A stretch of DNA of 64,000 bases from Elsinoe ampelina (taxonomy: Eukaryota). Positions 1-64,000 of the stretch are shown one piece after another. Both the position numbers and the translations under genes were made by a program. The first letter of the stretch is position 1; the number at the start of each line of letters is the position of its first letter. The DNA is taken from the NCBI GenBank assembly GCA_010093995.1, contig ML992507.1:555576-619575 (forward strand). The letters run 5' to 3'. The notes under the pieces were generated by a model. It did no database searches. It worked only from the letters and a program-made list of their open reading frames with translations, and was not told the DNA's origin.

Positions 1-46
1 AAACTAGATTCTAAACTAGATTCTAAACTAGATTCTAAACTAGATT
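1..46. repeat. 12-bp tandem repeat (AAACTAGATTCT, ~3.8 copies) inside the minus-strand copia relic
   Basis: Direct reading: aaactagattct x3 + aaactagatt; truncated by the window start. Confidence 0.85.
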
Positions 47-1446
47 TAGTTTAGTTATTTTCTCTACTTTATACACCCCTTTAGATTTATTAACCTCCTA
101 TAGGAGCCTTAGTAGATTAAGTAATCTAATTAGTTTTAGCTAAGGTTATTCCTCTAGCTTATAGAACGAAGTTTTATTAAATCTAACATCTCTTATTCTA
201 ATAACCTTCTTAGAGGCTAGTATAAAGATCCTAAAGATGTTAGTTAAGTTATAGCTAACTAGATAGCTAATGTAAGCCCTTAGTATAAGCTTATTACTAC
301 TTATAATAAGCTTATCTAAAGTATAAGCTTTATATCTAAGTAGCCTAAGATAAGTAACTAATAGAGAATATCTATAAAATAGCTTAAAAGAAGTCTTCTA
401 GTCTAGCTTCTTAAGAGGTATTCTATTAATTAAATAGGCTACTAATCTATATAGTTTAAAGTGTAATTCCCTTAGTAGATTAGTAAAGATAGTAATTGCT
501 CTTACTCTCCTTAATAGTATAGCTTCTATCCTTTTATTATAACTATTCTAAGCTTAAGTATAGAGAGTAGATAGCTTATAATAGATTTCTTTACTATCTA
601 GAAAGATAGTAAATTTAAGGCTAAAGGCTCTCTTATTATTACTTCTAAGAAATCTAATCTTAAAACTAAAATTACTTTTAATATAGATAATTATCTTAAT
701 ATAGATTTTATTAATCTTATATCTATAAGTATAGTTAGTAACTAGTTAATAGTTAGTAGTTCTATAAGTAAAGTAGCTTATATATCTTACTTTATTATAG
801 CTAGTAAATCTATTAATAATAATATTAAAGGTAGTTCTTTTAAATAGCTTTAATATAGCAATTTTAGTATCAAAGCTCCTTAATATAATCTACTAAGTAT
901 TTAATAGCTTATAAGTCTAATATAGAGACCTAAGATAGATTAGTTAAGCTAAGCTAGGCTTAGTTAGAGTTAGTTTACTACTAACTATAGTAGTTAGAAG
1001 GTAATTAATAGACTCTAAGCTTAGATAGCTTATAACTTTATACTAAGACTAATTAGTCCTTATAGTAACTATAGTAAAGGCTAATAGTTAAGGATTCTTA
1101 TTCTTTTTTAATACTATAGAAGTAATATAGAGAGCTTTAGAGTTATTCTCTAGTATATATTAGTTATACTTTAGTATAACTAAGAAGAGTACTTTTCCTT
1201 TATAGCTAATTTCTATAGTTTAAGTATTCTAATAGACTCTACTATTAATAAACCTCCTAAGGCTAACTAGATTAGTTATAATTAATAGTATATAGGCTAC
1301 CTTTATAAGATAGATAGTTATAGGCTTTCCTTTATAAAGAGCTATAATATTAATAGTTCTCTAACTCTTAATACTAAGTAAGGTATTACTATAGAATAGC
1401 TTCTTATAAGGTTCTATAATTCTAGTAACCTTATATCTATCCTTTA

Positions 1447-1497
1447 NNNNNNNNNNNNNNNNNNNNNNNNNNNNNNNNNNNNNNNNNNNNNNNNNNN
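1447..1497. other. Assembly gap (51 N)
   Basis: Run of N. Confidence 0.99.
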
Positions 1498-2256
1498 ATA
1501 AATACTAAGTATAATCTAATAGTAATAGCTATATTAATTAACACTAGTAGAGTTAACCCCTTCTAATATTATACTTCCTTAGTAATAAAAGCCTTAATTC
1601 TCTCTTTAAGAGTCTTATTATTTAGCCTTTATTTAACCTCCTTTATAGTCTACTAGTTTAGTGTCTATCCTTCTAGCCTTAGATACTTATTTAAGTAATA
1701 GTACTTAATCTACTTATACTAGCCTTAGTATATATATTTAGGCTCTCTAGAGAGACTAGGTTTCTTATAAAGAACATTCTTAGTAGCTATAGAGAAGGCC
1801 GTAGCTCCCTTACTAGCCTTTATAGTGCTATATAGCTTATAGAGTTTATAAAACTATCTAAACTTAGTAATTAGTTTAAGTATAGTTAGTAGAGTTAGTA
1901 AATCTAGATTAATAAGATACTTATTAGTAAATACTAGTTTAGTCTTTAAGATAGAGAGTAAGAAGTCTCTCTATAGCCTTAAGCCTTAAGCTTCTAGTAG
2001 ATTATAGTTCCTAGCCTTATCTATAACCTTTTTCTATTACTAAAGCTAATAGTCTATATTCTATAAGGAAGAGCTAGATAGCTACTTTCTCTAGAGTACT
2101 TTAACCTTAAGCTAAATAGCTATATTAGATAGAGCAAATCTATTCTTTAATGCTCTAAGGATAGCCTATAGATAAGGATCCTCTTCTAGTTAGATAATAG
2201 TAAGAACTTATAGTATAATTAATAACTAAATAAGGCTAGCTAAATTAGCTAAGGCC

Positions 2257-2457
2257 TATTAAGAATATAGCTCTCTCTAGATAATTAGGCTATAAAGTTA
2301 TATAACCTTAAGTTATGTAATGCTAAGGCCTAGAGATTTATAGCTATTCTTTCTTCTAGTAGATAGACTCCTTAATTAATTAACTCGTCTATTACCTAAT
2401 TAGTGTACGATTAGTTCTATATAATATTCCACTCCTAAACGTGCCTTCTACTTAATA
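2257..2457 (+). repeat. 5' LTR of copia element B (201 bp)
   Basis: TATTAAGAAT...CTTAATA (RIPped TG..CA ends); near-identical to three other copies. Confidence 0.92.
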
Positions 2458-4475
2458 GGTTATAAGCCCGGAGCTATAGTATAAGTATAGGATTATATAT
2501 ACCGTAGTTAAGTATCTATATTATTAAAATCAGACCGGATTCTATTAGTATTCTCCTCTGTTTCTCCTTTATTATCTTAATCTTAGATAGATTAGTAGAG
2601 GCAGTATAAAGCGTAAAAGACTAGTTACTTAGTGTATTAAGTAGGACATATTAAGACGTCTACTATAGATTTATTTCTATAATTGTATAATAGCTGCTAT
2701 TTATTAGCTATAAACAACTAAACAATATTTGTTTTATTACTGTTTTCTCTCTTAAGATTAAGCACCTATTAATCTTATTAATAATTATCTAGTTAAGACT
2801 AGTATAGAGATCTTAACACCTAGAAGAATTAACTTAAAGGTTATTAACCTCCGGATTCTAACCTTTATCTATTTATTTATAAAGTTCTTTTCTACTCTAG
2901 AACTTATCTTTAGCTATAGAAAATAACAATACCTAATTAAGGCAGCTAGTACCTATACTCTCTAAAGATAACTATAAGAAGTAGTTCTAATAAATAAAGC
3001 TCTAGCTTATATTAAAGAAGGTATTATAGACCCTTACTTCCCTTACTAAACTATTAGTAATAACTCTAGAGTTATTATTAACTTCCTTATTTAACTCCTA
3101 GTATTCTCCTCTATTAGTAGAGGAGAATAGTACTACCCTTTACTAGATCTATAGATATATCTCTAAGAGAGATTAAGAGATAATTTAGAAATAGTAGTAG
3201 GCTAAACTAACTTAGGAGAAGCTAAAGAGTAAGTATATAAAGTAGATAAGTAAATAAGTAAGACAACTTTAAAAAGAGTTTATAATATATACTATAGGTA
3301 ATAATATAACTATCTTAGATGCCTAGTTATACTTAACTATATTAGGAAGGAGAATTAATAGGTCTTTAGAGATTAAGTAATACTTCTTACTAATAACAAA
3401 AATTTAAAGACTACTTAGTACTCTTCTAGCTTTATAGTTAGCTATAAGAGATGCCTTAGATACTTAACTCTACCTTAGTATAGATAAGATCTATAACATT
3501 CTTAAAGAAAAGAAAGTACAAAAGAGAGAAAGGAAATCTACTATGTTTATAAGAGGTAAGCTATAATAGGGAACTAGTAGAAGCTTAAATTATATATATA
3601 TCTTATATAAGAAACCTAGATACTCTATATTAAGGTGTCCTTATCTCTAATAAGCTAAGAAGTATATCTAGCTATTCTATAGAGTTACTAAAAGGAGTAG
3701 CTCTATAAGGAGGTAGTTACCTAAGCGCTAGGAACTACTTAAACTTATAAGATAGCTTACTAAGAGAATAGACTTCCTTAAAGTAGCTAAATTAAGAAGG
3801 AGAGGCAAAGCCTATCTAGCTACTAAGAGTAGTTTATTATTAATATCTCTATCTCTACTACTAGAAGTTCTACCTAGGGATAAAGAGCTTAAAACTATAA
3901 GTTCTATATTAAAGATTTAAAGTAAGCTTCTATATTATTAGTAGATACTTAACTCTAGAGTATCTAACTATATAATAGATAAGCTAACTCTCTTTAGAGG
4001 CCTATTAAGTAAGATTTACACTCGATAGATCTAGGTTAAGGGGGGTTACCTTTAGTTATAGTTAATAGGAACTATAGTTATTAAGACTAAGAAGAGAAAT
4101 AAGATAAAGATATAGGCTCTTTATATACCTAATCTTAGTATTAATTTAGTCTCCTATTATAAGCTATACTTAGATTTAGGGGTTTCTAGAGTTCTTAATT
4201 TAAATTCTTTTCTTATCCTTAATTAGTAAAAGCAACTATTACTTAAAGCTAGAATTTAAGGGGGAGTATATATTATCTAATTCCTCTTTAAGTAATTAGC
4301 TAATTAAAAGCCGCATTCTAGATCTAAGCTCGGCTTAATTCTAGATCTAGCTAATTAGGATTTAGCATTCCTTACTACCTAGCCTATAATTATATTATAG
4401 ACTAAGTATATATATCTAACCTAGGATAAGTAATAAGAGGATCTTATTAACTTAGGACCTAATAACTCTAAGATA

Positions 4476-4677
4476 TGCTAAGAATATAGCTCTCTCTAGA
4501 TAATTAGGCCCGAAGGTTACATGACTATAGGTTATGTAATGCTAAGTCCTAGGGATTCATAGCTATTCTTTCCTTCGGTAGATAGACTCCTTAATCAATT
4601 AACTCGTCTATCACCTAACTAGTGTGCGGATTGGTTCTATACAATACTCCACCCCTAAACGTGTCTTCCGCTTAACA
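4476..4677 (+). repeat. 5' LTR of copia element A (202 bp)
   Basis: TGCTAAGAAT...CTTAACA followed by GGTTATAAGCCC. Confidence 0.93.
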
Positions 4678-7600
4678 GGTTATAAGCCCGGAGCTTATAG
4701 CACAAGTATAGGATTATATATATAGTAGTTAGCCTACTACTTAAACAAAACAGAAGCGGAATTACAATATCCCTACCGCCTTATAGTTAACTATCTAGAT
4801 ACCTTTAGTAAGCCTAGTAGACTGTACTATAAGTCGTGAAAGATTATACTACTTAGGACAACAAGTAGGAATAGCACTTCTATTTAGCATAGGTTTAACT
4901 CCTGTAATTGTTCTACTATAGCTACTATTTATTAGCTAGATTAACTAAACATATTCGATTTATTAACTTCCTCTAAGGCCTAGCTAGCCTCATAGACAAC
5001 TATTAACTAGAGGTTATTAACTAAACTCGACCTTTATCTATTTATTTAATTCTCTTCTCCTTAGAGAACTTAATTCCTAACTATAGAAGATTAGTTCTTA
5101 TCTTTAAGAAGACTAGTTGTTAAGCTTAATAGACTTAACTAGAGAGAATAGTTCTACTAGATAGAAATGTACCTTATAAGTAAGGATACCTTCTAGACTA
5201 TTCGTAGTTAGACTACCCCTTTAGTAACACTATTATCCGATAACACCTCTAGCTCCTTTTTAGTCCCACCTATCAAGTTAAAGGACTAGCAAAAGGCTAA
5301 TGCAACTGCTAAGTACTAGGTTGTCTAGTGTATCTTATAAGATAACAAAGAGTTGCTATATAAGGAAGAGCTTATATTAGAATATTAGAGATTGCTTAAG
5401 TCTAAGTATAAAATAAACCTCAAGGCAAGCGTAAGGGAGCTAGTTATTTAATTTGTAAACTACAAGATAGATAAGTAGGACACTATTAATAAAGCTTAGT
5501 CCTACCTTGCTAGCTTAGGAAGATAGATCGCTATTGTCTACCTAGACAAGGGTTATTAGAGGGCAGTAGAGAGATTGTAGTAGCTTCTCTCTTCTCTTCC
5601 TAACGACTATAGGTTTACAAGGTAAGCAATTAAAGCAAGGGGATTAACTAACACAGATAAGGTCCTTCTTATTCTTAAGGAGGAAGAGAGACGCCTTAGC
5701 AAGTATAAGATTGCTATATTTGCTAGGGGGAGACCAAATTAAGGACCTAGTAGAAGTACAAGCTATATATATATCCTCTGCTTATAGGCTAGTTACACCG
5801 TGACTAGATGCCCTTAACTTTAAAGAGTATAGAGGCATATTTAGCCTTCCTATAGGATTACTAAGAGCCTACTAAGGAGGAGAAGATCTCTATTAGCTTC
5901 TAATAATCTAGTTACTCTTATTAGGTATCTCACTAAGAAGGTTAATAGACTAGAAGCAGTATCTAAGTTAAAGAAAGGTAAAGCCTTTACTACTACTAAA
6001 GGCCGGTCCGAACCTTCCTCTCTAATTTTAACTCTACTACCTAAAGTTCTATTAGGTAAAGAGGAACTTAAGACTATAGGCTCTACATTAGAGGTATAAG
6101 GTAAGCTTCTACATTATTAGTAGATACTTAACTCTAGAGTATCTAACTATATAATAGACAAGCTAACTCTCTTTAGGGGCCTATTAAGCAAGATACGCAC
6201 TCGATGGATCTAGGTTAGGGGGGGTTACCTTTAGTTACAGTTAATAGGAACTGCTGTTATTAAGACTAAGAAGGGAGATAAGATAAAGGTATAGGCTCTT
6301 TATGTACCTAATCTTAGTGTTAATTTAGTCTCCTATCGCAAGCTATATATAGATTTAGGAGTTTCTAGAGTTCTTAATTTAAATTCTTTTCTTATTCTTA
6401 ATTCACAAAAGCAGCTACTACTTAAAGCCAGAATTTAAGGGGGGGTATACATTATCTAATCCCTCTTTAAGTAGTTAGCTAATTAAAAGCCGCATTCTAG
6501 ATCTAAGCCCGGCTTAATTCTAGATTTAGCCAATTAGGACATAGTATTCCTTGCTACTTAGCTAGTAATTATATCACACACTAAGTATGCATATCTAACC
6601 TAGGATAAGCAACATAAGGATCTTATTAATTTAAGACCCGACAACTCTAACACAGAGTACTAACTCTAGCATAGGAGATTTGCTTACCTTAGAGTTAAGA
6701 AGCTTAGGGATCTTTATAAGGTTATAACCCTTAAGAAGCCTATTAATTTGAACTATGATTTGTTAATCCTATGTGAGGTCTATTCCTTAACAAAGATAAG
6801 GAACAGAAGAGGCAAAACTTCATAGAGAAGACTAGAGGTTCTTTAGCTTGTTTATGCTAACATCTATAGCCTAATTAAAGCAAGTAGGGAAGGATTTAGA
6901 TACTTCCTAGAGCTTATAGACAGCCATTTAAGGATGACATGGATTATACCACTTAAGACAAGAGATGAAGCCCTATAGAGGCTTATTAAGTAGAAGCTAA
7001 GGGTTAAGAAGGAAAGTAATGCCAAAGTTAAGGTTACTAGATTAGACAATGCTAGTAAGCTTAACAAGATCCTAAAGTAGTAGGAGCGCTAAGAAGACAT
7101 CTATTATATAACTACTAAGCTATACAATTTAATCTAGAATAGACTAGTAGAGAAAGGCATCTAAACCTTAGAGAATAGCATAAGAGCAATGCTTAAGGAC
7201 TTAAAGATACTAAATGAGTTCTAGCCTAAAGCAGTTTAGGTAGATGTATATCTAAGGAACAGGACAGCAACTGGACCTATAATTAATGATAAGCAAGTTA
7301 TACCAATTAAGGCCTACATAGGTATTAAGCCATTAGTTAATTATATTAGAGTCTAGGGCTATAAGGTATATACCTATATAAACCTAAAGTCCCTTCCTAT
7401 ACATAGAAGAAAAGATAAGCTTATAGATAGAGGGAGAGTAGGAGTATTCCTTAGCTATGTAGATAGAACTAACAGGATGTATAAGATATAGGCACCTAAC
7501 AGAAAGGCAGTAATTGTATTACTAAATGTTAAGTTCTCTAAATTTAAGAAAGATAGAAATATTAATCTTAGTATTAAGATTAGCACCACGAGCAATTAAG

Positions 7601-8225
7601 CACTAGTTAGGAGACTAATTAGTAGACTAACCTAGATCCGAGCCCGGCTTAATCCTAAGGTAGACTAATTAGATTAGCCTATTTAGCAAGAAGCGCCTAT
7701 AGGGAGAATCTTCTTACACATCGAGATCCTAAGGGTTAACCCTGTTAACCTTACAGAATTCTAACGTAGAGAAGAGCCAATAGTTTAATCTATATTACCT
7801 AATTATGTAGGTCAATCACTTAAGAGATTAAGAGATAAAGAATCTAATAATAAAGAGCCTAAGGCAAAGTATTATAGAGCATTTATTGCTAAGTGTATTA
7901 ATTAGTAAGATAAGGTTAATAAGATTGCTATAATAGCCTCTATTAAGCAATATGTCCCAATTCTAAGAGACTACTATAAGGCTATTACTAATCTAGTTTA
8001 GAGAAGCAAGTGGCAGGAAGCAATTAATGTAGAGCTTAATGCTCTAGGATTAAACAACACATAGGAAGAGGTTATCCCTCTAAAAGGATTAAACTTAGTA
8101 ATATCTAAGTAGGTCTTTAATGTTAAGTATAACACGGATAGCTCTATTAAGAAGTTTAAGGCTAGACTTGTTACTAGAGGCTTCTTATAGAAGTATAGCA
8201 TTAACTATAAAGACACATTTATACT

Positions 8226-9023
8226 NNNNNNNNNNNNNNNNNNNNNNNNNNNNNNNNNNNNNNNNNNNNNNNNNNNNNNNNNNNNNNNNNNNNNNNNNNN
8301 NNNNNNNNNNNNNNNNNNNNNNNNNNNNNNNNNNNNNNNNNNNNNNNNNNNNNNNNNNNNNNNNNNNNNNNNNNNNNNNNNNNNNNNNNNNNNNNNNNNN
8401 NNNNNNNNNNNNNNNNNNNNNNNNNNNNNNNNNNNNNNNNNNNNNNNNNNNNNNNNNNNNNNNNNNNNNNNNNNNNNNNNNNNNNNNNNNNNNNNNNNNN
8501 NNNNNNNNNNNNNNNNNNNNNNNNNNNNNNNNNNNNNNNNNNNNNNNNNNNNNNNNNNNNNNNNNNNNNNNNNNNNNNNNNNNNNNNNNNNNNNNNNNNN
8601 NNNNNNNNNNNNNNNNNNNNNNNNNNNNNNNNNNNNNNNNNNNNNNNNNNNNNNNNNNNNNNNNNNNNNNNNNNNNNNNNNNNNNNNNNNNNNNNNNNNN
8701 NNNNNNNNNNNNNNNNNNNNNNNNNNNNNNNNNNNNNNNNNNNNNNNNNNNNNNNNNNNNNNNNNNNNNNNNNNNNNNNNNNNNNNNNNNNNNNNNNNNN
8801 NNNNNNNNNNNNNNNNNNNNNNNNNNNNNNNNNNNNNNNNNNNNNNNNNNNNNNNNNNNNNNNNNNNNNNNNNNNNNNNNNNNNNNNNNNNNNNNNNNNN
8901 NNNNNNNNNNNNNNNNNNNNNNNNNNNNNNNNNNNNNNNNNNNNNNNNNNNNNNNNNNNNNNNNNNNNNNNNNNNNNNNNNNNNNNNNNNNNNNNNNNNN
9001 NNNNNNNNNNNNNNNNNNNNNNN
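8226..9023. other. Assembly gap (798 N) covering the RT of element A
   Basis: Run of N; flanks match element B at 11239 and 12169. Confidence 0.99.
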
Positions 9024-9461
9024 TTTTAACCTCTACTATAGAGGCTAAATATATAGTAATATACTCTTATATAAAGAGATTATAGTTCCTATCTCAGTTA
9101 CTAAGAGACATAGGCTGTTATAAGATAGTTAGTTAATCACCTTAGAAGCTAACTATAAAGGAGTCTTAGAAAGCAATAATAAGATTACTCTTTACTACTA
9201 AGATCAATAGTAATAACTAGGCGGCTCTTTCACTTATAAAGGAGCTATATACTTATAAAAGAGCAAAACACATTAATGTTGCTTACTACTACGTTAGGAG
9301 GCTATAGAGGGACTAGAGGATATAGGTTAAGTTTATAAGGACAGTAGACATAGTAGCTAATAGGTTAACTAAGCTATTATAAGGTTAGAACTTTACGAGG
9401 TTTATAAAGCAACTTAGCTTATTATTAACCTAATAGCTCATCTATAGGAGCTAAGTGGGAG

Positions 9462-9663
9462 TGCTAAGAATATAGCTCTCTCTAGATAATTAGGCCCGAA
9501 GGTCACATAACTATAGGTCATATGATACTAAGTCCTAGGGATTCATAGCTGTTCTTTCCTTCGGTAGATAGACTCCTTAATTAATTAACTCGTCTATCAC
9601 TTAACTAGTGTACGAATTGGTTCTATATAATACTCTACCCCTAAACGTGCCTTCCGCTTAACA
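9462..9663 (+). repeat. 3' LTR of copia element A
   Basis: TGCTAAGAAT...CTTAACA followed by TSD AGATA. Confidence 0.93.
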
Positions 9664-12606
9664 AGATAGAGTATTAGCTCTAGTATAGGAGATTTACTTA
9701 CCTTAGAATTAAGAAGCTTAGCGATCTTTATAAAGTTATAACTCTTAAGAAATCTATTAACCTAAACTATAATCTGTCTATTCTATATAAGGTCTATTCC
9801 CTTACTAAGATAAGGAACAGAAGAGGTAAAACCTTATAGAGAAGACTAGAAGTTCTTTAGCTTATCTATACTAACATCTATAGCCTAATTAAAGTAAGTA
9901 GAGAAGGATTTAGATACTTCCTAGAGCTTATAGATAGCTACTTAAGGATAATATAGATTAGTCTACTTAAGACAAGAGATAAAGCTCTATAAAGGCTTAT
10001 TAAGTAGAAGCTAAGAGTTAAGAAGGAAAGTAATACTAAAGTTAAGGTTACTAGATTAAATAATACTAGTAAATTTAATAAGATTCTAAAGTAGTAAGAG
10101 CGCTAAGAAGGTATCTATTATACAACTACTAAGTTATATAATTTAATTTAGAATAGACTAGTAGAGAAAGGCATCTAAACCTTAGAGAATAGTATAAGAG
10201 CAATACTTAAGGACTTAAAGATGCTAAATAAGTTCTAGCCTAAAGTAGTTTAGGTAGATATATATCTAAGAAACAGGACAGTAACTAGACCTATAATTAA
10301 TAATAAGCAAGTTACACCTATTAAGGCCTATATAGGTATTAAGCTATTAGTTAATTATATTAGGGTCTAGAGCTATAAGGTATATACCTATATAAACCTA
10401 AAGTCTCTTCCTATACATAGAAGAAAAGATAAGCTTATAGATAGAGAGAGAGTAGAAGTATTCCTTAGCTATATAGATAGAACTAATAGGATATATAAGA
10501 TATAGGCACCTAATAGGAAGGTAGTAATTATATTACTAAATGTTAAATTCTCTAAGTTTAAGAAAGGTAGTAATATTAATCTTAGTATTAGGATTAATAC
10601 TATAAGCAATTAAGTACTAGTTAGGAGACTAGTTAGTAGACTAACTCAGATTTAGACTAAGGTTAGATCTAGGATAGACTAACTAAATTAGCCTATTTAG
10701 AATAAAGCACCTATAGGGAGAATCTTCTTATATATTAAGATCCTAAGAGTTAACTCTATTAACATTATAGATTTCTAACGTAGAGAAGAACTAATAGTTT
10801 AATCTTTACTAACTAACTATATAAGTTAATTACTTAAGAGATTAAGAGATAATAACTCTAATAATAAAAGCCCTAAAGCTAAGTACTATAGAGCTTTTAT
10901 TACTAAGTACATTAATTAGTAAGATAAGGTTAATAAGATTACTATAATAGCCTCTATTAAGTAATATGTTCTAATCCTAAGAGACTACTATAAGGCTGTT
11001 ACTAATCTAGTATAGGAAAGCAAATAGTAGAAAGTAATTAATATAGAGCTTAATACTCTATACTTAAATAATACATAGAAAGAGGTTATTCCTCTAAAGG
11101 GATCTAACTTAGTAATATCTAAATAGGTCTTTAATGTTAAGTATAACATAGATAGCTCTATTAAAAAGTTTAAGGCTAGACTAGTTACTAGAGGCTTCTT
11201 ATAGAAGTATAGTATTAACTATAAAGACATATTTATACTAATAGTTAAAGTAGATACACTTAGACTATTCTTTACTATTATATATATACTTAACCTTAAG
11301 TATTATTAGGTAGATATTAATAATACCTTTATAGAATTCTTTCTTTATAAAAAGATTTATATAAGGCTACTACCTAGACTAAAGGTTAGTCCTAGATTTA
11401 CCTTCCGGATTCTAAGGAGCTTATATAGACTTAAGTAAGCTACTAGAGACTAGAACTAGTACTATATCTCTAAGCTCCTAAAGCTAGGCTTTACTTAGAG
11501 TAAAGTAAATCTCTATCTTCTTATATACTATAATAAGAAGATTATTCTCTTAGTGTATATTAATAATATACTATTTATAGCATAAAGCAAGGAGAACATC
11601 TAGTAGTTTAAGTAAGAACTTAGTAAGATCTTTAAGATTAAAGATCTTAGTAAGGTTAATAAAGTTCTTAGAGTTAAGGTTATAAGAGATAGATAATAAG
11701 GCACCTTAAGACTTAATTAAATCTACTATATAAATAATGTACTATAGAGGCTTAATATAACCTCTAATAAGGTTACTCTAACAAAGTAGCTAATAGATAA
11801 TAAGCTTCCTTAAAGAGCTTAGAAAGATAATATAAAGTTTAGTAGAACTAAGTACTTATATACTATTAGAAGCTAGATGTACCTTAGCACTCTAATAAGG
11901 CTAGATACTGCCTTTACCTTAGAAAGGCTAAGTTAGTTTATAGTAGATCTAATAGACAGTTATACTATTAAGATAAAGAAGATATTAAGATATATTAGAT
12001 TAACTAAAGATCTTAGTATTATATTTAGAAGGAATAGAAATAAGACTCTTAAGGGATACTCTAATTTAGACTATACCTTAGACAAGTTAGATAGGGTCTC
12101 TATTCTTAGATATGTCTTTATACTTATAGGTAGTTCTATTAGCTAGATAAGTAGAAAGTAGAAGTCTGTTTTAATCTCTACTATAGAGGCTAAATATATA
12201 GTAATATACTCTTATATAAAGAGATTATAGTTCCTATCTTAGTTACTAAGAGATATAGGCTATTATAAGATAGTTAGGCAATTACTATAGAGGCTAACTA
12301 TAAAAGAATCTTAGAAAGCAATAATAAGATTACCCTTTACTACTAGGATTAATAGTAATAACTAAGTAGCTCTTTTACTTATAAAAGAGCTATATACTTA
12401 TAAAAGGGTAAAGCACATTAATGTTGCTTACTACTACGTTAGGAGGCTATAGAGGGACTAGAGGATTTAAGTAGAGTTTATAAGGACAGTAGACATAGTA
12501 GCTAATAGGTTAACTAAGCTATTATAAGGTTAAATCTTTATAAGGTTTATAAAGCAACTTAGCTTATTATTAACCTAATAGCTTATCTATAGGAGCTAAA
12601 TAGGAG

Positions 12607-12807
12607 TGTTAAGAATATAGCTCTCTCTAGATAATTAGGCTATAAAGTTATATAACCTTAAGTCATATAATGCTAAGGCCTAGGAATTTATAGCTATTCT
12701 TTCTTCTAGTAGATAGACTCCTTAATTAATTAACTTATCTATTACCTAATTAGTGTACGATTGGTTCTATATAATATTCTACCTCTAAATGTGCCTTCTG
12801 CTTAATA
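12607..12807 (+). repeat. 3' LTR of copia element B
   Basis: TGTTAAGAAT...CTTAATA followed by TSD AGGCC. Confidence 0.92.
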
Positions 12808-13623
12808 AGGCCTTATATTATTTATTATACTATACTTATTCCTCCTTATATATCTAGAAGAGTACTAAGAAGTTAACATTTACTACTTCTAGCCTCTAAG
12901 GCTTAGGGAGCCCCTTTAGCTTAATAGTCTTCTAGGGATTAATAAGGTTCTATATCTTAGTATTTAAAGCTCTTATCTTAATAATATATAGCTATCCTAT
13001 TTAGCTAATATAGTAAGAATAATAGGTGTTTTAGCTATTAAAGTGTTAGTATCTATAGTTGTTTATCTCTTTATTAATATCTAAATCTTATAGTTATAAT
13101 TAAGATAGTTCTTAATAGATTCTAATACTTAAAAAGCGAAATAATAGAGAATTAACTAATAGATAGAGTAAGAAAGTAACTAAGTAATCTACTTATATAG
13201 GGGTAGTTATACTAGGCTTATAACTGTTAACTTATATAGGGAGGGAAAAAGATTAATTACTACCTAAACTACTAAAATAAGGTAGATTATAACTATATAA
13301 ATACTTAACCTAGTATACTAAAAGATAGCTAAATCGAAAGAACTCCTTAATAGTAACAGATTAAGACAATAATTATCTAATTTAATCATAGATTAGTAAA
13401 ATGGTAAGATAGTGTTCAGTTCAGCCTTGGGATGAACTGAATCAGGGTCTTCTTGGCGCTCCAGCTTATGCCTCGGTTGACAAGGCGGATAGGTCACGTG
13501 CAAGACGGACCCACCTTGCTTACATCTATTCCCTTCGACGTTTTGCCATCCTACCCCACCACGATCCCCTATAGTCGAACAGACGGAATCGCAGGTAGCG
13601 TACAGGACGGTGCAACAGAACAA

Positions 13624-14883
13624 ATGGAAGAACGATCAAATCAGAAACGACACGCTGCATGCGATGAGTGCCGTAGGTGAAGGAAGTGGTTTGTAATCAA
13701 ACATGATGCTGAAAGTTGCAGGGTCCAAAAAATTGAAGTGTACTGGAGAACAACCAGCATGCACGCGATGTCAGAAAAAGAGCTTGTCTTGCGTCTACGC
13801 GCTACAGAAGACTATGGGCCGACCCAGAAAGCGCAGACTCGTATCCGAAGAAGACAAGGGATCGGCTTCTGAGCCGGTCGTTGCCACTGCAGAAAGACCG
13901 GTCGACGAGGACAACGACAACGATGGGGACTGGTTCGAAGGCCGTGGGATATTTTCCCCTCTCATGCCAAATGTACGATCTCAGCCATGGCCGGCTCTCG
14001 ACGACGTTCCTGCAGCCTGCCGTATGCACCCAGAACATCCTCCATCAGTGCCTCCGACTACTGCAGTGCCCGAGTTGACGGAGAGGTAAGAGAGCGCATT
14101 GTCGACCATCGTAGGCTCGCCGCTGACCATCCCAGTTGCGATTCCGCATCCTCCACAAATGGCTCTGGGGCGACATCGCAGTCGATGACTTCAACACCTG
14201 CTGCAGACTTTAGCATGCCATCGCCCGCAGAGTCTGCGACTCCCACCACATGCGCCTGCCTATCGTCGATGTACCTCTCACTGTCAACTCTGCAGACCAT
14301 GAACGATTTCACATTTCCAGGATCGCTCCACAAGTTGAGACAGTCAATTAGCTGCGCTTGGAACGTCTTACATTGCCCACTCTGTCCCCTGACCTACTTG
14401 ACCGGCTTCCAGAACGTACAACTACTCGGTATGTTCACCGTCAGCGTCGCCGAAAGATACTCCAAAGTCCTCGCAGCCATCGACAAAGAAGCCGAAGACG
14501 CCATTGCAGAAGGTCGCACCAAAAGCTTCCGCATGGGCGATCTCCAGATGGGCACTTCGCATCTACATTCCTCCGATCCCAAATTGTGTATGGCTCATAT
14601 GTGCCTTGACCTCGATCCTCGTCAATGGCGTCAGCTAGTCCGCCGGGTAGTGAAAGGAGAAATTATGGGTACGGCCCAGCACTGTTGTCCGTCCTTTATG
14701 ACTTTGATCGACGGCATGATCACGCGGCAAGAGAATTGGCATAAGATTGGCCCGCCAGCAGACTATCCCCGACCGTTCACAGAGGAAGAGCTCGAGATGA
14801 TCAAGAACCCTAAAACGATGAAAGGATGCCTGACAATGGTCTTTGAAGCCAAGAAGATCATCGAGCATATGACGTTCGATTAA
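13624..14883 (+). CDS. Zn2Cys6 binuclear-cluster transcription factor (3 exons)
   Basis: MEERSNQKRHAACDECR / intron 13673-13721 / SKKLKCTGEQPACTRCQKKSLSCVY; second intron from ~14086; C-terminal CACLSSMYL...LHCPLCP segment. Confidence 0.9.
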
Positions 14884-14910
14884 GAATCACGCTTTCTTTG
14901 GCTCATGCAC

Positions 14911-16074
14911 TCAGGTCTTTCTGAGCTTGCTGAGTGCTGCAGCGACACCATCCTCGAGCTCATCGTCGGCAGCTCGCTTCCTGGCTTTTGTTGGTTCTGG
15001 TTGTGGTTTCGAAGTAGGCGCAAAGCTCATCCCGGCCATAGCTTCCTCCTCATCAGCCCCCGGCTCCCACGTCGGAAAGTCATCCGCTTGCCGCACATCT
15101 CGCCGTCTGTCCGTATCCGAAGTTGCATCGCCGGCAGTCCCCGAAGGACCGACCTCAATGGGCAATTCTTCGCCAATGCCCAACCTCGCAGCGACTTGTT
15201 TATCAACCTGGGTTGTGCCTCTGGACAAAGCTGGCGTTGTCTCATCACGTGTTGTGTCACGAGACAAGCCTGGCGTGATACCACTAGTCTCTCGTGCCAG
15301 ACCTCTGTGCTTGGCCTTCTTGTTGCGGAACGGCTCACGCACAGTCTTGTACCACCTCTGCACTTTCTTCTGGCCCCAGCCGCTGATGAGCTCGATTTCT
15401 TCAGGCCGAGCATTAACGGCGGTCCTGATGCTCCCGAACGTGGCGACGAGGCTTACAGCATCGGTCTTGTTGATGCCTCGAGGCACAGTAATGAAATCGA
15501 CAAGCTGGTCCGAGTACGTCGTCGACTGTATACCTTTAATACTGGTTGGCGCGGCATGTTCGTAGTTCTTATATAGCTCCAAGTATCTCCCAGCCTCTTG
15601 CGAGCTCCAAGATAGAATGAGAGTGACATTGTTGATCAGACTGGTCTTTGATAACTCCTTGAGAGGATCCTCGTGATTTTCAATGTCGACCAACGTAAGA
15701 ACAAGTCGGAGATTATAACGTCCTCCCAGGGCTTTGATGCGGGTATAGATGTATTCTGGATGCAGTCGATGATATTTCAGACTCAGGAACAACGCGCAAG
15801 TGGTGGCGCCAAGCACAAAGTCTGCCGGGATATCAGAATACTCCCATCCCACTGATTTGATGTGATTCAAGGCTGGGTTGCCCTTTTGACGAGGTGATAC
15901 CAGAATGACAGATGCGCTTGCACGAGGACCAAGGCTCTGAGGTTTCGGTTGTTGGACTGCTCTGCTCGAGGAGCCACTGGCGTTGCCGTTCTGGCGTGGT
16001 GGCGCTGCTGCTCGGGATCCAGTATCTAGCCCAGCCAGGTCTGCATCATCCACGATATCATCGTCCATGTTCAT
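14911..16074 (-). CDS. RAD10: Rad10/Ercc1/Swi10 DNA repair endonuclease subunit
   Basis: ILVSPRQKGNP...DFVLGATTCALFLSLKYHRLHPEYIY...WSSQEAGRYLE plus helix-hairpin-helix region INKTDA...GWGQKKV. Confidence 0.95.
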   Translation of the reverse strand: MNMDDDIVDDADLAGLDTGSRAAAPPRQNGNASGSSSRAVQQPKPQSLGPRASASVILVSPRQKGNPALNHIKSVGWEYSDIPADFVLGATTCALFLSLKYHRLHPEYIYTRIKALGGRYNLRLVLTLVDIENHEDPLKELSKTSLINNVTLILSWSSQEAGRYLELYKNYEHAAPTSIKGIQSTTYSDQLVDFITVPRGINKTDAVSLVATFGSIRTAVNARPEEIELISGWGQKKVQRWYKTVREPFRNKKAKHRGLARETSGITPGLSRDTTRDETTPALSRGTTQVDKQVAARLGIGEELPIEVGPSGTAGDATSDTDRRRDVRQADDFPTWEPGADEEEAMAGMSFAPTSKPQPEPTKARKRAADDELEDGVAAALSKLRKT

Positions 16075-16548
16075 TTGTGATTCATCTCACGCTTTACGCG
16101 TGCGTGCAACCTCAATCTCCCCTTAATGTCGCAGAGCCTCATACATCATCGAGCATGAGCGGATGAAGTCGAAACGCTTCCGAAAACGGAAGGCGAACGT
16201 CGTTCCCGCTGCCAAGAACCACCGAAGTGCACGGCAGGCGATCCCTCAAGCCGATTACCTTACCTCAATCTAACCCTGCCAACGACCACAACTATTCATC
16301 TTTCTCCACCACATCTTCACTTCTGACTCGGACCCAGCATTCTTTACGACCATTCCGACTGGATCAATTTCGCGCATCTCTGCACGAGGATTCACCGCTG
16401 GTCGCATATTTCCACCCACGTCTAGAACGGTCGCAATTCTTTGTCCGCTCCACACGCCCCTCTCGACTCGCCGTCCGCGCACGTCGGCGCTCTTTCAATC
16501 TGGATCACACATCAATCGCGAGCCCTTGAGGGCGGCGAGCACAGCAGT

Positions 16549-17914
16549 ATGGCTTCACCGGAACGATCGCCGAAGCGACAACGACTTTCACCACCTGGCG
16601 ATGATGGCCCGCACATTCCAGGAGCGACAGGGGCGGACTCAGCCTACGGATCGACCACTGCAAGCCAGGTGAACGGCATCACATCACAAAAGACAGCAGA
16701 TGCGCCTTCGATACCAGGCTTGTCGGTCACCATACCGGGCATCGGGGCGCAAAGCAGTGCGGAAAAGGGAGGTGCCGAGATAATAGCAGAAGGCTCTGAA
16801 CACAGACGGTCAGACCACGAGACGCGGGACACTGCGATCGATCTTACGAAAGACCTGCCCCTCCTCTGCCAAAAACGTATGCTGTGTCCTGACCTTTTGC
16901 TCAGAGCATGAATTAACCCGTTTAGCGCACCCACGGTCACGGCCTCACCCGACGCAAGATCTCATATCACTCTACGGGCTTTCTACACTTGCCGCGACTG
17001 TCGCACGCCGCGATCCTGTCAGCGGTGCCAAGATCAATAAGCTACGGAAATCATACGAAGGCAAAGTCAAGAAGCAAGATCTGCCGGGTCGCAACAAGCC
17101 CACGCACATCGACGGCGAATTGATGGGCTTCCTCGAGTGGCCGGACGAGGGCTGGTACGATCAAAGAGTGTATGGTCGCGAACTCGAGAACGCCAATGAT
17201 CCTGTAAAGGGTCGGCTGTGGAGGGACGACGGCGAAAATCCAGGCGGAAAAGGCAAAGTCGAACGAGCCGTCACATTGGCCGTAGGACGACTACCAAAAG
17301 AAGAGGACGACAAGTGGCGAGCGGCTTTGGCACTGGACGAGCCTGTTGCAGCGAAAGCTCCGGTCAAGACGCCACAACCTCCAAACGGAATGCTGAAACC
17401 AAATCTACTCAACACCGGTGTGAGGGCTAGTGCTCCGGCAAGTCCGATGAATCGATCTGCGACGGACAGGCCGGATAGGTCGGGGAAGAAGAGGCGGTAT
17501 GATGATGCGAGTTTTGAGGGATATGAAGGAAGCTGGAATGAAGAGGGAGGCTACATGAGTTCTGACTCGAGGGGGCAAAAGGGGAAGCGGAGAAGGGTAG
17601 GTTTTCTCTGATTTTTGATTCAATGATACCCATATTGCGATCCTTGGAGCTCGAGGGGTGGGGGCATTGTGACATGTCGGTGAATCACCACATGCGTATC
17701 ATGCCGCAAAGCTGGTCTCGCAATTTCCACTGTTCTGGCCGCTTCTTATCGCTATTGTCCTACTAAGCCTACGGCCATCCGCATTGACAGCTACTAATGC
17801 ACTCAGGAGTTTGACCATCCATCATCCACTCCCCAGTCTGCCGGCCCCTCAGACAACCATGGCCACTTCAACTCTGCTTCCGGCAGCAAGATCGTAGGCG
17901 TACGATCCTCCTAG
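16549..17914 (+). CDS. MED19: Mediator subunit Med19/Rox3 (3 exons)
   Basis: Spliced frame gives HPTQDLISLYGLSTLAATVARRDPVSGAKINKLRKSYEGKVK; introns from ~16878 and 17597-17806; stop TAG at 17912-17914. Confidence 0.85.
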
Positions 17915-18402
17915 TCCGAGCGCAGCCAGAGCAGCACTTCTACCATCATCACCCCCACCAGCTCTCCCGTGTGCCGAAAAAGTACTCGGCAAAGGAAGAA
18001 GACGGTCCACTTCTCACCAGACCCATCTTAAACCACCTCCCTATCTCATGACGATTCACGTGTACAAAATAGAATACCAGGACCGGTTTCGGCGGCGTTT
18101 GTTTCCTTCCCTACTATACCGCAGATGCAGCGTTGTGGTTTTGCTGATTCATATCGGTTCAGCACTTGTTTGCTTGTCAAGCTTTTGATGGTCTGGAACG
18201 ACCTGGAAGGGAAGTGTCTTGTAATGACTATATCACACAGGAAAAGGGGACTGGCATACAGTCGAGTTGGATACCCGTGATGAGGAATTGATTATTTCTT
18301 GAACATTCTTCTTGTTCGGATTCGTGGTCATGAACCTCGTGATTCGTGTCCGGGACGGTACTGCCCTCGTACGGCAGAGATGATGCCTTCCAGCAAGGGC
18401 GC

Positions 18403-18521
18403 CTAGCACTCGGACGAGCCCATGCGTGGAGCAAGTTGGTCGCGCTCTGACTGACCCCTTCCTTCATCTTCCCCCTCTCCCCACCAATGACCTCCTCCAT
18501 CATTCCCACCACCCCCCAACA

Positions 18522-18600
<79 letters not shown>

Positions 18601-19821
18601 CATCCTCTCCACCTTCCCCTTGATATCACCCTCATGCACCCTCCTCCCCGTCGCATCATGGAACCCACTCGCCAATCGCTCCCATTTCCCCTCTTGGTCG
18701 TCGTCGTCGTCGTCGTCGCCGAGGAGCTCCCAGAGTTGGTTCAGCTCCGAGTGGGAGAAGAAACCTGCGTCTTCGGAGAGGAGGGCTGCGTAGGCTTTGA
18801 GTGTGAGGAGGGGTTCAGCCGCCTTTGAAGCTAAAGGGGAGGGGTTCGGGGCGGAGGGCTGGGGAGCGGGAGGGTTGGGTTCGGTGGGCTGGGGAGCGGA
18901 GGGCTGGGGTTGGTTGGGTTGGGCTGCGCCGCTGGACTGCTGGTGCTCGGTGGACTTCTTCTCGGCGTTGACGGAGGGTTTGTTGGAGTCTTTGGTGTTG
19001 TTGTTCTGGGCGTTGGTTGTGGCGGGGTTGATGTCTTTCCAGCGAGCTGTGAGGGATGCTCTGGGTTTGGACATTTCGGTGGCAATGTCTTTCCATGGTG
19101 TTTTGGCGGTTTTGAGCTCGATGAGTTTGGCGTCTTGCTCGGGAGTCCAGGTGTCGGCGTCGTTGTTGTTGGGGGCTTCGGCTTTCTTCTCGTCGGTGGG
19201 CTTCTGGTCGGCTTTGCCTTGATTCTCTTTTGATTTGTCGCCGTCGTCTTTTCCCTTATCCCCTATCCCGGCCTTTGCAGGGTCGATCTCCTTCCAGCGA
19301 GCAGTGAGAGCCCATTTAGGCTTTCCCAATTCTTCGCTGATGTCCTTCCATGTCTTCTTTTCAGTCTTCATCTCAATCAGCTTTGCATCCTGCTCGGGAG
19401 TCCAATTGTCTTCGGTCTTGTCTGCATCGTCTTTGGGTGCTGTGTTATCTTTCTTGTTCTTCTCCGTGTCGGCTTTGGCCTTGGCTGAATTCCTTGGCTC
19501 GTCTTTCTTCCCGGGTGAGGATGAGCGGTGCTTTGCGTGCTTCTTCTTGTCGGAGTCTTCTTTCTTCTTATCCTTGGGTGGCTTTGCCGAAGGATCAGCA
19601 GCAACGTCCGCTTCGGTGTGTCCTGCTTTGGCGGCCAGGGTTCGCGGGTTGAGCGGACGTCCATCTTTAGACTGAATGAGGTAGAGTTTCGAGTCGGGCT
19701 TGTTCGTGTACGGAGTAGGAGATACCAGCAAGTCGGCAAGCATGGCGCGCTTGTCCTTGTCCCTGTGTTTGTTGTGGGGTGCAGCCCGTGCAAGGCGGAT
19801 AGCCTTGATATATGATGCCAT
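18403..19821 (-). CDS. Myb/SANT-like repeat protein (two WTPEQDAKL...WKDI...RWK repeats); 5' start and poly-G 3' end uncertain
   Basis: Two internal repeats with the three-Trp spacing of Myb domains; C-terminal KWERLASGFHDATGRRV segment. Confidence 0.75.
18524..18598. repeat. 75-nt poly-C (poly-G on the coding strand)
   Basis: Direct reading. Confidence 0.95.
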
Positions 19822-20595
19822 TGTGTAGCTAGCAACGTCGACAAGGTGGAGAGGCTTTCCAAACTCGTCGAACAGCTACATATGTCGCATTCTTATCATA
19901 CGTAGGATGATCCTATCCTCATGCGGTAAGAGTTCTTCGAGGGTGAGTAAGACGCAGTCAACAAGGAAGCAGCAGAGAACTATGAGGACGTTGACCAGCA
20001 ACAGCAGAAATATCAGTATGAGCTGGGTGGGACTGCCTATGCGGTGGTGAATGATGAACGTTTTTGGCATGTTGATTGTGGTGCTAACAAGTTGAGGTTA
20101 GAGAATGAAGTGGAAGGAGATGCTATATGCCGTGTGAATTTCACATGCGTCTTACCACGTCATATGCGAAAGTGAGATGTGAAAAGTGAAAAGTGAGGCT
20201 TCCTCACATATCCCAGGCAGATCTCTGGATCACTGTCACACAAGCTGTGCTGGCATACAATGGTGGGTCATGGCTAAAGGGCTAATGGCAGGAAGAGCGT
20301 ATTTTCAAGGCGTGTATGCGACCTTAGGACATACGCGGACTCAACCAGAGAGATATGCAGCTTCATCAGGTATCGATTGAACATCTCGTGTTGGATGGCA
20401 GAGAATGATGCATTATGTACGGAGCAAAGTGCTTAGTCGAAGAAACGAGGTGCGAGCTTGAATGCCCTCTTGGTCTTGGCATTTCTGGCGGACAGCTGTC
20501 CAGCAATTTTGGCCGGGCTCCTGAACCTCATCAGTCAAACAACCACTACTTCCTGCCATTCGGCTCCTCCTCACGTCAATCGCATCGCTACCATC

Positions 20596-21358
20596 ATGGC
20601 CGTCCTTCAGCTACTCATCACGGCCTTGCTTGGCCTGGCTTCAATGGCCAGCGCTCACAACATCGCGCTCAAGGCTCATACTAAGGAGTGCTTCCATGAG
20701 CAGCTCCACCACGATGACAAGATGACGGTTCGAGGCACAAAGAATGGCTCTCGAGGTATGGTTGCTGATGGTTGCAGGTCACATTCCAGGTCGGTGATCG
20801 GGAATTCGGTGGTGCTGGAAACCTCGACATTGATTTCTATGTACGTTCTACCAGTCTCAAGAGTCGCGTGATTGCCAGACTGACAATCGCAAGGTAACCA
20901 AGCCTGACGGAAACAACATTGTGCATCAACCGGGTGTAAGCTCTGGCGATCATTCCTTCACCGCACCAATGGACGGCAAATACACATACTGCTTCAGCAA
21001 CGAGTACTGGTCCGCAAACAGCAAGGAGGTCTCATTCAACGTGCACGGAATAGTCTACATCCCCGAGTCGGAAGCCCCACAAGAACCAATCGAGAAGGAA
21101 GTTAAGCAGATGCAAGAACTACTCGAACAGGTCAAGGACGAGCAAGGGTACATTGTGGTCAGGGAGAGGACACACAGGAACACGGCTGAGAGCACAAACG
21201 CCCGAGTGAAGTGGTGGAGCATCTTCCAGCTTGGTGTCCTCATAGGAGAGGGCGTCTTCCAGGTATGGTGGCTGAAGAGATTCTTCGAGGTAAGTCTTGA
21301 TCCATGACGATTGATGTGATTGGTACTAAATGTGTGCTAGGTCAAGCGCGTAGTATAA
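20596..21358 (+). CDS. EMP24: p24/GOLD family cargo receptor Emp24 (4 exons)
   Basis: Signal peptide; KECFHE...GKYTYCFSNE; RERTHRNTAESTNARVKWWS; C-terminal LKRFFEVKRVV after the last intron. Confidence 0.93.
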
Positions 21359-22317
21359 ATAACCCAGAATGGAAGAAATCAGTTGACCGACCACGAGGAG
21401 AGCCAGATCTAGTCTTGCGGACAAATAAAGATCAGTGAACACCAGGGAGCTCAATGGGGAGTGAAGTGGGAGAATCCGCTATTGATGATCAGTGGGTTCC
21501 AGAACACATGCGCCACGATGTTTTAGTCCGGACATCCCTGATCACACCTGGGGATGGTCCAACAGCTCTCCGGAAACTGCATCTGGATCTGGAAGGGAGA
21601 CCAGGAATGCGTCCCGCAACACTTTGACAGCTGCAGCATGAGTCGCTCCGATGGCTGATCAGACGTCCTTTGCAGAACATGGTGATTGAGGATGCGATGT
21701 TAATTGCGCTCATCCGCATGAATGCCTGTCAGATATAGTGACTTATCTACCCGATTGCCCACTAGATGTTGGCTCTGAAGTGCGTGTTTACAGTGCCCAA
21801 TTTCTCATTGGACCTTCATCGAAATGGCGGGTGCATGAGGCTCTGCAGGTCGGAATATGACAGTATGAGGCGGGAAAGGCAATCAATCCTTCTTAACCAA
21901 ACTCTCGAATCATGGAGCTTCAAATTGGCACGCTATGATTGTCGAAAGCATGTTGATAAGGGTCCATTTCTGCACGTTTGGAGACGAGTTGCAGAAGCAC
22001 GTGCTCTCTTTCCATCAAAAGTGGTGGATTGGAGGGGATGTGGAAATGAGCCAATCACAAGCTTCACCTTTGCCCTCGTGCTCGCATTTCTCTCTTTCGT
22101 CTCACAACAGATCCATTGATCGCGTGCCCGTTGGTTGTCCGTCGATTCACGAGAATCCAAAGGTAGGTAGGTCGGCCTCGTTCATTATGCATACGACTCC
22201 CAGATATTCCTGTCGCTCTTGTCAATTCCTGTCATTGCCACGTCTCCAGCTGGTTAGGCTATACCGCACATCTCCATCGCCCAGACAAGATTGTCGTCAC
22301 ACGACAGTGTAGCTCTG

Positions 22318-23675
22318 ATGCCAACCACCACTCTGCCCCCCACTCCGGCCGCATCCCTCGACATTACAGGTAAGACGTCAGCCAACCGTACGCCTTCGAT
22401 ATCCCTTGGCCCAGCTGCGGTCCACGATGGCATCAGTGACAGAAGCGTCTCTGCGACACCATCAGTGAACGGGTCCGAGTCCTCATATCACCCTGCCTCT
22501 CCCGTCTCGCCTAACACTACCAAACGGAAACAGCCACCGCCACAGCAAAAAGAAAAGTCAACTGATGGATACAATCTCCCTCCACCGCCTTCGAGGTCAA
22601 GGAAGATCATCCAGATGAAGCCAAGGCAAGACTCCACCCATGATCAACAGCAGTCGAATTCGACTGCTGCTGAACCTGCCACCACGACAAAGGGTGGGCG
22701 TAAGCGCGGGGCCCATAATGGTACAACAGCTGCAGGGAGGAAAATAGCTCGCAAGACAGCACACAGTCTCATTGAGCGAAGACGGAGGAGTAAGATGAAT
22801 GAAGAATTCGGAGTTTTGAAGGACATGATCCCTGCATGTCAAGGACAAGAAATGCACAAGTTGGCAATTCTGCAGGTATGTTTGTTACTCAGGCACACTT
22901 GCGTCTCTGATCATCACAGGCCAGTATAGATTACCTTCGCTACCTTGAAACGTGTATTTCGGATCTAAAGGCGAATCGAAAGTCGACCGCCTCACCGCCC
23001 GTCATAAGACATCCGGACGCCATGGACGAAGATCCCACATCGCCAGCTGCTACCTCGCCTTCCTCGTCATTCCCGCCTTCAGCGCAAACGACACGCCCAC
23101 CCACATCACAGTCCACTCGAAACCCGTACTCTCCGAATCAGCTCCCACCTTTGTCACATATGACTACAGCCTCCTCAGCATCATCACCAAACTTTACTCC
23201 CATCGATCCGACACCACGAGCTCGACAATTCTCTCTCTCGACAAACTCGTCCGCCAATTTCTCACCATACATCCTCCTACAGTCGACTTCAACAAGTCCG
23301 GTCTTCTCCCCTCAGCACAAGTCAAGTCTGTCAAATATAGCCGGCGATGCGATGCAGCGATTCAGTCTCACATCACCTGCGCTAGATCCGCATGATAGAC
23401 GGCACGAGATGAGACCTGTCAGCCAGCTTGGTACGACCGCATACGTCAACCCAAACGTCCCTGCGCCAGTCAAGACAGAACGATCGGACAGGGAGGCAAT
23501 GGCTGCACTGTTGATGCTAAACAGCGATCGCAGATCGACAACGACGACGAGCGGGTGGAGAGATGGAGCAAGTGCCCCGACCTCGACGGTTGGAGTAGAG
23601 GATGTAAGCAGGCATCAGAGTAGGGATCGGAAACGAGGCAGCGCGATGAGTGTCAAGGATCTGTTGAGCTCGTGA
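22318..23675 (+). CDS. bHLH transcription factor (2 exons)
   Basis: KIARKTAHSLIERRRRSKMNEEFGVLKDMIP...HKLAILQ / intron ~22876-22919 / ASIDYLRYLE; ends MSVKDLLSS. Confidence 0.9.
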
Positions 23676-23793
23676 CGATGATCATGATGGGTCAGGAGGG
23701 ACGATGGGAGCGAGATTATAGATATGGACTCCATGATTATATCTTCTGCAAAAGTATCCCCAGTCGTTCTTAGAAGCAAACTACTTTCCTCAC

Positions 23794-24348
23794 TCATTGC
23801 GACGTCCCACCAGTCCATCCTCCCCAAATTAAGCTTCCTACAAAAGCACCGCCAAGTACAGACAAGAAGTAGCCAAGATTCATGGTCATGACCGCAATCA
23901 TTCTATTGGAATGTCAGTTGGTGCGAATCAACTTGTAGTCGTTCTTCACGTACAGGAGATATCCCACCCCGGCCAACGTCGTGTCCAAAATTGCCCTCGC
24001 GAGAGCTTCGTTGACATTCCAGGGTCGTCTCGCACCGTTCTTCAACGCCAATTCATCCATTTCCCTGTACAAGATTGGTATGTCCTTGTACCTGCTGTAG
24101 CGGATCCAGAGAAGAGAGAAGCTGCATCGCACAGCCACCAAAGCTCGAAACGACATGGACAGGACGATCAAGAAGATGCATGTCCCAGCGTACTGGCCGA
24201 CAGTCTGTGGCGTCCATGCCGATGAGTAGAGAGGCGTACTGGACGACGTGAAGAAGACCATGGCCATCTCCGACATGCCCATCATGGAGCTCGACATGTC
24301 ATGGCCGCTCGAGACTGTCATGTTCATGTTCATGCTCATATCCATCAT
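23794..24348 (-). CDS. Ctr-family high-affinity copper transporter (2 exons)
   Basis: Met-rich N-terminus MMDMSMNMNM...MMGMSEMAM; TPLYSSAWTP; spliced GYLLMIAVMTMNLGYF (MxxxM) followed by the TM3 Gly motif. Confidence 0.92.
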
Positions 24349-24533
24349 GCTGACCGGGTAGGTTGTAGTCGTTGATGGCGTACTACCAGAATCGACGCAA
24401 TATCCCACGCAACAACAATATGATTGTATCGAAAAACAGGCATCTAGTTCATCTTGACAGTCTCTATGGTCCTAAACATCAATTTCATCGTCTTCCGGCC
24501 CCGTGACGGCAGTCCGGCAGAGACGTGCAGAAC

Positions 24534-24550
24534 GAGCGCAAACTTGCTCA
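24534..24550. promoter_or_regulatory. Candidate Mac1-type copper response element(s) in the Ctr/FRE bidirectional promoter
   Basis: GAGCGCAAACTTGCTCA: TTGCTCA on plus and TTTGCGC on minus, both near-matches to the yeast CuRE TTTGC(T/G)C(A/G). Confidence 0.4.
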
Positions 24551-24752
24551 CTCCACACCCAAAGAGGACGTTTCGACATGTGGCTTCCGAACGACACAGA
24601 AACGCATCACTATTGGTGGGTCTCGTTGTGAAACAGCAAGATGCGAATAAGCAGCTCTTTGACGTTATCTACTGGTCGTGACCCTCTACGCAGGGTCTGT
24701 CAGATTCACTTCACTCCGAGATCCTCGACCTGCTTAGCAGCCACTTGACAAA

Positions 24753-26735
24753 ATGGACGGCATGGAAATGACCGGGACGCCATGGTTCATGGGACCTGTT
24801 CAGCTTCATGCTTATCGTGAATTCGAATGTAGCCAAAATACTACAGAGGAGTGCGATTACTACCAGGGGTACTGGCATTTCTGGTGAGCATGCTCGACAC
24901 CATCCTCGACCAAGACAGTCAACGAGCTAACGTGCAATACAGGTATGAATCGGACCATAGATTCGCACTGCCTACCGTAGCATTCTTTACGGCGACCATT
25001 CTGCTCTTTGCCTTGGCAGCGACATTCCACCTAGTGGCTCCACGAAAACTCCTTCAAGCATCACTCATCCGAGAGGTCACCTACCTGAGTCGGTTCGTCA
25101 GCTATCGTAGCTATCGACTGTCTGGTCTGAACTGGAACTCTGCACCTCTGGGAGTCCTTGTACTCGGAGTCATTGGTGTCTTGTACTTCGGTCTCATGAC
25201 ACTCGTCCCTCAACCATACTACTGGCCGGACAGCACGACGTTGAACTACTGGGGAGGATCACCACCATTAGCAACTCGATCAGGCTGGCTGTCCCTAGGA
25301 TGCATGCCCTTTGTCTTCCTTACGGCAGGAAAGACGAATTGGATTGGCGCCATAACTGGTGTACCGCACGAACGTCTACAGGTCTTTCATCGCTGGATAT
25401 CGTATGCGTTCTTCGTAACTGCACTAATACACACCTTCCCCTTCATCGTCTACAACATCAAGACAGCCCAGATGGAGATGCAGTGGAGGACGAATATGTG
25501 TTACTGGACCGGAGTAATAGCCATCATAGCGCAGGGATGGCTTACGTTCGCGTCCATGGGACCTCTACGGTAGGACGCCTGCTACACATAAACTTTCAGG
25601 ACTGATTATGTGCAGAAACATGAGTTACGAGTGGTTCAAGTTCTCCCACTATGTCGCGGGCTTGGTCTTCATGGTCTTTCTCTTCTTACACTGCGCTTAC
25701 ACGCTGTCATCATGGGACTACTTCATCGTGACCGGAGTATTCTTCTCTCTATCTTGGCTCTACAGATACGCTCGAGTATACTTCGAGCACGGCCTAAACA
25801 ACCACGCCACCCTCAGCATGACATCGAACGGCTTCATTCGAGTCAGCGTCCAAACCAAAGCAAGATGGCACGTGGATCAACACTTCTTTGTCCGCTTCCG
25901 TACCCCCGACACCCACGCTCTGACCGTCCATCCATTCACCGCCTGCTCCCTCCCCTCCCAAGACAGCTCCACCTCCGAGCTCGTCTTCCTCATCCGACCC
26001 CGAGGCGGCCTCACCTGCTCCCTCGCCAAGCGCGCTCTCGCCTCCCCCAACACCAAGATCCGTGTTTCCCTCGACGGTCCCTACGGTGGCATCCCCACCC
26101 GCACCCTCCGCGACAGCCAACACCAACTCATCATAGCAGGCGGCTCGGGCGTAGGCTGGGTCCTCCCCCTCCTCCAAGCTTTCATCCGTCAGAAAGAGCT
26201 CGACCAGGAAAAGCCCGGCACGGACTCGCGGACGATGAAGATTATCCTGGCGACCCGGGAGAAGGGTACAGGGGAGTGGTTCGGGCAGGCCATCACAGAG
26301 TCCCTCGCTGAAGCCGGCGACCCGGATCTCTCTCCCTGTCTAGAAGTGGAGGTGCACGCCACAGGCTCCGCATCCTCGGACTCCCCTTCATCCCCTCCGT
26401 CAAATGCTCACCCCGCCTCATCATCCTCGACGGAGAAACTCCCCGCCCAAAGCACCTCCACGTCCACCAACTCCTCCTCAGCTGACTCCTCCTCGTCCTC
26501 CACCCGCACTTCCCTGTTCACCATCAAACACCTCCCCAGCCGGCCCGACCTCCCCTCCATCGTAGCGCGAGAAGCCGATCGCCACGGCGCACAAGGACAC
26601 CTGGACGTCTTCGTATGCGGCCCGTTGAGCATGCAGTACGACGTGGGGAATGCGGTGGCGGAGGTCCAGCTGGACGCGTTGAGGGGGAGAAGGAGAGAGG
26701 TGAGATTATACATGGAGCACTTTTCTTGGGCTTGA
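24753..26735 (+). CDS. Ferric/cupric reductase (FRE family, 3 exons)
   Basis: Heme His motifs (QVFHRW, ALIHT, KFSHY, FLHC); FAD motif HPFT; DGPYGG; AGGSG; VCGP; ends EHFSWA. Confidence 0.93.
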
Positions 26736-26989
26736 GAAGGCATGGGTGCAATGGATGGGGGGATGAAGGGATGAATGAATGAATGATTGTCATGACTACG
26801 TCCGTGTGGATTCTCTGTGAGCAATATGTGAGTAGCAGTGACGGGGAGATCAACTTGTGTTGGGAGGGGATTGCTGGTGGGGTTTGCGAGGGTTGAGGTG
26901 AGTGGCGGGTGCTCATATTGGTATGGAAGTCAAGAGGATACGTGATAGAGCTGCGGCTCTTGGAGGCTTTGTTGGCAATTACCAAGGGC

Positions 26990-27094
26990 GAGGAGGAGAG
27001 GGACGAGGAGGAGAGGGACGAGGAGGAGAGGGACGAGGAGGAGAGGGACGAGGAGGAGAGGGACGAGGAGGAGAGGGACGAGGAGGAGAGGGAT
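26990..27094. repeat. 15-bp minisatellite (GAGGAGGAGAGGGAC x7) between convergent FRE and PTR2 genes
   Basis: Seven direct copies, the last ending GAT. Confidence 0.95.
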
Positions 27095-27318
27095 GACGAG
27101 GACAAAGAAGTTCCCATGACCGTGCCGGGACATGCACCATCACGTTTTATCACAGCATGCGCACATGCGCGCCGCGGCCACGAAGGTCACGCAAGACTGC
27201 GATTCACAGGACACACTCGCAACACAAGGGCGAACAAAACATGGTTGAACACATCTCATTCTCCCTCTCCAAACCACCTCCCCGCCCCTCCATCGCCCTT
27301 CCCCCGTTCAATCCTATC

Positions 27319-29260
27319 CTAAACAACAGTCCTAACCTCCTCCCCCCCCTTCTCCTTATCAAACACCTTCCCCGGCTCATCCGTCGGGGGATTAAAACTC
27401 GTCCTCCCATCGAAACTCTTATCCCTCCCCTCGGCGGTGACATGGTGATCCCCGTTCTGGCTGAGCGTATACTCCTCCTTGTCGATATGCTTGAACATGA
27501 ACCAGAACACGACGGTGAGGATGCCGCCGGCGATGGCCGGGCCGCCAAAGTCCCACGTCAACAACGGGTCGCGGATCACGGACGAGCACGCGAGGCCGAT
27601 GGCGTACGCCACGCCGGTGGAGAGGAGGTTGATGGCGTTGACGACGCCGCGCATGTTGGGTGGGGCGCGGGAGTAAGCGATGCCGTAGGCCGGGACGTTG
27701 ATGAACAGCTCGGAGATGCCGCCGAGAGCGTAGGGGATGGCGACCCACCAGATGGTGATGGGGGAGACGAGGGAGACGCCGTCGGCGTCGACGCAGGTCT
27801 CGGAGGAGCCGAATTTGCCGCACGGACCGGTCTTGTAGGCGTAGTAGTTGAGGATGGTGTAGCCTGCGCCGCCGATGGAGGAGATGAAGAGGCCGGTGGT
27901 CATGCGGGCGACGGGGCCGTAGTGGATCTTCCACTTACGGAGGAGGGGGTAGAGGCCGTAGTTGAGGATGGGGGCGCAGAGGATGATGGAGAGGGAGTTG
28001 AAGTTGTTGATGACGTCGTTGGGGACGCCGTTGGTGGTGAGCATGGTGGTGAGGTAGTTGGCACTGCCGCCGAGACCGTTGTCGTTGATGTATTGGATGG
28101 GGAAAAAGCAGAAGATACCGGTGGCTTGGAAAGCGCGGCGGACATCTTCGACGAATTGGTCGTTCCATTGAGTGGTGATGTTAAGACCGCGTGCGGCGAT
28201 GACGGAGGGTTTGGCGACATCCCAGAAACCGTGGCGGCCAATCTTCTTGAGACCTCCATGGCGGAAGCAGATGCCGAGGATGCGGATTACGTTGGGGAGG
28301 TCAGATCCTCCAGGTGGGTGAAGGATCAGGCGCTTGCGGAGCCACCAAAGCAGGAGTGGCAGGGGAAGGTATAGGATCAAAGGGATGAGGAAGGCGAGCC
28401 ACCATCCGACGTATTTCTCAGAGTAGGCAGTGGCGACACCCATGAATCCACCAATGTTGATCAAGAGGTAGAACCACAGCATGACACGCTCGGTGGAAGC
28501 CTCAGGGTCGATGATGACACGCTCACCGGACTTGGTCTCGGTGACAGTGGGGACGGTCGCAGGCATCTGGTCGAGCAAGAGAGGCGAAATGTTGGGCTTG
28601 AAGATGGCTGGATTCTCAGTCAGAAACTTGCCAACGTGTATAGTAATTTGCCAAAGACTTACCAGCACCAACAGCAAGCATGTACAGAGAAATGAAGAAA
28701 GGACCCTTGGCAGCTCCAGATGCCAAAAGGTTAGGCGCACCAGCTCCAACCATGATAGCGTGGGCGACACCGAAGACAGCAACACCGATACAGATGAGCT
28801 TAAAACGACCCAGCTTCGCATCGGCGAGGTAACCGAAGATCAGCGGGAGAGTGTAGGCCAACATGGAGAAGGACTGAGAAACAGCATTGGCCTTGACTGT
28901 CCCCATGCCGAGAGCACCAGCAGTCTGCTGGGTTCCTTGAGCAGGAGCACCGTACCCATTACCGCCAACGGGGAGAGGTCGGTTGACAAAGTTGCTGATG
29001 AGAGGCTGGATACCATAGTATGAAGCGCGCTCGCAGAACTCGACGATACAGATCAAGTAAGCGACAGTCGGGAGCGATCCAGCTACACGGCGGAGGTGTG
29101 TACGCTCGTGCTCGGTGGGCTTGCCCTCGTAGTCCTCGGTGGGGAGACCAGGAGCATGGGCCATCTCCTGAGAGCTATGGTCCGAGGATAGACGTTTCTC
29201 ATCCGCAGGGTAAGCGGCCGCAGGGGCGACATCGCCGGTCTTGTCGTGGGAGTGATCCAT
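27319..29260 (-). CDS. PTR2: POT/PTR-family oligopeptide transporter (2 exons)
   Basis: EFCERASYYG (ExxERxxYYG), GYLADAKLGRFK, FYLLINIGG; intron ~28611-28661. Confidence 0.92.
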
Positions 29261-30390
29261 CACGTCAAATTGGCGGGAGGATGAGAGGAATGGCGGTAGG
29301 GTGGGAGAGAAAGAGTCGAGGACGTAGGGTAGGGGAGGAATTAATATGATAAAGGGTCCAAGACCCGCGGCGACACGCGACAGACGGTCGTCGCCATGGG
29401 TGCGGCGAGGGACATTTGGGAACAATGCTCTTGGACCACTGATAAGCGTTGCGAAGCTCGGTCAAGCCTTGATGCCGCGCCGGCAAAGATGGGTGATCGA
29501 CGTGTTGTCGCAGAGAAGTGTGAAGCGATGTCACTTTGGGAAGAAGCTAACAAAGCTTAAGGCGTGCCTCCTAATCTTAGCATGCTCTAGCGCCCTTCCA
29601 TGACCATTCGTCCTTCCGCCTTGGTAGTACGGTTGCCGGCCTTGCCGGGCCTACCGACCATGGTCCAACCAGTCGGAGTGTGTCCTTGTGGTCGAAGGAT
29701 GGTCTTCAGGTCTTGATGATTTCTAGATGATAATGCTTGTGCCGCAATTGGCCAGAGGACCATGTTGCTCGGTGGCGTGCTATCAAGCTATCATGTCCAG
29801 ATTCGAATTGGTTCAAATGAATAGACATCAGGCCCGACGGGGATGACCCTCGATCGATGTTGTACATTTCAAACAGGCCAGCCTATCTGCCCAGTTGTCG
29901 ACAAATCAGTCGAATGATGCTACCGAGGCAAAAGCACCTGAGCTCTGGACCGTTGTGGGGATTTTCAGAGAAGAAAACGCTCCGGATGAGTGAGCCAGAT
30001 GGAAAATTTTCCCTGTCCTTTCACAAATGTTTGGATCTGAAACCAAACATTTGCCCACGGGAATATCGCTCCGGGGAGGTGGGCTTTGAAGGATGTAATT
30101 TTCTACCAGATCACGCAAGCAAACTATGTTCGCTTTGCCTTGTCCGTCTGAATTTGTTCTGGATGCGTTTGACTTTTGTCCTCGTGTTCAAGATCGACCA
30201 ATTGATCGCTGGAAGAACCACAGACCTCCACAAAAGCTATCGTGATCGCTTGATTATCCACGCTGATCAGACATGCGGCACGTGAATGTGATCCACAACT
30301 GGGGACCCTGTCATGCACAACTCCAGAGCTTCGGGTTATGTATGCATGAACTGTTGACCCATCCGAACGGGCGGCCAGCCGTCCATTGAC

Positions 30391-31502
30391 TCAAGATGCA
30401 GAAGCAATGAAAGCATTCTCGACATCAGTCCTGCTCACAGTCTTGCCTAAGAGCTCGCCAATGCCCTCAATTGTATCGAATTTTGCCTGCTTCGACTTCG
30501 CCAGACTAGGGAACAAGGTTTGGTGTCCATGAGGCACGCCAGCGTAGACAACGACCTTGGTCTTCACCCCGTTATCCCTCAACATCCGCTCGTACACCAA
30601 TGCGTCGTCTCGAACCACGTCCATGCCGCAGGCCTGGATGAACACGGGTGGCATCCCCACATGCGGCCTCTCTGCATTGACTGGCGAAAACATGGCAGAA
30701 AATCCATTCCCTTTTACTGCAGATCTGATGTACTCCAGAGCAGATTTGTTCAGCAGACCAGGGACATTGGCATTTTGCTCGTCAGAGAGGTAGAGCGGTC
30801 GATACTTCTCCGGAACATTTTCGGCCGTCTTGAATATCATAGGCATGTTGAGCCAGGCTCCTGTAAGCGGTACAGCAAGCTTGTCTGACAGCGATCGCTG
30901 TGCCAGTACTGCACTGATGTTGGCACCTGCCGATGCGCCGCCAATCACGAAGCCTCTGTTGGCATCTGCACCAAGTGACGAAGCATGTTGGGCGATCCAG
31001 ACAAGGCTGTCCCAGGCGTCTTCATGTGACTGTGGCCATGGGTGCTCAGGCGCCAGACGGTACGAGATGCAAACCACTGTTGCTCCATAGAGGTCGTTCA
31101 GTATGCGTGCTGTGCCGCCCATCTGCAAAACGTTGCCAAACACGAAGCCACCGCCAAAAGCAAGGACTATTAGGGGACTGCCATCGTTGGGCTTGACGCG
31201 GGGTCTGTGGATTCTGATCTCGCTCTCGAAGCCGTCTCGCATGGTGATTGTGCGACATTCTTCCAGACGACCAGACTCGATGGCTTTGGCTGTGCGTTGC
31301 TGCTCAGCAGCGAAGGTCCGTTGGCGGACAGCCTGTACCAGTGGATAGGAAAACTCGAGCTGCGGCTGTTTATTGGCAAGGATGAACTTGCGATTGTTAG
31401 CTGTAACCCGTATGATTGGCTTCTATATCCTCTCACCTGTGAGTACTCGGGATCTGGCTCGGACAATGCCAGGACGGCCTTTGCATTATCGTAGACTGAC
31501 AT
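30391..31502 (-). CDS. HSL-like (abhydrolase_3) esterase/lipase (2 exons)
   Basis: FGGGF oxyanion motif, YRLAPEHPWP, GASAG nucleophile, D(VVRDD) and GVPHG; short intron after EYSQ. Confidence 0.9.
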
Positions 31503-32665
31503 CGTGTTGAGACTCTACAGAGACAAGCTCCGAATGTGGATGCGAGTGTCGCCTCATATCATGAAGCGGTGGTGGGTGGGAACGAAATGTAGCAAGTGGA
31601 GGAACAGTCATCCGCCAGCATTTGCTCACGTTACTACCAGAAATCGACACCGCCTGTCGTGCCTCTGCCCTCAAAGCTTCGAAGCTCGATTTCTTCATGT
31701 CTGATCGACGATGAGAAATTGCAAAGGTCGATTCTGTCGATTGGGTCAAGTGTCACTTTTGGTCACCGAGCTCCATCTTCTCAAGCATCAGGCTTGTCAC
31801 AGTCTTTGATACTGTGATTATATTGATTAGAAAATCGGTTAATACCAGATACGGCCACAGACAGTTGAAAGCAAGGCATCCCGTCAGATCTGCCATATTT
31901 AAGCAACTGATCGCCTGATTAGTAATGCGGTGGGTGACCACGTGTGAATCCCAGGTGCTGTATCTTTTGCTTTTTGGTCCGAGGTCGTACTCGAAGACTG
32001 CGGTAAGATGGCATTACTCTTTTTTTTTTCTTGTCAACGCTTGTCTATCATGCTGATGAAGCCAGTTTGTTGGGCCGCAAGCATCATAACGAAGCAAATC
32101 CATGCGGGCCAGGGTGTCCAGCATTGGGAGGGCACAGGGAAAGACTTCTTCTTTCCGGACGTGTACTTCAAGAGACATCTGCGTCATAGCACTCGTGGCA
32201 TTCAGTGCGTATTCGCTAAGCTGATCTAGACTGTAATCATATCCCCTGGCTTGAGCCCCCATTTACAGGTCCCGATCGACTGCAGGCGCGATGCCTGGGA
32301 AGCGGACCATGCTCAAGGCCAATCATCCACGACTCTCTTGTATTTGTGTGAAGATCCAATTGAGCCTTGAAGTAGAGTATATTACAGGTAATCTTGATCA
32401 TTACCCTGTAAGCTCGCACACAATCATGGTTCTCTGGCCTCCAGACTGGGAAGTCAGGGTGATGGGACCAACAGACTGTTTCTCTGCGTCGAAGCTCATC
32501 CACGACGAATGCTGCAGTCTCGGAGAGTTCGTTAGCGCTACGACTGTGCTGTTCGGAGTCGCAGCGCTGTCCGAAAGGACTAGCACGAAGGTGAAGTAGA
32601 AGTAACTTCCATCACAGCCAGGTCCAGCAATAGTAGAGAATCGTTTGTGGTACCATTACACACAC

Positions 32666-34907
32666 TCAGATGGCCAGATCCTTCACCTGTTGTAGCAGCG
32701 AAGTAGCCGTAGCCGTCAACTGCTCGCCTTGCTCATACTCAAGCGCAATGGAGAAAGTCGTTTTGATGTCATCAGCTGCGACTTCGAGCGCAGCCTTCTT
32801 GGCCTTTAGTCCGACCATGATCGCCTGTAACCTTGCTGGCAATTGGATTTCTCTGTGAATAGCAGTCAAGAGAATCGCCTCCAGCATGCGGAGCGCAAAA
32901 GGAGACCATTCAGCATATCGATACAGATACTCGCAAGCGAGCGTCATGAAATGCGCCGCCTGCTTGTCGCCCTGCTGTAGACGGAGCATTTCTTCGTGCG
33001 CAAGTCGAGGTAGACCGCTGAGTGACGGCAGCGGTACATCGTCCCATTTATCGACCATTCGCTGTAGCAGGGTGCGCACTTGAGTCATCGATGCCTGGAA
33101 GAGCTGCGCAGCGAATCTGTTCGACGCCTTGTAAGGCCGAAAGCACTCCATGATGATTGAGTGAACGATTATGTAAAGATGAGTGTTGTGCGGCGTGTAA
33201 TTATTTGCTGGTAGTTGGCTATCCGGCTGTGTCGAAGACCACTGTAGCAGATGCTGAAGCATGATCAAAGACATCTGGAAACCTCGCTTGTCCGTACTTC
33301 GGAAGTGACTTCTAAGGTTGCAGAATTCGACTATTAATTGCGAGAGGGCAGAATACGAAACATCTCCGTTCGCTTGAAACGACTGATCTGTTGCTGCCCG
33401 TGGCCATGAGACCCAACGCCTGGGGTTATCTGTACCGCCGACAATATGGTAGGACGGATGTCGTGCAATCATAGGTGGACCTGAATGGTGCAGAGACGTG
33501 CTTCTGGGGGGAAATTTAGAAGGGCGAGTCTCGTGGTCAGGGGTACTCACGCGCTCAGATTGAACAAGCCCCACGCCGCAATCGAGAGTTCGCGGTAGGC
33601 GGAGTAAGTGATGTGTCCAGCAGGTGGCACTTCGCGTGGTGTAACGCTAAACAATCCAAGACGAGTGGCTATCTGGTAGCCTTGAGTCATATAACCAAGA
33701 GCGAGATCTTCCTCGCCTAAGAGATAAGTGGGGATGCACAAAGCGCCCGCCGCAGAGACCAACCGCACATGAGTCTGCCCAAGTGATGCTGACCAGGATG
33801 CTTTTGCTTGCTGATGGAAATATGGTAACAGTGATCCGCAGGTAGGATCCATGTTGCGATACTGTGCCTGTACACCGTCAGATCATCGACTGAGGCTCCG
33901 TGGCATGGCGGACTTACGCAAGCGATGGAACAGCAAGCATTGAACAGGCAAGATGCTGGCGGATCCGGGACGCCGTTGATGAGGTGATCGATGAAGCGTT
34001 CTTCATCGAAGAGCCGGTAGGTAGGATGCCACCACGAGAAGTATATGCTTAAGATATCGACCATCTGGGTCCTATCTACCACGACAGATGTCCATCGCTC
34101 AAATGGTATCAAGTTCAGGGCTAGATTCACTGGAGCGAAGCGCCGTACATTGGAGGTCGTAAGACGTTCCGCTGCTGTAGCGTCAAACTGTTCAGTCTTG
34201 TGCCAGCCGGGCAGTATGGCGGTCGGTGCAGGCAGTATAACTTGCTCCTTCAACGAGATTGTCGTTTGCTGTTTGCCTGATCCAGCCATGGCGCCCAGCG
34301 AGTATGCAGCAGCAAAGAGACGGCGAAGTTGATGCTTCGACCCAGGATCCGACAAGATACCCGCCAGATTGAAGCGCACAATATTTGCTTCGAGGGTGTT
34401 AAGATGTCTTTGAGCTCGAAAACTTCCAGATCGCAATGAAGCGAGCAAGTCCTGAGGTTGTGCACCTGACCGTAATGAGCGTAAGACACCAGCGCCCTCA
34501 TCCTCCTCTAGACGTCGCAGACGATCGAATAACTCGTGCATCTCGGCCAATTCGTCCTGCTGAGATTTCTGCTTCTGTTTCAGAGCTTGGTGTCTTGAAT
34601 AGCCGGGCTCCACATCTAAAGATCGCAGTAAGCGGCAAGCCAGACATCGACGGGTCGCAGTCAATCACCATAAACGCAGACCTTGCCTAAATCCTGGCAA
34701 GCTGTACAAGTCGGACGATCATGGCTGCACTTTACACGGATAGTCAATATCACGGTTGAGTGTGAGATTCATGCAAGAGCTTACCTTATGCTTCCTTTTC
34801 CGACAAGCGTTACAAGCAACAGCTGCAGGGTTCGCCCCTCTGCGCTTTGCTATCGGTATTCTGTTGGGTGGTGCATCCACCCATCGGCCGCGCAACTCGT
34901 CTACCAT
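32666..34907 (-). CDS. Zn2Cys6 transcription factor with fungal TF middle region (multi-exon)
   Basis: ACNACRKRKHK / CSHDRPTCTACQDLGKVCVY / DVEPGYSRHQALK; WTSVV...YFSWWHP; AWGLFNL. Confidence 0.85.
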
Positions 34908-35516
34908 ATTGAACTGCGGCCGAAATCATGAAGGTTGAGACTCTTGACTTGCGGTATGGGAATTGAAAATTTCCATGTTACACGACCGCATTTCGAGACC
35001 CGACAATAATCGTCATGATGGGAGAATGGCGGATCGACATCTTTTTAACCTCCAATCGAAAGCTCAACTTGCGTAGGCATCGGGGTCAGCTCCGATGAGA
35101 TCCTATTGGTTGTTCCATATCATGGACTGTTCCATGAATGCCATCAAGGGTCCTCCCGCGATCGCTCGATGACCTGCAGTGATGTTATATCGAGACGGCT
35201 CGCTCGGTGCAGGGGCGCGGCGCAGCTTGACGAGTGTGGTTGCCACGCGATGAGTCAGCAAAGCCGGAGAGGCTGTTGGGCATACCTCTTCAGTCTACAC
35301 ACAGTGGTAGATATATCAAGTCGGTGTAGTACCATGCTGCATGTAGCGGTGACAAGCGAACTCTGCGACAGTCCGTCCTTGAGCCTCGATTGACTGTGTA
35401 TGTTGTGTGATGAGATTCTGGTAGTAGTAACTTTCCTGACATTGAGTCATTCCTAGATAGCAAGCGAGCACCGACAGCTCGCATTCGCTTCATTCATCTT
35501 CACAAATTCGTAGGTC

Positions 35517-36331
35517 ATGCAGGCTCTGCTGCTGCTTCCAACAGAGGTGCTTGAGCCGATCCTCGAGCACGTTCTCAGCACAGAGCAGGCTATGGAAGTG
35601 TGGGCAGCAGAAGTTCATCTCTGGCACAAGAGGAGAAGAACACAGCACAGACTGGTCGAGGTGAAAGACGACAGCCAGCTCAATCAAGGCAAAATCGGTC
35701 TCGACCTACTCCTCCTGCGCACCAACACACGAATAGCTTTACTTGCACAACGGATCTTCTACAGCAGCAATACATTTATATTCCACAACGTGCACGACCT
35801 GGAACCTGTACTATCGTGGCTGACTACCATCGGCACAAACGCTGGATATGTGAACAATATCTGCATCATCCCATTGCCCCAGATCCAGAAGTGGACAACC
35901 TCGCGGACATATGGAATATTGTACGACCCACATCTCCCCAGACGAGTTCAATACTTTTAGTCTACGATTTCGAGATTGTCTGCCACTCCGACGGACATCG
36001 TGATGTATTTGTCCCCGACAAGGAGGAAGGACTGCGTGGCCTGACCGACACCGGCTGGACGAAGATCTGGGGAGAGGAAGTTGAGCGAGAGCTGATCCCA
36101 GATGGGTCGGATGATGAGGTTGTCTATGTTCGGTCGCTATTAGGACGAGAGATTGATAAATCAAGGCTCGATGATGCGGTGCTTGACAGGCTTCGCAGGA
36201 TCGATGATTGGGACCGGAGTTCAAGATGTATGACTATCACGAGGTGTGGTACCGGTGGCTCGTGTATGGAGAGCACAACCATGTTTGGCTCTTCGAACTC
36301 AGAGGACAGGGCTGTATGCTCTGGTAGATAG
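35517..36331 (+). pseudogene. Hypothetical protein with F-box-like N-terminus; apparent frameshift near 35870
   Basis: LLLLPTEVLEPILEHVL...LLRTNTRIALLAQRIFYSSNTFIF; protein-like sequence continues in another frame (PDPEVDNLADIWNIV...). Confidence 0.5.
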
Positions 36332-36430
36332 ATCCAGATCTGGCAGGTAGTGCCATCGGTGTAATGGGAAGCGCAATGGAATTCCAGGCCGGTGCTACCA
36401 ATCCGCAGAGAGGCCGCTAATCTGCCTGTC

Positions 36431-37672
36431 TCAGCCCTGGTTCTGACCGGCTGCATGTAGACCAGCAATTCGCTCAAAGATTGTCCTCACAGCGCCTTTT
36501 CTCAGATCCGCCAGTACGGAATCATGATCAGTATCGGGTACGGTCGAGCTCTCAAATTCGACCAATGAGTCCGTGTTTTGATCACGCCAGCATTGCTCGA
36601 AATATGTCTGTCCCCCCTTTGCCACCATGAGATCCGAAGCAGCGAAGAACGATTCAATCCGAAGCTTAGCCAAAGTGGCTTGACTTCTCTGTGAAGCCTC
36701 ATTTGCAGTGATCTTGCCGATACAGCCTTTGTAGTCCGCTGCGTCACCCCAAGCTGCGTCGTCGCATTTCCGCAGGCAGAGTTTAGCTTCTTCGTTGGCA
36801 CCAGTGTTATTCTCTGCGAGCTGATACTCCGTTGAGAGCTTCTCAATGAGCCTCGACGTCTCTTCATCGGAGCCGTACTGTTTTGATGGCGTCACCATTG
36901 TCGACGCTTGTCCCTCTGGATTGTCAATTCCTCTGGGCGTCAGGTATGCTGCGCAAGACGAAACAATACTACCGGACCAGACTGCGCTGGGGACAATATT
37001 CTTCCGAACGAAGGTGGTCAAGCCTGCGTATCCATCGATCATACCCGTTGGTAAGTGTGAAAGTGCGGATGTGACATGAGCCCCCGAGAGAGTGAAGGGG
37101 ACATAAGGTGCTGTAATGGTCAGATCTGATCCTACCAGGACGCAAGATACCTTCGGGGGCTGCACAGACCTATGAAGCCTACAAATGGTGTCACTGGGTC
37201 AAGAAAGCGTCGGTGGTGTATCAGAGTGTTGAGCGTATAGACAGCGCCGGCTGAATGAGTGAGCAGGGCGACGTGCTCGACCTGAAGCCGATCGAGTAAG
37301 GCTGGGACAGTCTCGAGCCATACGTTCATGCGAAGCTCTAGAGGGACAGGGGTTGAACCACCAAAGCCGGGTCTGATCTTACCTTAGCTGTTATCCCGGT
37401 TGGATGGTAGTTTAACCCTACCTATCAACACAGATCAACCTCACACCACAGTCTCCGGCTAGCTTATCGAATAGTAGTGATACCCATCGAGTACCAAACA
37501 TAGGACCAATGAACAAGACGGCGGGCAAGGTGGTCGTATCAAAGTTGCTCGTCGTAGAGAATGTGACTTTGAGTCTTTGATGGTCTGACGTGGTTGGTAG
37601 CCAGAGTACCTGATGTAAACCTCTCCGGCACACCACCTCTTCCGCCATGTCCATTGAAGTCGAGTGTGCCAT
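36431..37672 (-). CDS. Alpha/beta hydrolase fold protein (3 exons)
   Basis: VLFIGPMFG; spliced VDRPGFGGST; THSAG nucleophile elbow; TDHDSV. Confidence 0.85.
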
Positions 37673-38574
37673 GCCACTATGATCAATGACGAGGGCTGAG
37701 TGAGTGAGCAAATTGCAACAGATGGATCTGAAGAACACCGAACGCTCGATGTGCGCAACGAGAGGCTGACATGTGGATAGCAGGCGGCTGAATGAGGCAT
37801 GTACCAACCGGTGAATCCTTCGGCCCGCCCTGGTTTTGACCGACGAGACGACCACGCTCACACCATTGGTACGCGTCGGCTGGTAGGTCAGGGCGGACCG
37901 AACAGAGACCACTGTACCCATCAGATCGATGCAGACACCTGTCACAATTCGACCCCATCCATACGATTGTTGACGGCCAACGCCCTACATCAGACCTGAC
38001 TGCGCAAATTGAAGGCAAGGCGCAAGCGGCCGCAGCATTGGTCGTTGGAACGAAGTGGGGTCTGGCGCAAACCATTGGCCGACGATCAAGTTTTGGTCGG
38101 CGGAACTACCAGAAGGAGACACCGAGAGGGACACCGATATACGATGCAAGCGACAGGGCGCGTCAAGGCAACAAGGCCACCGCGGGCTTGATTTTGTAGT
38201 TTTGTGGTAGGCAGTGCCGTAAACCCCGGCCAAAATCGCGACGATGCCCTCGGAGTTTGGAGGAAATCAACCGTTTGTTCGCGAGTTCCGCCTACTAGGG
38301 CTAAGCACTAGGCCACTTTGAGATGGGGGCAGGTCTTGGAGATAACGAGGCCACGTAGATTTGCTCGCACCTGGGGGATAATTTCTGGTAGTAACGAGTT
38401 ATCCAAGAGGGTATCAGAGGTACGAAACATCAATCGAGACAAACAGATACACCGTCTGGTAGGACCTCTCAAGGAGATCTACGGTCTGGTAGGAATATAT
38501 CCCCAGGAAATGGGAGAGAGGGGAGAAATATCAGACTATCCGAAGAGGAACTAGTGGAAAATCTTAAATTTTCA

Positions 38575-38581
38575 TGAGTCA
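38575..38581 (-). promoter_or_regulatory. GCRE/CPRE (TGACTCA) upstream of cpc-1, probable autoregulatory site
   Basis: ATGAGTCA on plus = TGACTCAT on minus, the Gcn4/Cpc1 consensus. Confidence 0.75.
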
Positions 38582-38679
38582 CAGCCTCTCCTTCTTAATT
38601 TCGTCCGCGTCCCCAGTGACTCTTCTTCCTTCAACCTCATACCGATACTACCAGAACACGACCACAGCAGACATTTCCC

Positions 38680-38691
38680 ATGGCTGCATAA
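38680..38691 (+). promoter_or_regulatory. cpc-1 uORF1 (Met-Ala-Ala-stop)
   Basis: ATG GCT GCA TAA; 3-codon uORF1 is typical of GCN4/cpc-1 leaders. Confidence 0.85.
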
Positions 38692-38875
38692 ACGCGTTCG
38701 TCGCTACCTCTTCAGGTTACCTCAAAATTTTCAAAATACTACCACACCAAATCTCCACTCCCCCAACTTCAGGCCCTGCTCACGCAGATCACCTGAATTC
38801 AGCATTCTTGCTCAGTGTCAACGACACCTTCGAATTGAATTCACCGCCGTCCACCACGGCTTCACACAACCAAAC

Positions 38876-39016
38876 ATGTCTTCCACCGTCGACGTCGCCA
38901 GGCTACGCGCCCCAGCCACAGTTTCAGGACTTCAGTCTATTCCCGCCTACCACACCAGCTCCAGCCCAGCAGCGACGAGCTCCCTCTCTCGCTTCGAATC
39001 AGCGTCCTACGTTTAA
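38876..39016 (+). promoter_or_regulatory. cpc-1 uORF2 (46 aa)
   Basis: CAAACATGTCT... to TAA at 39014-39016; out of frame with the main ORF. Confidence 0.8.
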
Positions 39017-39167
39017 TATTACCACGTTGCCGCGCACGAACTCAGCGCCCAACAACTTAGGAACTATTCGTCGACAATCTCGTCATCAAATCCCACCGGT
39101 ACCCCTCTTCAGTCAGCAGCAGAACTACCAGAACACGCCAGACACGCAACTAGCATTTGATCCCACC

Positions 39168-39905
39168 ATGGGTGGAGGGGGTACGTCTTGGCTGCCTAAC
39201 AGGTCGCTGCCTGATCTAACAAGCAACACAGAAATCAACGTTGCCTACCAGGGCACCGACCTGGATCTAGGCAACGACATGACCAACTTTTCCTGGGACG
39301 ACCTTTGCAGTTCTACCGAGAGCCTTCCCGTCAACATGAACTTCACCGCTATCAACGACAACTCTGTTGGCACCATCTCCCCCAAGGACCTCCTCATGGA
39401 CAGCGGCTCTGTTCCCCCTTCTGCAGCCTTTACGAACTTGACGACACCAGGCTCTGCATACCTCGATACCCCAGATGACTTCATTGAGACATCTCCCATG
39501 TTCGACTCGCTCGATGCTCCAGAGACCTGGCCCTCCCTGTTCCCCCAGGATGATGCCGAGCCTGCGCAGCCTCCTCCGATGACACGATCAGAATCTTCAT
39601 CAAGCCAGATCGTGGTCCACCCTGGTGGTTTGTCTCGCAAGCGTGGTACTACCAGCGCGTCCCCACTCACCGGAACTTCTCGTCCTAGCTCTTCGGTTGG
39701 TATTTCCAAGCGCGAGAAACCACTACCAGCTATTGTCGTCGACCCCAACGATGCCGTGGCTGTCAAGCGTGCCCGCAATACTGCTGCAGCTCGTAAGAGT
39801 AGGGCCAAAAAGGTACAGGAGACCGAGACGTTCCAGGCTCGCATCGCCGAGCTTGAGCAGGAGGTCGAGCACTGGAAGGCTATCGCTCTGGCCAAAACCG
39901 GTTGA
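39168..39905 (+). CDS. cpc-1: Cross-pathway control bZIP factor Cpc1/CpcA/Gcn4
   Basis: CCACCATGG start; 51-nt intron 39181-39231; TISPKDL, WPSLFP; bZIP KRARNTAAARKSRAKK...LEQEVEHWK. Confidence 0.93.
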   Translation: MGGGGTSWLPNRSLPDLTSNTEINVAYQGTDLDLGNDMTNFSWDDLCSSTESLPVNMNFTAINDNSVGTISPKDLLMDSGSVPPSAAFTNLTTPGSAYLDTPDDFIETSPMFDSLDAPETWPSLFPQDDAEPAQPPPMTRSESSSSQIVVHPGGLSRKRGTTSASPLTGTSRPSSSVGISKREKPLPAIVVDPNDAVAVKRARNTAAARKSRAKKVQETETFQARIAELEQEVEHWKAIALAKTG

Positions 39906-41781
39906 AAACTACCGCACTGAATCGATTACCACCACACTGGACCAAATACTACCACAACGGCACGGCACGACTGCTTCCTTCGATTTTAAGGTTGCTACCT
40001 TTGAGCAACGTAGTCGACGGTGGAGGATAATGATCTGAACGATATGCACCAGGCGGCAACGCCAATCCCCCCCGATTTCTCGAATGCGCACTGTTGTACG
40101 ACCAATTTGGTCTCATCGTTTTGTCACGGCCGTTCTGACGTCTCCTTTCGTTTGCGAAGGTTGATTGACTCGTCGGCAGTTTCTAGTCTCGGATAGAATC
40201 ATGGAAATTTACTCTCCTTGAACCAACTGCCTTAAAATGTGTTGTACAGTGCTCTGTGTGAAGCATGTAAGTGGCATCGATCTTGAAAGATGCTACTTTT
40301 TACCCTTGCGGACGCCGCTTCCGGGAAGCACAAGGACAAGGTGAAGTCTAGAACAAGTATGGATTGCATATGGAGTGCTTCAAACAGGAAAGATAGGCAT
40401 TAATGGTACCGGCAAGATCCCTGTCGTGCTCTGCGTGCGCTTATGCAGGTAGAAGCAAGGTCCTCTCGACTACCAGTGCATCCACCTGTGCTGTTGAAAG
40501 ACTTTTCTATGCAGCACGTTTCCGCAGAGACGAAAAGGTGGACGAACGCACGGTCTTGTTGAGCATTTGTGCATGCTGTAGAAGCTGGAATGTCCTAGCA
40601 ACCTCGCTTGGCCTGCAAGGACAAGAATGTATATCACATGAAGAGGCAGTCGATACTGGCCGCCTCTCTGCAGCTAAGCTGTCATGTGCGAGACACACGA
40701 CAGCGGGAAGAGTGACAGGTTTGGTCCCTGGAAAGGTGGAGAGGAGCGAGGATATCCGGTATGAGGCATGAGCCGTCGAGATGAAAGTCGTCATTCGAGG
40801 ATTGCCTCTATCGAAAACCCGGTGCGTGACTAGGGTCAGCCCCCAAAGGTTCCGTTGGTTCGCTTGGGCCTGCTCTGTGTTCTGGTTGCGATGTTCTTCA
40901 CTCCATCAAAGTCCCAGACCGCCTTGATGTCCGCTTCCGATCCACTTTCACTTTGCTTTTGCTCACCCACTTCATCCCACCAATCTACAATTCCTATCTA
41001 TCAATTAAGCCTTAATAGAGTGGGGAAGACACCCGTGCGTACCTGAGGTTTACCCACGATTGATCTTCAGCCCATCGACAACCGGCCCTGCACGATCCGA
41101 GCCATCAAGACACTACCAAGCCCTCGAGAGATCCTGATTCCCTGTTTGGAGCTTGCAAGACCAACCTCACACCATCACGTCAAGCTTTCAATCAGATGTG
41201 ATTCCAAATCCTCGGTCAAAGGTAGAGCTGTACATTCAGGCCATCGACCTCGCCTGCTGATCCCGAATGTCCCGCGTCTCACTGGTCAGATCACTAGTTT
41301 GCTTCCTCGGGTTGAAGCACCGAGACACCACGATGGAATGACAGCTATCGCTCTTGTACCCGCCTCTACAAGCTTGGAGCACTCACTGGTGTCCTGCACG
41401 TGCTGGTGGTGGGACGTGCAAGTGCCCGCTTTTCCCATGCACGCTTGGGCAATGTTCGGTGGGGAGATCAATGACCTGCTTGTCTCAGACCTGTCGTCAT
41501 GCAGCAGCAATCTCGACCCTTTACTAGCAACAATGCCCTCACATCCACCAATCGAAATTTGCACTCCTGCCGCAAGGCACGTCGATTAAGCTCGGGTAGT
41601 CTTATGCAGGCATCCTCTATGACAACTGCCAATTGCAGAAGGACAATCTTGTGGGTGCATTCTTCTAGGTCGTCATGGTGCCATGGGGTCGGGTCGGTGA
41701 GGTACAAAGGTAGGTAGGCATACATAAAGGTACATCCCTCGTTACTCTATTCGCACCTTGATGTCCTTCATACTGTTCGAT

Positions 41782-42999
41782 ATGGCTCTTGCTTCACTTT
41801 CACTTTTCGCCCTCGGCGCACTCGCACACAGCCCGAGTCTGTCGACCCCGGGTGGTGCTGTACCAGCGGGTGTACAGGCTCCCAGTACCTTTGGCTTCCG
41901 CAATGCTACCATCCAGCCTTCAAGAGGTGGTCTAGCTGTCTGCGTGTCAGGCATCGTCGAGGTGCAAGCCAACACTACTCAGAACCTCAACCTCAACGTC
42001 GAGATCCCTCGCAACCAGTCCGACCTGACCAACACCATCCTCGAATTCGTAGCTCCCGGCTCACCTTTTGCGGCCAACCTCGTCAACGGCACCCAAGAAG
42101 CAGGGGGCACATATGAGATTGGCGCCACCCTCTGCAGACCAGCCGACGGCTCCTTCCCCACCAAGGTCCAGCTCCTCACCCACGGCATCGGCTTCGACCG
42201 CTACTACTGGGACTTTGCCCAAGGCTACTCCTACGTCGACGTCGCCGTCTCCAACTCGTACGCCACCCTCTCCTACGACCGCCTCGGCGTCGGCGCTTCC
42301 ACCAAAGCCGACCCCATCAACGAACTCCAAGCACCCCTCGAGATCGAAGTCGCTGCCTCCCTCGCCCGCCTCCTCCTAGCCGGCTCCCTCTCCAACACAA
42401 CCTTCACCTCCGTCACCGGCGTAGGCCACAGCTTCGGCTCCGTCATCTCCCAAGCCGTCACCAACCTCTACCCCTCCCTCTTCTCCGCCGCCATCCTAAC
42501 AGGCTACACCACCAACGCCACCGCCCTCCCGGCCTTCATCCTCGGCATCAACCTCCAGATCGCCTCCCAGAACCAACCCTACCGCTTCTCCGCCCTCAAC
42601 AACGGCTACGTCGTCGGCGGCACAACAAGCAACAACCAAATCGGCTTCTTCCGCGCGCCAAACTTCGACCCCGCGATCCTCGCAGCGGCCGACGCGGCCA
42701 AGGGAACGGCCACGTACGGGGAGTTTTTCTCGCTGACGGCGGTGACGAGTCCGGCGCAGAACTTCACGGGTCCGGTGGCGGTGGTGAACGGCGATGCCGA
42801 TTTGCCGTTTTGTTTCGGGAATTGCACCACGCCGACGGATTTGACGGCCGATGTGTTGCCCGTGTTGTATCCGAATTTGGAGGCCGGAAAGACGGGGAGT
42901 TATGTGGCGGAGTTGACGGGGCATGGGTTGAATTTGCATTATACTGCGAATGCGGCGTATGCGTTTATTCAGGATTTCTTGAATAAGCAGGGGATCTAG
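41782..42999 (+). CDS. Secreted alpha/beta hydrolase
   Basis: Signal peptide; QLLTHGIGFDRYYW; YDRLGVGAS; GHSFG; GDAD; TGHGLNLH. Confidence 0.9.
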   Translation: MALASLSLFALGALAHSPSLSTPGGAVPAGVQAPSTFGFRNATIQPSRGGLAVCVSGIVEVQANTTQNLNLNVEIPRNQSDLTNTILEFVAPGSPFAANLVNGTQEAGGTYEIGATLCRPADGSFPTKVQLLTHGIGFDRYYWDFAQGYSYVDVAVSNSYATLSYDRLGVGASTKADPINELQAPLEIEVAASLARLLLAGSLSNTTFTSVTGVGHSFGSVISQAVTNLYPSLFSAAILTGYTTNATALPAFILGINLQIASQNQPYRFSALNNGYVVGGTTSNNQIGFFRAPNFDPAILAAADAAKGTATYGEFFSLTAVTSPAQNFTGPVAVVNGDADLPFCFGNCTTPTDLTADVLPVLYPNLEAGKTGSYVAELTGHGLNLHYTANAAYAFIQDFLNKQGI

Positions 43000-43324
43000 A
43001 CGGGGGTGGAAGGAGGGAGAGGAGGTGGAAAGGGAAAATACCAGAAATGTGAATAGGGTGTGGGTATAATGTAATGTTTACATGGTCTGTCTTCTGCATC
43101 AGGTGATTTGTCTCCTCCACCTGTCTCACAGCCTACCGCTTGACCTCGCCATGATTTTCGTCCTTCATTAAGTCGCCTCAAACCTCTCCCGTGACAGCCA
43201 CCTTCCGTGTAGTGATCATGTCCTCCTTGGAGAGAATCTCACAGTACCTCCAAGCCAACCTTTCGACCCAGAACAGCACCATGTCCTCGATTCCTCGATC
43301 TCATTTTTATCCCTCATAGACCCC

Positions 43325-43872
43325 TCACTTCTCCCCCGCCAACATCTTCCCCCTCATCACCTCCTCCACCACCCTCAAACTCCCCTGCTTCTGCCCCACC
43401 ACCTGCTCCAACCCCCTCACACTCTCCCCCAACTCCTTCACCTTCCCCTCATAAAACGCCACCGCATCATCCGCGTTCTTCTCCACGTAGAACCCCGTCC
43501 CTACATCCACCAGCACCTTCTCGCTGTCCGCTAGCGTGCCGGGCACATATAATGAGGTCGTCAAAGGGACGAGTAACGAGCGCTGTTGGCTTTGCAGGGA
43601 GGAAAGGGATGTGCTGGTGCTCTTTGGGACGCGCACGCCCGTGTTGATCGAGGTGATGCAGTCTTTGAATTTGGCTTGGGCGGTGCGGAGGGAGCTGTAG
43701 GAGGACGTGAGGTGTTGAACTTCGGTGGAGAGTTGTTTTTGGATTTGTTGGAGTTGGGGGAGGGGGAGGGTGGAGATGTCCACTCGGGGGTGTTAGTGGG
43801 GTTCCGTGGAAGGGTTAGAGGGATTATGGAGTAGAGAGACTTGCCTTGTTGTCCTTTGCTTTGATCGGACAT
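43325..43872 (-). CDS. GIM5: Prefoldin subunit 5 (alpha), 2 exons
   Basis: LLVPLTTSLYVPG...VLVDVGTGFYVEK; exon 1 MSDQSKGQQ joined via a 62-nt intron 43783-43844. Confidence 0.92.
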
Positions 43873-44018
43873 TGCGTCGCTTTGCGACTTTGTGGTGCTG
43901 TGCTTGAATGGTCAATGATTTTGAGCGATACTGCGGGGTAGCTGTTGTGGTTCACCGTGGAGGGGCAGAGACAGTTTGGACAACCGGAGTTGTTCCAGTC
44001 CCGATCGGGATAAAGTGG

Positions 44019-44042
44019 TTTCGCGTTACCCACGCGACGCGT
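44019..44042. promoter_or_regulatory. MCB/SCB-like cell-cycle elements in the GIM5-ORC1 divergent promoter
   Basis: TTTCGCGT, ACGCGA and ACGCGT (44037-44042) clustered 65-90 bp upstream of the ORC1 ATG. Confidence 0.6.
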
Positions 44043-44107
44043 TCATTGCCGCCGACCTCGACTTTCTTCTTGCGTGCCAGCAACCATAGAGGAGTACAGA
44101 GATTATC

Positions 44108-46510
44108 ATGGCGGTCGTTCGAGAGAAACGTAAGCGTTCGAAAACGGAGAAGGCGTTGCAAATTTTACAGAAAGGTGCTGTATTACGAGAAGACTCGGAC
44201 GATGAACTTGGAGTCGAAGATCACCCCTGGGAATGGATACACGACGGCGCCTATGTACCAACAGGGGACGGCAAAGATGAAGGACCCAAGATCGTTGGAG
44301 CTCGCATGGGCAACTTTCAGTGTGCGATTGGCGATGCAGTGTTGCTGAAGGCGGCTGGCAATGAAGCGTGGGTAGCGATTGTCACGGGCTTCTCGGAAGG
44401 GGAAATTGAAGATGATGAGGGCGAGATGATCTGGAGTAAGAAAGCCAGCTTCCTGTGGTTCTCTTCTGAGAAAGAGATCAAGAATAGTGCAAAGAAGAGG
44501 GACGATGCACTCTGGGTAAGTCAATTGACTGCTGCCTCTGAACATCACTAATGTGTGTAGAACGAGCTGTACATTACACATAACACCGATGAGAATTCTC
44601 TGGCTACAATCAACGGCAAGGCTACAGTCATATCACACGCCAAATTCCTGCAAAGATATCCTAGCGGCAGGATTCCAAGAGGCAACAGCGGCTACGGCAA
44701 GACTTTTGTCTGCAGACGTGGCTGTAATCCTAGAACGACATCTTACACGGACGAATTCAATTGGGAGGATGTATATCGAGGATCTGCAGATATCGACTCA
44801 CTTGTGTCCCTGGTAGAATCTCAGACTGTACAGACACGGAAGCGAAAGCCAACCACAAAGGCATCTGAAGCCGACCTGAACGAGTTCGTGGTGGGGGATG
44901 AAGAGGTCGAAGGAACGCCACGAAAGCGCCGGAAGCTCGATGTGACACCGAAGAATCGTGCTGAGAAGAAGCCGAAAGCTGCTCTTCTCACGCCGACACA
45001 TCGACGGATCATAGCAAAGAAGCCGTTATCTTTCACCCCGCTGGGCACCCGTATCATATCTGATGCCCTCACGGCTTCACCTCACCAGCAAGCTCGATCG
45101 ACTCTCCATGTCTCGGCTGTCCCTACTTCTCTACCGTGCCGCGAGAATGAGTTTTCTCAGATCTATACACACCTCGAATCAGCCATCTCAACCTCAACCG
45201 GCTCAACCATTTACATTTCCGGTACACCTGGCACAGGCAAAACCGCCACAGTCAGAGAAGTGGTCGCCTCCTTGAATGTAGCAGTCGCCTCCGAAGAGCT
45301 CGACGACTTCATCTTCGTCGAGATCAACGGCATGAAAGTGACCGACCCACACCAATCCTACTCCCTCCTCTGGCAAGCCCTCAAAGGCCAACGCGTCTCC
45401 CCCTCCCACGCCCTCGAGCTCCTCGAACGCGAATTCTCCACCCCGTCCCCTCGCCGCACACCCTGCGTCGTCCTCATGGACGAACTCGACCAACTCGTCA
45501 CCCGCAACCAAGGCGTCATGTACAACTTCTTCAACTGGCCCCAACTCCGCCACTCGCGCCTGATCGTCCTCGCCGTAGCCAACACAATGGACCTCCCCGA
45601 ACGCACCCTCAGCAACAAAATCTCCTCCCGCCTCGGCCTCACCCGCATCACCTTCCCAGGCTACACCCACCAACAACTCATCAAAATCATCACCTCGCGC
45701 CTCGAAGGCATCCAAACCGTCGTCGTCGACCCCGACGCAGTCCAGTTCGCAAGCCGCAAAGTCGCGGCCGTAAGCGGCGACGCCCGGCGCGCCCTCGACG
45801 TCTGCAGACGAGCGGTGGAGATGGCGGAGGAAGAACTCGCGCTGCTCACGAAGCAAGGGAAGCTCCCTCCAGACGGCATCGAGAACCGTCCCCCAGGCAC
45901 GCCGAGTAAGACCCCTCCCGTCCCGCCTGGGAGGGACGCAGACGACGGACGAGGCAAGGTGACCATCGCAACCATCAAGAAGGCCATCAGCGAAGCCACC
46001 TCCACTCCTCTGGCAGCGTATCTCCGCTCCCTTCCATTGTCCAGCAAAGTCTTCCTCGCCGCCCTCCTGGCTCGCATCCGTCGGACGGGCGTCCAGGAGG
46101 CGTTGGTGGGCGACGTGCTGGACGACGCGCGTAGGATCGGGCTCGTGAGCCAGCTTGTGCCGGTCGAGCGGTACTTACTTGCCGCTGACGAGGCGAAGTC
46201 CGAGAGCGAATGGCTTGGTCTCTTCGGTGAGGGTGAGCAGATCCAGGGCGGGGCGGTGGGCGGTGGGGCTGGGTTGCTGGGCACGCCTGGTCGGAGGGGG
46301 AGGCATGCTATCAAGCGCGCGCCGGAGAAGAGGGCAAGGGTCAAGGGGATGGGGGCTGCGGCGGTGGAGTTGGCGGAGGCGGGGATCGTGGGGTTGGAGA
46401 ATAGGAGGGGGGAGAGGGTGGGGAGGGTGAGGCTGGGGGTGGGGGAGGAGGATGTGAGAGGGGCGTTGAGGGAGGATGAGGAGAGTAGGGGGTTGGGGTT
46501 CAGTGCGTAG
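44108..46510 (+). CDS. ORC1: Origin recognition complex subunit 1 (BAH + AAA+), 2 exons
   Basis: BAH region; intron 44516-44560; LPCRENEF, GTPGTGKT, LMDELDQL, VAAVSGDARRALD. Confidence 0.96.
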
Positions 46511-46573
46511 GTGGGAGAGGGAGAAGGGGGTGGGACGTGGGTATCATTGTGTTATGAGACAGGAGATGAGAAT

Positions 46574-48040
46574 CTAGAATTTCCTCCTGCCTAACGTCGG
46601 CCGCCAGTCGAGAGGGTAGTTCTCCTCTGTGGCGTTCTCGTCTTCTTTCCATACTTTGATCGTCTTGTCCGCTTCGCCTGTGATGAGACGCAGACCGGTC
46701 TTGTCGAACACGCTGCTCATGATGCCGGCTTCGGCGTCGAGACTGCCTGGCTGCGCAAGACTGTCGAGTTGCTGGAACTTGTGGCCAGTCTTCCAGTCCC
46801 AGAATGCTACGGTGCCGTTGTCTCCGCCGGAGAACATGACGTTGTCGCTGTTGACGGAGAGTGTGTTGATGATGGCGTTGTGCCCCTCAAAGTTCTGCAT
46901 GAAAGCACCTTCAGGACATTTCCATTGCTTGATCTGCGCGGAGCTGCCTGAGGCGAAGGTGAATTCTGAGGGATGTGTGGCCAGAGCTCGAACACCCTTC
47001 TTGTGGTGGGTGAGTACGCCCATGGTTTTGCCAGCTGCAAGATCGTACATTCGGATTGTGCTGTCCAAGGAGGAGGAGATGACTTGGGGGTCGGCTTCTT
47101 GACATTTGACGTCCGAGACAGTCTGTTTGTGGCCGCTGAGGACGTGAATGTTGGATCGCGTTCGCATGTCCCAGACACGGACAACACCGTCTCTGCCTCC
47201 CGTGCATAACACGTCCAGTGTGGGATGTAACGAAAGTGTGTATACGCCGCTCAGATGTCCGTGGTAGTCTCTGATCACCTTGTTCGTCTCCAGATCCCAG
47301 CACTTCACTTTCTTGTCCTCTGCGCAACTGAACAGGTATGGATGCCTTGGTGAGACAGCCAGACCTCGGACCGTCGAAATATGTCCAGTCAAAGTGAGCT
47401 TCAACGTCCCTGTCGCTAGATCCCAGATCTTGATCGTCCTGTCACCAGCACCTGATGCGAACCACTCGTTCCCCGGTTCCATCGCGAGCGCTCTCACCCA
47501 GCCCAAGTGCCCCGATATAACCCTTGCGAGCTTCCATGGCGGATGCCAGTCGGGCTTCTGCTGTCTTACTGTGTCCCTCCGTACTAAGCTCTGCCCTGGC
47601 AAATTCTTCTGTGGTGTTGGTCCGTTCGCATTTGGAGGTAGCTTTGCTCCAGTACCGTTCGTGCGTATGAGCGCTTGTGAGGTCCCATTCGTCGATGCCT
47701 TTCCTGCCGATGCTCCCTCAATCATCTTCGCCATGGCTGGGTCCGAAGCTTGATCTTCCTGCTTGGGCTTCTTCCGTCTCGCAAGTGCTGATGCTTGCGC
47801 CGAAGCCTGCTTTGCTGCCAGAGCAGCAGGGAGCTCCTTGACGTCCGCATACTCATTAGCGATCCTGGAAGAGACACTCGCTCGTTGTGCGCGCTCGATG
47901 GGCGAAGGCTTCAGAACTGCTGCTGCGGGTTGGGGGAAATTTTCCAGGCCGGATATTGAGCCGTAGTCTGCTGCAAAGACTTCACGGGTGCGTTTTGCTG
48001 ATCGGCGCACTAACTCGGCAGGGTATTCGACGTCTGCCAT
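46574..48040 (-). CDS. PRP46: Pre-mRNA splicing WD40 protein Prp46/PLRG1
   Basis: [23 protein letters not shown] repeats; [11 protein letters not shown]...[17 protein letters not shown]. Confidence 0.96.
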
Positions 48041-48339
48041 AGTGCTTATATCTCCTAGTGGGAGAGATTGTTGGTGCGGGTGTGGTGAGTAGGATGTGCA
48101 GTTGGCGAAGGTGAAGCCAGCTTCGAGGTCTTGGCAGAAAATTGTTTGAGCAAACAGCGGAGTCAAGACAAGCACGATCACTTCACAGCTCAGTCACATC
48201 CCGGCACTGGGCCTGACAATGGACTTTTGAAGCTTGCTGTACTGTGCAGGAGTGCGTCAAAACAGTCCATGGGCATCATAAAGTCAATTGCGCTCGTCCC
48301 CCGTAATCAACAGCTCAGGCGCATTCACGAATAGCCAGC

Positions 48340-48684
48340 ATGTCTCTTCAGCAGTACATGAACAGTGAGTATGGTTGTGTGTTGTGACTGACTCAATCTG
48401 ACAGACTTATAGAGAAGATCCTCGTCATTACCGTGGACGGTCGAACACTGGTCGGCACTCTCATATCTTGCGATCAAGTCACGAACCTGGTACTGCAAGA
48501 CACCATTGAGCGGATCATTCGGCCTGTAGAGGACCCCGAACCAAGCGGAGAGCAGCCACATGGACTGTACATGATCAGAGGAGACAATGTCGTTGTTGCT
48601 GGACTGGTGGACGAGACGATGGACGCGAGCATAGATTGGACAAAGGTCAGAGGAGAAGTGATTGGGTCAACGAAACATGTGTGA
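48340..48684 (+). CDS. LSM8: U6 snRNA-associated Sm-like protein Lsm8 (2 exons)
   Basis: MSLQQYMNKKILVITVDGRTLVGTL...DQVTNLVL...GLYMIRGDNV...IDWTKVR. Confidence 0.93.
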
Positions 48685-48960
48685 GATGGCTGTTCAGGAC
48701 CTCTTGGACAATGCGAGATCGCATGAGGATTAAGGATCACCGCAAGCTATGTAGAAGAGCGACAGGGCAAATGCTGCTCCCCCGCTGCAGCATGACAAAC
48801 TGTCTTGTAAAAGCCCGCAAACGCGTGGAGGGCCGCTGCAGAGGCCGCAGGCAGACTGATGCTGCTCAGGTATGCCTGGCCAGCCCCACCGTTCTGGTTC
48901 TGCTGCTGGAAGGGAGTCCTCGGCGTATGAAGTGGTCAAGAGAAGAGGACACGAAACGAT

Positions 48961-49896
48961 TCATCGGAACCACCAGTTGACCTACCGTGGTCAGGAATGA
49001 TACCCAGATCTCGAATCAAATGAAGAACTTACCGAACCAGTCATACCTTCACCAACCCCTTTGATACTGTGCCACCAACCTTTCGGGATGAACAATCCGT
49101 CTCCAGCACCTACCTCGCACTCCAGCGCATCTTGCAACCAAGGTCTATGCTCAGCTTCACCCCAGACAGCATCCTCCAAAGCCCTCCTCTCCTCCCCTTG
49201 CATCATCTCTTCGCCCCTCATCGTGGCGCTTGCATGACCACCGATTTCAGCTTGGACGTGACCAAAGATGGCTCGTCCGACATCTGGACTGAACAACCTG
49301 ACTCGTTTCGTGCCTGCCAGCTGAACGAACAGATTGGGATTCGGGTCTCGATGGAGTGGCGTATACGTCGGCGCAAGTCCTAGCCAGATGCTTGTGTCGT
49401 AGACGTCTCCTTTGCCTGCCTTCAAGACAAGGTCAGGCGTGGGCAGATCTCGTCTCAGGTCCTCGGGAAGATCAGAGAGCGATGCCTGGGCCAAGTATAC
49501 ACGCGCTTCGCTCGTAGTGATTGATTCGGAGGCATCTAGGAATATTGAAAGAGGTTGATCAACTCGTGCAAAATCGCCGCCTATGGTCAACTCCAGTGGT
49601 ACCGATGTGCTGGCGAATTGCTCTAGATAGCTACGAATCAGAGCCGGTCTCTCATGGGAGTTCTTAGGACAAGTAACCCATTTTGATATAGCAGGCAGAC
49701 TTCGATAGTATCCTTCTGGCAACAGCGCTGGGATCTGTGGCTTGAATGCGGTGTCCCTGAAGTGATCTACATCTCCCGACGTGAGCCTTGTCACTGGTTG
49801 AACTGTAAGGGTCCGCGTACTGGCAAGAGTGCTTTGGAATTTGGATTGCCTTCGGGGCAGACTCCCCGTGTTGATGCTACATCGTATAAATCTCAT
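48961..49896 (-). CDS. JmjC/cupin-8 2-oxoglutarate oxygenase, possible mitochondrial presequence (2 exons)
   Basis: YLAQ; TPLHRDPNPN; GDGLFIPKGWWHS; spliced end SVNWWFR. Confidence 0.9.
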
Positions 49897-50120
49897 TTAG
49901 TGCTGTGGCCCGCATTGATTGTAGTGAAAGACTGAAATATCGTTACATGTCCACCGGTGGTGAAGTTATCGCCTGAGCCAATCAGATGTCAGCCAAGTCC
50001 GCACTCAATTCCGCATTGACAACGACATTGCCATCGATTTTGACACTGCCAACTTCTTCACCATTAGCCGTCATCACGAGAACTCATCATTTGTGCAGCG
50101 AGTGAAGCAGACCGGCAGCC

Positions 50121-51007
50121 ATGGTGCTCTACTTCACAAGCAATGTCGTTCCAGGATCTGCCTACATCTATATGGGCAGGGACAAATTCGAGAGTAAGCA
50201 GTACTTCTTTGCACTTCACGAGCATACCATTGACGCTGTCTGAGACGAGGATCTGATCAAGTTCGGATGGGAAGAGGATGTCTGGTAGGTGTAATCGATG
50301 GACCACAAAATCTTTTGGCTCTGACCGAGTGGCAGGGTACGTGCAGTGGATCCACATGAGACAAATTGGAACTGACTTGTTCAGTTCCATGTCGACAACT
50401 TGTCGAGTGCTCACGTGTACGTGAGACTTCCAGAGGGTCAAACATGGGACAAGATTGAGGAACCTCTGCTGGTAGACTGCGCCCAACTGACCAAGGCCAA
50501 TTCCATTGAGGGTACGCAATGCAAGTGCAACAACATAAATATAGACTGATCGAGACAGGCAACAAGAAGGACAACATCACTGTCATCTATACTCCATGGT
50601 CAAATCTCCGCAAGGATGGCGGCATGGCGACCGGCCAGGTCTCCTTCCACGACCAGAAAAAGGTCAAGCGAGTCTACGTCGAGAAGCGGGAGAACGTCAT
50701 CGTCAACCGCTTGAACAAGACCAAGGTCGAACGTCACCCAGATCTCCGCCAGGAAAAGGAAGACCGACAGCGTGAGCTCCGAAAGAGGGACCAGAAGTCC
50801 AGGCAAGAACGAGTGTGTTTTGGCATCTGTATCTGTCTATCACTGGCTAATTGTGTACAGGCCAAAGAAGAAGCTCGTCTGGCAAAAGAGCGCAAAGAAG
50901 CAAAGTACCAGAAGGAGCATGCCTACGATGAATGGAACGACGAGGACGCTCTCGAAGCCTCGAACAACCAGGATCGAGACGCTGACTTCCTGGATGACTT
51001 CATGTGA
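50121..51007 (+). CDS. CCDC25/Jlp2-like NFACT-R (DUF814) protein, multi-exon including a 1-nt exon
   Basis: MVLYFTS...[34 protein letters not shown]...[23 protein letters not shown]...DDFM. Confidence 0.92.
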
Positions 51008-51018
51008 AGCTTGCAACC

Positions 51019-51414
51019 TCATCGAGATTTTCTCGACCACTCCTTATCGATGGCCCTTCGCTTCTGAGCAGACAAGCGATTCTTCTCCCGATAGGCGTGA
51101 GCCTTGTCTCGCACAGCTCGGACCTTCTCTGACTGCAGCTGATATTTGAAAGCTGCAGCCTGCTTCATGCTGGGTGTATAAGCCTCGTGCTGCTCCACCC
51201 CTCCCACTGCTGGCCACTCCATACATTCCATCGAGCTCGGTCCATCAGGTACTGCTCTGGCTGGGTCGCAAATGAGACAATCTCCGAGCAGCCATAGAAC
51301 TTCGCAGTCCCAGCCAGCAGGGTCTTGGTGGATGTGGTGTTCCTGACAAGGGCTGGTATATCTTGGTAGACCGTGGTGGCACTCCGGGTGCATGGGTACG
51401 ATCCACGTGCACAT
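51019..51414 (-). CDS. MC/CxH Cys-rich family, member 1 (short, 131 aa, most divergent)
   Basis: MCTWIVPMHPECHH...C...C...GDCLIC; lacks the downstream conserved block. Confidence 0.55.
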   Translation of the reverse strand: MCTWIVPMHPECHHGLPRYTSPCQEHHIHQDPAGWDCEVLWLLGDCLICDPARAVPDGPSSMECMEWPAVGGVEQHEAYTPSMKQAAAFKYQLQSEKVRAVRDKAHAYREKNRLSAQKRRAIDKEWSRKSR

Positions 51415-51866
51415 TGTGTGGGCAAGTAAGCAGGACAGGAGGATCTTTGCACTCCTATCCTTGCTCAGAGTTCCAACGGTATACATATAGAAGTCTTTGA
51501 ATGCAGGGCATTCCAAATAGCTGGCACCTGCTGTCAGAGGATCTATATTGGGTGAAATCTGCGAGCTGCGAAACCAGCATCAATGCACCTTCCCGCGAGC
51601 GGTTCTACAGGATCTGGATTGAATTTTATCCGAGTAGCGCTCAGTCATTGACAAATACATGTCTGCCGGTCTTGACAGCTGAGCATCGGGCGAATCGACG
51701 GCAACTATATGGCTCGTTGTTGAATGCACGCCCTGGATGAGCGGAATCTGTCTGCGCCTATGGAATGCAAATAGAAACACAACCGAAGTCCTCTGAATAG
51801 TGAAGAGGACCACCCAATGACGCCGCCAAACACCACTTATGACACTGCCACACTCTACAGTACCTC

Positions 51867-52811
51867 TTAGGGGTCATCCATTATCTCGCTGGAGTCATCG
51901 TACCCTGGATCAGGGTCGGTGTGGTCGTCCGCTCCGACGAGGACTCCGTCAAGAGACTCGGTGTCGCCGGAAAGGTCATCACCGACGTAGACCCAATCGT
52001 CAGCAGCCCCGCTGGTCTCCTTTCCGTCCTCGCCGAAGCTGTCGTGCGACTGATGAGTGTCCATCTGATTTGTCGTCTCAACCTCCTGCGGAGTGGTGCA
52101 TTGCCCCTCCAGACCACGAGGATGAGTTCGCACGAACGAGACAGTCGCTTCGCGCGTGAGTCTCACTCGACCAAACTTCTGTCTGGGCAAGACGCTGCAA
52201 GACTCAGCAAGGCAGGACTTTCGTACCTCGAGCAGCTTGTCGTTGAGGTCGCTTTCGATAATCGCAAAACCCTGCTCGAGATCATATCCACGTAACCCAC
52301 GCTCTTCGCAGCGAACAGCATCTTCCCACGCTGATCCTACGAGTGTAATCGCCGCTTTCCCAAAGCCCTCGGAGATTTTGATTCGCTTCTCATACGCTTC
52401 TTCCTCGATCCTAGCAACTTCCGCGTTTGATACCTCAGAAGAGATCAACGCTGGATGAGTGCGAATTAGCAGTCTCTCAAGCTCCAGATAAGCTATCCTC
52501 TCGTCAAACGCTCGCTCGCGACTCGGGGGCCCGACGGTGCGGAGTGAGCTCATGATTTCGTCGTCGGAGACCTCGGAATTGTCCACCATCATTCGCCCTG
52601 GTTTGTCGATGTATATGGAGGTACGGTAGGCATGGTTCTGCTCGTGGCAAGTCCTGCACACCCCATGGATAAGGAAACGGTGTGTGTCGAGATCAGCACA
52701 AACAGTCACAGAAGCTAGTTTTCGCGTCTTGTGGCGGTCGCTCTTGGTGCATACCACGCCCTTGGCAAGGTCATGACCACAGCGGGTGTTGAAGCGCACT
52801 ATGCGGCACAT
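51867..52811 (-). CDS. MC/CxH Cys-rich family, member 2 (314 aa)
   Basis: MCRIVRFNTRCGH...GVCRTCH...IYIDKPGRMMVDNSEVSDDEIMSSL; acidic tail. Confidence 0.8.
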   Translation of the reverse strand: MCRIVRFNTRCGHDLAKGVVCTKSDRHKTRKLASVTVCADLDTHRFLIHGVCRTCHEQNHAYRTSIYIDKPGRMMVDNSEVSDDEIMSSLRTVGPPSRERAFDERIAYLELERLLIRTHPALISSEVSNAEVARIEEEAYEKRIKISEGFGKAAITLVGSAWEDAVRCEERGLRGYDLEQGFAIIESDLNDKLLEVRKSCLAESCSVLPRQKFGRVRLTREATVSFVRTHPRGLEGQCTTPQEVETTNQMDTHQSHDSFGEDGKETSGAADDWVYVGDDLSGDTESLDGVLVGADDHTDPDPGYDDSSEIMDDP

Positions 52812-53613
52812 GGTGGTTGCGCTCGAATGTTCTGCTGTGGAAGAGGGCAGCGTCGAATTTGCGGAGTCCAAAGACCTGGCTGGAATAGTGGTGATTGTGA
52901 AAGACGCAACTTGTTGAAGGCGTGAAAGTCGGAAAAAGTACTACAGAAGTACCTTGAATGACAGGATCGACAAAAGTTCACTTCGGAGACGGCCCGCCCC
53001 TTCGTTACGAACTCGATACTGTGTCCTCAATCAGTATGAAGTCACCGTGAATCTGCCAAAGAGAGACAGCACCGGTGTGCTTTTTCACCAAATGCATGGA
53101 AATCTGGCCATTACAAACCTTGGAGGGCATGACAGGATCGCCCAGAATTCTCACGCTACCTTATCAGGGGAAGATCGTAAGATTCAGACTGGATATGCTT
53201 GCATCTTTCCAAAATTGGTGCGAAGAAGCAAACAATTGGTACCGGAAGTCTGCAGGTTGACGTTTCAGCATGCCTGCCAAGATATCACCATGCAGAGTCA
53301 ACCGACACCATGTGTCTGTCCTCACTGGAAAGCTCGATTCATCACATTGGTCGCATCATTCTCGAAGTCACGGCATACCAGGAGGATTCTGGGTGCCAAG
53401 ACATAAAGAAGAAGCGTCATCACGGACGCTACTTAGTCGAGACACATCACTTGAACCTTGAGGATATTAACATTGCCTTGATCTTTGGACCTATCATGAA
53501 GAAAAGCTAATGTCAATTTTCACCACTTCCGAAAACTCTTTCTGTTGAACCTAGTACTGCTTTTGTTCCCTCGGCGCTGTCCAATCGGAATTGTAACCCT
53601 TCGCCAAGTTCGA

Positions 53614-54705
53614 TCACTCAGCGTCCAACGATAATTCGTCTTCCGACATGGTCCAATCGTCCTCCTCGATCTCTGACCAGTCGTCGCCCGAGACTTCCAC
53701 GGCTGTGTCATCTAGACTGCCTGCCGACCCGATAATGTAGCCCTCAGTCAAGTCGTCGTCATCATCATCCTCAAAGTCATCGATCCAGGTATCGGTAGAG
53801 CTGTCGCCTGGATGAACATGCAGGCCGTCCTGAAGGTCATCGTGACGGTCATCAAATGTTCCTTCTGGTAGTCTTTCGATATGCACAGCCCCCCCGTCAG
53901 CCTGGCTATCTGCGTCAGGCGTGAGAATTGTCGAGTCCGTGAAGGGACTGTCGGGAGTTGCGGCGTAGTCAATATCTCCATTAGCAAGATGGATTGCAGA
54001 TGACGTGGGGCTTCCGTGGCAGAACTTGTCGATATCTTCCGGTTTGACTCGAGAGAAGAGGACAGCATCATGTGACATAGTTCCAATCACCACCATTGAA
54101 GACTGGGGAAGGACTTTTGTGCACTCGAGCAAGCACTTCTTGCGAGCGACGGACATTATGCCGTTGACTTTGCGCTCGAATAGCTCTGGATTTGCGTCGT
54201 ACTCTTGGCCCAAGGCGGCCTGGTGGTGTCTCATAGTCGACAGCGAGACAGCTATGAAGTCTTTGATCAAGTTCCGCCATCGCTTCCATGTCTCGGACTC
54301 GACTTTCATAGCCTCCTCATTCGAGAGTCGCGAAGAGATGATGACTGGCCGAGCACGAAGCATCAGCAGCTGCATTGTATGAACAGCGAGTGTTTCTTCC
54401 ATGGACCGACGCTCGCTCGGTGGCCCAGCGGCGTAAATCGAGTCCATGAGTTCGTCATCGGAGATGAAAGAGTCGTCAACCACCAAGGAGCCACCTTTGG
54501 TGACGTGGATCTTTGTGAGTCCTGGGTGTCCCTTGTCATGGCAGGTCTCGCAGACACCACGGAATCCGAGATTGTAGATCCTTCTGCTCGCACAAGATGA
54601 GACAAGTGCCAAAGGATTGGTTGCATCTATGGGAATACCACTGCATTGACTCACGTGACTCCTGGCGTGGCCACAACGGGGCCTGATGACTGTGAAATTG
54701 CACAT
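53614..54705 (-). CDS. MC/CxH Cys-rich family, member 3 (363 aa)
   Basis: MCNFTVIRPRCGH...GVCETCH...IHVTKGGSLVVDDSFISDDELMDSI; very acidic tail with Trp residues. Confidence 0.8.
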   Translation of the reverse strand: MCNFTVIRPRCGHARSHVSQCSGIPIDATNPLALVSSCASRRIYNLGFRGVCETCHDKGHPGLTKIHVTKGGSLVVDDSFISDDELMDSIYAAGPPSERRSMEETLAVHTMQLLMLRARPVIISSRLSNEEAMKVESETWKRWRNLIKDFIAVSLSTMRHHQAALGQEYDANPELFERKVNGIMSVARKKCLLECTKVLPQSSMVVIGTMSHDAVLFSRVKPEDIDKFCHGSPTSSAIHLANGDIDYAATPDSPFTDSTILTPDADSQADGGAVHIERLPEGTFDDRHDDLQDGLHVHPGDSSTDTWIDDFEDDDDDDLTEGYIIGSAGSLDDTAVEVSGDDWSEIEEDDWTMSEDELSLDAE

Positions 54706-56591
54706 GGTCAGCCACGCGCTTTCGTTGCAAGAGAAAGAATCTTTCGATGCTGCGAGTCCTGAGCGATGGCTCAGTTGTGAGAGTGGCGAAAGTGTTAGAA
54801 GGGGTGAAACCGACGAAGTGAGTCGAAGACGATTGGGTGCGACAGGACGAAGTCTCGAAGTTCGAGTTTTGCTGGCAGCACTTTGTGGCACGTGATCCAC
54901 CCAAAGCGAACCCCCTATCGGACGCGGGCCGTCCCTCTCAAACATATTTGCTGGTTCCCTGCCAGCTCATCACATACTCTCACCACTTTGAGTAGCGGAT
55001 GCAACGACTCTGTCGTCATGACCGTTATTGAGCAGCCCTAGAGTTGACAGATCCCAAAGCAGATTTGACACGATGCTGTGTCATACGCTGTAAACACTTG
55101 CGTGGCTTGAAGAGGGCCACAAAGCCGTCACAGACACCACGCGCTAGAAGAATACAACGCAACGATCATTGGATCAGATTCAATGCTCTTATATGGTATG
55201 TATGAATAGCAAACGAAAACGACCGGAAACCTGCAGAACAACAGCGCAGCATTCCGAGATACATCCTTTACTAGCTTGAAGTGGAAAGCACACACACTAC
55301 CCGATTCAGAGATTTCTTCCTAGAGATTCCCTGTGGCTTCGCCATGGAAAGCATCGAAGTCGACTCCTCTCTTCACCTGCAACTCACGGACCCGCCTTGG
55401 ATTCGGCGGAGGTTAACGCCGGTCTCGATTCTCGTCGAGACAGAACGTACTGATCGAACTAAGGAAGTCTCACCGATCCATTCATTTCTTTAGTGTGGGA
55501 TCTGACGACGCGGAAAATCATGCAATCTGGACAAAGGAGCAAACATGAACCACCGAAAACTCCCGAGTCACCGATGTTGCGGCCCGATCAGGATATCTCA
55601 GCCATTCAATCTATGTCGCTGCAAAATCTTCAGCACCGTCACACGCTCCCGAAAGTTCATATGCAATACCGCTCTCCTTGGTCTTTTGACAAGCTCTGGC
55701 ACCGTCTAGGACTCGAAAACTGTCATCGGCACCCAGTCTGATCATGCATCACACTCTATTCTGAAGAACCACGGACTGCACTGCCGTGGCGTCCGTGGCG
55801 CCAGAAGATCATTGACCATTCCTCGACCACTTATGTGTGTTCATATCATTGGGACAGTGAGTTGCCGACCGGGTGATTTGAGGTGTCTCGATTCGATCAA
55901 TTGGTGAGCGCACGTGGTCTCGAAGATTGTGTCTCTACACATGATGCTTGATGATCTGCTGCAGTGGGGAAAGGTTTCATTACTAAGCTGGTAATGCTGG
56001 GAGCTCGAAATTTATGTCGGTACCCGATGCTGGAGAAGTATAGGGGAGCAGGGACCGCCGCATCAGATGACTTGAATCCGGCTCTCATCTGGGCGCAGTC
56101 CGGACATCTAGAACTGGTGTTCCGTTTGCCACATCAGATGCTATGCAAATCGTGCAAGAATACTGGCCGCAAAAGAGTAGACGTCATGTTATCAGATTGA
56201 GATATCACAGCCAGCGCAGCGCTAAGCGTAGCGGCGGTCACGACTTGGATGACCACCATAGAGAGTAGGAATTGCGAGAACGATTAGATGAGCTGCATGA
56301 CATATGTAGCGCCTGGATCCGGCAGGAGCAAACGGGTATCACATAGAAATACGCTCGCCCGGCGACACAAGCACGAAGAGCAGAACATGGCTCATTGCAT
56401 TTGCCACGCGAAGGAACGCTACCGAGATTGTCGCAGCACAAGTTCGGGAGACAGCTTGTATGCGATCGGGCAACAACACTGCCCGCCACATCTCGTCTGT
56501 CGTACAAGTGAAAGCTTTCTAGGATTGTCACTGGCCCCGAAAAACGACCTCACTCGTATCGCATGAATGTAGCCGGCTGATTAGTCACTGC

Positions 56592-57536
56592 CTAATTCTC
56601 ACGCGAATCTGCGTCAGACGTTTCGGGATCCGCCCTTGTCGTGGTGGTGCTGACTGCGGCTGTGTTGCGGTCTGGATTGAGCAGCTGCCATTCACTGACC
56701 GAGCTGTCAAGTGAGTCACTCGTGGAGTCTCCGACGCTCATGGAGCCTTCCGAGATCATCACCGACTTGTCTGTCATGCTACCTCTCCTCGTGGAGAACC
56801 CTGTCCCTTGAATGTCGGCTTGCGAGTCGGACTCCCAGCTGATTGAGGAGGTTTCCCCGCCCGTGTCGGAGATTGCATCCACTGGACCCAAGATCGAAAA
56901 GACTGCGGTCAAAGGCGGTGGAGCCGTTGAGCTACGTTGATGTCGGACTCGATTGCCAGCAAATCCTATGAGACATCTCCGACGGAGCGATTGCAGATTT
57001 GCCCGGATGGCTTGTACCATGGTGTCGTTCTCCAGCCTTCCTGTGTTAATGTCGGCATCCAGATGGGGGCATCCTGCGATCAGATATCGTGTGATGTGAA
57101 GACCCTCTTTCCCGAAACGTTCCAGGACAGAGCGGAAGCGAACTGGGAAACTGTCCTGTAATTGCTTTGGGCCAGTCTCATCCGGCTCACCTCTTGTGGG
57201 TATACCAAGAGAGACCTTCTCAATCAAAGCAGCGAGCATGGCCACAATTGAGCTTTCCGCTATCAATTGACGGTGGAGTGTGCGCTCATTCTCGTTGAGC
57301 AATCCAATGATCTCCTCAAGACAAACATCGGCATGTGTCATCACGATTGTACAATTTCGCGTGATGTAGACATAACCGGTATCAGCATCAGCCCTGTGCC
57401 GATGACAGTCCTCGCACAGGCCCATGAAGCTAATGACAATGTTGTCTTCTTGCTCTGGCGGATCCTGTGAGGGTTTTCCATGAGACCAGACTTGAGAATG
57501 ACCACAAGAAGCCTTGAAAATTGTTGTTTCGGTCAT
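56592..57536 (-). CDS. MC/CxH Cys-rich family, member 4 (314 aa, first Cys lost)
   Basis: MTETTIFKASCGH...GLCEDCH...VYITRNCTIVMTHADVCLEEI...LRRRCL; Ser/Asp-rich tail. Confidence 0.75.
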   Translation of the reverse strand: MTETTIFKASCGHSQVWSHGKPSQDPPEQEDNIVISFMGLCEDCHRHRADADTGYVYITRNCTIVMTHADVCLEEIIGLLNENERTLHRQLIAESSIVAMLAALIEKVSLGIPTRGEPDETGPKQLQDSFPVRFRSVLERFGKEGLHITRYLIAGCPHLDADINTGRLENDTMVQAIRANLQSLRRRCLIGFAGNRVRHQRSSTAPPPLTAVFSILGPVDAISDTGGETSSISWESDSQADIQGTGFSTRRGSMTDKSVMISEGSMSVGDSTSDSLDSSVSEWQLLNPDRNTAAVSTTTTRADPETSDADSREN

Positions 57537-58174
57537 GTTGCACGGGTCCACTCCGGGGGCGTGATATTTGATAGAGGGGAGAAGAGATGCCTTGAAGCCA
57601 CGCTGAATCAAAACGACAGGTACCAGTCAGCAGAACGGCAACTAGCACATGATCAGGCACCAATCGAGTGAAAGCATCGAAGTGTCCAGGAGCGGTGCGA
57701 TCTTCACAGCACGCTGAGGGGTACCAAATCTTGTACCACATATACCGCGAATTGGTGTGTTGCACAATGTGCGACCATCCACACGGAGTGTCCCGGAGCA
57801 AACAATCGGGATCTTTCGCGTCCTCCAGAGTCTGGTACCCAATGGTCGCGTGGCGATACGCAGCAACGATGAGTTCACGCCACTGCGCTTGGAACACAGG
57901 ATTTCATCGCGAGGAGTGGGTCAGATGATCCCAGACATGCATTTCGCCGACAACTGCGCATGCTGCATGGTATTTGCACAGTTTTCACAGGACTTACAAC
58001 TGCAACACACTGGCAGAAGGGTGATCGCCATTGTATTCGCCCTCAATTGATGCGGTCACGGACACCGCAGGCGAATACAGGCTGGGACTATGCTTGAGGG
58101 GTGGATCACTCTGTTCATTCTAAAGCTACCGCCTCCATGTGAGATGCTCCAATGACAACCGCTCCGCACTACAA

Positions 58175-59032
58175 TCAAGACAGAAATATGTAACCCCCGA
58201 CGGCATGTTCGCTGCTTGAACTGCTTGGTGTGATGATCACCCGGTCATTCTCATCATCACTTCCATCTGCAACATCGACCACTGCATGACACCCCGCACA
58301 CTGCTCATGGTCGTCAGAGTTCGCTGCTGAGAGCTCGGAGACCTCCTCATTATTGTCGCTATGCACCGATAAGACCAGCATCTGCAACCCGACATCTCCA
58401 GGGTTTGTCAGGAGCCTTGCGTCACTGGATCGAGGGATGATGCTGGCTATGTTTGAGATACGTTCCCTTCGAGCGCTGACTAGCTGGTCCGAAATGTCAC
58501 AGGCTCTTGCGTATCTTCTTGCCGAGTTGGTGGCCTGTTAAGCAGGTGTTACGGCCTCACCCGATGAGCCCCGAGGTATCTGAAGCATGTTCGCCGAGAA
58601 GTCCATGCAGTCATCCGGTAGACTCCTTTGTAATTCGACCGCTCTGGCTGTAATGCGGATGGCCTCCTCTCACGACTCCGCCGCAGCGAGCGCCACCAGT
58701 ACTATGCATAAGGACCAAAATTTCCATTACCATGAATTCCTCCGCGGCGAAGCGACTGTGAGTGCTCGATAGTAGAGTGAACAAGCATTCCATCAGCTCC
58801 TCATCTGTCATGCACGGGTTGTCGTCATGATAAAGACCTTCGATCCGGAGACGTAGCCTGTGTCGTGGCAATCCCGACAGGCACCTCACAGCCCTACACG
58901 GGAGTGGCGCTGAGCCCTACGGATGGTCAAAATGTCAGCATAACGGAGAGCATCTGCGGAGAATTTCTCGCAAATACTTATTCTGCATTGGCGATGACCG
59001 CACGCAAGAGGTAGAGTGACTCCGATACACAT
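58175..59032 (-). pseudogene. MC/CxH Cys-rich family, member 5 (pseudogene)
   Basis: MCIGVTLPLACGH...GL*GACRDCH...KVFI with TGA at 58888-58886, then a frameshift to DDNPCMTDEELMECL; acidic tail ends at 58175. Confidence 0.8.
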
Positions 59033-59749
59033 GATTGATTGTAGAATCCGTGGATGGAGTTGCGTGCGAGGGAGGATAGCGTAAACAGCTGGTGCTTGGC
59101 GCTGCTAGAAACTCATTTCGGTTTCAAGAGACGGCCAAAGTATCTTCTGAGCTGTCACTGGAGGTTCTGCTCGAATCGATGGCCTGGCAACTCGCCGGGT
59201 GAACCTCTCGACCAATGCCCCGAAGCCATGATATAGTGACCAATCATCACATCCTTGTGGTGTATGACGGCGATAGAATGCTAAAAAGCTTACGCATTGA
59301 ACGATCGTTGGCCAAGAATGATTGAACTGGCTCGATTCGTCATTTTGTAGCAACATTCAACGAGAAAGCAAACGTCTTTGGGATACCACATAGGTCTTGC
59401 TTGACAGGACGGTGCTTTCTGGCCAGCAGTCACAAACGACCGAGTCGATCTGTTGGTCTAGCCCGAGGCTCTGTAACATCAGATCGATCACCTAGAAGCC
59501 GATAGAAGCCAAGGCTTGTAAATTGAACGCGGGCAATGTTATGTGACTCGACGTATCAGAATCGTCACAGACTTATGCGATGCCACTCGAAACGCTACTC
59601 CTGAACTTGAAATCATCAATGAAGCTGTCGTTTGTCCTTTCGATATTACGACTTGCTATGGAATACTCCCAGCCCAATACCCATGCTTTACTAACGTATA
59701 CTGAGCCCAATGATGGCACGGCATCCGACAAGATCGAAGAACGGCGTAC

Positions 59750-60595
59750 TCAAATCCGCAAGTCGTCAACACTTCCTGAACTGGTAGGCGTGAAGATGAC
59801 GAGACCTTCCACCTCCTCTTCTAAACTGTCATCGTCGTATCCGTCACAAATTGCGGGTGTCATGTCAGGAGAAATGTTCATTGCCGAGAAAGGCGGATCG
59901 ATCACTGTTGTCGCCCTGATCATGTCCGAGGAGTAACCTCGACCAAGACTTGCAGTCCAGGGGTCAATGAAAAGCTCTCCAGAAGCTCTGGGGCGCGCTC
60001 TTATCTTTGCCACCACTGGCTGGGCTACCATCGTGAACATACCAAGAAGGCAGAGGTTTCGGAAATCCCTCAGTGCGGACCAGCCGTCACTGAGCATGCG
60101 ATCTGCAGCTGGAGTCGGAAAGTCTTTGTTCGCCGCGTCCAGTCTGTTGATCCTGTGGACAATCTGGCTGGAGCCTGTCAGAAAGTCCCACATCAACGAT
60201 TTGCGCCGTTGCTCCACATCCTCGACCAATTCCTGTACTCTATTGGTCTCGAAATTGACCACTGGTCGGATTCTGGAGATCAGCTTGAAAAGCTGCTCCA
60301 AAACATTCGCTTCAGCGGCCCACCTAGATGCTGCCGAATTGTCTCCTTGGTGTAGAGAATCGACCAACTCTTCGTTCGAGATGTTCGGATCATCAATCAT
60401 TAGTATTCCCCGCTTCGTGATGAAGACCTTCTCCTTCATCTTCGAATGCTCCGGATCATGATGGCACCTATCGCAAAGGCCAACGAGAAGCAATTGTAGT
60501 TGCAAATTCCGTTTGCACTCCTCGATGTTCCCGCAAGGGCGAGGCAGTGAGTAGAGATGCTCACACAAAGTGTGGAAAAAGAGAGTCTGACACAT
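59750..60595 (-). CDS. MC/CxH Cys-rich family, member 6 (281 aa)
   Basis: MCQTLFFHTLCEH...GLCDRCH...KVFITKRGILMIDDPNISNEELVDSL...FRNLCL; acidic tail. Confidence 0.8.
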   Translation of the reverse strand: MCQTLFFHTLCEHLYSLPRPCGNIEECKRNLQLQLLLVGLCDRCHHDPEHSKMKEKVFITKRGILMIDDPNISNEELVDSLHQGDNSAASRWAAEANVLEQLFKLISRIRPVVNFETNRVQELVEDVEQRRKSLMWDFLTGSSQIVHRINRLDAANKDFPTPAADRMLSDGWSALRDFRNLCLLGMFTMVAQPVVAKIRARPRASGELFIDPWTASLGRGYSSDMIRATTVIDPPFSAMNISPDMTPAICDGYDDDSLEEEVEGLVIFTPTSSGSVDDLRI

Positions 60596-61299
60596 AGTCG
60601 TTGGAGAAGGGTCGAACGTGATTAGGTGTGAGGTTGAAGAGGTTTGGAAGCGTCAGAGATCCGATCCTCGAGATATTTATCCTCATTGCAGAGAGGACTG
60701 ACAGCGAGTAGCTGGACCCAGTCTTGTTTCGACATGAAGATTACTACTTTCAGTTGCACCACGTGGCGCGTTCTTTTCCAAGGTTCAATTGACTTGTCAA
60801 CGCGCGAAGGATTCGTCACACGGCATGCCTTCTGTCACGAATCTGACAATTGTTCACGGATGAATATGATACGCCGAAAAAATGTGACGTGTGAACGATT
60901 GGATATCCTTATATATCATCCACTCTCTTTACTCCACGAGATGACAAATTGCGAGACAGCAAACAACGAACATCCTCTTCTAATCAGCAAACCTGGAATA
61001 TCATCAGGCGCTGAGCTGAGCCATAGTGCATGATGTCATGTACCCTTTCAAGTCACGACTAGAGGGGAAATTATGGGTTACGAAACAGGTGTGCCATGTG
61101 GGCACCCTTCAGCACCGTTTCGTGATCGTCTATGAAGTTTCAGAGATCTCAACGGACCAGTGAGAAAGCCCTCGGACCTCAATCTAGCTCTGAATCCTGC
61201 CGGAACAGTAGTTCACAAGCTTTGTCGTCCGAGTGTTCATCCTCATCTCGATTCGGCAAGCTTGTACTTCATCCCAGAAGCCCCTCTCGTCTTGCCACT

Positions 61300-61930
61300 C
61301 CTCTTAGGCTTCTACGCTCTTGGAAGTTCAAGCGTCCTGTTTGTAGCAAGAAACCCCAGGAAGATCCTGAGTATCAGTCGACTGCGGAATACTCTGACCG
61401 CTTGTTCATGGTTTGCCACCGGCAGTTCGTTGTCCGAAGAGGAGGACGACGATGAAAGGGCGATCGCGAAGCTCTTCGACCTCGAGCCACCTTTCTTCGA
61501 AGCTCAATCGCCTTGATATCCGACCAAAGCTTTGCTATCTCATCGCTCGTCGATGTTCAGTCTCGAATTCCACCTCAAGTCTCTCTTGGTACATCCGCAC
61601 AGCGACGACTCTGGCCATGAAACTGTTTATCTCGTCTCCCACTATGCTGACTGTGCTCACATTACCGTTCGACAACGGTTCCTCGTCGTTGTAAATGAGT
61701 ACTCGTATGATGTGTGCTGGAAGGTCGAGGTGATGCAACACAACACATCCTTCTGTGGTGAAGTGAACACACTGGAGCGTTTCTGGCGAAGCAGCTCTGC
61801 ATGCGTCGTTGAGTTCCATTACTCCTATCCGCGCCCTTTTTCGCCGTCAACAGTCTTTCACATGCTCACATGGTTTCTTGACTTCCACCGGGTGGTCGCA
61901 TGATGGTCGGAAAGTGATCGTGACGCACAT
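61300..61930 (-). pseudogene. MC/CxH Cys-rich family, member 7 (pseudogene, sister of member 8); 3' end approximate
   Basis: MCVTITFRPSCDH...PCEHVKDC* (TGA 61849-61847), same frame continues ...TEGCVVLHHLDLPAHIIRVLIY...; TAG at 61537-61535; later frameshift to SSSSSSDNE. Confidence 0.8.
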
Positions 61931-62509
61931 GTCGCGTCCGTTGCCCACTATCTATCCGATGCAAGCTCGAGGTAGCTCAATGAGCTTGAGGTGGCGACGA
62001 ATTGTCGAGATGGAAGGCGAGATGGATCTCAACCCTACAATAGCCAAGAACTTACTTATCATTGTCCTCCAGCGGTTATGTACGAGTCGATTTATTTTGC
62101 GTCACAAAAGCCTTGCTCCATACTCACCATGTAAAGCATGGAGTCCTTTCGATTGAAAATGATCGAACGATATCCCAAGAAGCACCACGGAGAACAGAGA
62201 TGTGTAACACCGGGTAGTTCCAAGAATAGGCAAACATGTTCTCAGCTGGAAACGGCTCCAAAAGAGCGAGACAGGAGATACAGGGTCAGCTGGATATTTG
62301 GAGCGTATTCGATCACTCAAACGGTCCAGGGGTTCCAGTATAGGACAACTATAGATGAACCAAGAATTTTGATCTAGAAGCAAAGGTGGTGGAGCTCGCA
62401 GCTACCTCGGAGCTATGATAAGCATACTACACACCCGCCATGCGTCGCCCAGTGCAAGATGGCAACCTTGGTCTTGACAAGAGTCTGAAAAGCTCCCCCT
62501 CTGGTCTTA

Positions 62510-63208
62510 TTACTCTTCGTCGCTCATATCAGAGGATAAAGAGGAGGATTCGTGGCAAAGACCTTCCTGTCTTGCTGTTTCTCGGAGTAAGCCAGCCTCT
62601 TCGTAAGTGAGCAGCGGACTGCGAGTTGCTGCTTCCATATCCGCTCGAAGCTGTCGGCGCCTCAAACGATAGAGCTGGATCCGTTCAATCGCATCTGTCA
62701 AGCTCTCGTGGTCGGATGAGGAAGCCGAAGATGGAGAATCAGGGTCTCCATAAACCGTGTCAATGTCTCTGATGGTAGTAGCGAATCTCACCAAGAAGTC
62801 GTTAAACCTTCTCGCCCTATCCTGTCGTCGTATCTCCCTCTCTACGACCGCGTCTACTGCCTCATTCATTTCTCGAGCACTTGTGACCCTTGTCATAAGG
62901 TTTTGACGCTCATCCATCAGTTGCTGATTTGCCGCTTCTTGGTTCCCAGCGTTCTCGTTCTCATCAACATAGAGCAGAGATCGAATGACCTGATCAGGCA
63001 GGGAAAGATGATGAATAGTGATCTCGCCATCGGTATTCAGTGATGCATCTTCGGAGATCCCCAGAGACGCCTCTCTACAGGGATGACACAAGGCGACCGC
63101 TCGCAGATGGACTTCGGTGTTTTGTTGGCAGCTTTCTCCTTCCTCGCAAGGTCTTGTCGCTTGAACGCGATGACGACATGATGGTCGCCAATTGATAGTG
63201 ACACACAT
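62510..63208 (-). CDS. MC/CxH Cys-rich family, member 8 (232 aa)
   Basis: MCVTINWRPSCRH...PCEEGESC...ALCHPC...TDGEITIHHLSLPDQVIRSLLY; ends SSSLSSDMSDEE. Confidence 0.78.
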   Translation of the reverse strand: MCVTINWRPSCRHRVQATRPCEEGESCQQNTEVHLRAVALCHPCREASLGISEDASLNTDGEITIHHLSLPDQVIRSLLYVDENENAGNQEAANQQLMDERQNLMTRVTSAREMNEAVDAVVEREIRRQDRARRFNDFLVRFATTIRDIDTVYGDPDSPSSASSSDHESLTDAIERIQLYRLRRRQLRADMEAATRSPLLTYEEAGLLRETARQEGLCHESSSLSSDMSDEE

Positions 63209-63792
63209 CTTTGACCACCGTCGACGATGCTATGGGAATCGCGAAATAGAAGAGTCCAACGCGAGGCAGGATTTGGATGGATCGGACTGAGGTCTCTGCT
63301 TGACTGTCTGCATATTGGAATGGTACTGATAAATATTTCCTCCAAGCAGCCACGACACAGATCCTCGCATCTGTGCGACGCGACAAGTGTCACCATTGAA
63401 GTGCAATGTGTGAGGTTGAGGTATATTTGGCTGGATGAGAATGCTTGGAATTTTGGTTCTGAGAACAACTGTATCACCGATACGTAGGTATTGGATCTCA
63501 TTTCACCAAGTCAGCAAACATGTACGCCAATTTTTGGCGTCAAGTCACAGCTTGTGACCCATACTGACAAGCAAGAAGTACCGATAGGTAACAGGAAGTC
63601 CGCTTGAGGAAAATGGCATTTCCTACACCTTTGATCATGCACGTGAAATCACAACATCTTCGACATCCTGCTGGCCTCGAAGAGAAGCCCTTTCATTCAG
63701 TACTACAATGTTGGAGAAAGCTCGAGTCTAGACAGGAGCTGCGGTAGATATACCATCGTCTCTTTGATTGGCTCAATCATCTCAATACCTCT

Positions 63793-64000
63793 TCATGACT
63801 TTGTCCCAAGTATCACCACATTAGTCGGAGCTTTTGGCTTGCTCAAAGTAATCACTCTCGCGTTCGAGCCATTCCATCTCATTTGGCGACGCTCCGCCGC
63901 TCTATCTCGTCGAATCTTCTGACGAGCCAGCCGCAATTCCTTCTCCTTAGCACGATCTTGCTGGTTCAGAGGGGTACGAACCAAAAAAGATGGTCGAGGT
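63793..64000 (-). CDS. 3' end of a hypothetical minus-strand ORF entering from beyond the window
   Basis: Basic, helical-looking stretch DRAKEKELRLARQKIRRDRAAERRQMR; same orientation as the array. Confidence 0.35.
   Translation of the reverse strand, partial: PRPSFLVRTPLNQQDRAKEKELRLARQKIRRDRAAERRQMRWNGSNARVITLSKPKAPTNVVILGTKS

Follow-up and report, generated by a model that had tools for sequence, protein, structure and literature searches.

An old, partly decayed tandem array encoding a taxonomically restricted family of Cys/His-rich proteins in Elsinoe ampelina

Introduction

The closest described counterparts of the locus analyzed here lie among zinc-module proteins, autophagy receptors and the orphan tandem gene families of fungi. 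Gal4-type activators are built, in order, from a zinc module, a coiled coil and an acidic activation domain, and the zinc module of the Zn2Cys6 class is defined by the six-cysteine motif CX2CX6CX5-12CX2CX6-8C. The TAZ zinc finger is a helical fold with HCCC zinc sites. The AIM/LIR motif of autophagy receptors has the form [W/F/Y]-x-x-[L/I/V], is flanked by acidic residues and lies in a disordered region.

Here we describe an array at 51.8-63.2 kb on the minus strand of a 64-kb stretch of E. ampelina DNA (hereafter the window). Like the orphan tandem families of fungal genomes, the array is confined to a narrow clade, is intronless, encodes no Pfam domain and mixes intact with decayed copies. 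It differs from them in that its copies are old and have a set of Cys/His ligands and an upstream motif in common, a combination that points to a maintained family rather than to recent de novo ORFs. The array proteins have their parts in the order seen in Gal4-type activators: a putative zinc module rich in Cys comes first, a helical stretch follows, and the acidic tail contains bulky hydrophobic residues. However, the CX2CX6C...CX2CX6C spacing is absent from their alignments, Pfam returned no Zn_clus match, and the N-terminal module is inconsistently basic, with a net charge that ranges from +6 to -4 across members. This variability argues against a common nucleic-acid-binding surface, and DNA binding by the array proteins is not indicated.

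Results

The initial annotation placed about eight intronless genes in this array. All eight N-terminal peptides that it quoted are present on the minus strand, and the start-to-start distances that we measured (1397, 1894, 2831, 1496, 1563, 1335 and 1278 nt) match the spacing it described, including a single gap of 2.8 kb. The array is real, but its census changes: five units are intact (u2, u3, u4, u6 and u8; 232-363 aa), u5 and u7 are pseudogenes, u1 is unsupported, and a relic in the 2.8-kb interval, u3b, had been overlooked, so that three of the eight supported units are decayed. Translation of the entire window in six frames gave eight matches to the pattern M[CT]-x8-C-x-H, all on the minus strand within the array, compared with a mean of 0.02 and a maximum of 1 in 200 shuffles of the region.

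All units lie on the minus strand. The first intact one, u2 (51867..52811), begins MCRIVRFNTRCGH and encodes 314 aa (family HMM E 1.6e-79). It is followed by u3 (53614..54705; E 2.3e-84), with 363 aa counted from MCNFTVIRPRCGH; its open frame extends upstream to 54945, and its orthologue P0005 begins at MC. The remaining intact units are u4 (56592..57536; 314 aa, MTETTIFKASCGH; E 5.6e-79), u6 (59750..60595; 281 aa, MCQTLFFHTLCEH; E 7.8e-86) and u8 (62510..63208; 232 aa, MCVTINWRPSCRH; E 1.6e-65), the last being the most diverged member, with a short tail and a long tree branch (length 2.44).

Among the decayed units, u5 (58175..59032; MCIGVTLPLACGH) is first interrupted in frame by a TGA at codon 49 and contains at least one frameshift, with a remnant of the acidic tail in a different frame (HMM fragments at E 0.027 and 0.029). 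The second pseudogene, u7 (about 61535..61930; MCVTITFRPSCDH), is interrupted by TGA at codon 28 and TAG at codon 132 and has lost the second Cys of its CxxC; its nearest unit is u8 (HMM fragments at E 8.6e-9 and 3.1e-6). The relic u3b (55841..55942; MCRDTIFETTCAH) starts with a Met at 55942 and stops after 33 codons; it is one of the eight pattern matches and also matches positions 1-23 of the family HMM (E 0.012), and three-frame translation revealed no further family blocks. The doubtful unit u1 (51019..51417; MCTWIVPMHPECHH) has a C-x9-C spacing and a basic C-terminus in place of an acidic tail. It has the common Cys spacing only, with no significant tblastn similarity to any array unit, no match to the family HMM even at E<=10 and no Pfam family, and we do not count it as a member.

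With u1 set aside, the homology of the supported units is statistically backed and extends beyond the cysteine spacing. The tblastn comparisons gave E values of 1e-34 for u2-u3, 1.2e-20 for u8-u7, 2e-10 for u3-u6, 1.7e-6 for u6-u8, 2e-6 for u6-u4 and 1e-3 for u3-u5, and the family HMM ranked intact units above pseudogenes and these above the relic. An RxxCL motif is seen in four copies of the alignment, as first described, and the shared block ITKxGxLxVDD..SDEEL is clear in u2, u3 and u6 but weaker in u4 and u8.

The family is taxonomically restricted. A HMMER profile search of 1,835,955,588 protein representatives yielded seven proteins at E<=0.001; six were counted as true members and the seventh, P0008, was dropped as an unrelated 713-aa repeat protein. 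The relatives that carry names, KVT40_006411 and KVT40_006084, are hypothetical proteins of Elsinoë batatas, so that named relatives come from Elsinoë alone. In a phylogenetic tree, u2, u3, u4 and u6 each paired 1:1 with an outside protein at 98-100% support. Identity within pairs was 76% for u2 and KVT40_006411, 72% for u4 and KVT40_006084, 72% for u3 and P0005, and 53% for u6 and P0006. The duplications that gave rise to these units are therefore older than that species split.

The birth-and-death evolution proposed in the initial annotation stands in only one of its halves. Death is evident from the decayed units; recent birth is not, since the paralogues have only 15-32% amino-acid identity, no repeats at the DNA level join the units, and the copies have outside partners. 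The array is thus old, and its pattern is one of decay and not of recent birth. We found no RIP signature within it, although positions 1-14 kb of the window are RIP-like; this AT-rich block is about 37 kb away from the array, which sits in ordinary DNA of normal GC content.

Within the N-terminal region, C11, H13, C52 and C55 are invariant in all eight sequences that cover it. This suggests one zinc site, and these residues most likely hold one zinc ion; the metal binding first proposed for the family is plausible on this basis. The full set of aligned positions comprises C2, C11, H13, C21, C40, C52-x2-C55 and H56. The less conserved residues C2, C21, C40 and H56 may hold another ion, a weaker case because C2, C21 and C40 are missing together from the u4 lineage alone, hence in one event. 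AF2 models were of poor quality (mean pLDDT 59.8 and 59.2, with residues 1-43 of u2 below 50); they show an N-terminal part with strands, and helices at residues 129-170 and 175-205 (pLDDT 75-86). The proteins would thus consist of a module of some 60 residues at the N-terminus, folded most likely around one zinc ion, a short strand-plus-acidic stretch corresponding to the shared block, a long helical hairpin and a disordered tail rich in Asp, Glu and Ser.

Kyte-Doolittle profiles agree with the absence of a signal peptide noted in the initial annotation. No hydrophobic N-terminus or segment of transmembrane grade was found in any unit of the window: the 19-residue maximum was at most 1.53 in each, and means over the first 20 residues lay between -0.65 and 0.16 in the five intact units. 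The N-terminal signal peptide expected of secreted effectors is therefore missing by this measure, and the array proteins are predicted to be soluble and intracellular.

The tails are strongly acidic, with a pI of 4.1-4.2 and net charges between -5 and -40. Three of the five intact units (u2, u3 and u4), together with P0002, P0005, P0007 and P0009, carry an acidic W-x-x-[LIV] motif in their tails, and it is kept in the orthologue pairs u2/P0002, u3/P0005 and u4/P0009 (DDWVYV/DDWIYI, DDWSEI/DDWSEV and SEWQLL/SEWHLV). The tail of u2/P0002 is conserved as well as the core, with 88% in the last 40-residue window. In their acidic flank, disorder and conservation between orthologues these motifs resemble those of AIM/LIR autophagy receptors; unlike such receptors, the array proteins have no recognised cargo-binding domain, and the motif is missing from u6, its counterpart P0006, and u8. 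Short motifs of this kind can also occur by chance within acidic tails.

Searches for known families and folds bore out the view that no named family fits. An hmmscan of six proteins against Pfam (E<=1) gave nothing above the cut-offs, the sub-threshold rows being at chance level (aBig_2, 12.4 bits vs. a cut-off of 27; CRF, 13.3 vs. 22.1), and a PDB sequence search gave no convincing match. With query models of pLDDT near 59, Foldseek returned no match against the PDB at E<=0.001, and a wide VIA-align search over 48,161 chains had none that reached Z>=5, the best (Z 2.9) aligning on the terminal helix alone; at this model quality the negative outcome carries little weight.

The heptamer GTTTGCT (AGCAAAC on the plus strand) recurs on the minus strand between 53227 and 63519, with starts at 53227, 55208, 56327, 57797, 59367, 60958, 60986 and 63513. 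These copies are found upstream of u2, u3, u3b (at -391), u4, u5, u6 (two copies) and u8, at distances of 267-509 nt. Seven of the eight supported units thus have one, u7 being the exception; u1 has none. A ninth copy within the array starts at 55538. The window as a whole holds 12 minus-strand copies, nine of them in the array. When all 7-mers were counted in 50 mononucleotide shuffles, a simple null, the best reached three to five of the eight units. The array genes are probably co-regulated through this shared element, which could instead be residual homology.

RNA contigs from three studies, which carry neither strand nor expression level, cover u4 entirely and u2, u3 and u6 in part. For u4, one unspliced contig (56240-57733) contains the whole CDS. 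Contigs 50861-52672 (X3) and 52622-52861 (X4) cover parts of u2, the latter spanning the upstream ATG; u3 is represented by 53594-54087 (X3) and 53964-54178 (X8), and u6 by 60368-60600 (X6) and 59638-59868 (X4). Cover of u8 is thin (X3 depth 1.0-1.4), and X3 may contain genomic DNA, as it covers 28 of 30 bins, including intergenic ones. The contigs show no splice joint in the array, compared with four in the adjoining CCDC25-like gene, whose spliced form is visible in all four RNA runs, in line with the contrast first drawn between intronless units and intron-bearing neighbours. In a second sample, each of the 20 contigs matched the window at 99% identity or more, and no differences were listed.

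Discussion

We tentatively propose, with a probability of roughly 0.45, that the array encodes a family, restricted to the genus, of adaptors or regulators that are built on a zinc module and act inside the cell, kept in an old tandem array of five intact, transcribed members and three decayed ones. Its members, adaptors or co-regulators stabilised by zinc, would dock on a target with their folded half, while short linear motifs in the acidic tail would recruit a partner. Candidate partners are the transcription machinery, if the tail behaves like an acidic activation domain, or Atg8, if its motif is AIM/LIR-like. Both a regulatory adaptor and a conflict system had been put forward in the initial annotation; the former, a candidate reading, fits the architecture better.

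A possible, though doubtful, account of where the family came from is that it is a fast-diverged branch of widespread small Ascomycota Cys/His proteins that belong to no Pfam family, Elsinoë representing a local expansion to which the helical region and acidic tail were added. This account concerns origin and is compatible with an adaptor role. ESM Atlas queries with the u3 core and with residues 1-110 of u6 converged on identical Ascomycota clusters, one of 166 aa with 194 members and one of 169 aa with 57, auto-named 'TAZ-type domain-containing' (cosine 0.86-0.88, 174-192 shared features). By the tool's own calibration, however, scores below 0.9 count as leads only, recognition of u3 was low (1680), and the exhaustive profile search reached nothing beyond the six close relatives. 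The array proteins are Cys/His-rich, as TAZ domains are, but do not match Pfam zf-TAZ, and their modelled N-terminus is strand-rich, albeit in low-confidence models, where the TAZ fold is helical. No single Pfam family is common to the members of the TAZ-named cluster.

The other readings are considerably harder to reconcile with the data. We consider it improbable that the locus is a conflict system (allorecognition, meiotic drive and antidote, or defence against transposable elements or viruses) under diversifying selection and copy-number turnover. Tandem divergent paralogues with decayed units, a lineage-restricted range and moderate identity between orthologues would all suit such a system, but the four paired units are old, retained copies without recent duplicates, Pfam revealed no domain known from conflict families, transmembrane segments of the wtf type are missing, and no differences from the window were listed for the second-sample contigs; nothing that was tested points there. 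Highly improbable, too, is that the proteins are infection-related factors, unconventionally delivered and active inside host cells. The genus to which the family is restricted consists of plant pathogens, and the runs labelled with another organism, B, yielded contigs that match the spliced neighbour gene at 100% identity, along with short fragments from u2, from the leader of u4 and from the 3' end of u6, as would suit fungal RNA in another organism's tissue. Against this, proteins of 232-363 aa with long acidic tails and no signal-peptide-like N-terminus are unlike typical small secreted effectors, the genes sit far from the AT-rich block, and the contigs give no expression level. Least probable in our estimation is that function is being lost in the family and that the ORFs still open are transcribed, nearly neutral survivors of a decaying array. 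The three dead units, the long branch of u8 and its thin RNA cover fit this idea; five frames are nonetheless still open, four have intact counterparts in another species or genome, the four putative ligand residues are invariant in all members, and the u2/P0002 tail is as conserved as the core.

A more specific version of the adaptor proposal is a long shot: the N-terminal C-x-H...C-x2-C module, together with a second and optional group of Cys and His residues from Cys2 onward, would be an undescribed zinc-binding fold, and co-regulated genus-specific adaptors would use their acidic W-x-x-[LIV] tails to bring a conserved cellular machine, either Atg8 or the transcription apparatus, to targets specific to the lineage. 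If true, it could be relevant to how Elsinoë lives as a pathogen. Should the broader adaptor proposal hold, an undescribed Cys/His module would join the zinc-binding domains, and the array would offer a clean example, from a genus that attacks crops, of an orphan family that is old, maintained and probably co-regulated. As matters stand, the array is ordinary fungal biology, a lineage-specific tandem family. One practical gain is already at hand: the stored model of u2 (P0001, 241 aa) begins at an internal Met and omits the Cys/His module, and the E. batatas model P0002 likewise starts at an internal Met and lacks the stretch in which the complete ORF of the window and the paralogues have the conserved module, so that current annotation conceals the defining feature of the family.

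Composition of the array

All N-terminal peptides quoted in the initial annotation were found, encoded by the minus strand of 51.0-63.2 kb, and ORF lists (ATG-started and stop-to-stop) and direct translations contain all eight of the co-oriented N-termini that it had described. Start-to-start distances along the array are 1397, 1894, 2831, 1496, 1563, 1335 and 1278 nt. In a six-frame translation of the entire window, the pattern M[CT]-x8-C-x-H matched eight times, all eight matches lying on the minus strand of the array; 200 shuffles of the array region gave a mean of 0.02 matches and a maximum of 1. One match had been overlooked: MCRDTIFETTCAH, with its Met at 55942, falls midway along the 2.8-kb interval and marks a relic unit (u3b, 55841..55942). 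The small ORF u1 (51019..51417; MCTWIVPMHPECHH) has a C-x9-C spacing and falls outside the eight pattern matches.

Searching the window by tblastn with the intact proteins linked u2 (51867..52811) to u3 (53614..54705; E 1e-34), u3 to u6 (59750..60595; E 2e-10) and u5 (58175..59032; E 1e-3), u6 to u4 (56592..57536; E 2e-6) and u8 (62510..63208; E 1.7e-6), and u8 to u7 (61535..61930; E 1.2e-20). Another match of u2, at 38860-39120 (E 0.003), lies inside a bZIP ORF and was taken as chance. We then scanned all stop-to-stop fragments of the window with a family HMM made from the five intact cores (A3). Units u2, u3, u4, u6 and u8 scored between E 1e-65 and 1e-86, two fragments of u7 scored 8.6e-9 and 3.1e-6, the u3b relic 0.012, and two fragments of u5 0.027 and 0.029; u1 gave no match even at E ≤ 10. 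In u5, codon 49 is an in-frame TGA and the frame changes; in u7, codon 28 is TGA and codon 132 is TAG; and the open frame of u3b is just 33 codons long. Because of these scores, stops and frame changes, the array is made up of five intact genes, two pseudogenes and one relic, plus u1, which judging from its sequence has nothing demonstrable in common with the family except its Cys positions. The family of eight genes originally proposed thus holds for the five intact members; u5 and u7 are pseudogenes and u1 is without an HMM match.

Neither DNA-level repeats joining the units nor a RIP signature was found in the array. Positions 1-14000 of the window are AT-rich (GC 0.19-0.34) with a strong RIP-type dinucleotide bias (TpA/ApT 1.55-1.98; (CpA+TpG)/(ApC+GpT) 0.07-0.62); beyond this block, at about 14 kb, begins DNA of normal GC content that is rich in genes.

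A candidate regulatory element upstream of the units

The heptamer GTTTGCT, in gene orientation, occurs 267-509 nt upstream of the start in seven of the eight units, u7 being the exception and u6 having two copies; across 50 shuffles, the most widespread 7-mer reached at most 5 of the 8 upstream regions. Of the heptamer's 12 minus-strand copies across the 64-kb window, 9 lie inside the 13-kb array. The element is tied to the 5′ side of each unit rather than to the 3′ end of the preceding one, because u8 has it although no family unit lies upstream, and u2 has none downstream. A longer block around the heptamer is common to u2 and u3. Its extended form TGTTTGC (4 of 8 sites) fits the forkhead core, RYMAAYA. 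We regard GTTTGCT as a candidate common cis-regulatory site; the alternative is residual homology between the units.

RNA contigs and gene structure

All four runs that supplied RNA contigs (X3, X4, X6 and X8) gave spliced contigs over the neighbouring CCDC25-like gene, so they contain RNA, although no listed run was catalogued as such. Of the four splice joints, which fall within 50193-50861, three have GT..AG ends and one (50284-50384) was reported with GT..CA ends. No splice joints were seen inside the array in the contigs of these runs, in agreement with the description of its genes as intronless.

One colinear X3 contig (56240-57733) takes in the whole u4 coding sequence. Contigs also cover parts of u2 (50861-52672 in X3, 52622-52861 in X4), u3 (53594-54087 in X3, 53964-54178 in X8) and u6 (60368-60600 in X6, 59638-59868 in X4), and u8 is thinly covered by X3 alone. 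Neither the strand nor the level of transcription can be read from these contigs. With 28 of 30 bins covered, X3 may include genomic DNA, and its high-depth contig fuses u1, u2 and the convergent neighbour gene; stretches of the array uncovered in X4, X6 and X8 do not mean silence.

The X4 contig at 52622-52861 runs across the upstream ATG of u2, which argues that the stored 241-aa model of this gene (P0001) is truncated. This model starts at an internal Met and lacks the Cys/His module, as do those of the E. batatas u2 orthologue (P0002, 246 aa) and the u6 orthologue (P0006, 265 aa).

An X6 contig upstream of u4 (57658-57926) differs from the window by three substitutions and a 5-nt deletion within 264 nt, which suggests strain variation in intergenic DNA; the X6 contig over the 5′ end of u6 is identical to the window. 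At 50080-51520, CCDC25-like contigs from two studies (X4, X6) share an end point at 51519/51520, about 510 nt beyond the CCDC25-like stop (51007) and just upstream of the opposite-strand u1 ORF. This could reflect a long 3′ UTR or an overlapping antisense u1 transcript.

Predicted protein anatomy

Among the eight sequences with an N-terminus, C11, H13, C52 and C55 (u2 numbering) are invariant, together with M1 and one Leu. Four ligands of this kind are typical of one zinc site, and a zinc module is probable. C2, C21 and C40, which most members have, are all missing from the u4/P0009 lineage, and H56 is missing from u8 and P0009. This pattern hints at a dispensable second site, although the co-loss of the three Cys counts as one evolutionary event only. 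The N-terminal module is followed by a block, (I/V)x(I/V)TKxGxLxVDDxx(I/V)SD(D/E)E(L/I), that is clear in u2, u3 and u6; this block may resemble the hydrophobic strand plus CK2-type acidic serine tract of SUMO-interacting motifs.

AF2 modelled the u2 core poorly overall (pLDDT 59.8), with long helices at 129-170 and 175-205 (pLDDT 75-86), and gave a strand-rich N-terminus for u6 (pLDDT 59.2). With these models, at pLDDT of about 59, Foldseek found no match in pdb at E ≤ 0.001 and VIA-align wide none at Z ≥ 5. Prediction of a homodimer with zinc gave no verdict (score 0.00) and weighs neither for nor against. The tails are acidic (pI 4.1-4.2, net charge -5 to -40). Within the pairs u2/P0002, u3/P0005 and u4/P0009 they conserve a W-x-x-[LIV] with acidic flanks, which also occurs in P0007; it was not found in the tails of u6/P0006 or u8. 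No unit of the window has a signal-peptide-like or TM-grade hydrophobic segment, which bears out the earlier statement that signal peptides are lacking.

Relatives, age and likely role

Pfam gave no family for the array proteins and a PDB sequence search no convincing match, the best being the BluB-like flavoprotein 3eo8 (E 0.0017, profile positions 66-141), judged to be chance. With the fold searches equally empty, the initial view that no named family can be assigned stands. Searching 1.84 billion representatives with the profile returned seven proteins at E ≤ 0.001. They include the window's own u2 (P0001, the N-truncated model), u8 (P0003) and u4 (P0004), and three relatives from outside the window (P0005, P0006 and P0007). 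P0008 (E 3.2e-5), a repeat protein of 713 aa whose four matching stretches all fall in profile positions 126-155, was dropped as unrelated. Word-based searches identified two Elsinoë batatas 'hypothetical proteins', P0002 (KVT40_006411) and P0009 (KVT40_006084), the latter being the sole addition from trimmed-core queries. These two place the window in Elsinoë or a near relative of it. A full-text literature search on Elsinoe found nothing on the family, which does not show its absence from print.

By tblastn to the window, P0002 is 76% identical to u2, P0005 72% to u3, P0009 72% to u4 and P0006 53% to u6; P0007 is about 23% identical to all units. The same four pairs received 98-100% support in a maximum-likelihood tree of 10 proteins (pseudogenes and u1 excluded), in which the deep forks are weak and the branches of u8 and P0007 long. 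It follows that the duplications are older than the split from the species holding the orthologues. The array is old and retained, and is still losing units. Of the birth-and-death evolution proposed earlier, loss is seen in the decay of u5, u7 and u3b, but the four one-to-one pairs place the duplications before the species split. The paralogues are saturated for dN/dS purposes.

These data best support a tandem family that is restricted to the genus, old and maintained yet decaying in part, and whose intracellular proteins have a probable zinc module. By a rival reading, suggested by a lead from the ESM Atlas, the N-terminal module may be part of a wider Ascomycota family that has yet to be named. 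For the genus-restricted family, the proteins run from the zinc module through a helical hairpin to an acidic tail bearing a conserved aromatic motif, an order that points to the role of an adaptor or co-regulator. Such proteins might work like activators with an acidic activation domain or like AIM-bearing receptors, without belonging, as far as these data go, to either group. Of the two roles first suggested, the regulatory adaptor fits the order of parts better, and the conflict system found no positive support. The array is real, of an ordinary kind, and useful for annotation.

The E. batatas orthologues of u2 and u4 (P0002 and P0009) have locus tags 327 numbers apart and the same longest contig listed (1,924,158 nt); just u3 and the u3b relic separate u2 from u4 in the window. 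Either the tag numbers do not follow gene order, or E. batatas has a split array.

Flanking genes

Pfam places ordinary housekeeping genes at 14900-50000, encoding Rad10/Ercc1, a Myb protein, a ferric reductase, a POT/PTR2 transporter, two alpha/beta hydrolases, a bZIP protein, an ORC1/Cdc6-like AAA+ protein, a WD40 protein and a Cupin_8 protein; it found no mobile-element genes adjoining the array in this flank. The unassigned ORFs at 32.6-38 kb were rejected as family members, having no similarity to the family. Four ORFs at 32666-37198 (255-326 aa) have no Pfam family and are dissimilar to one another; 32666-33646 and 33717-34664 may be exons of a single gene.
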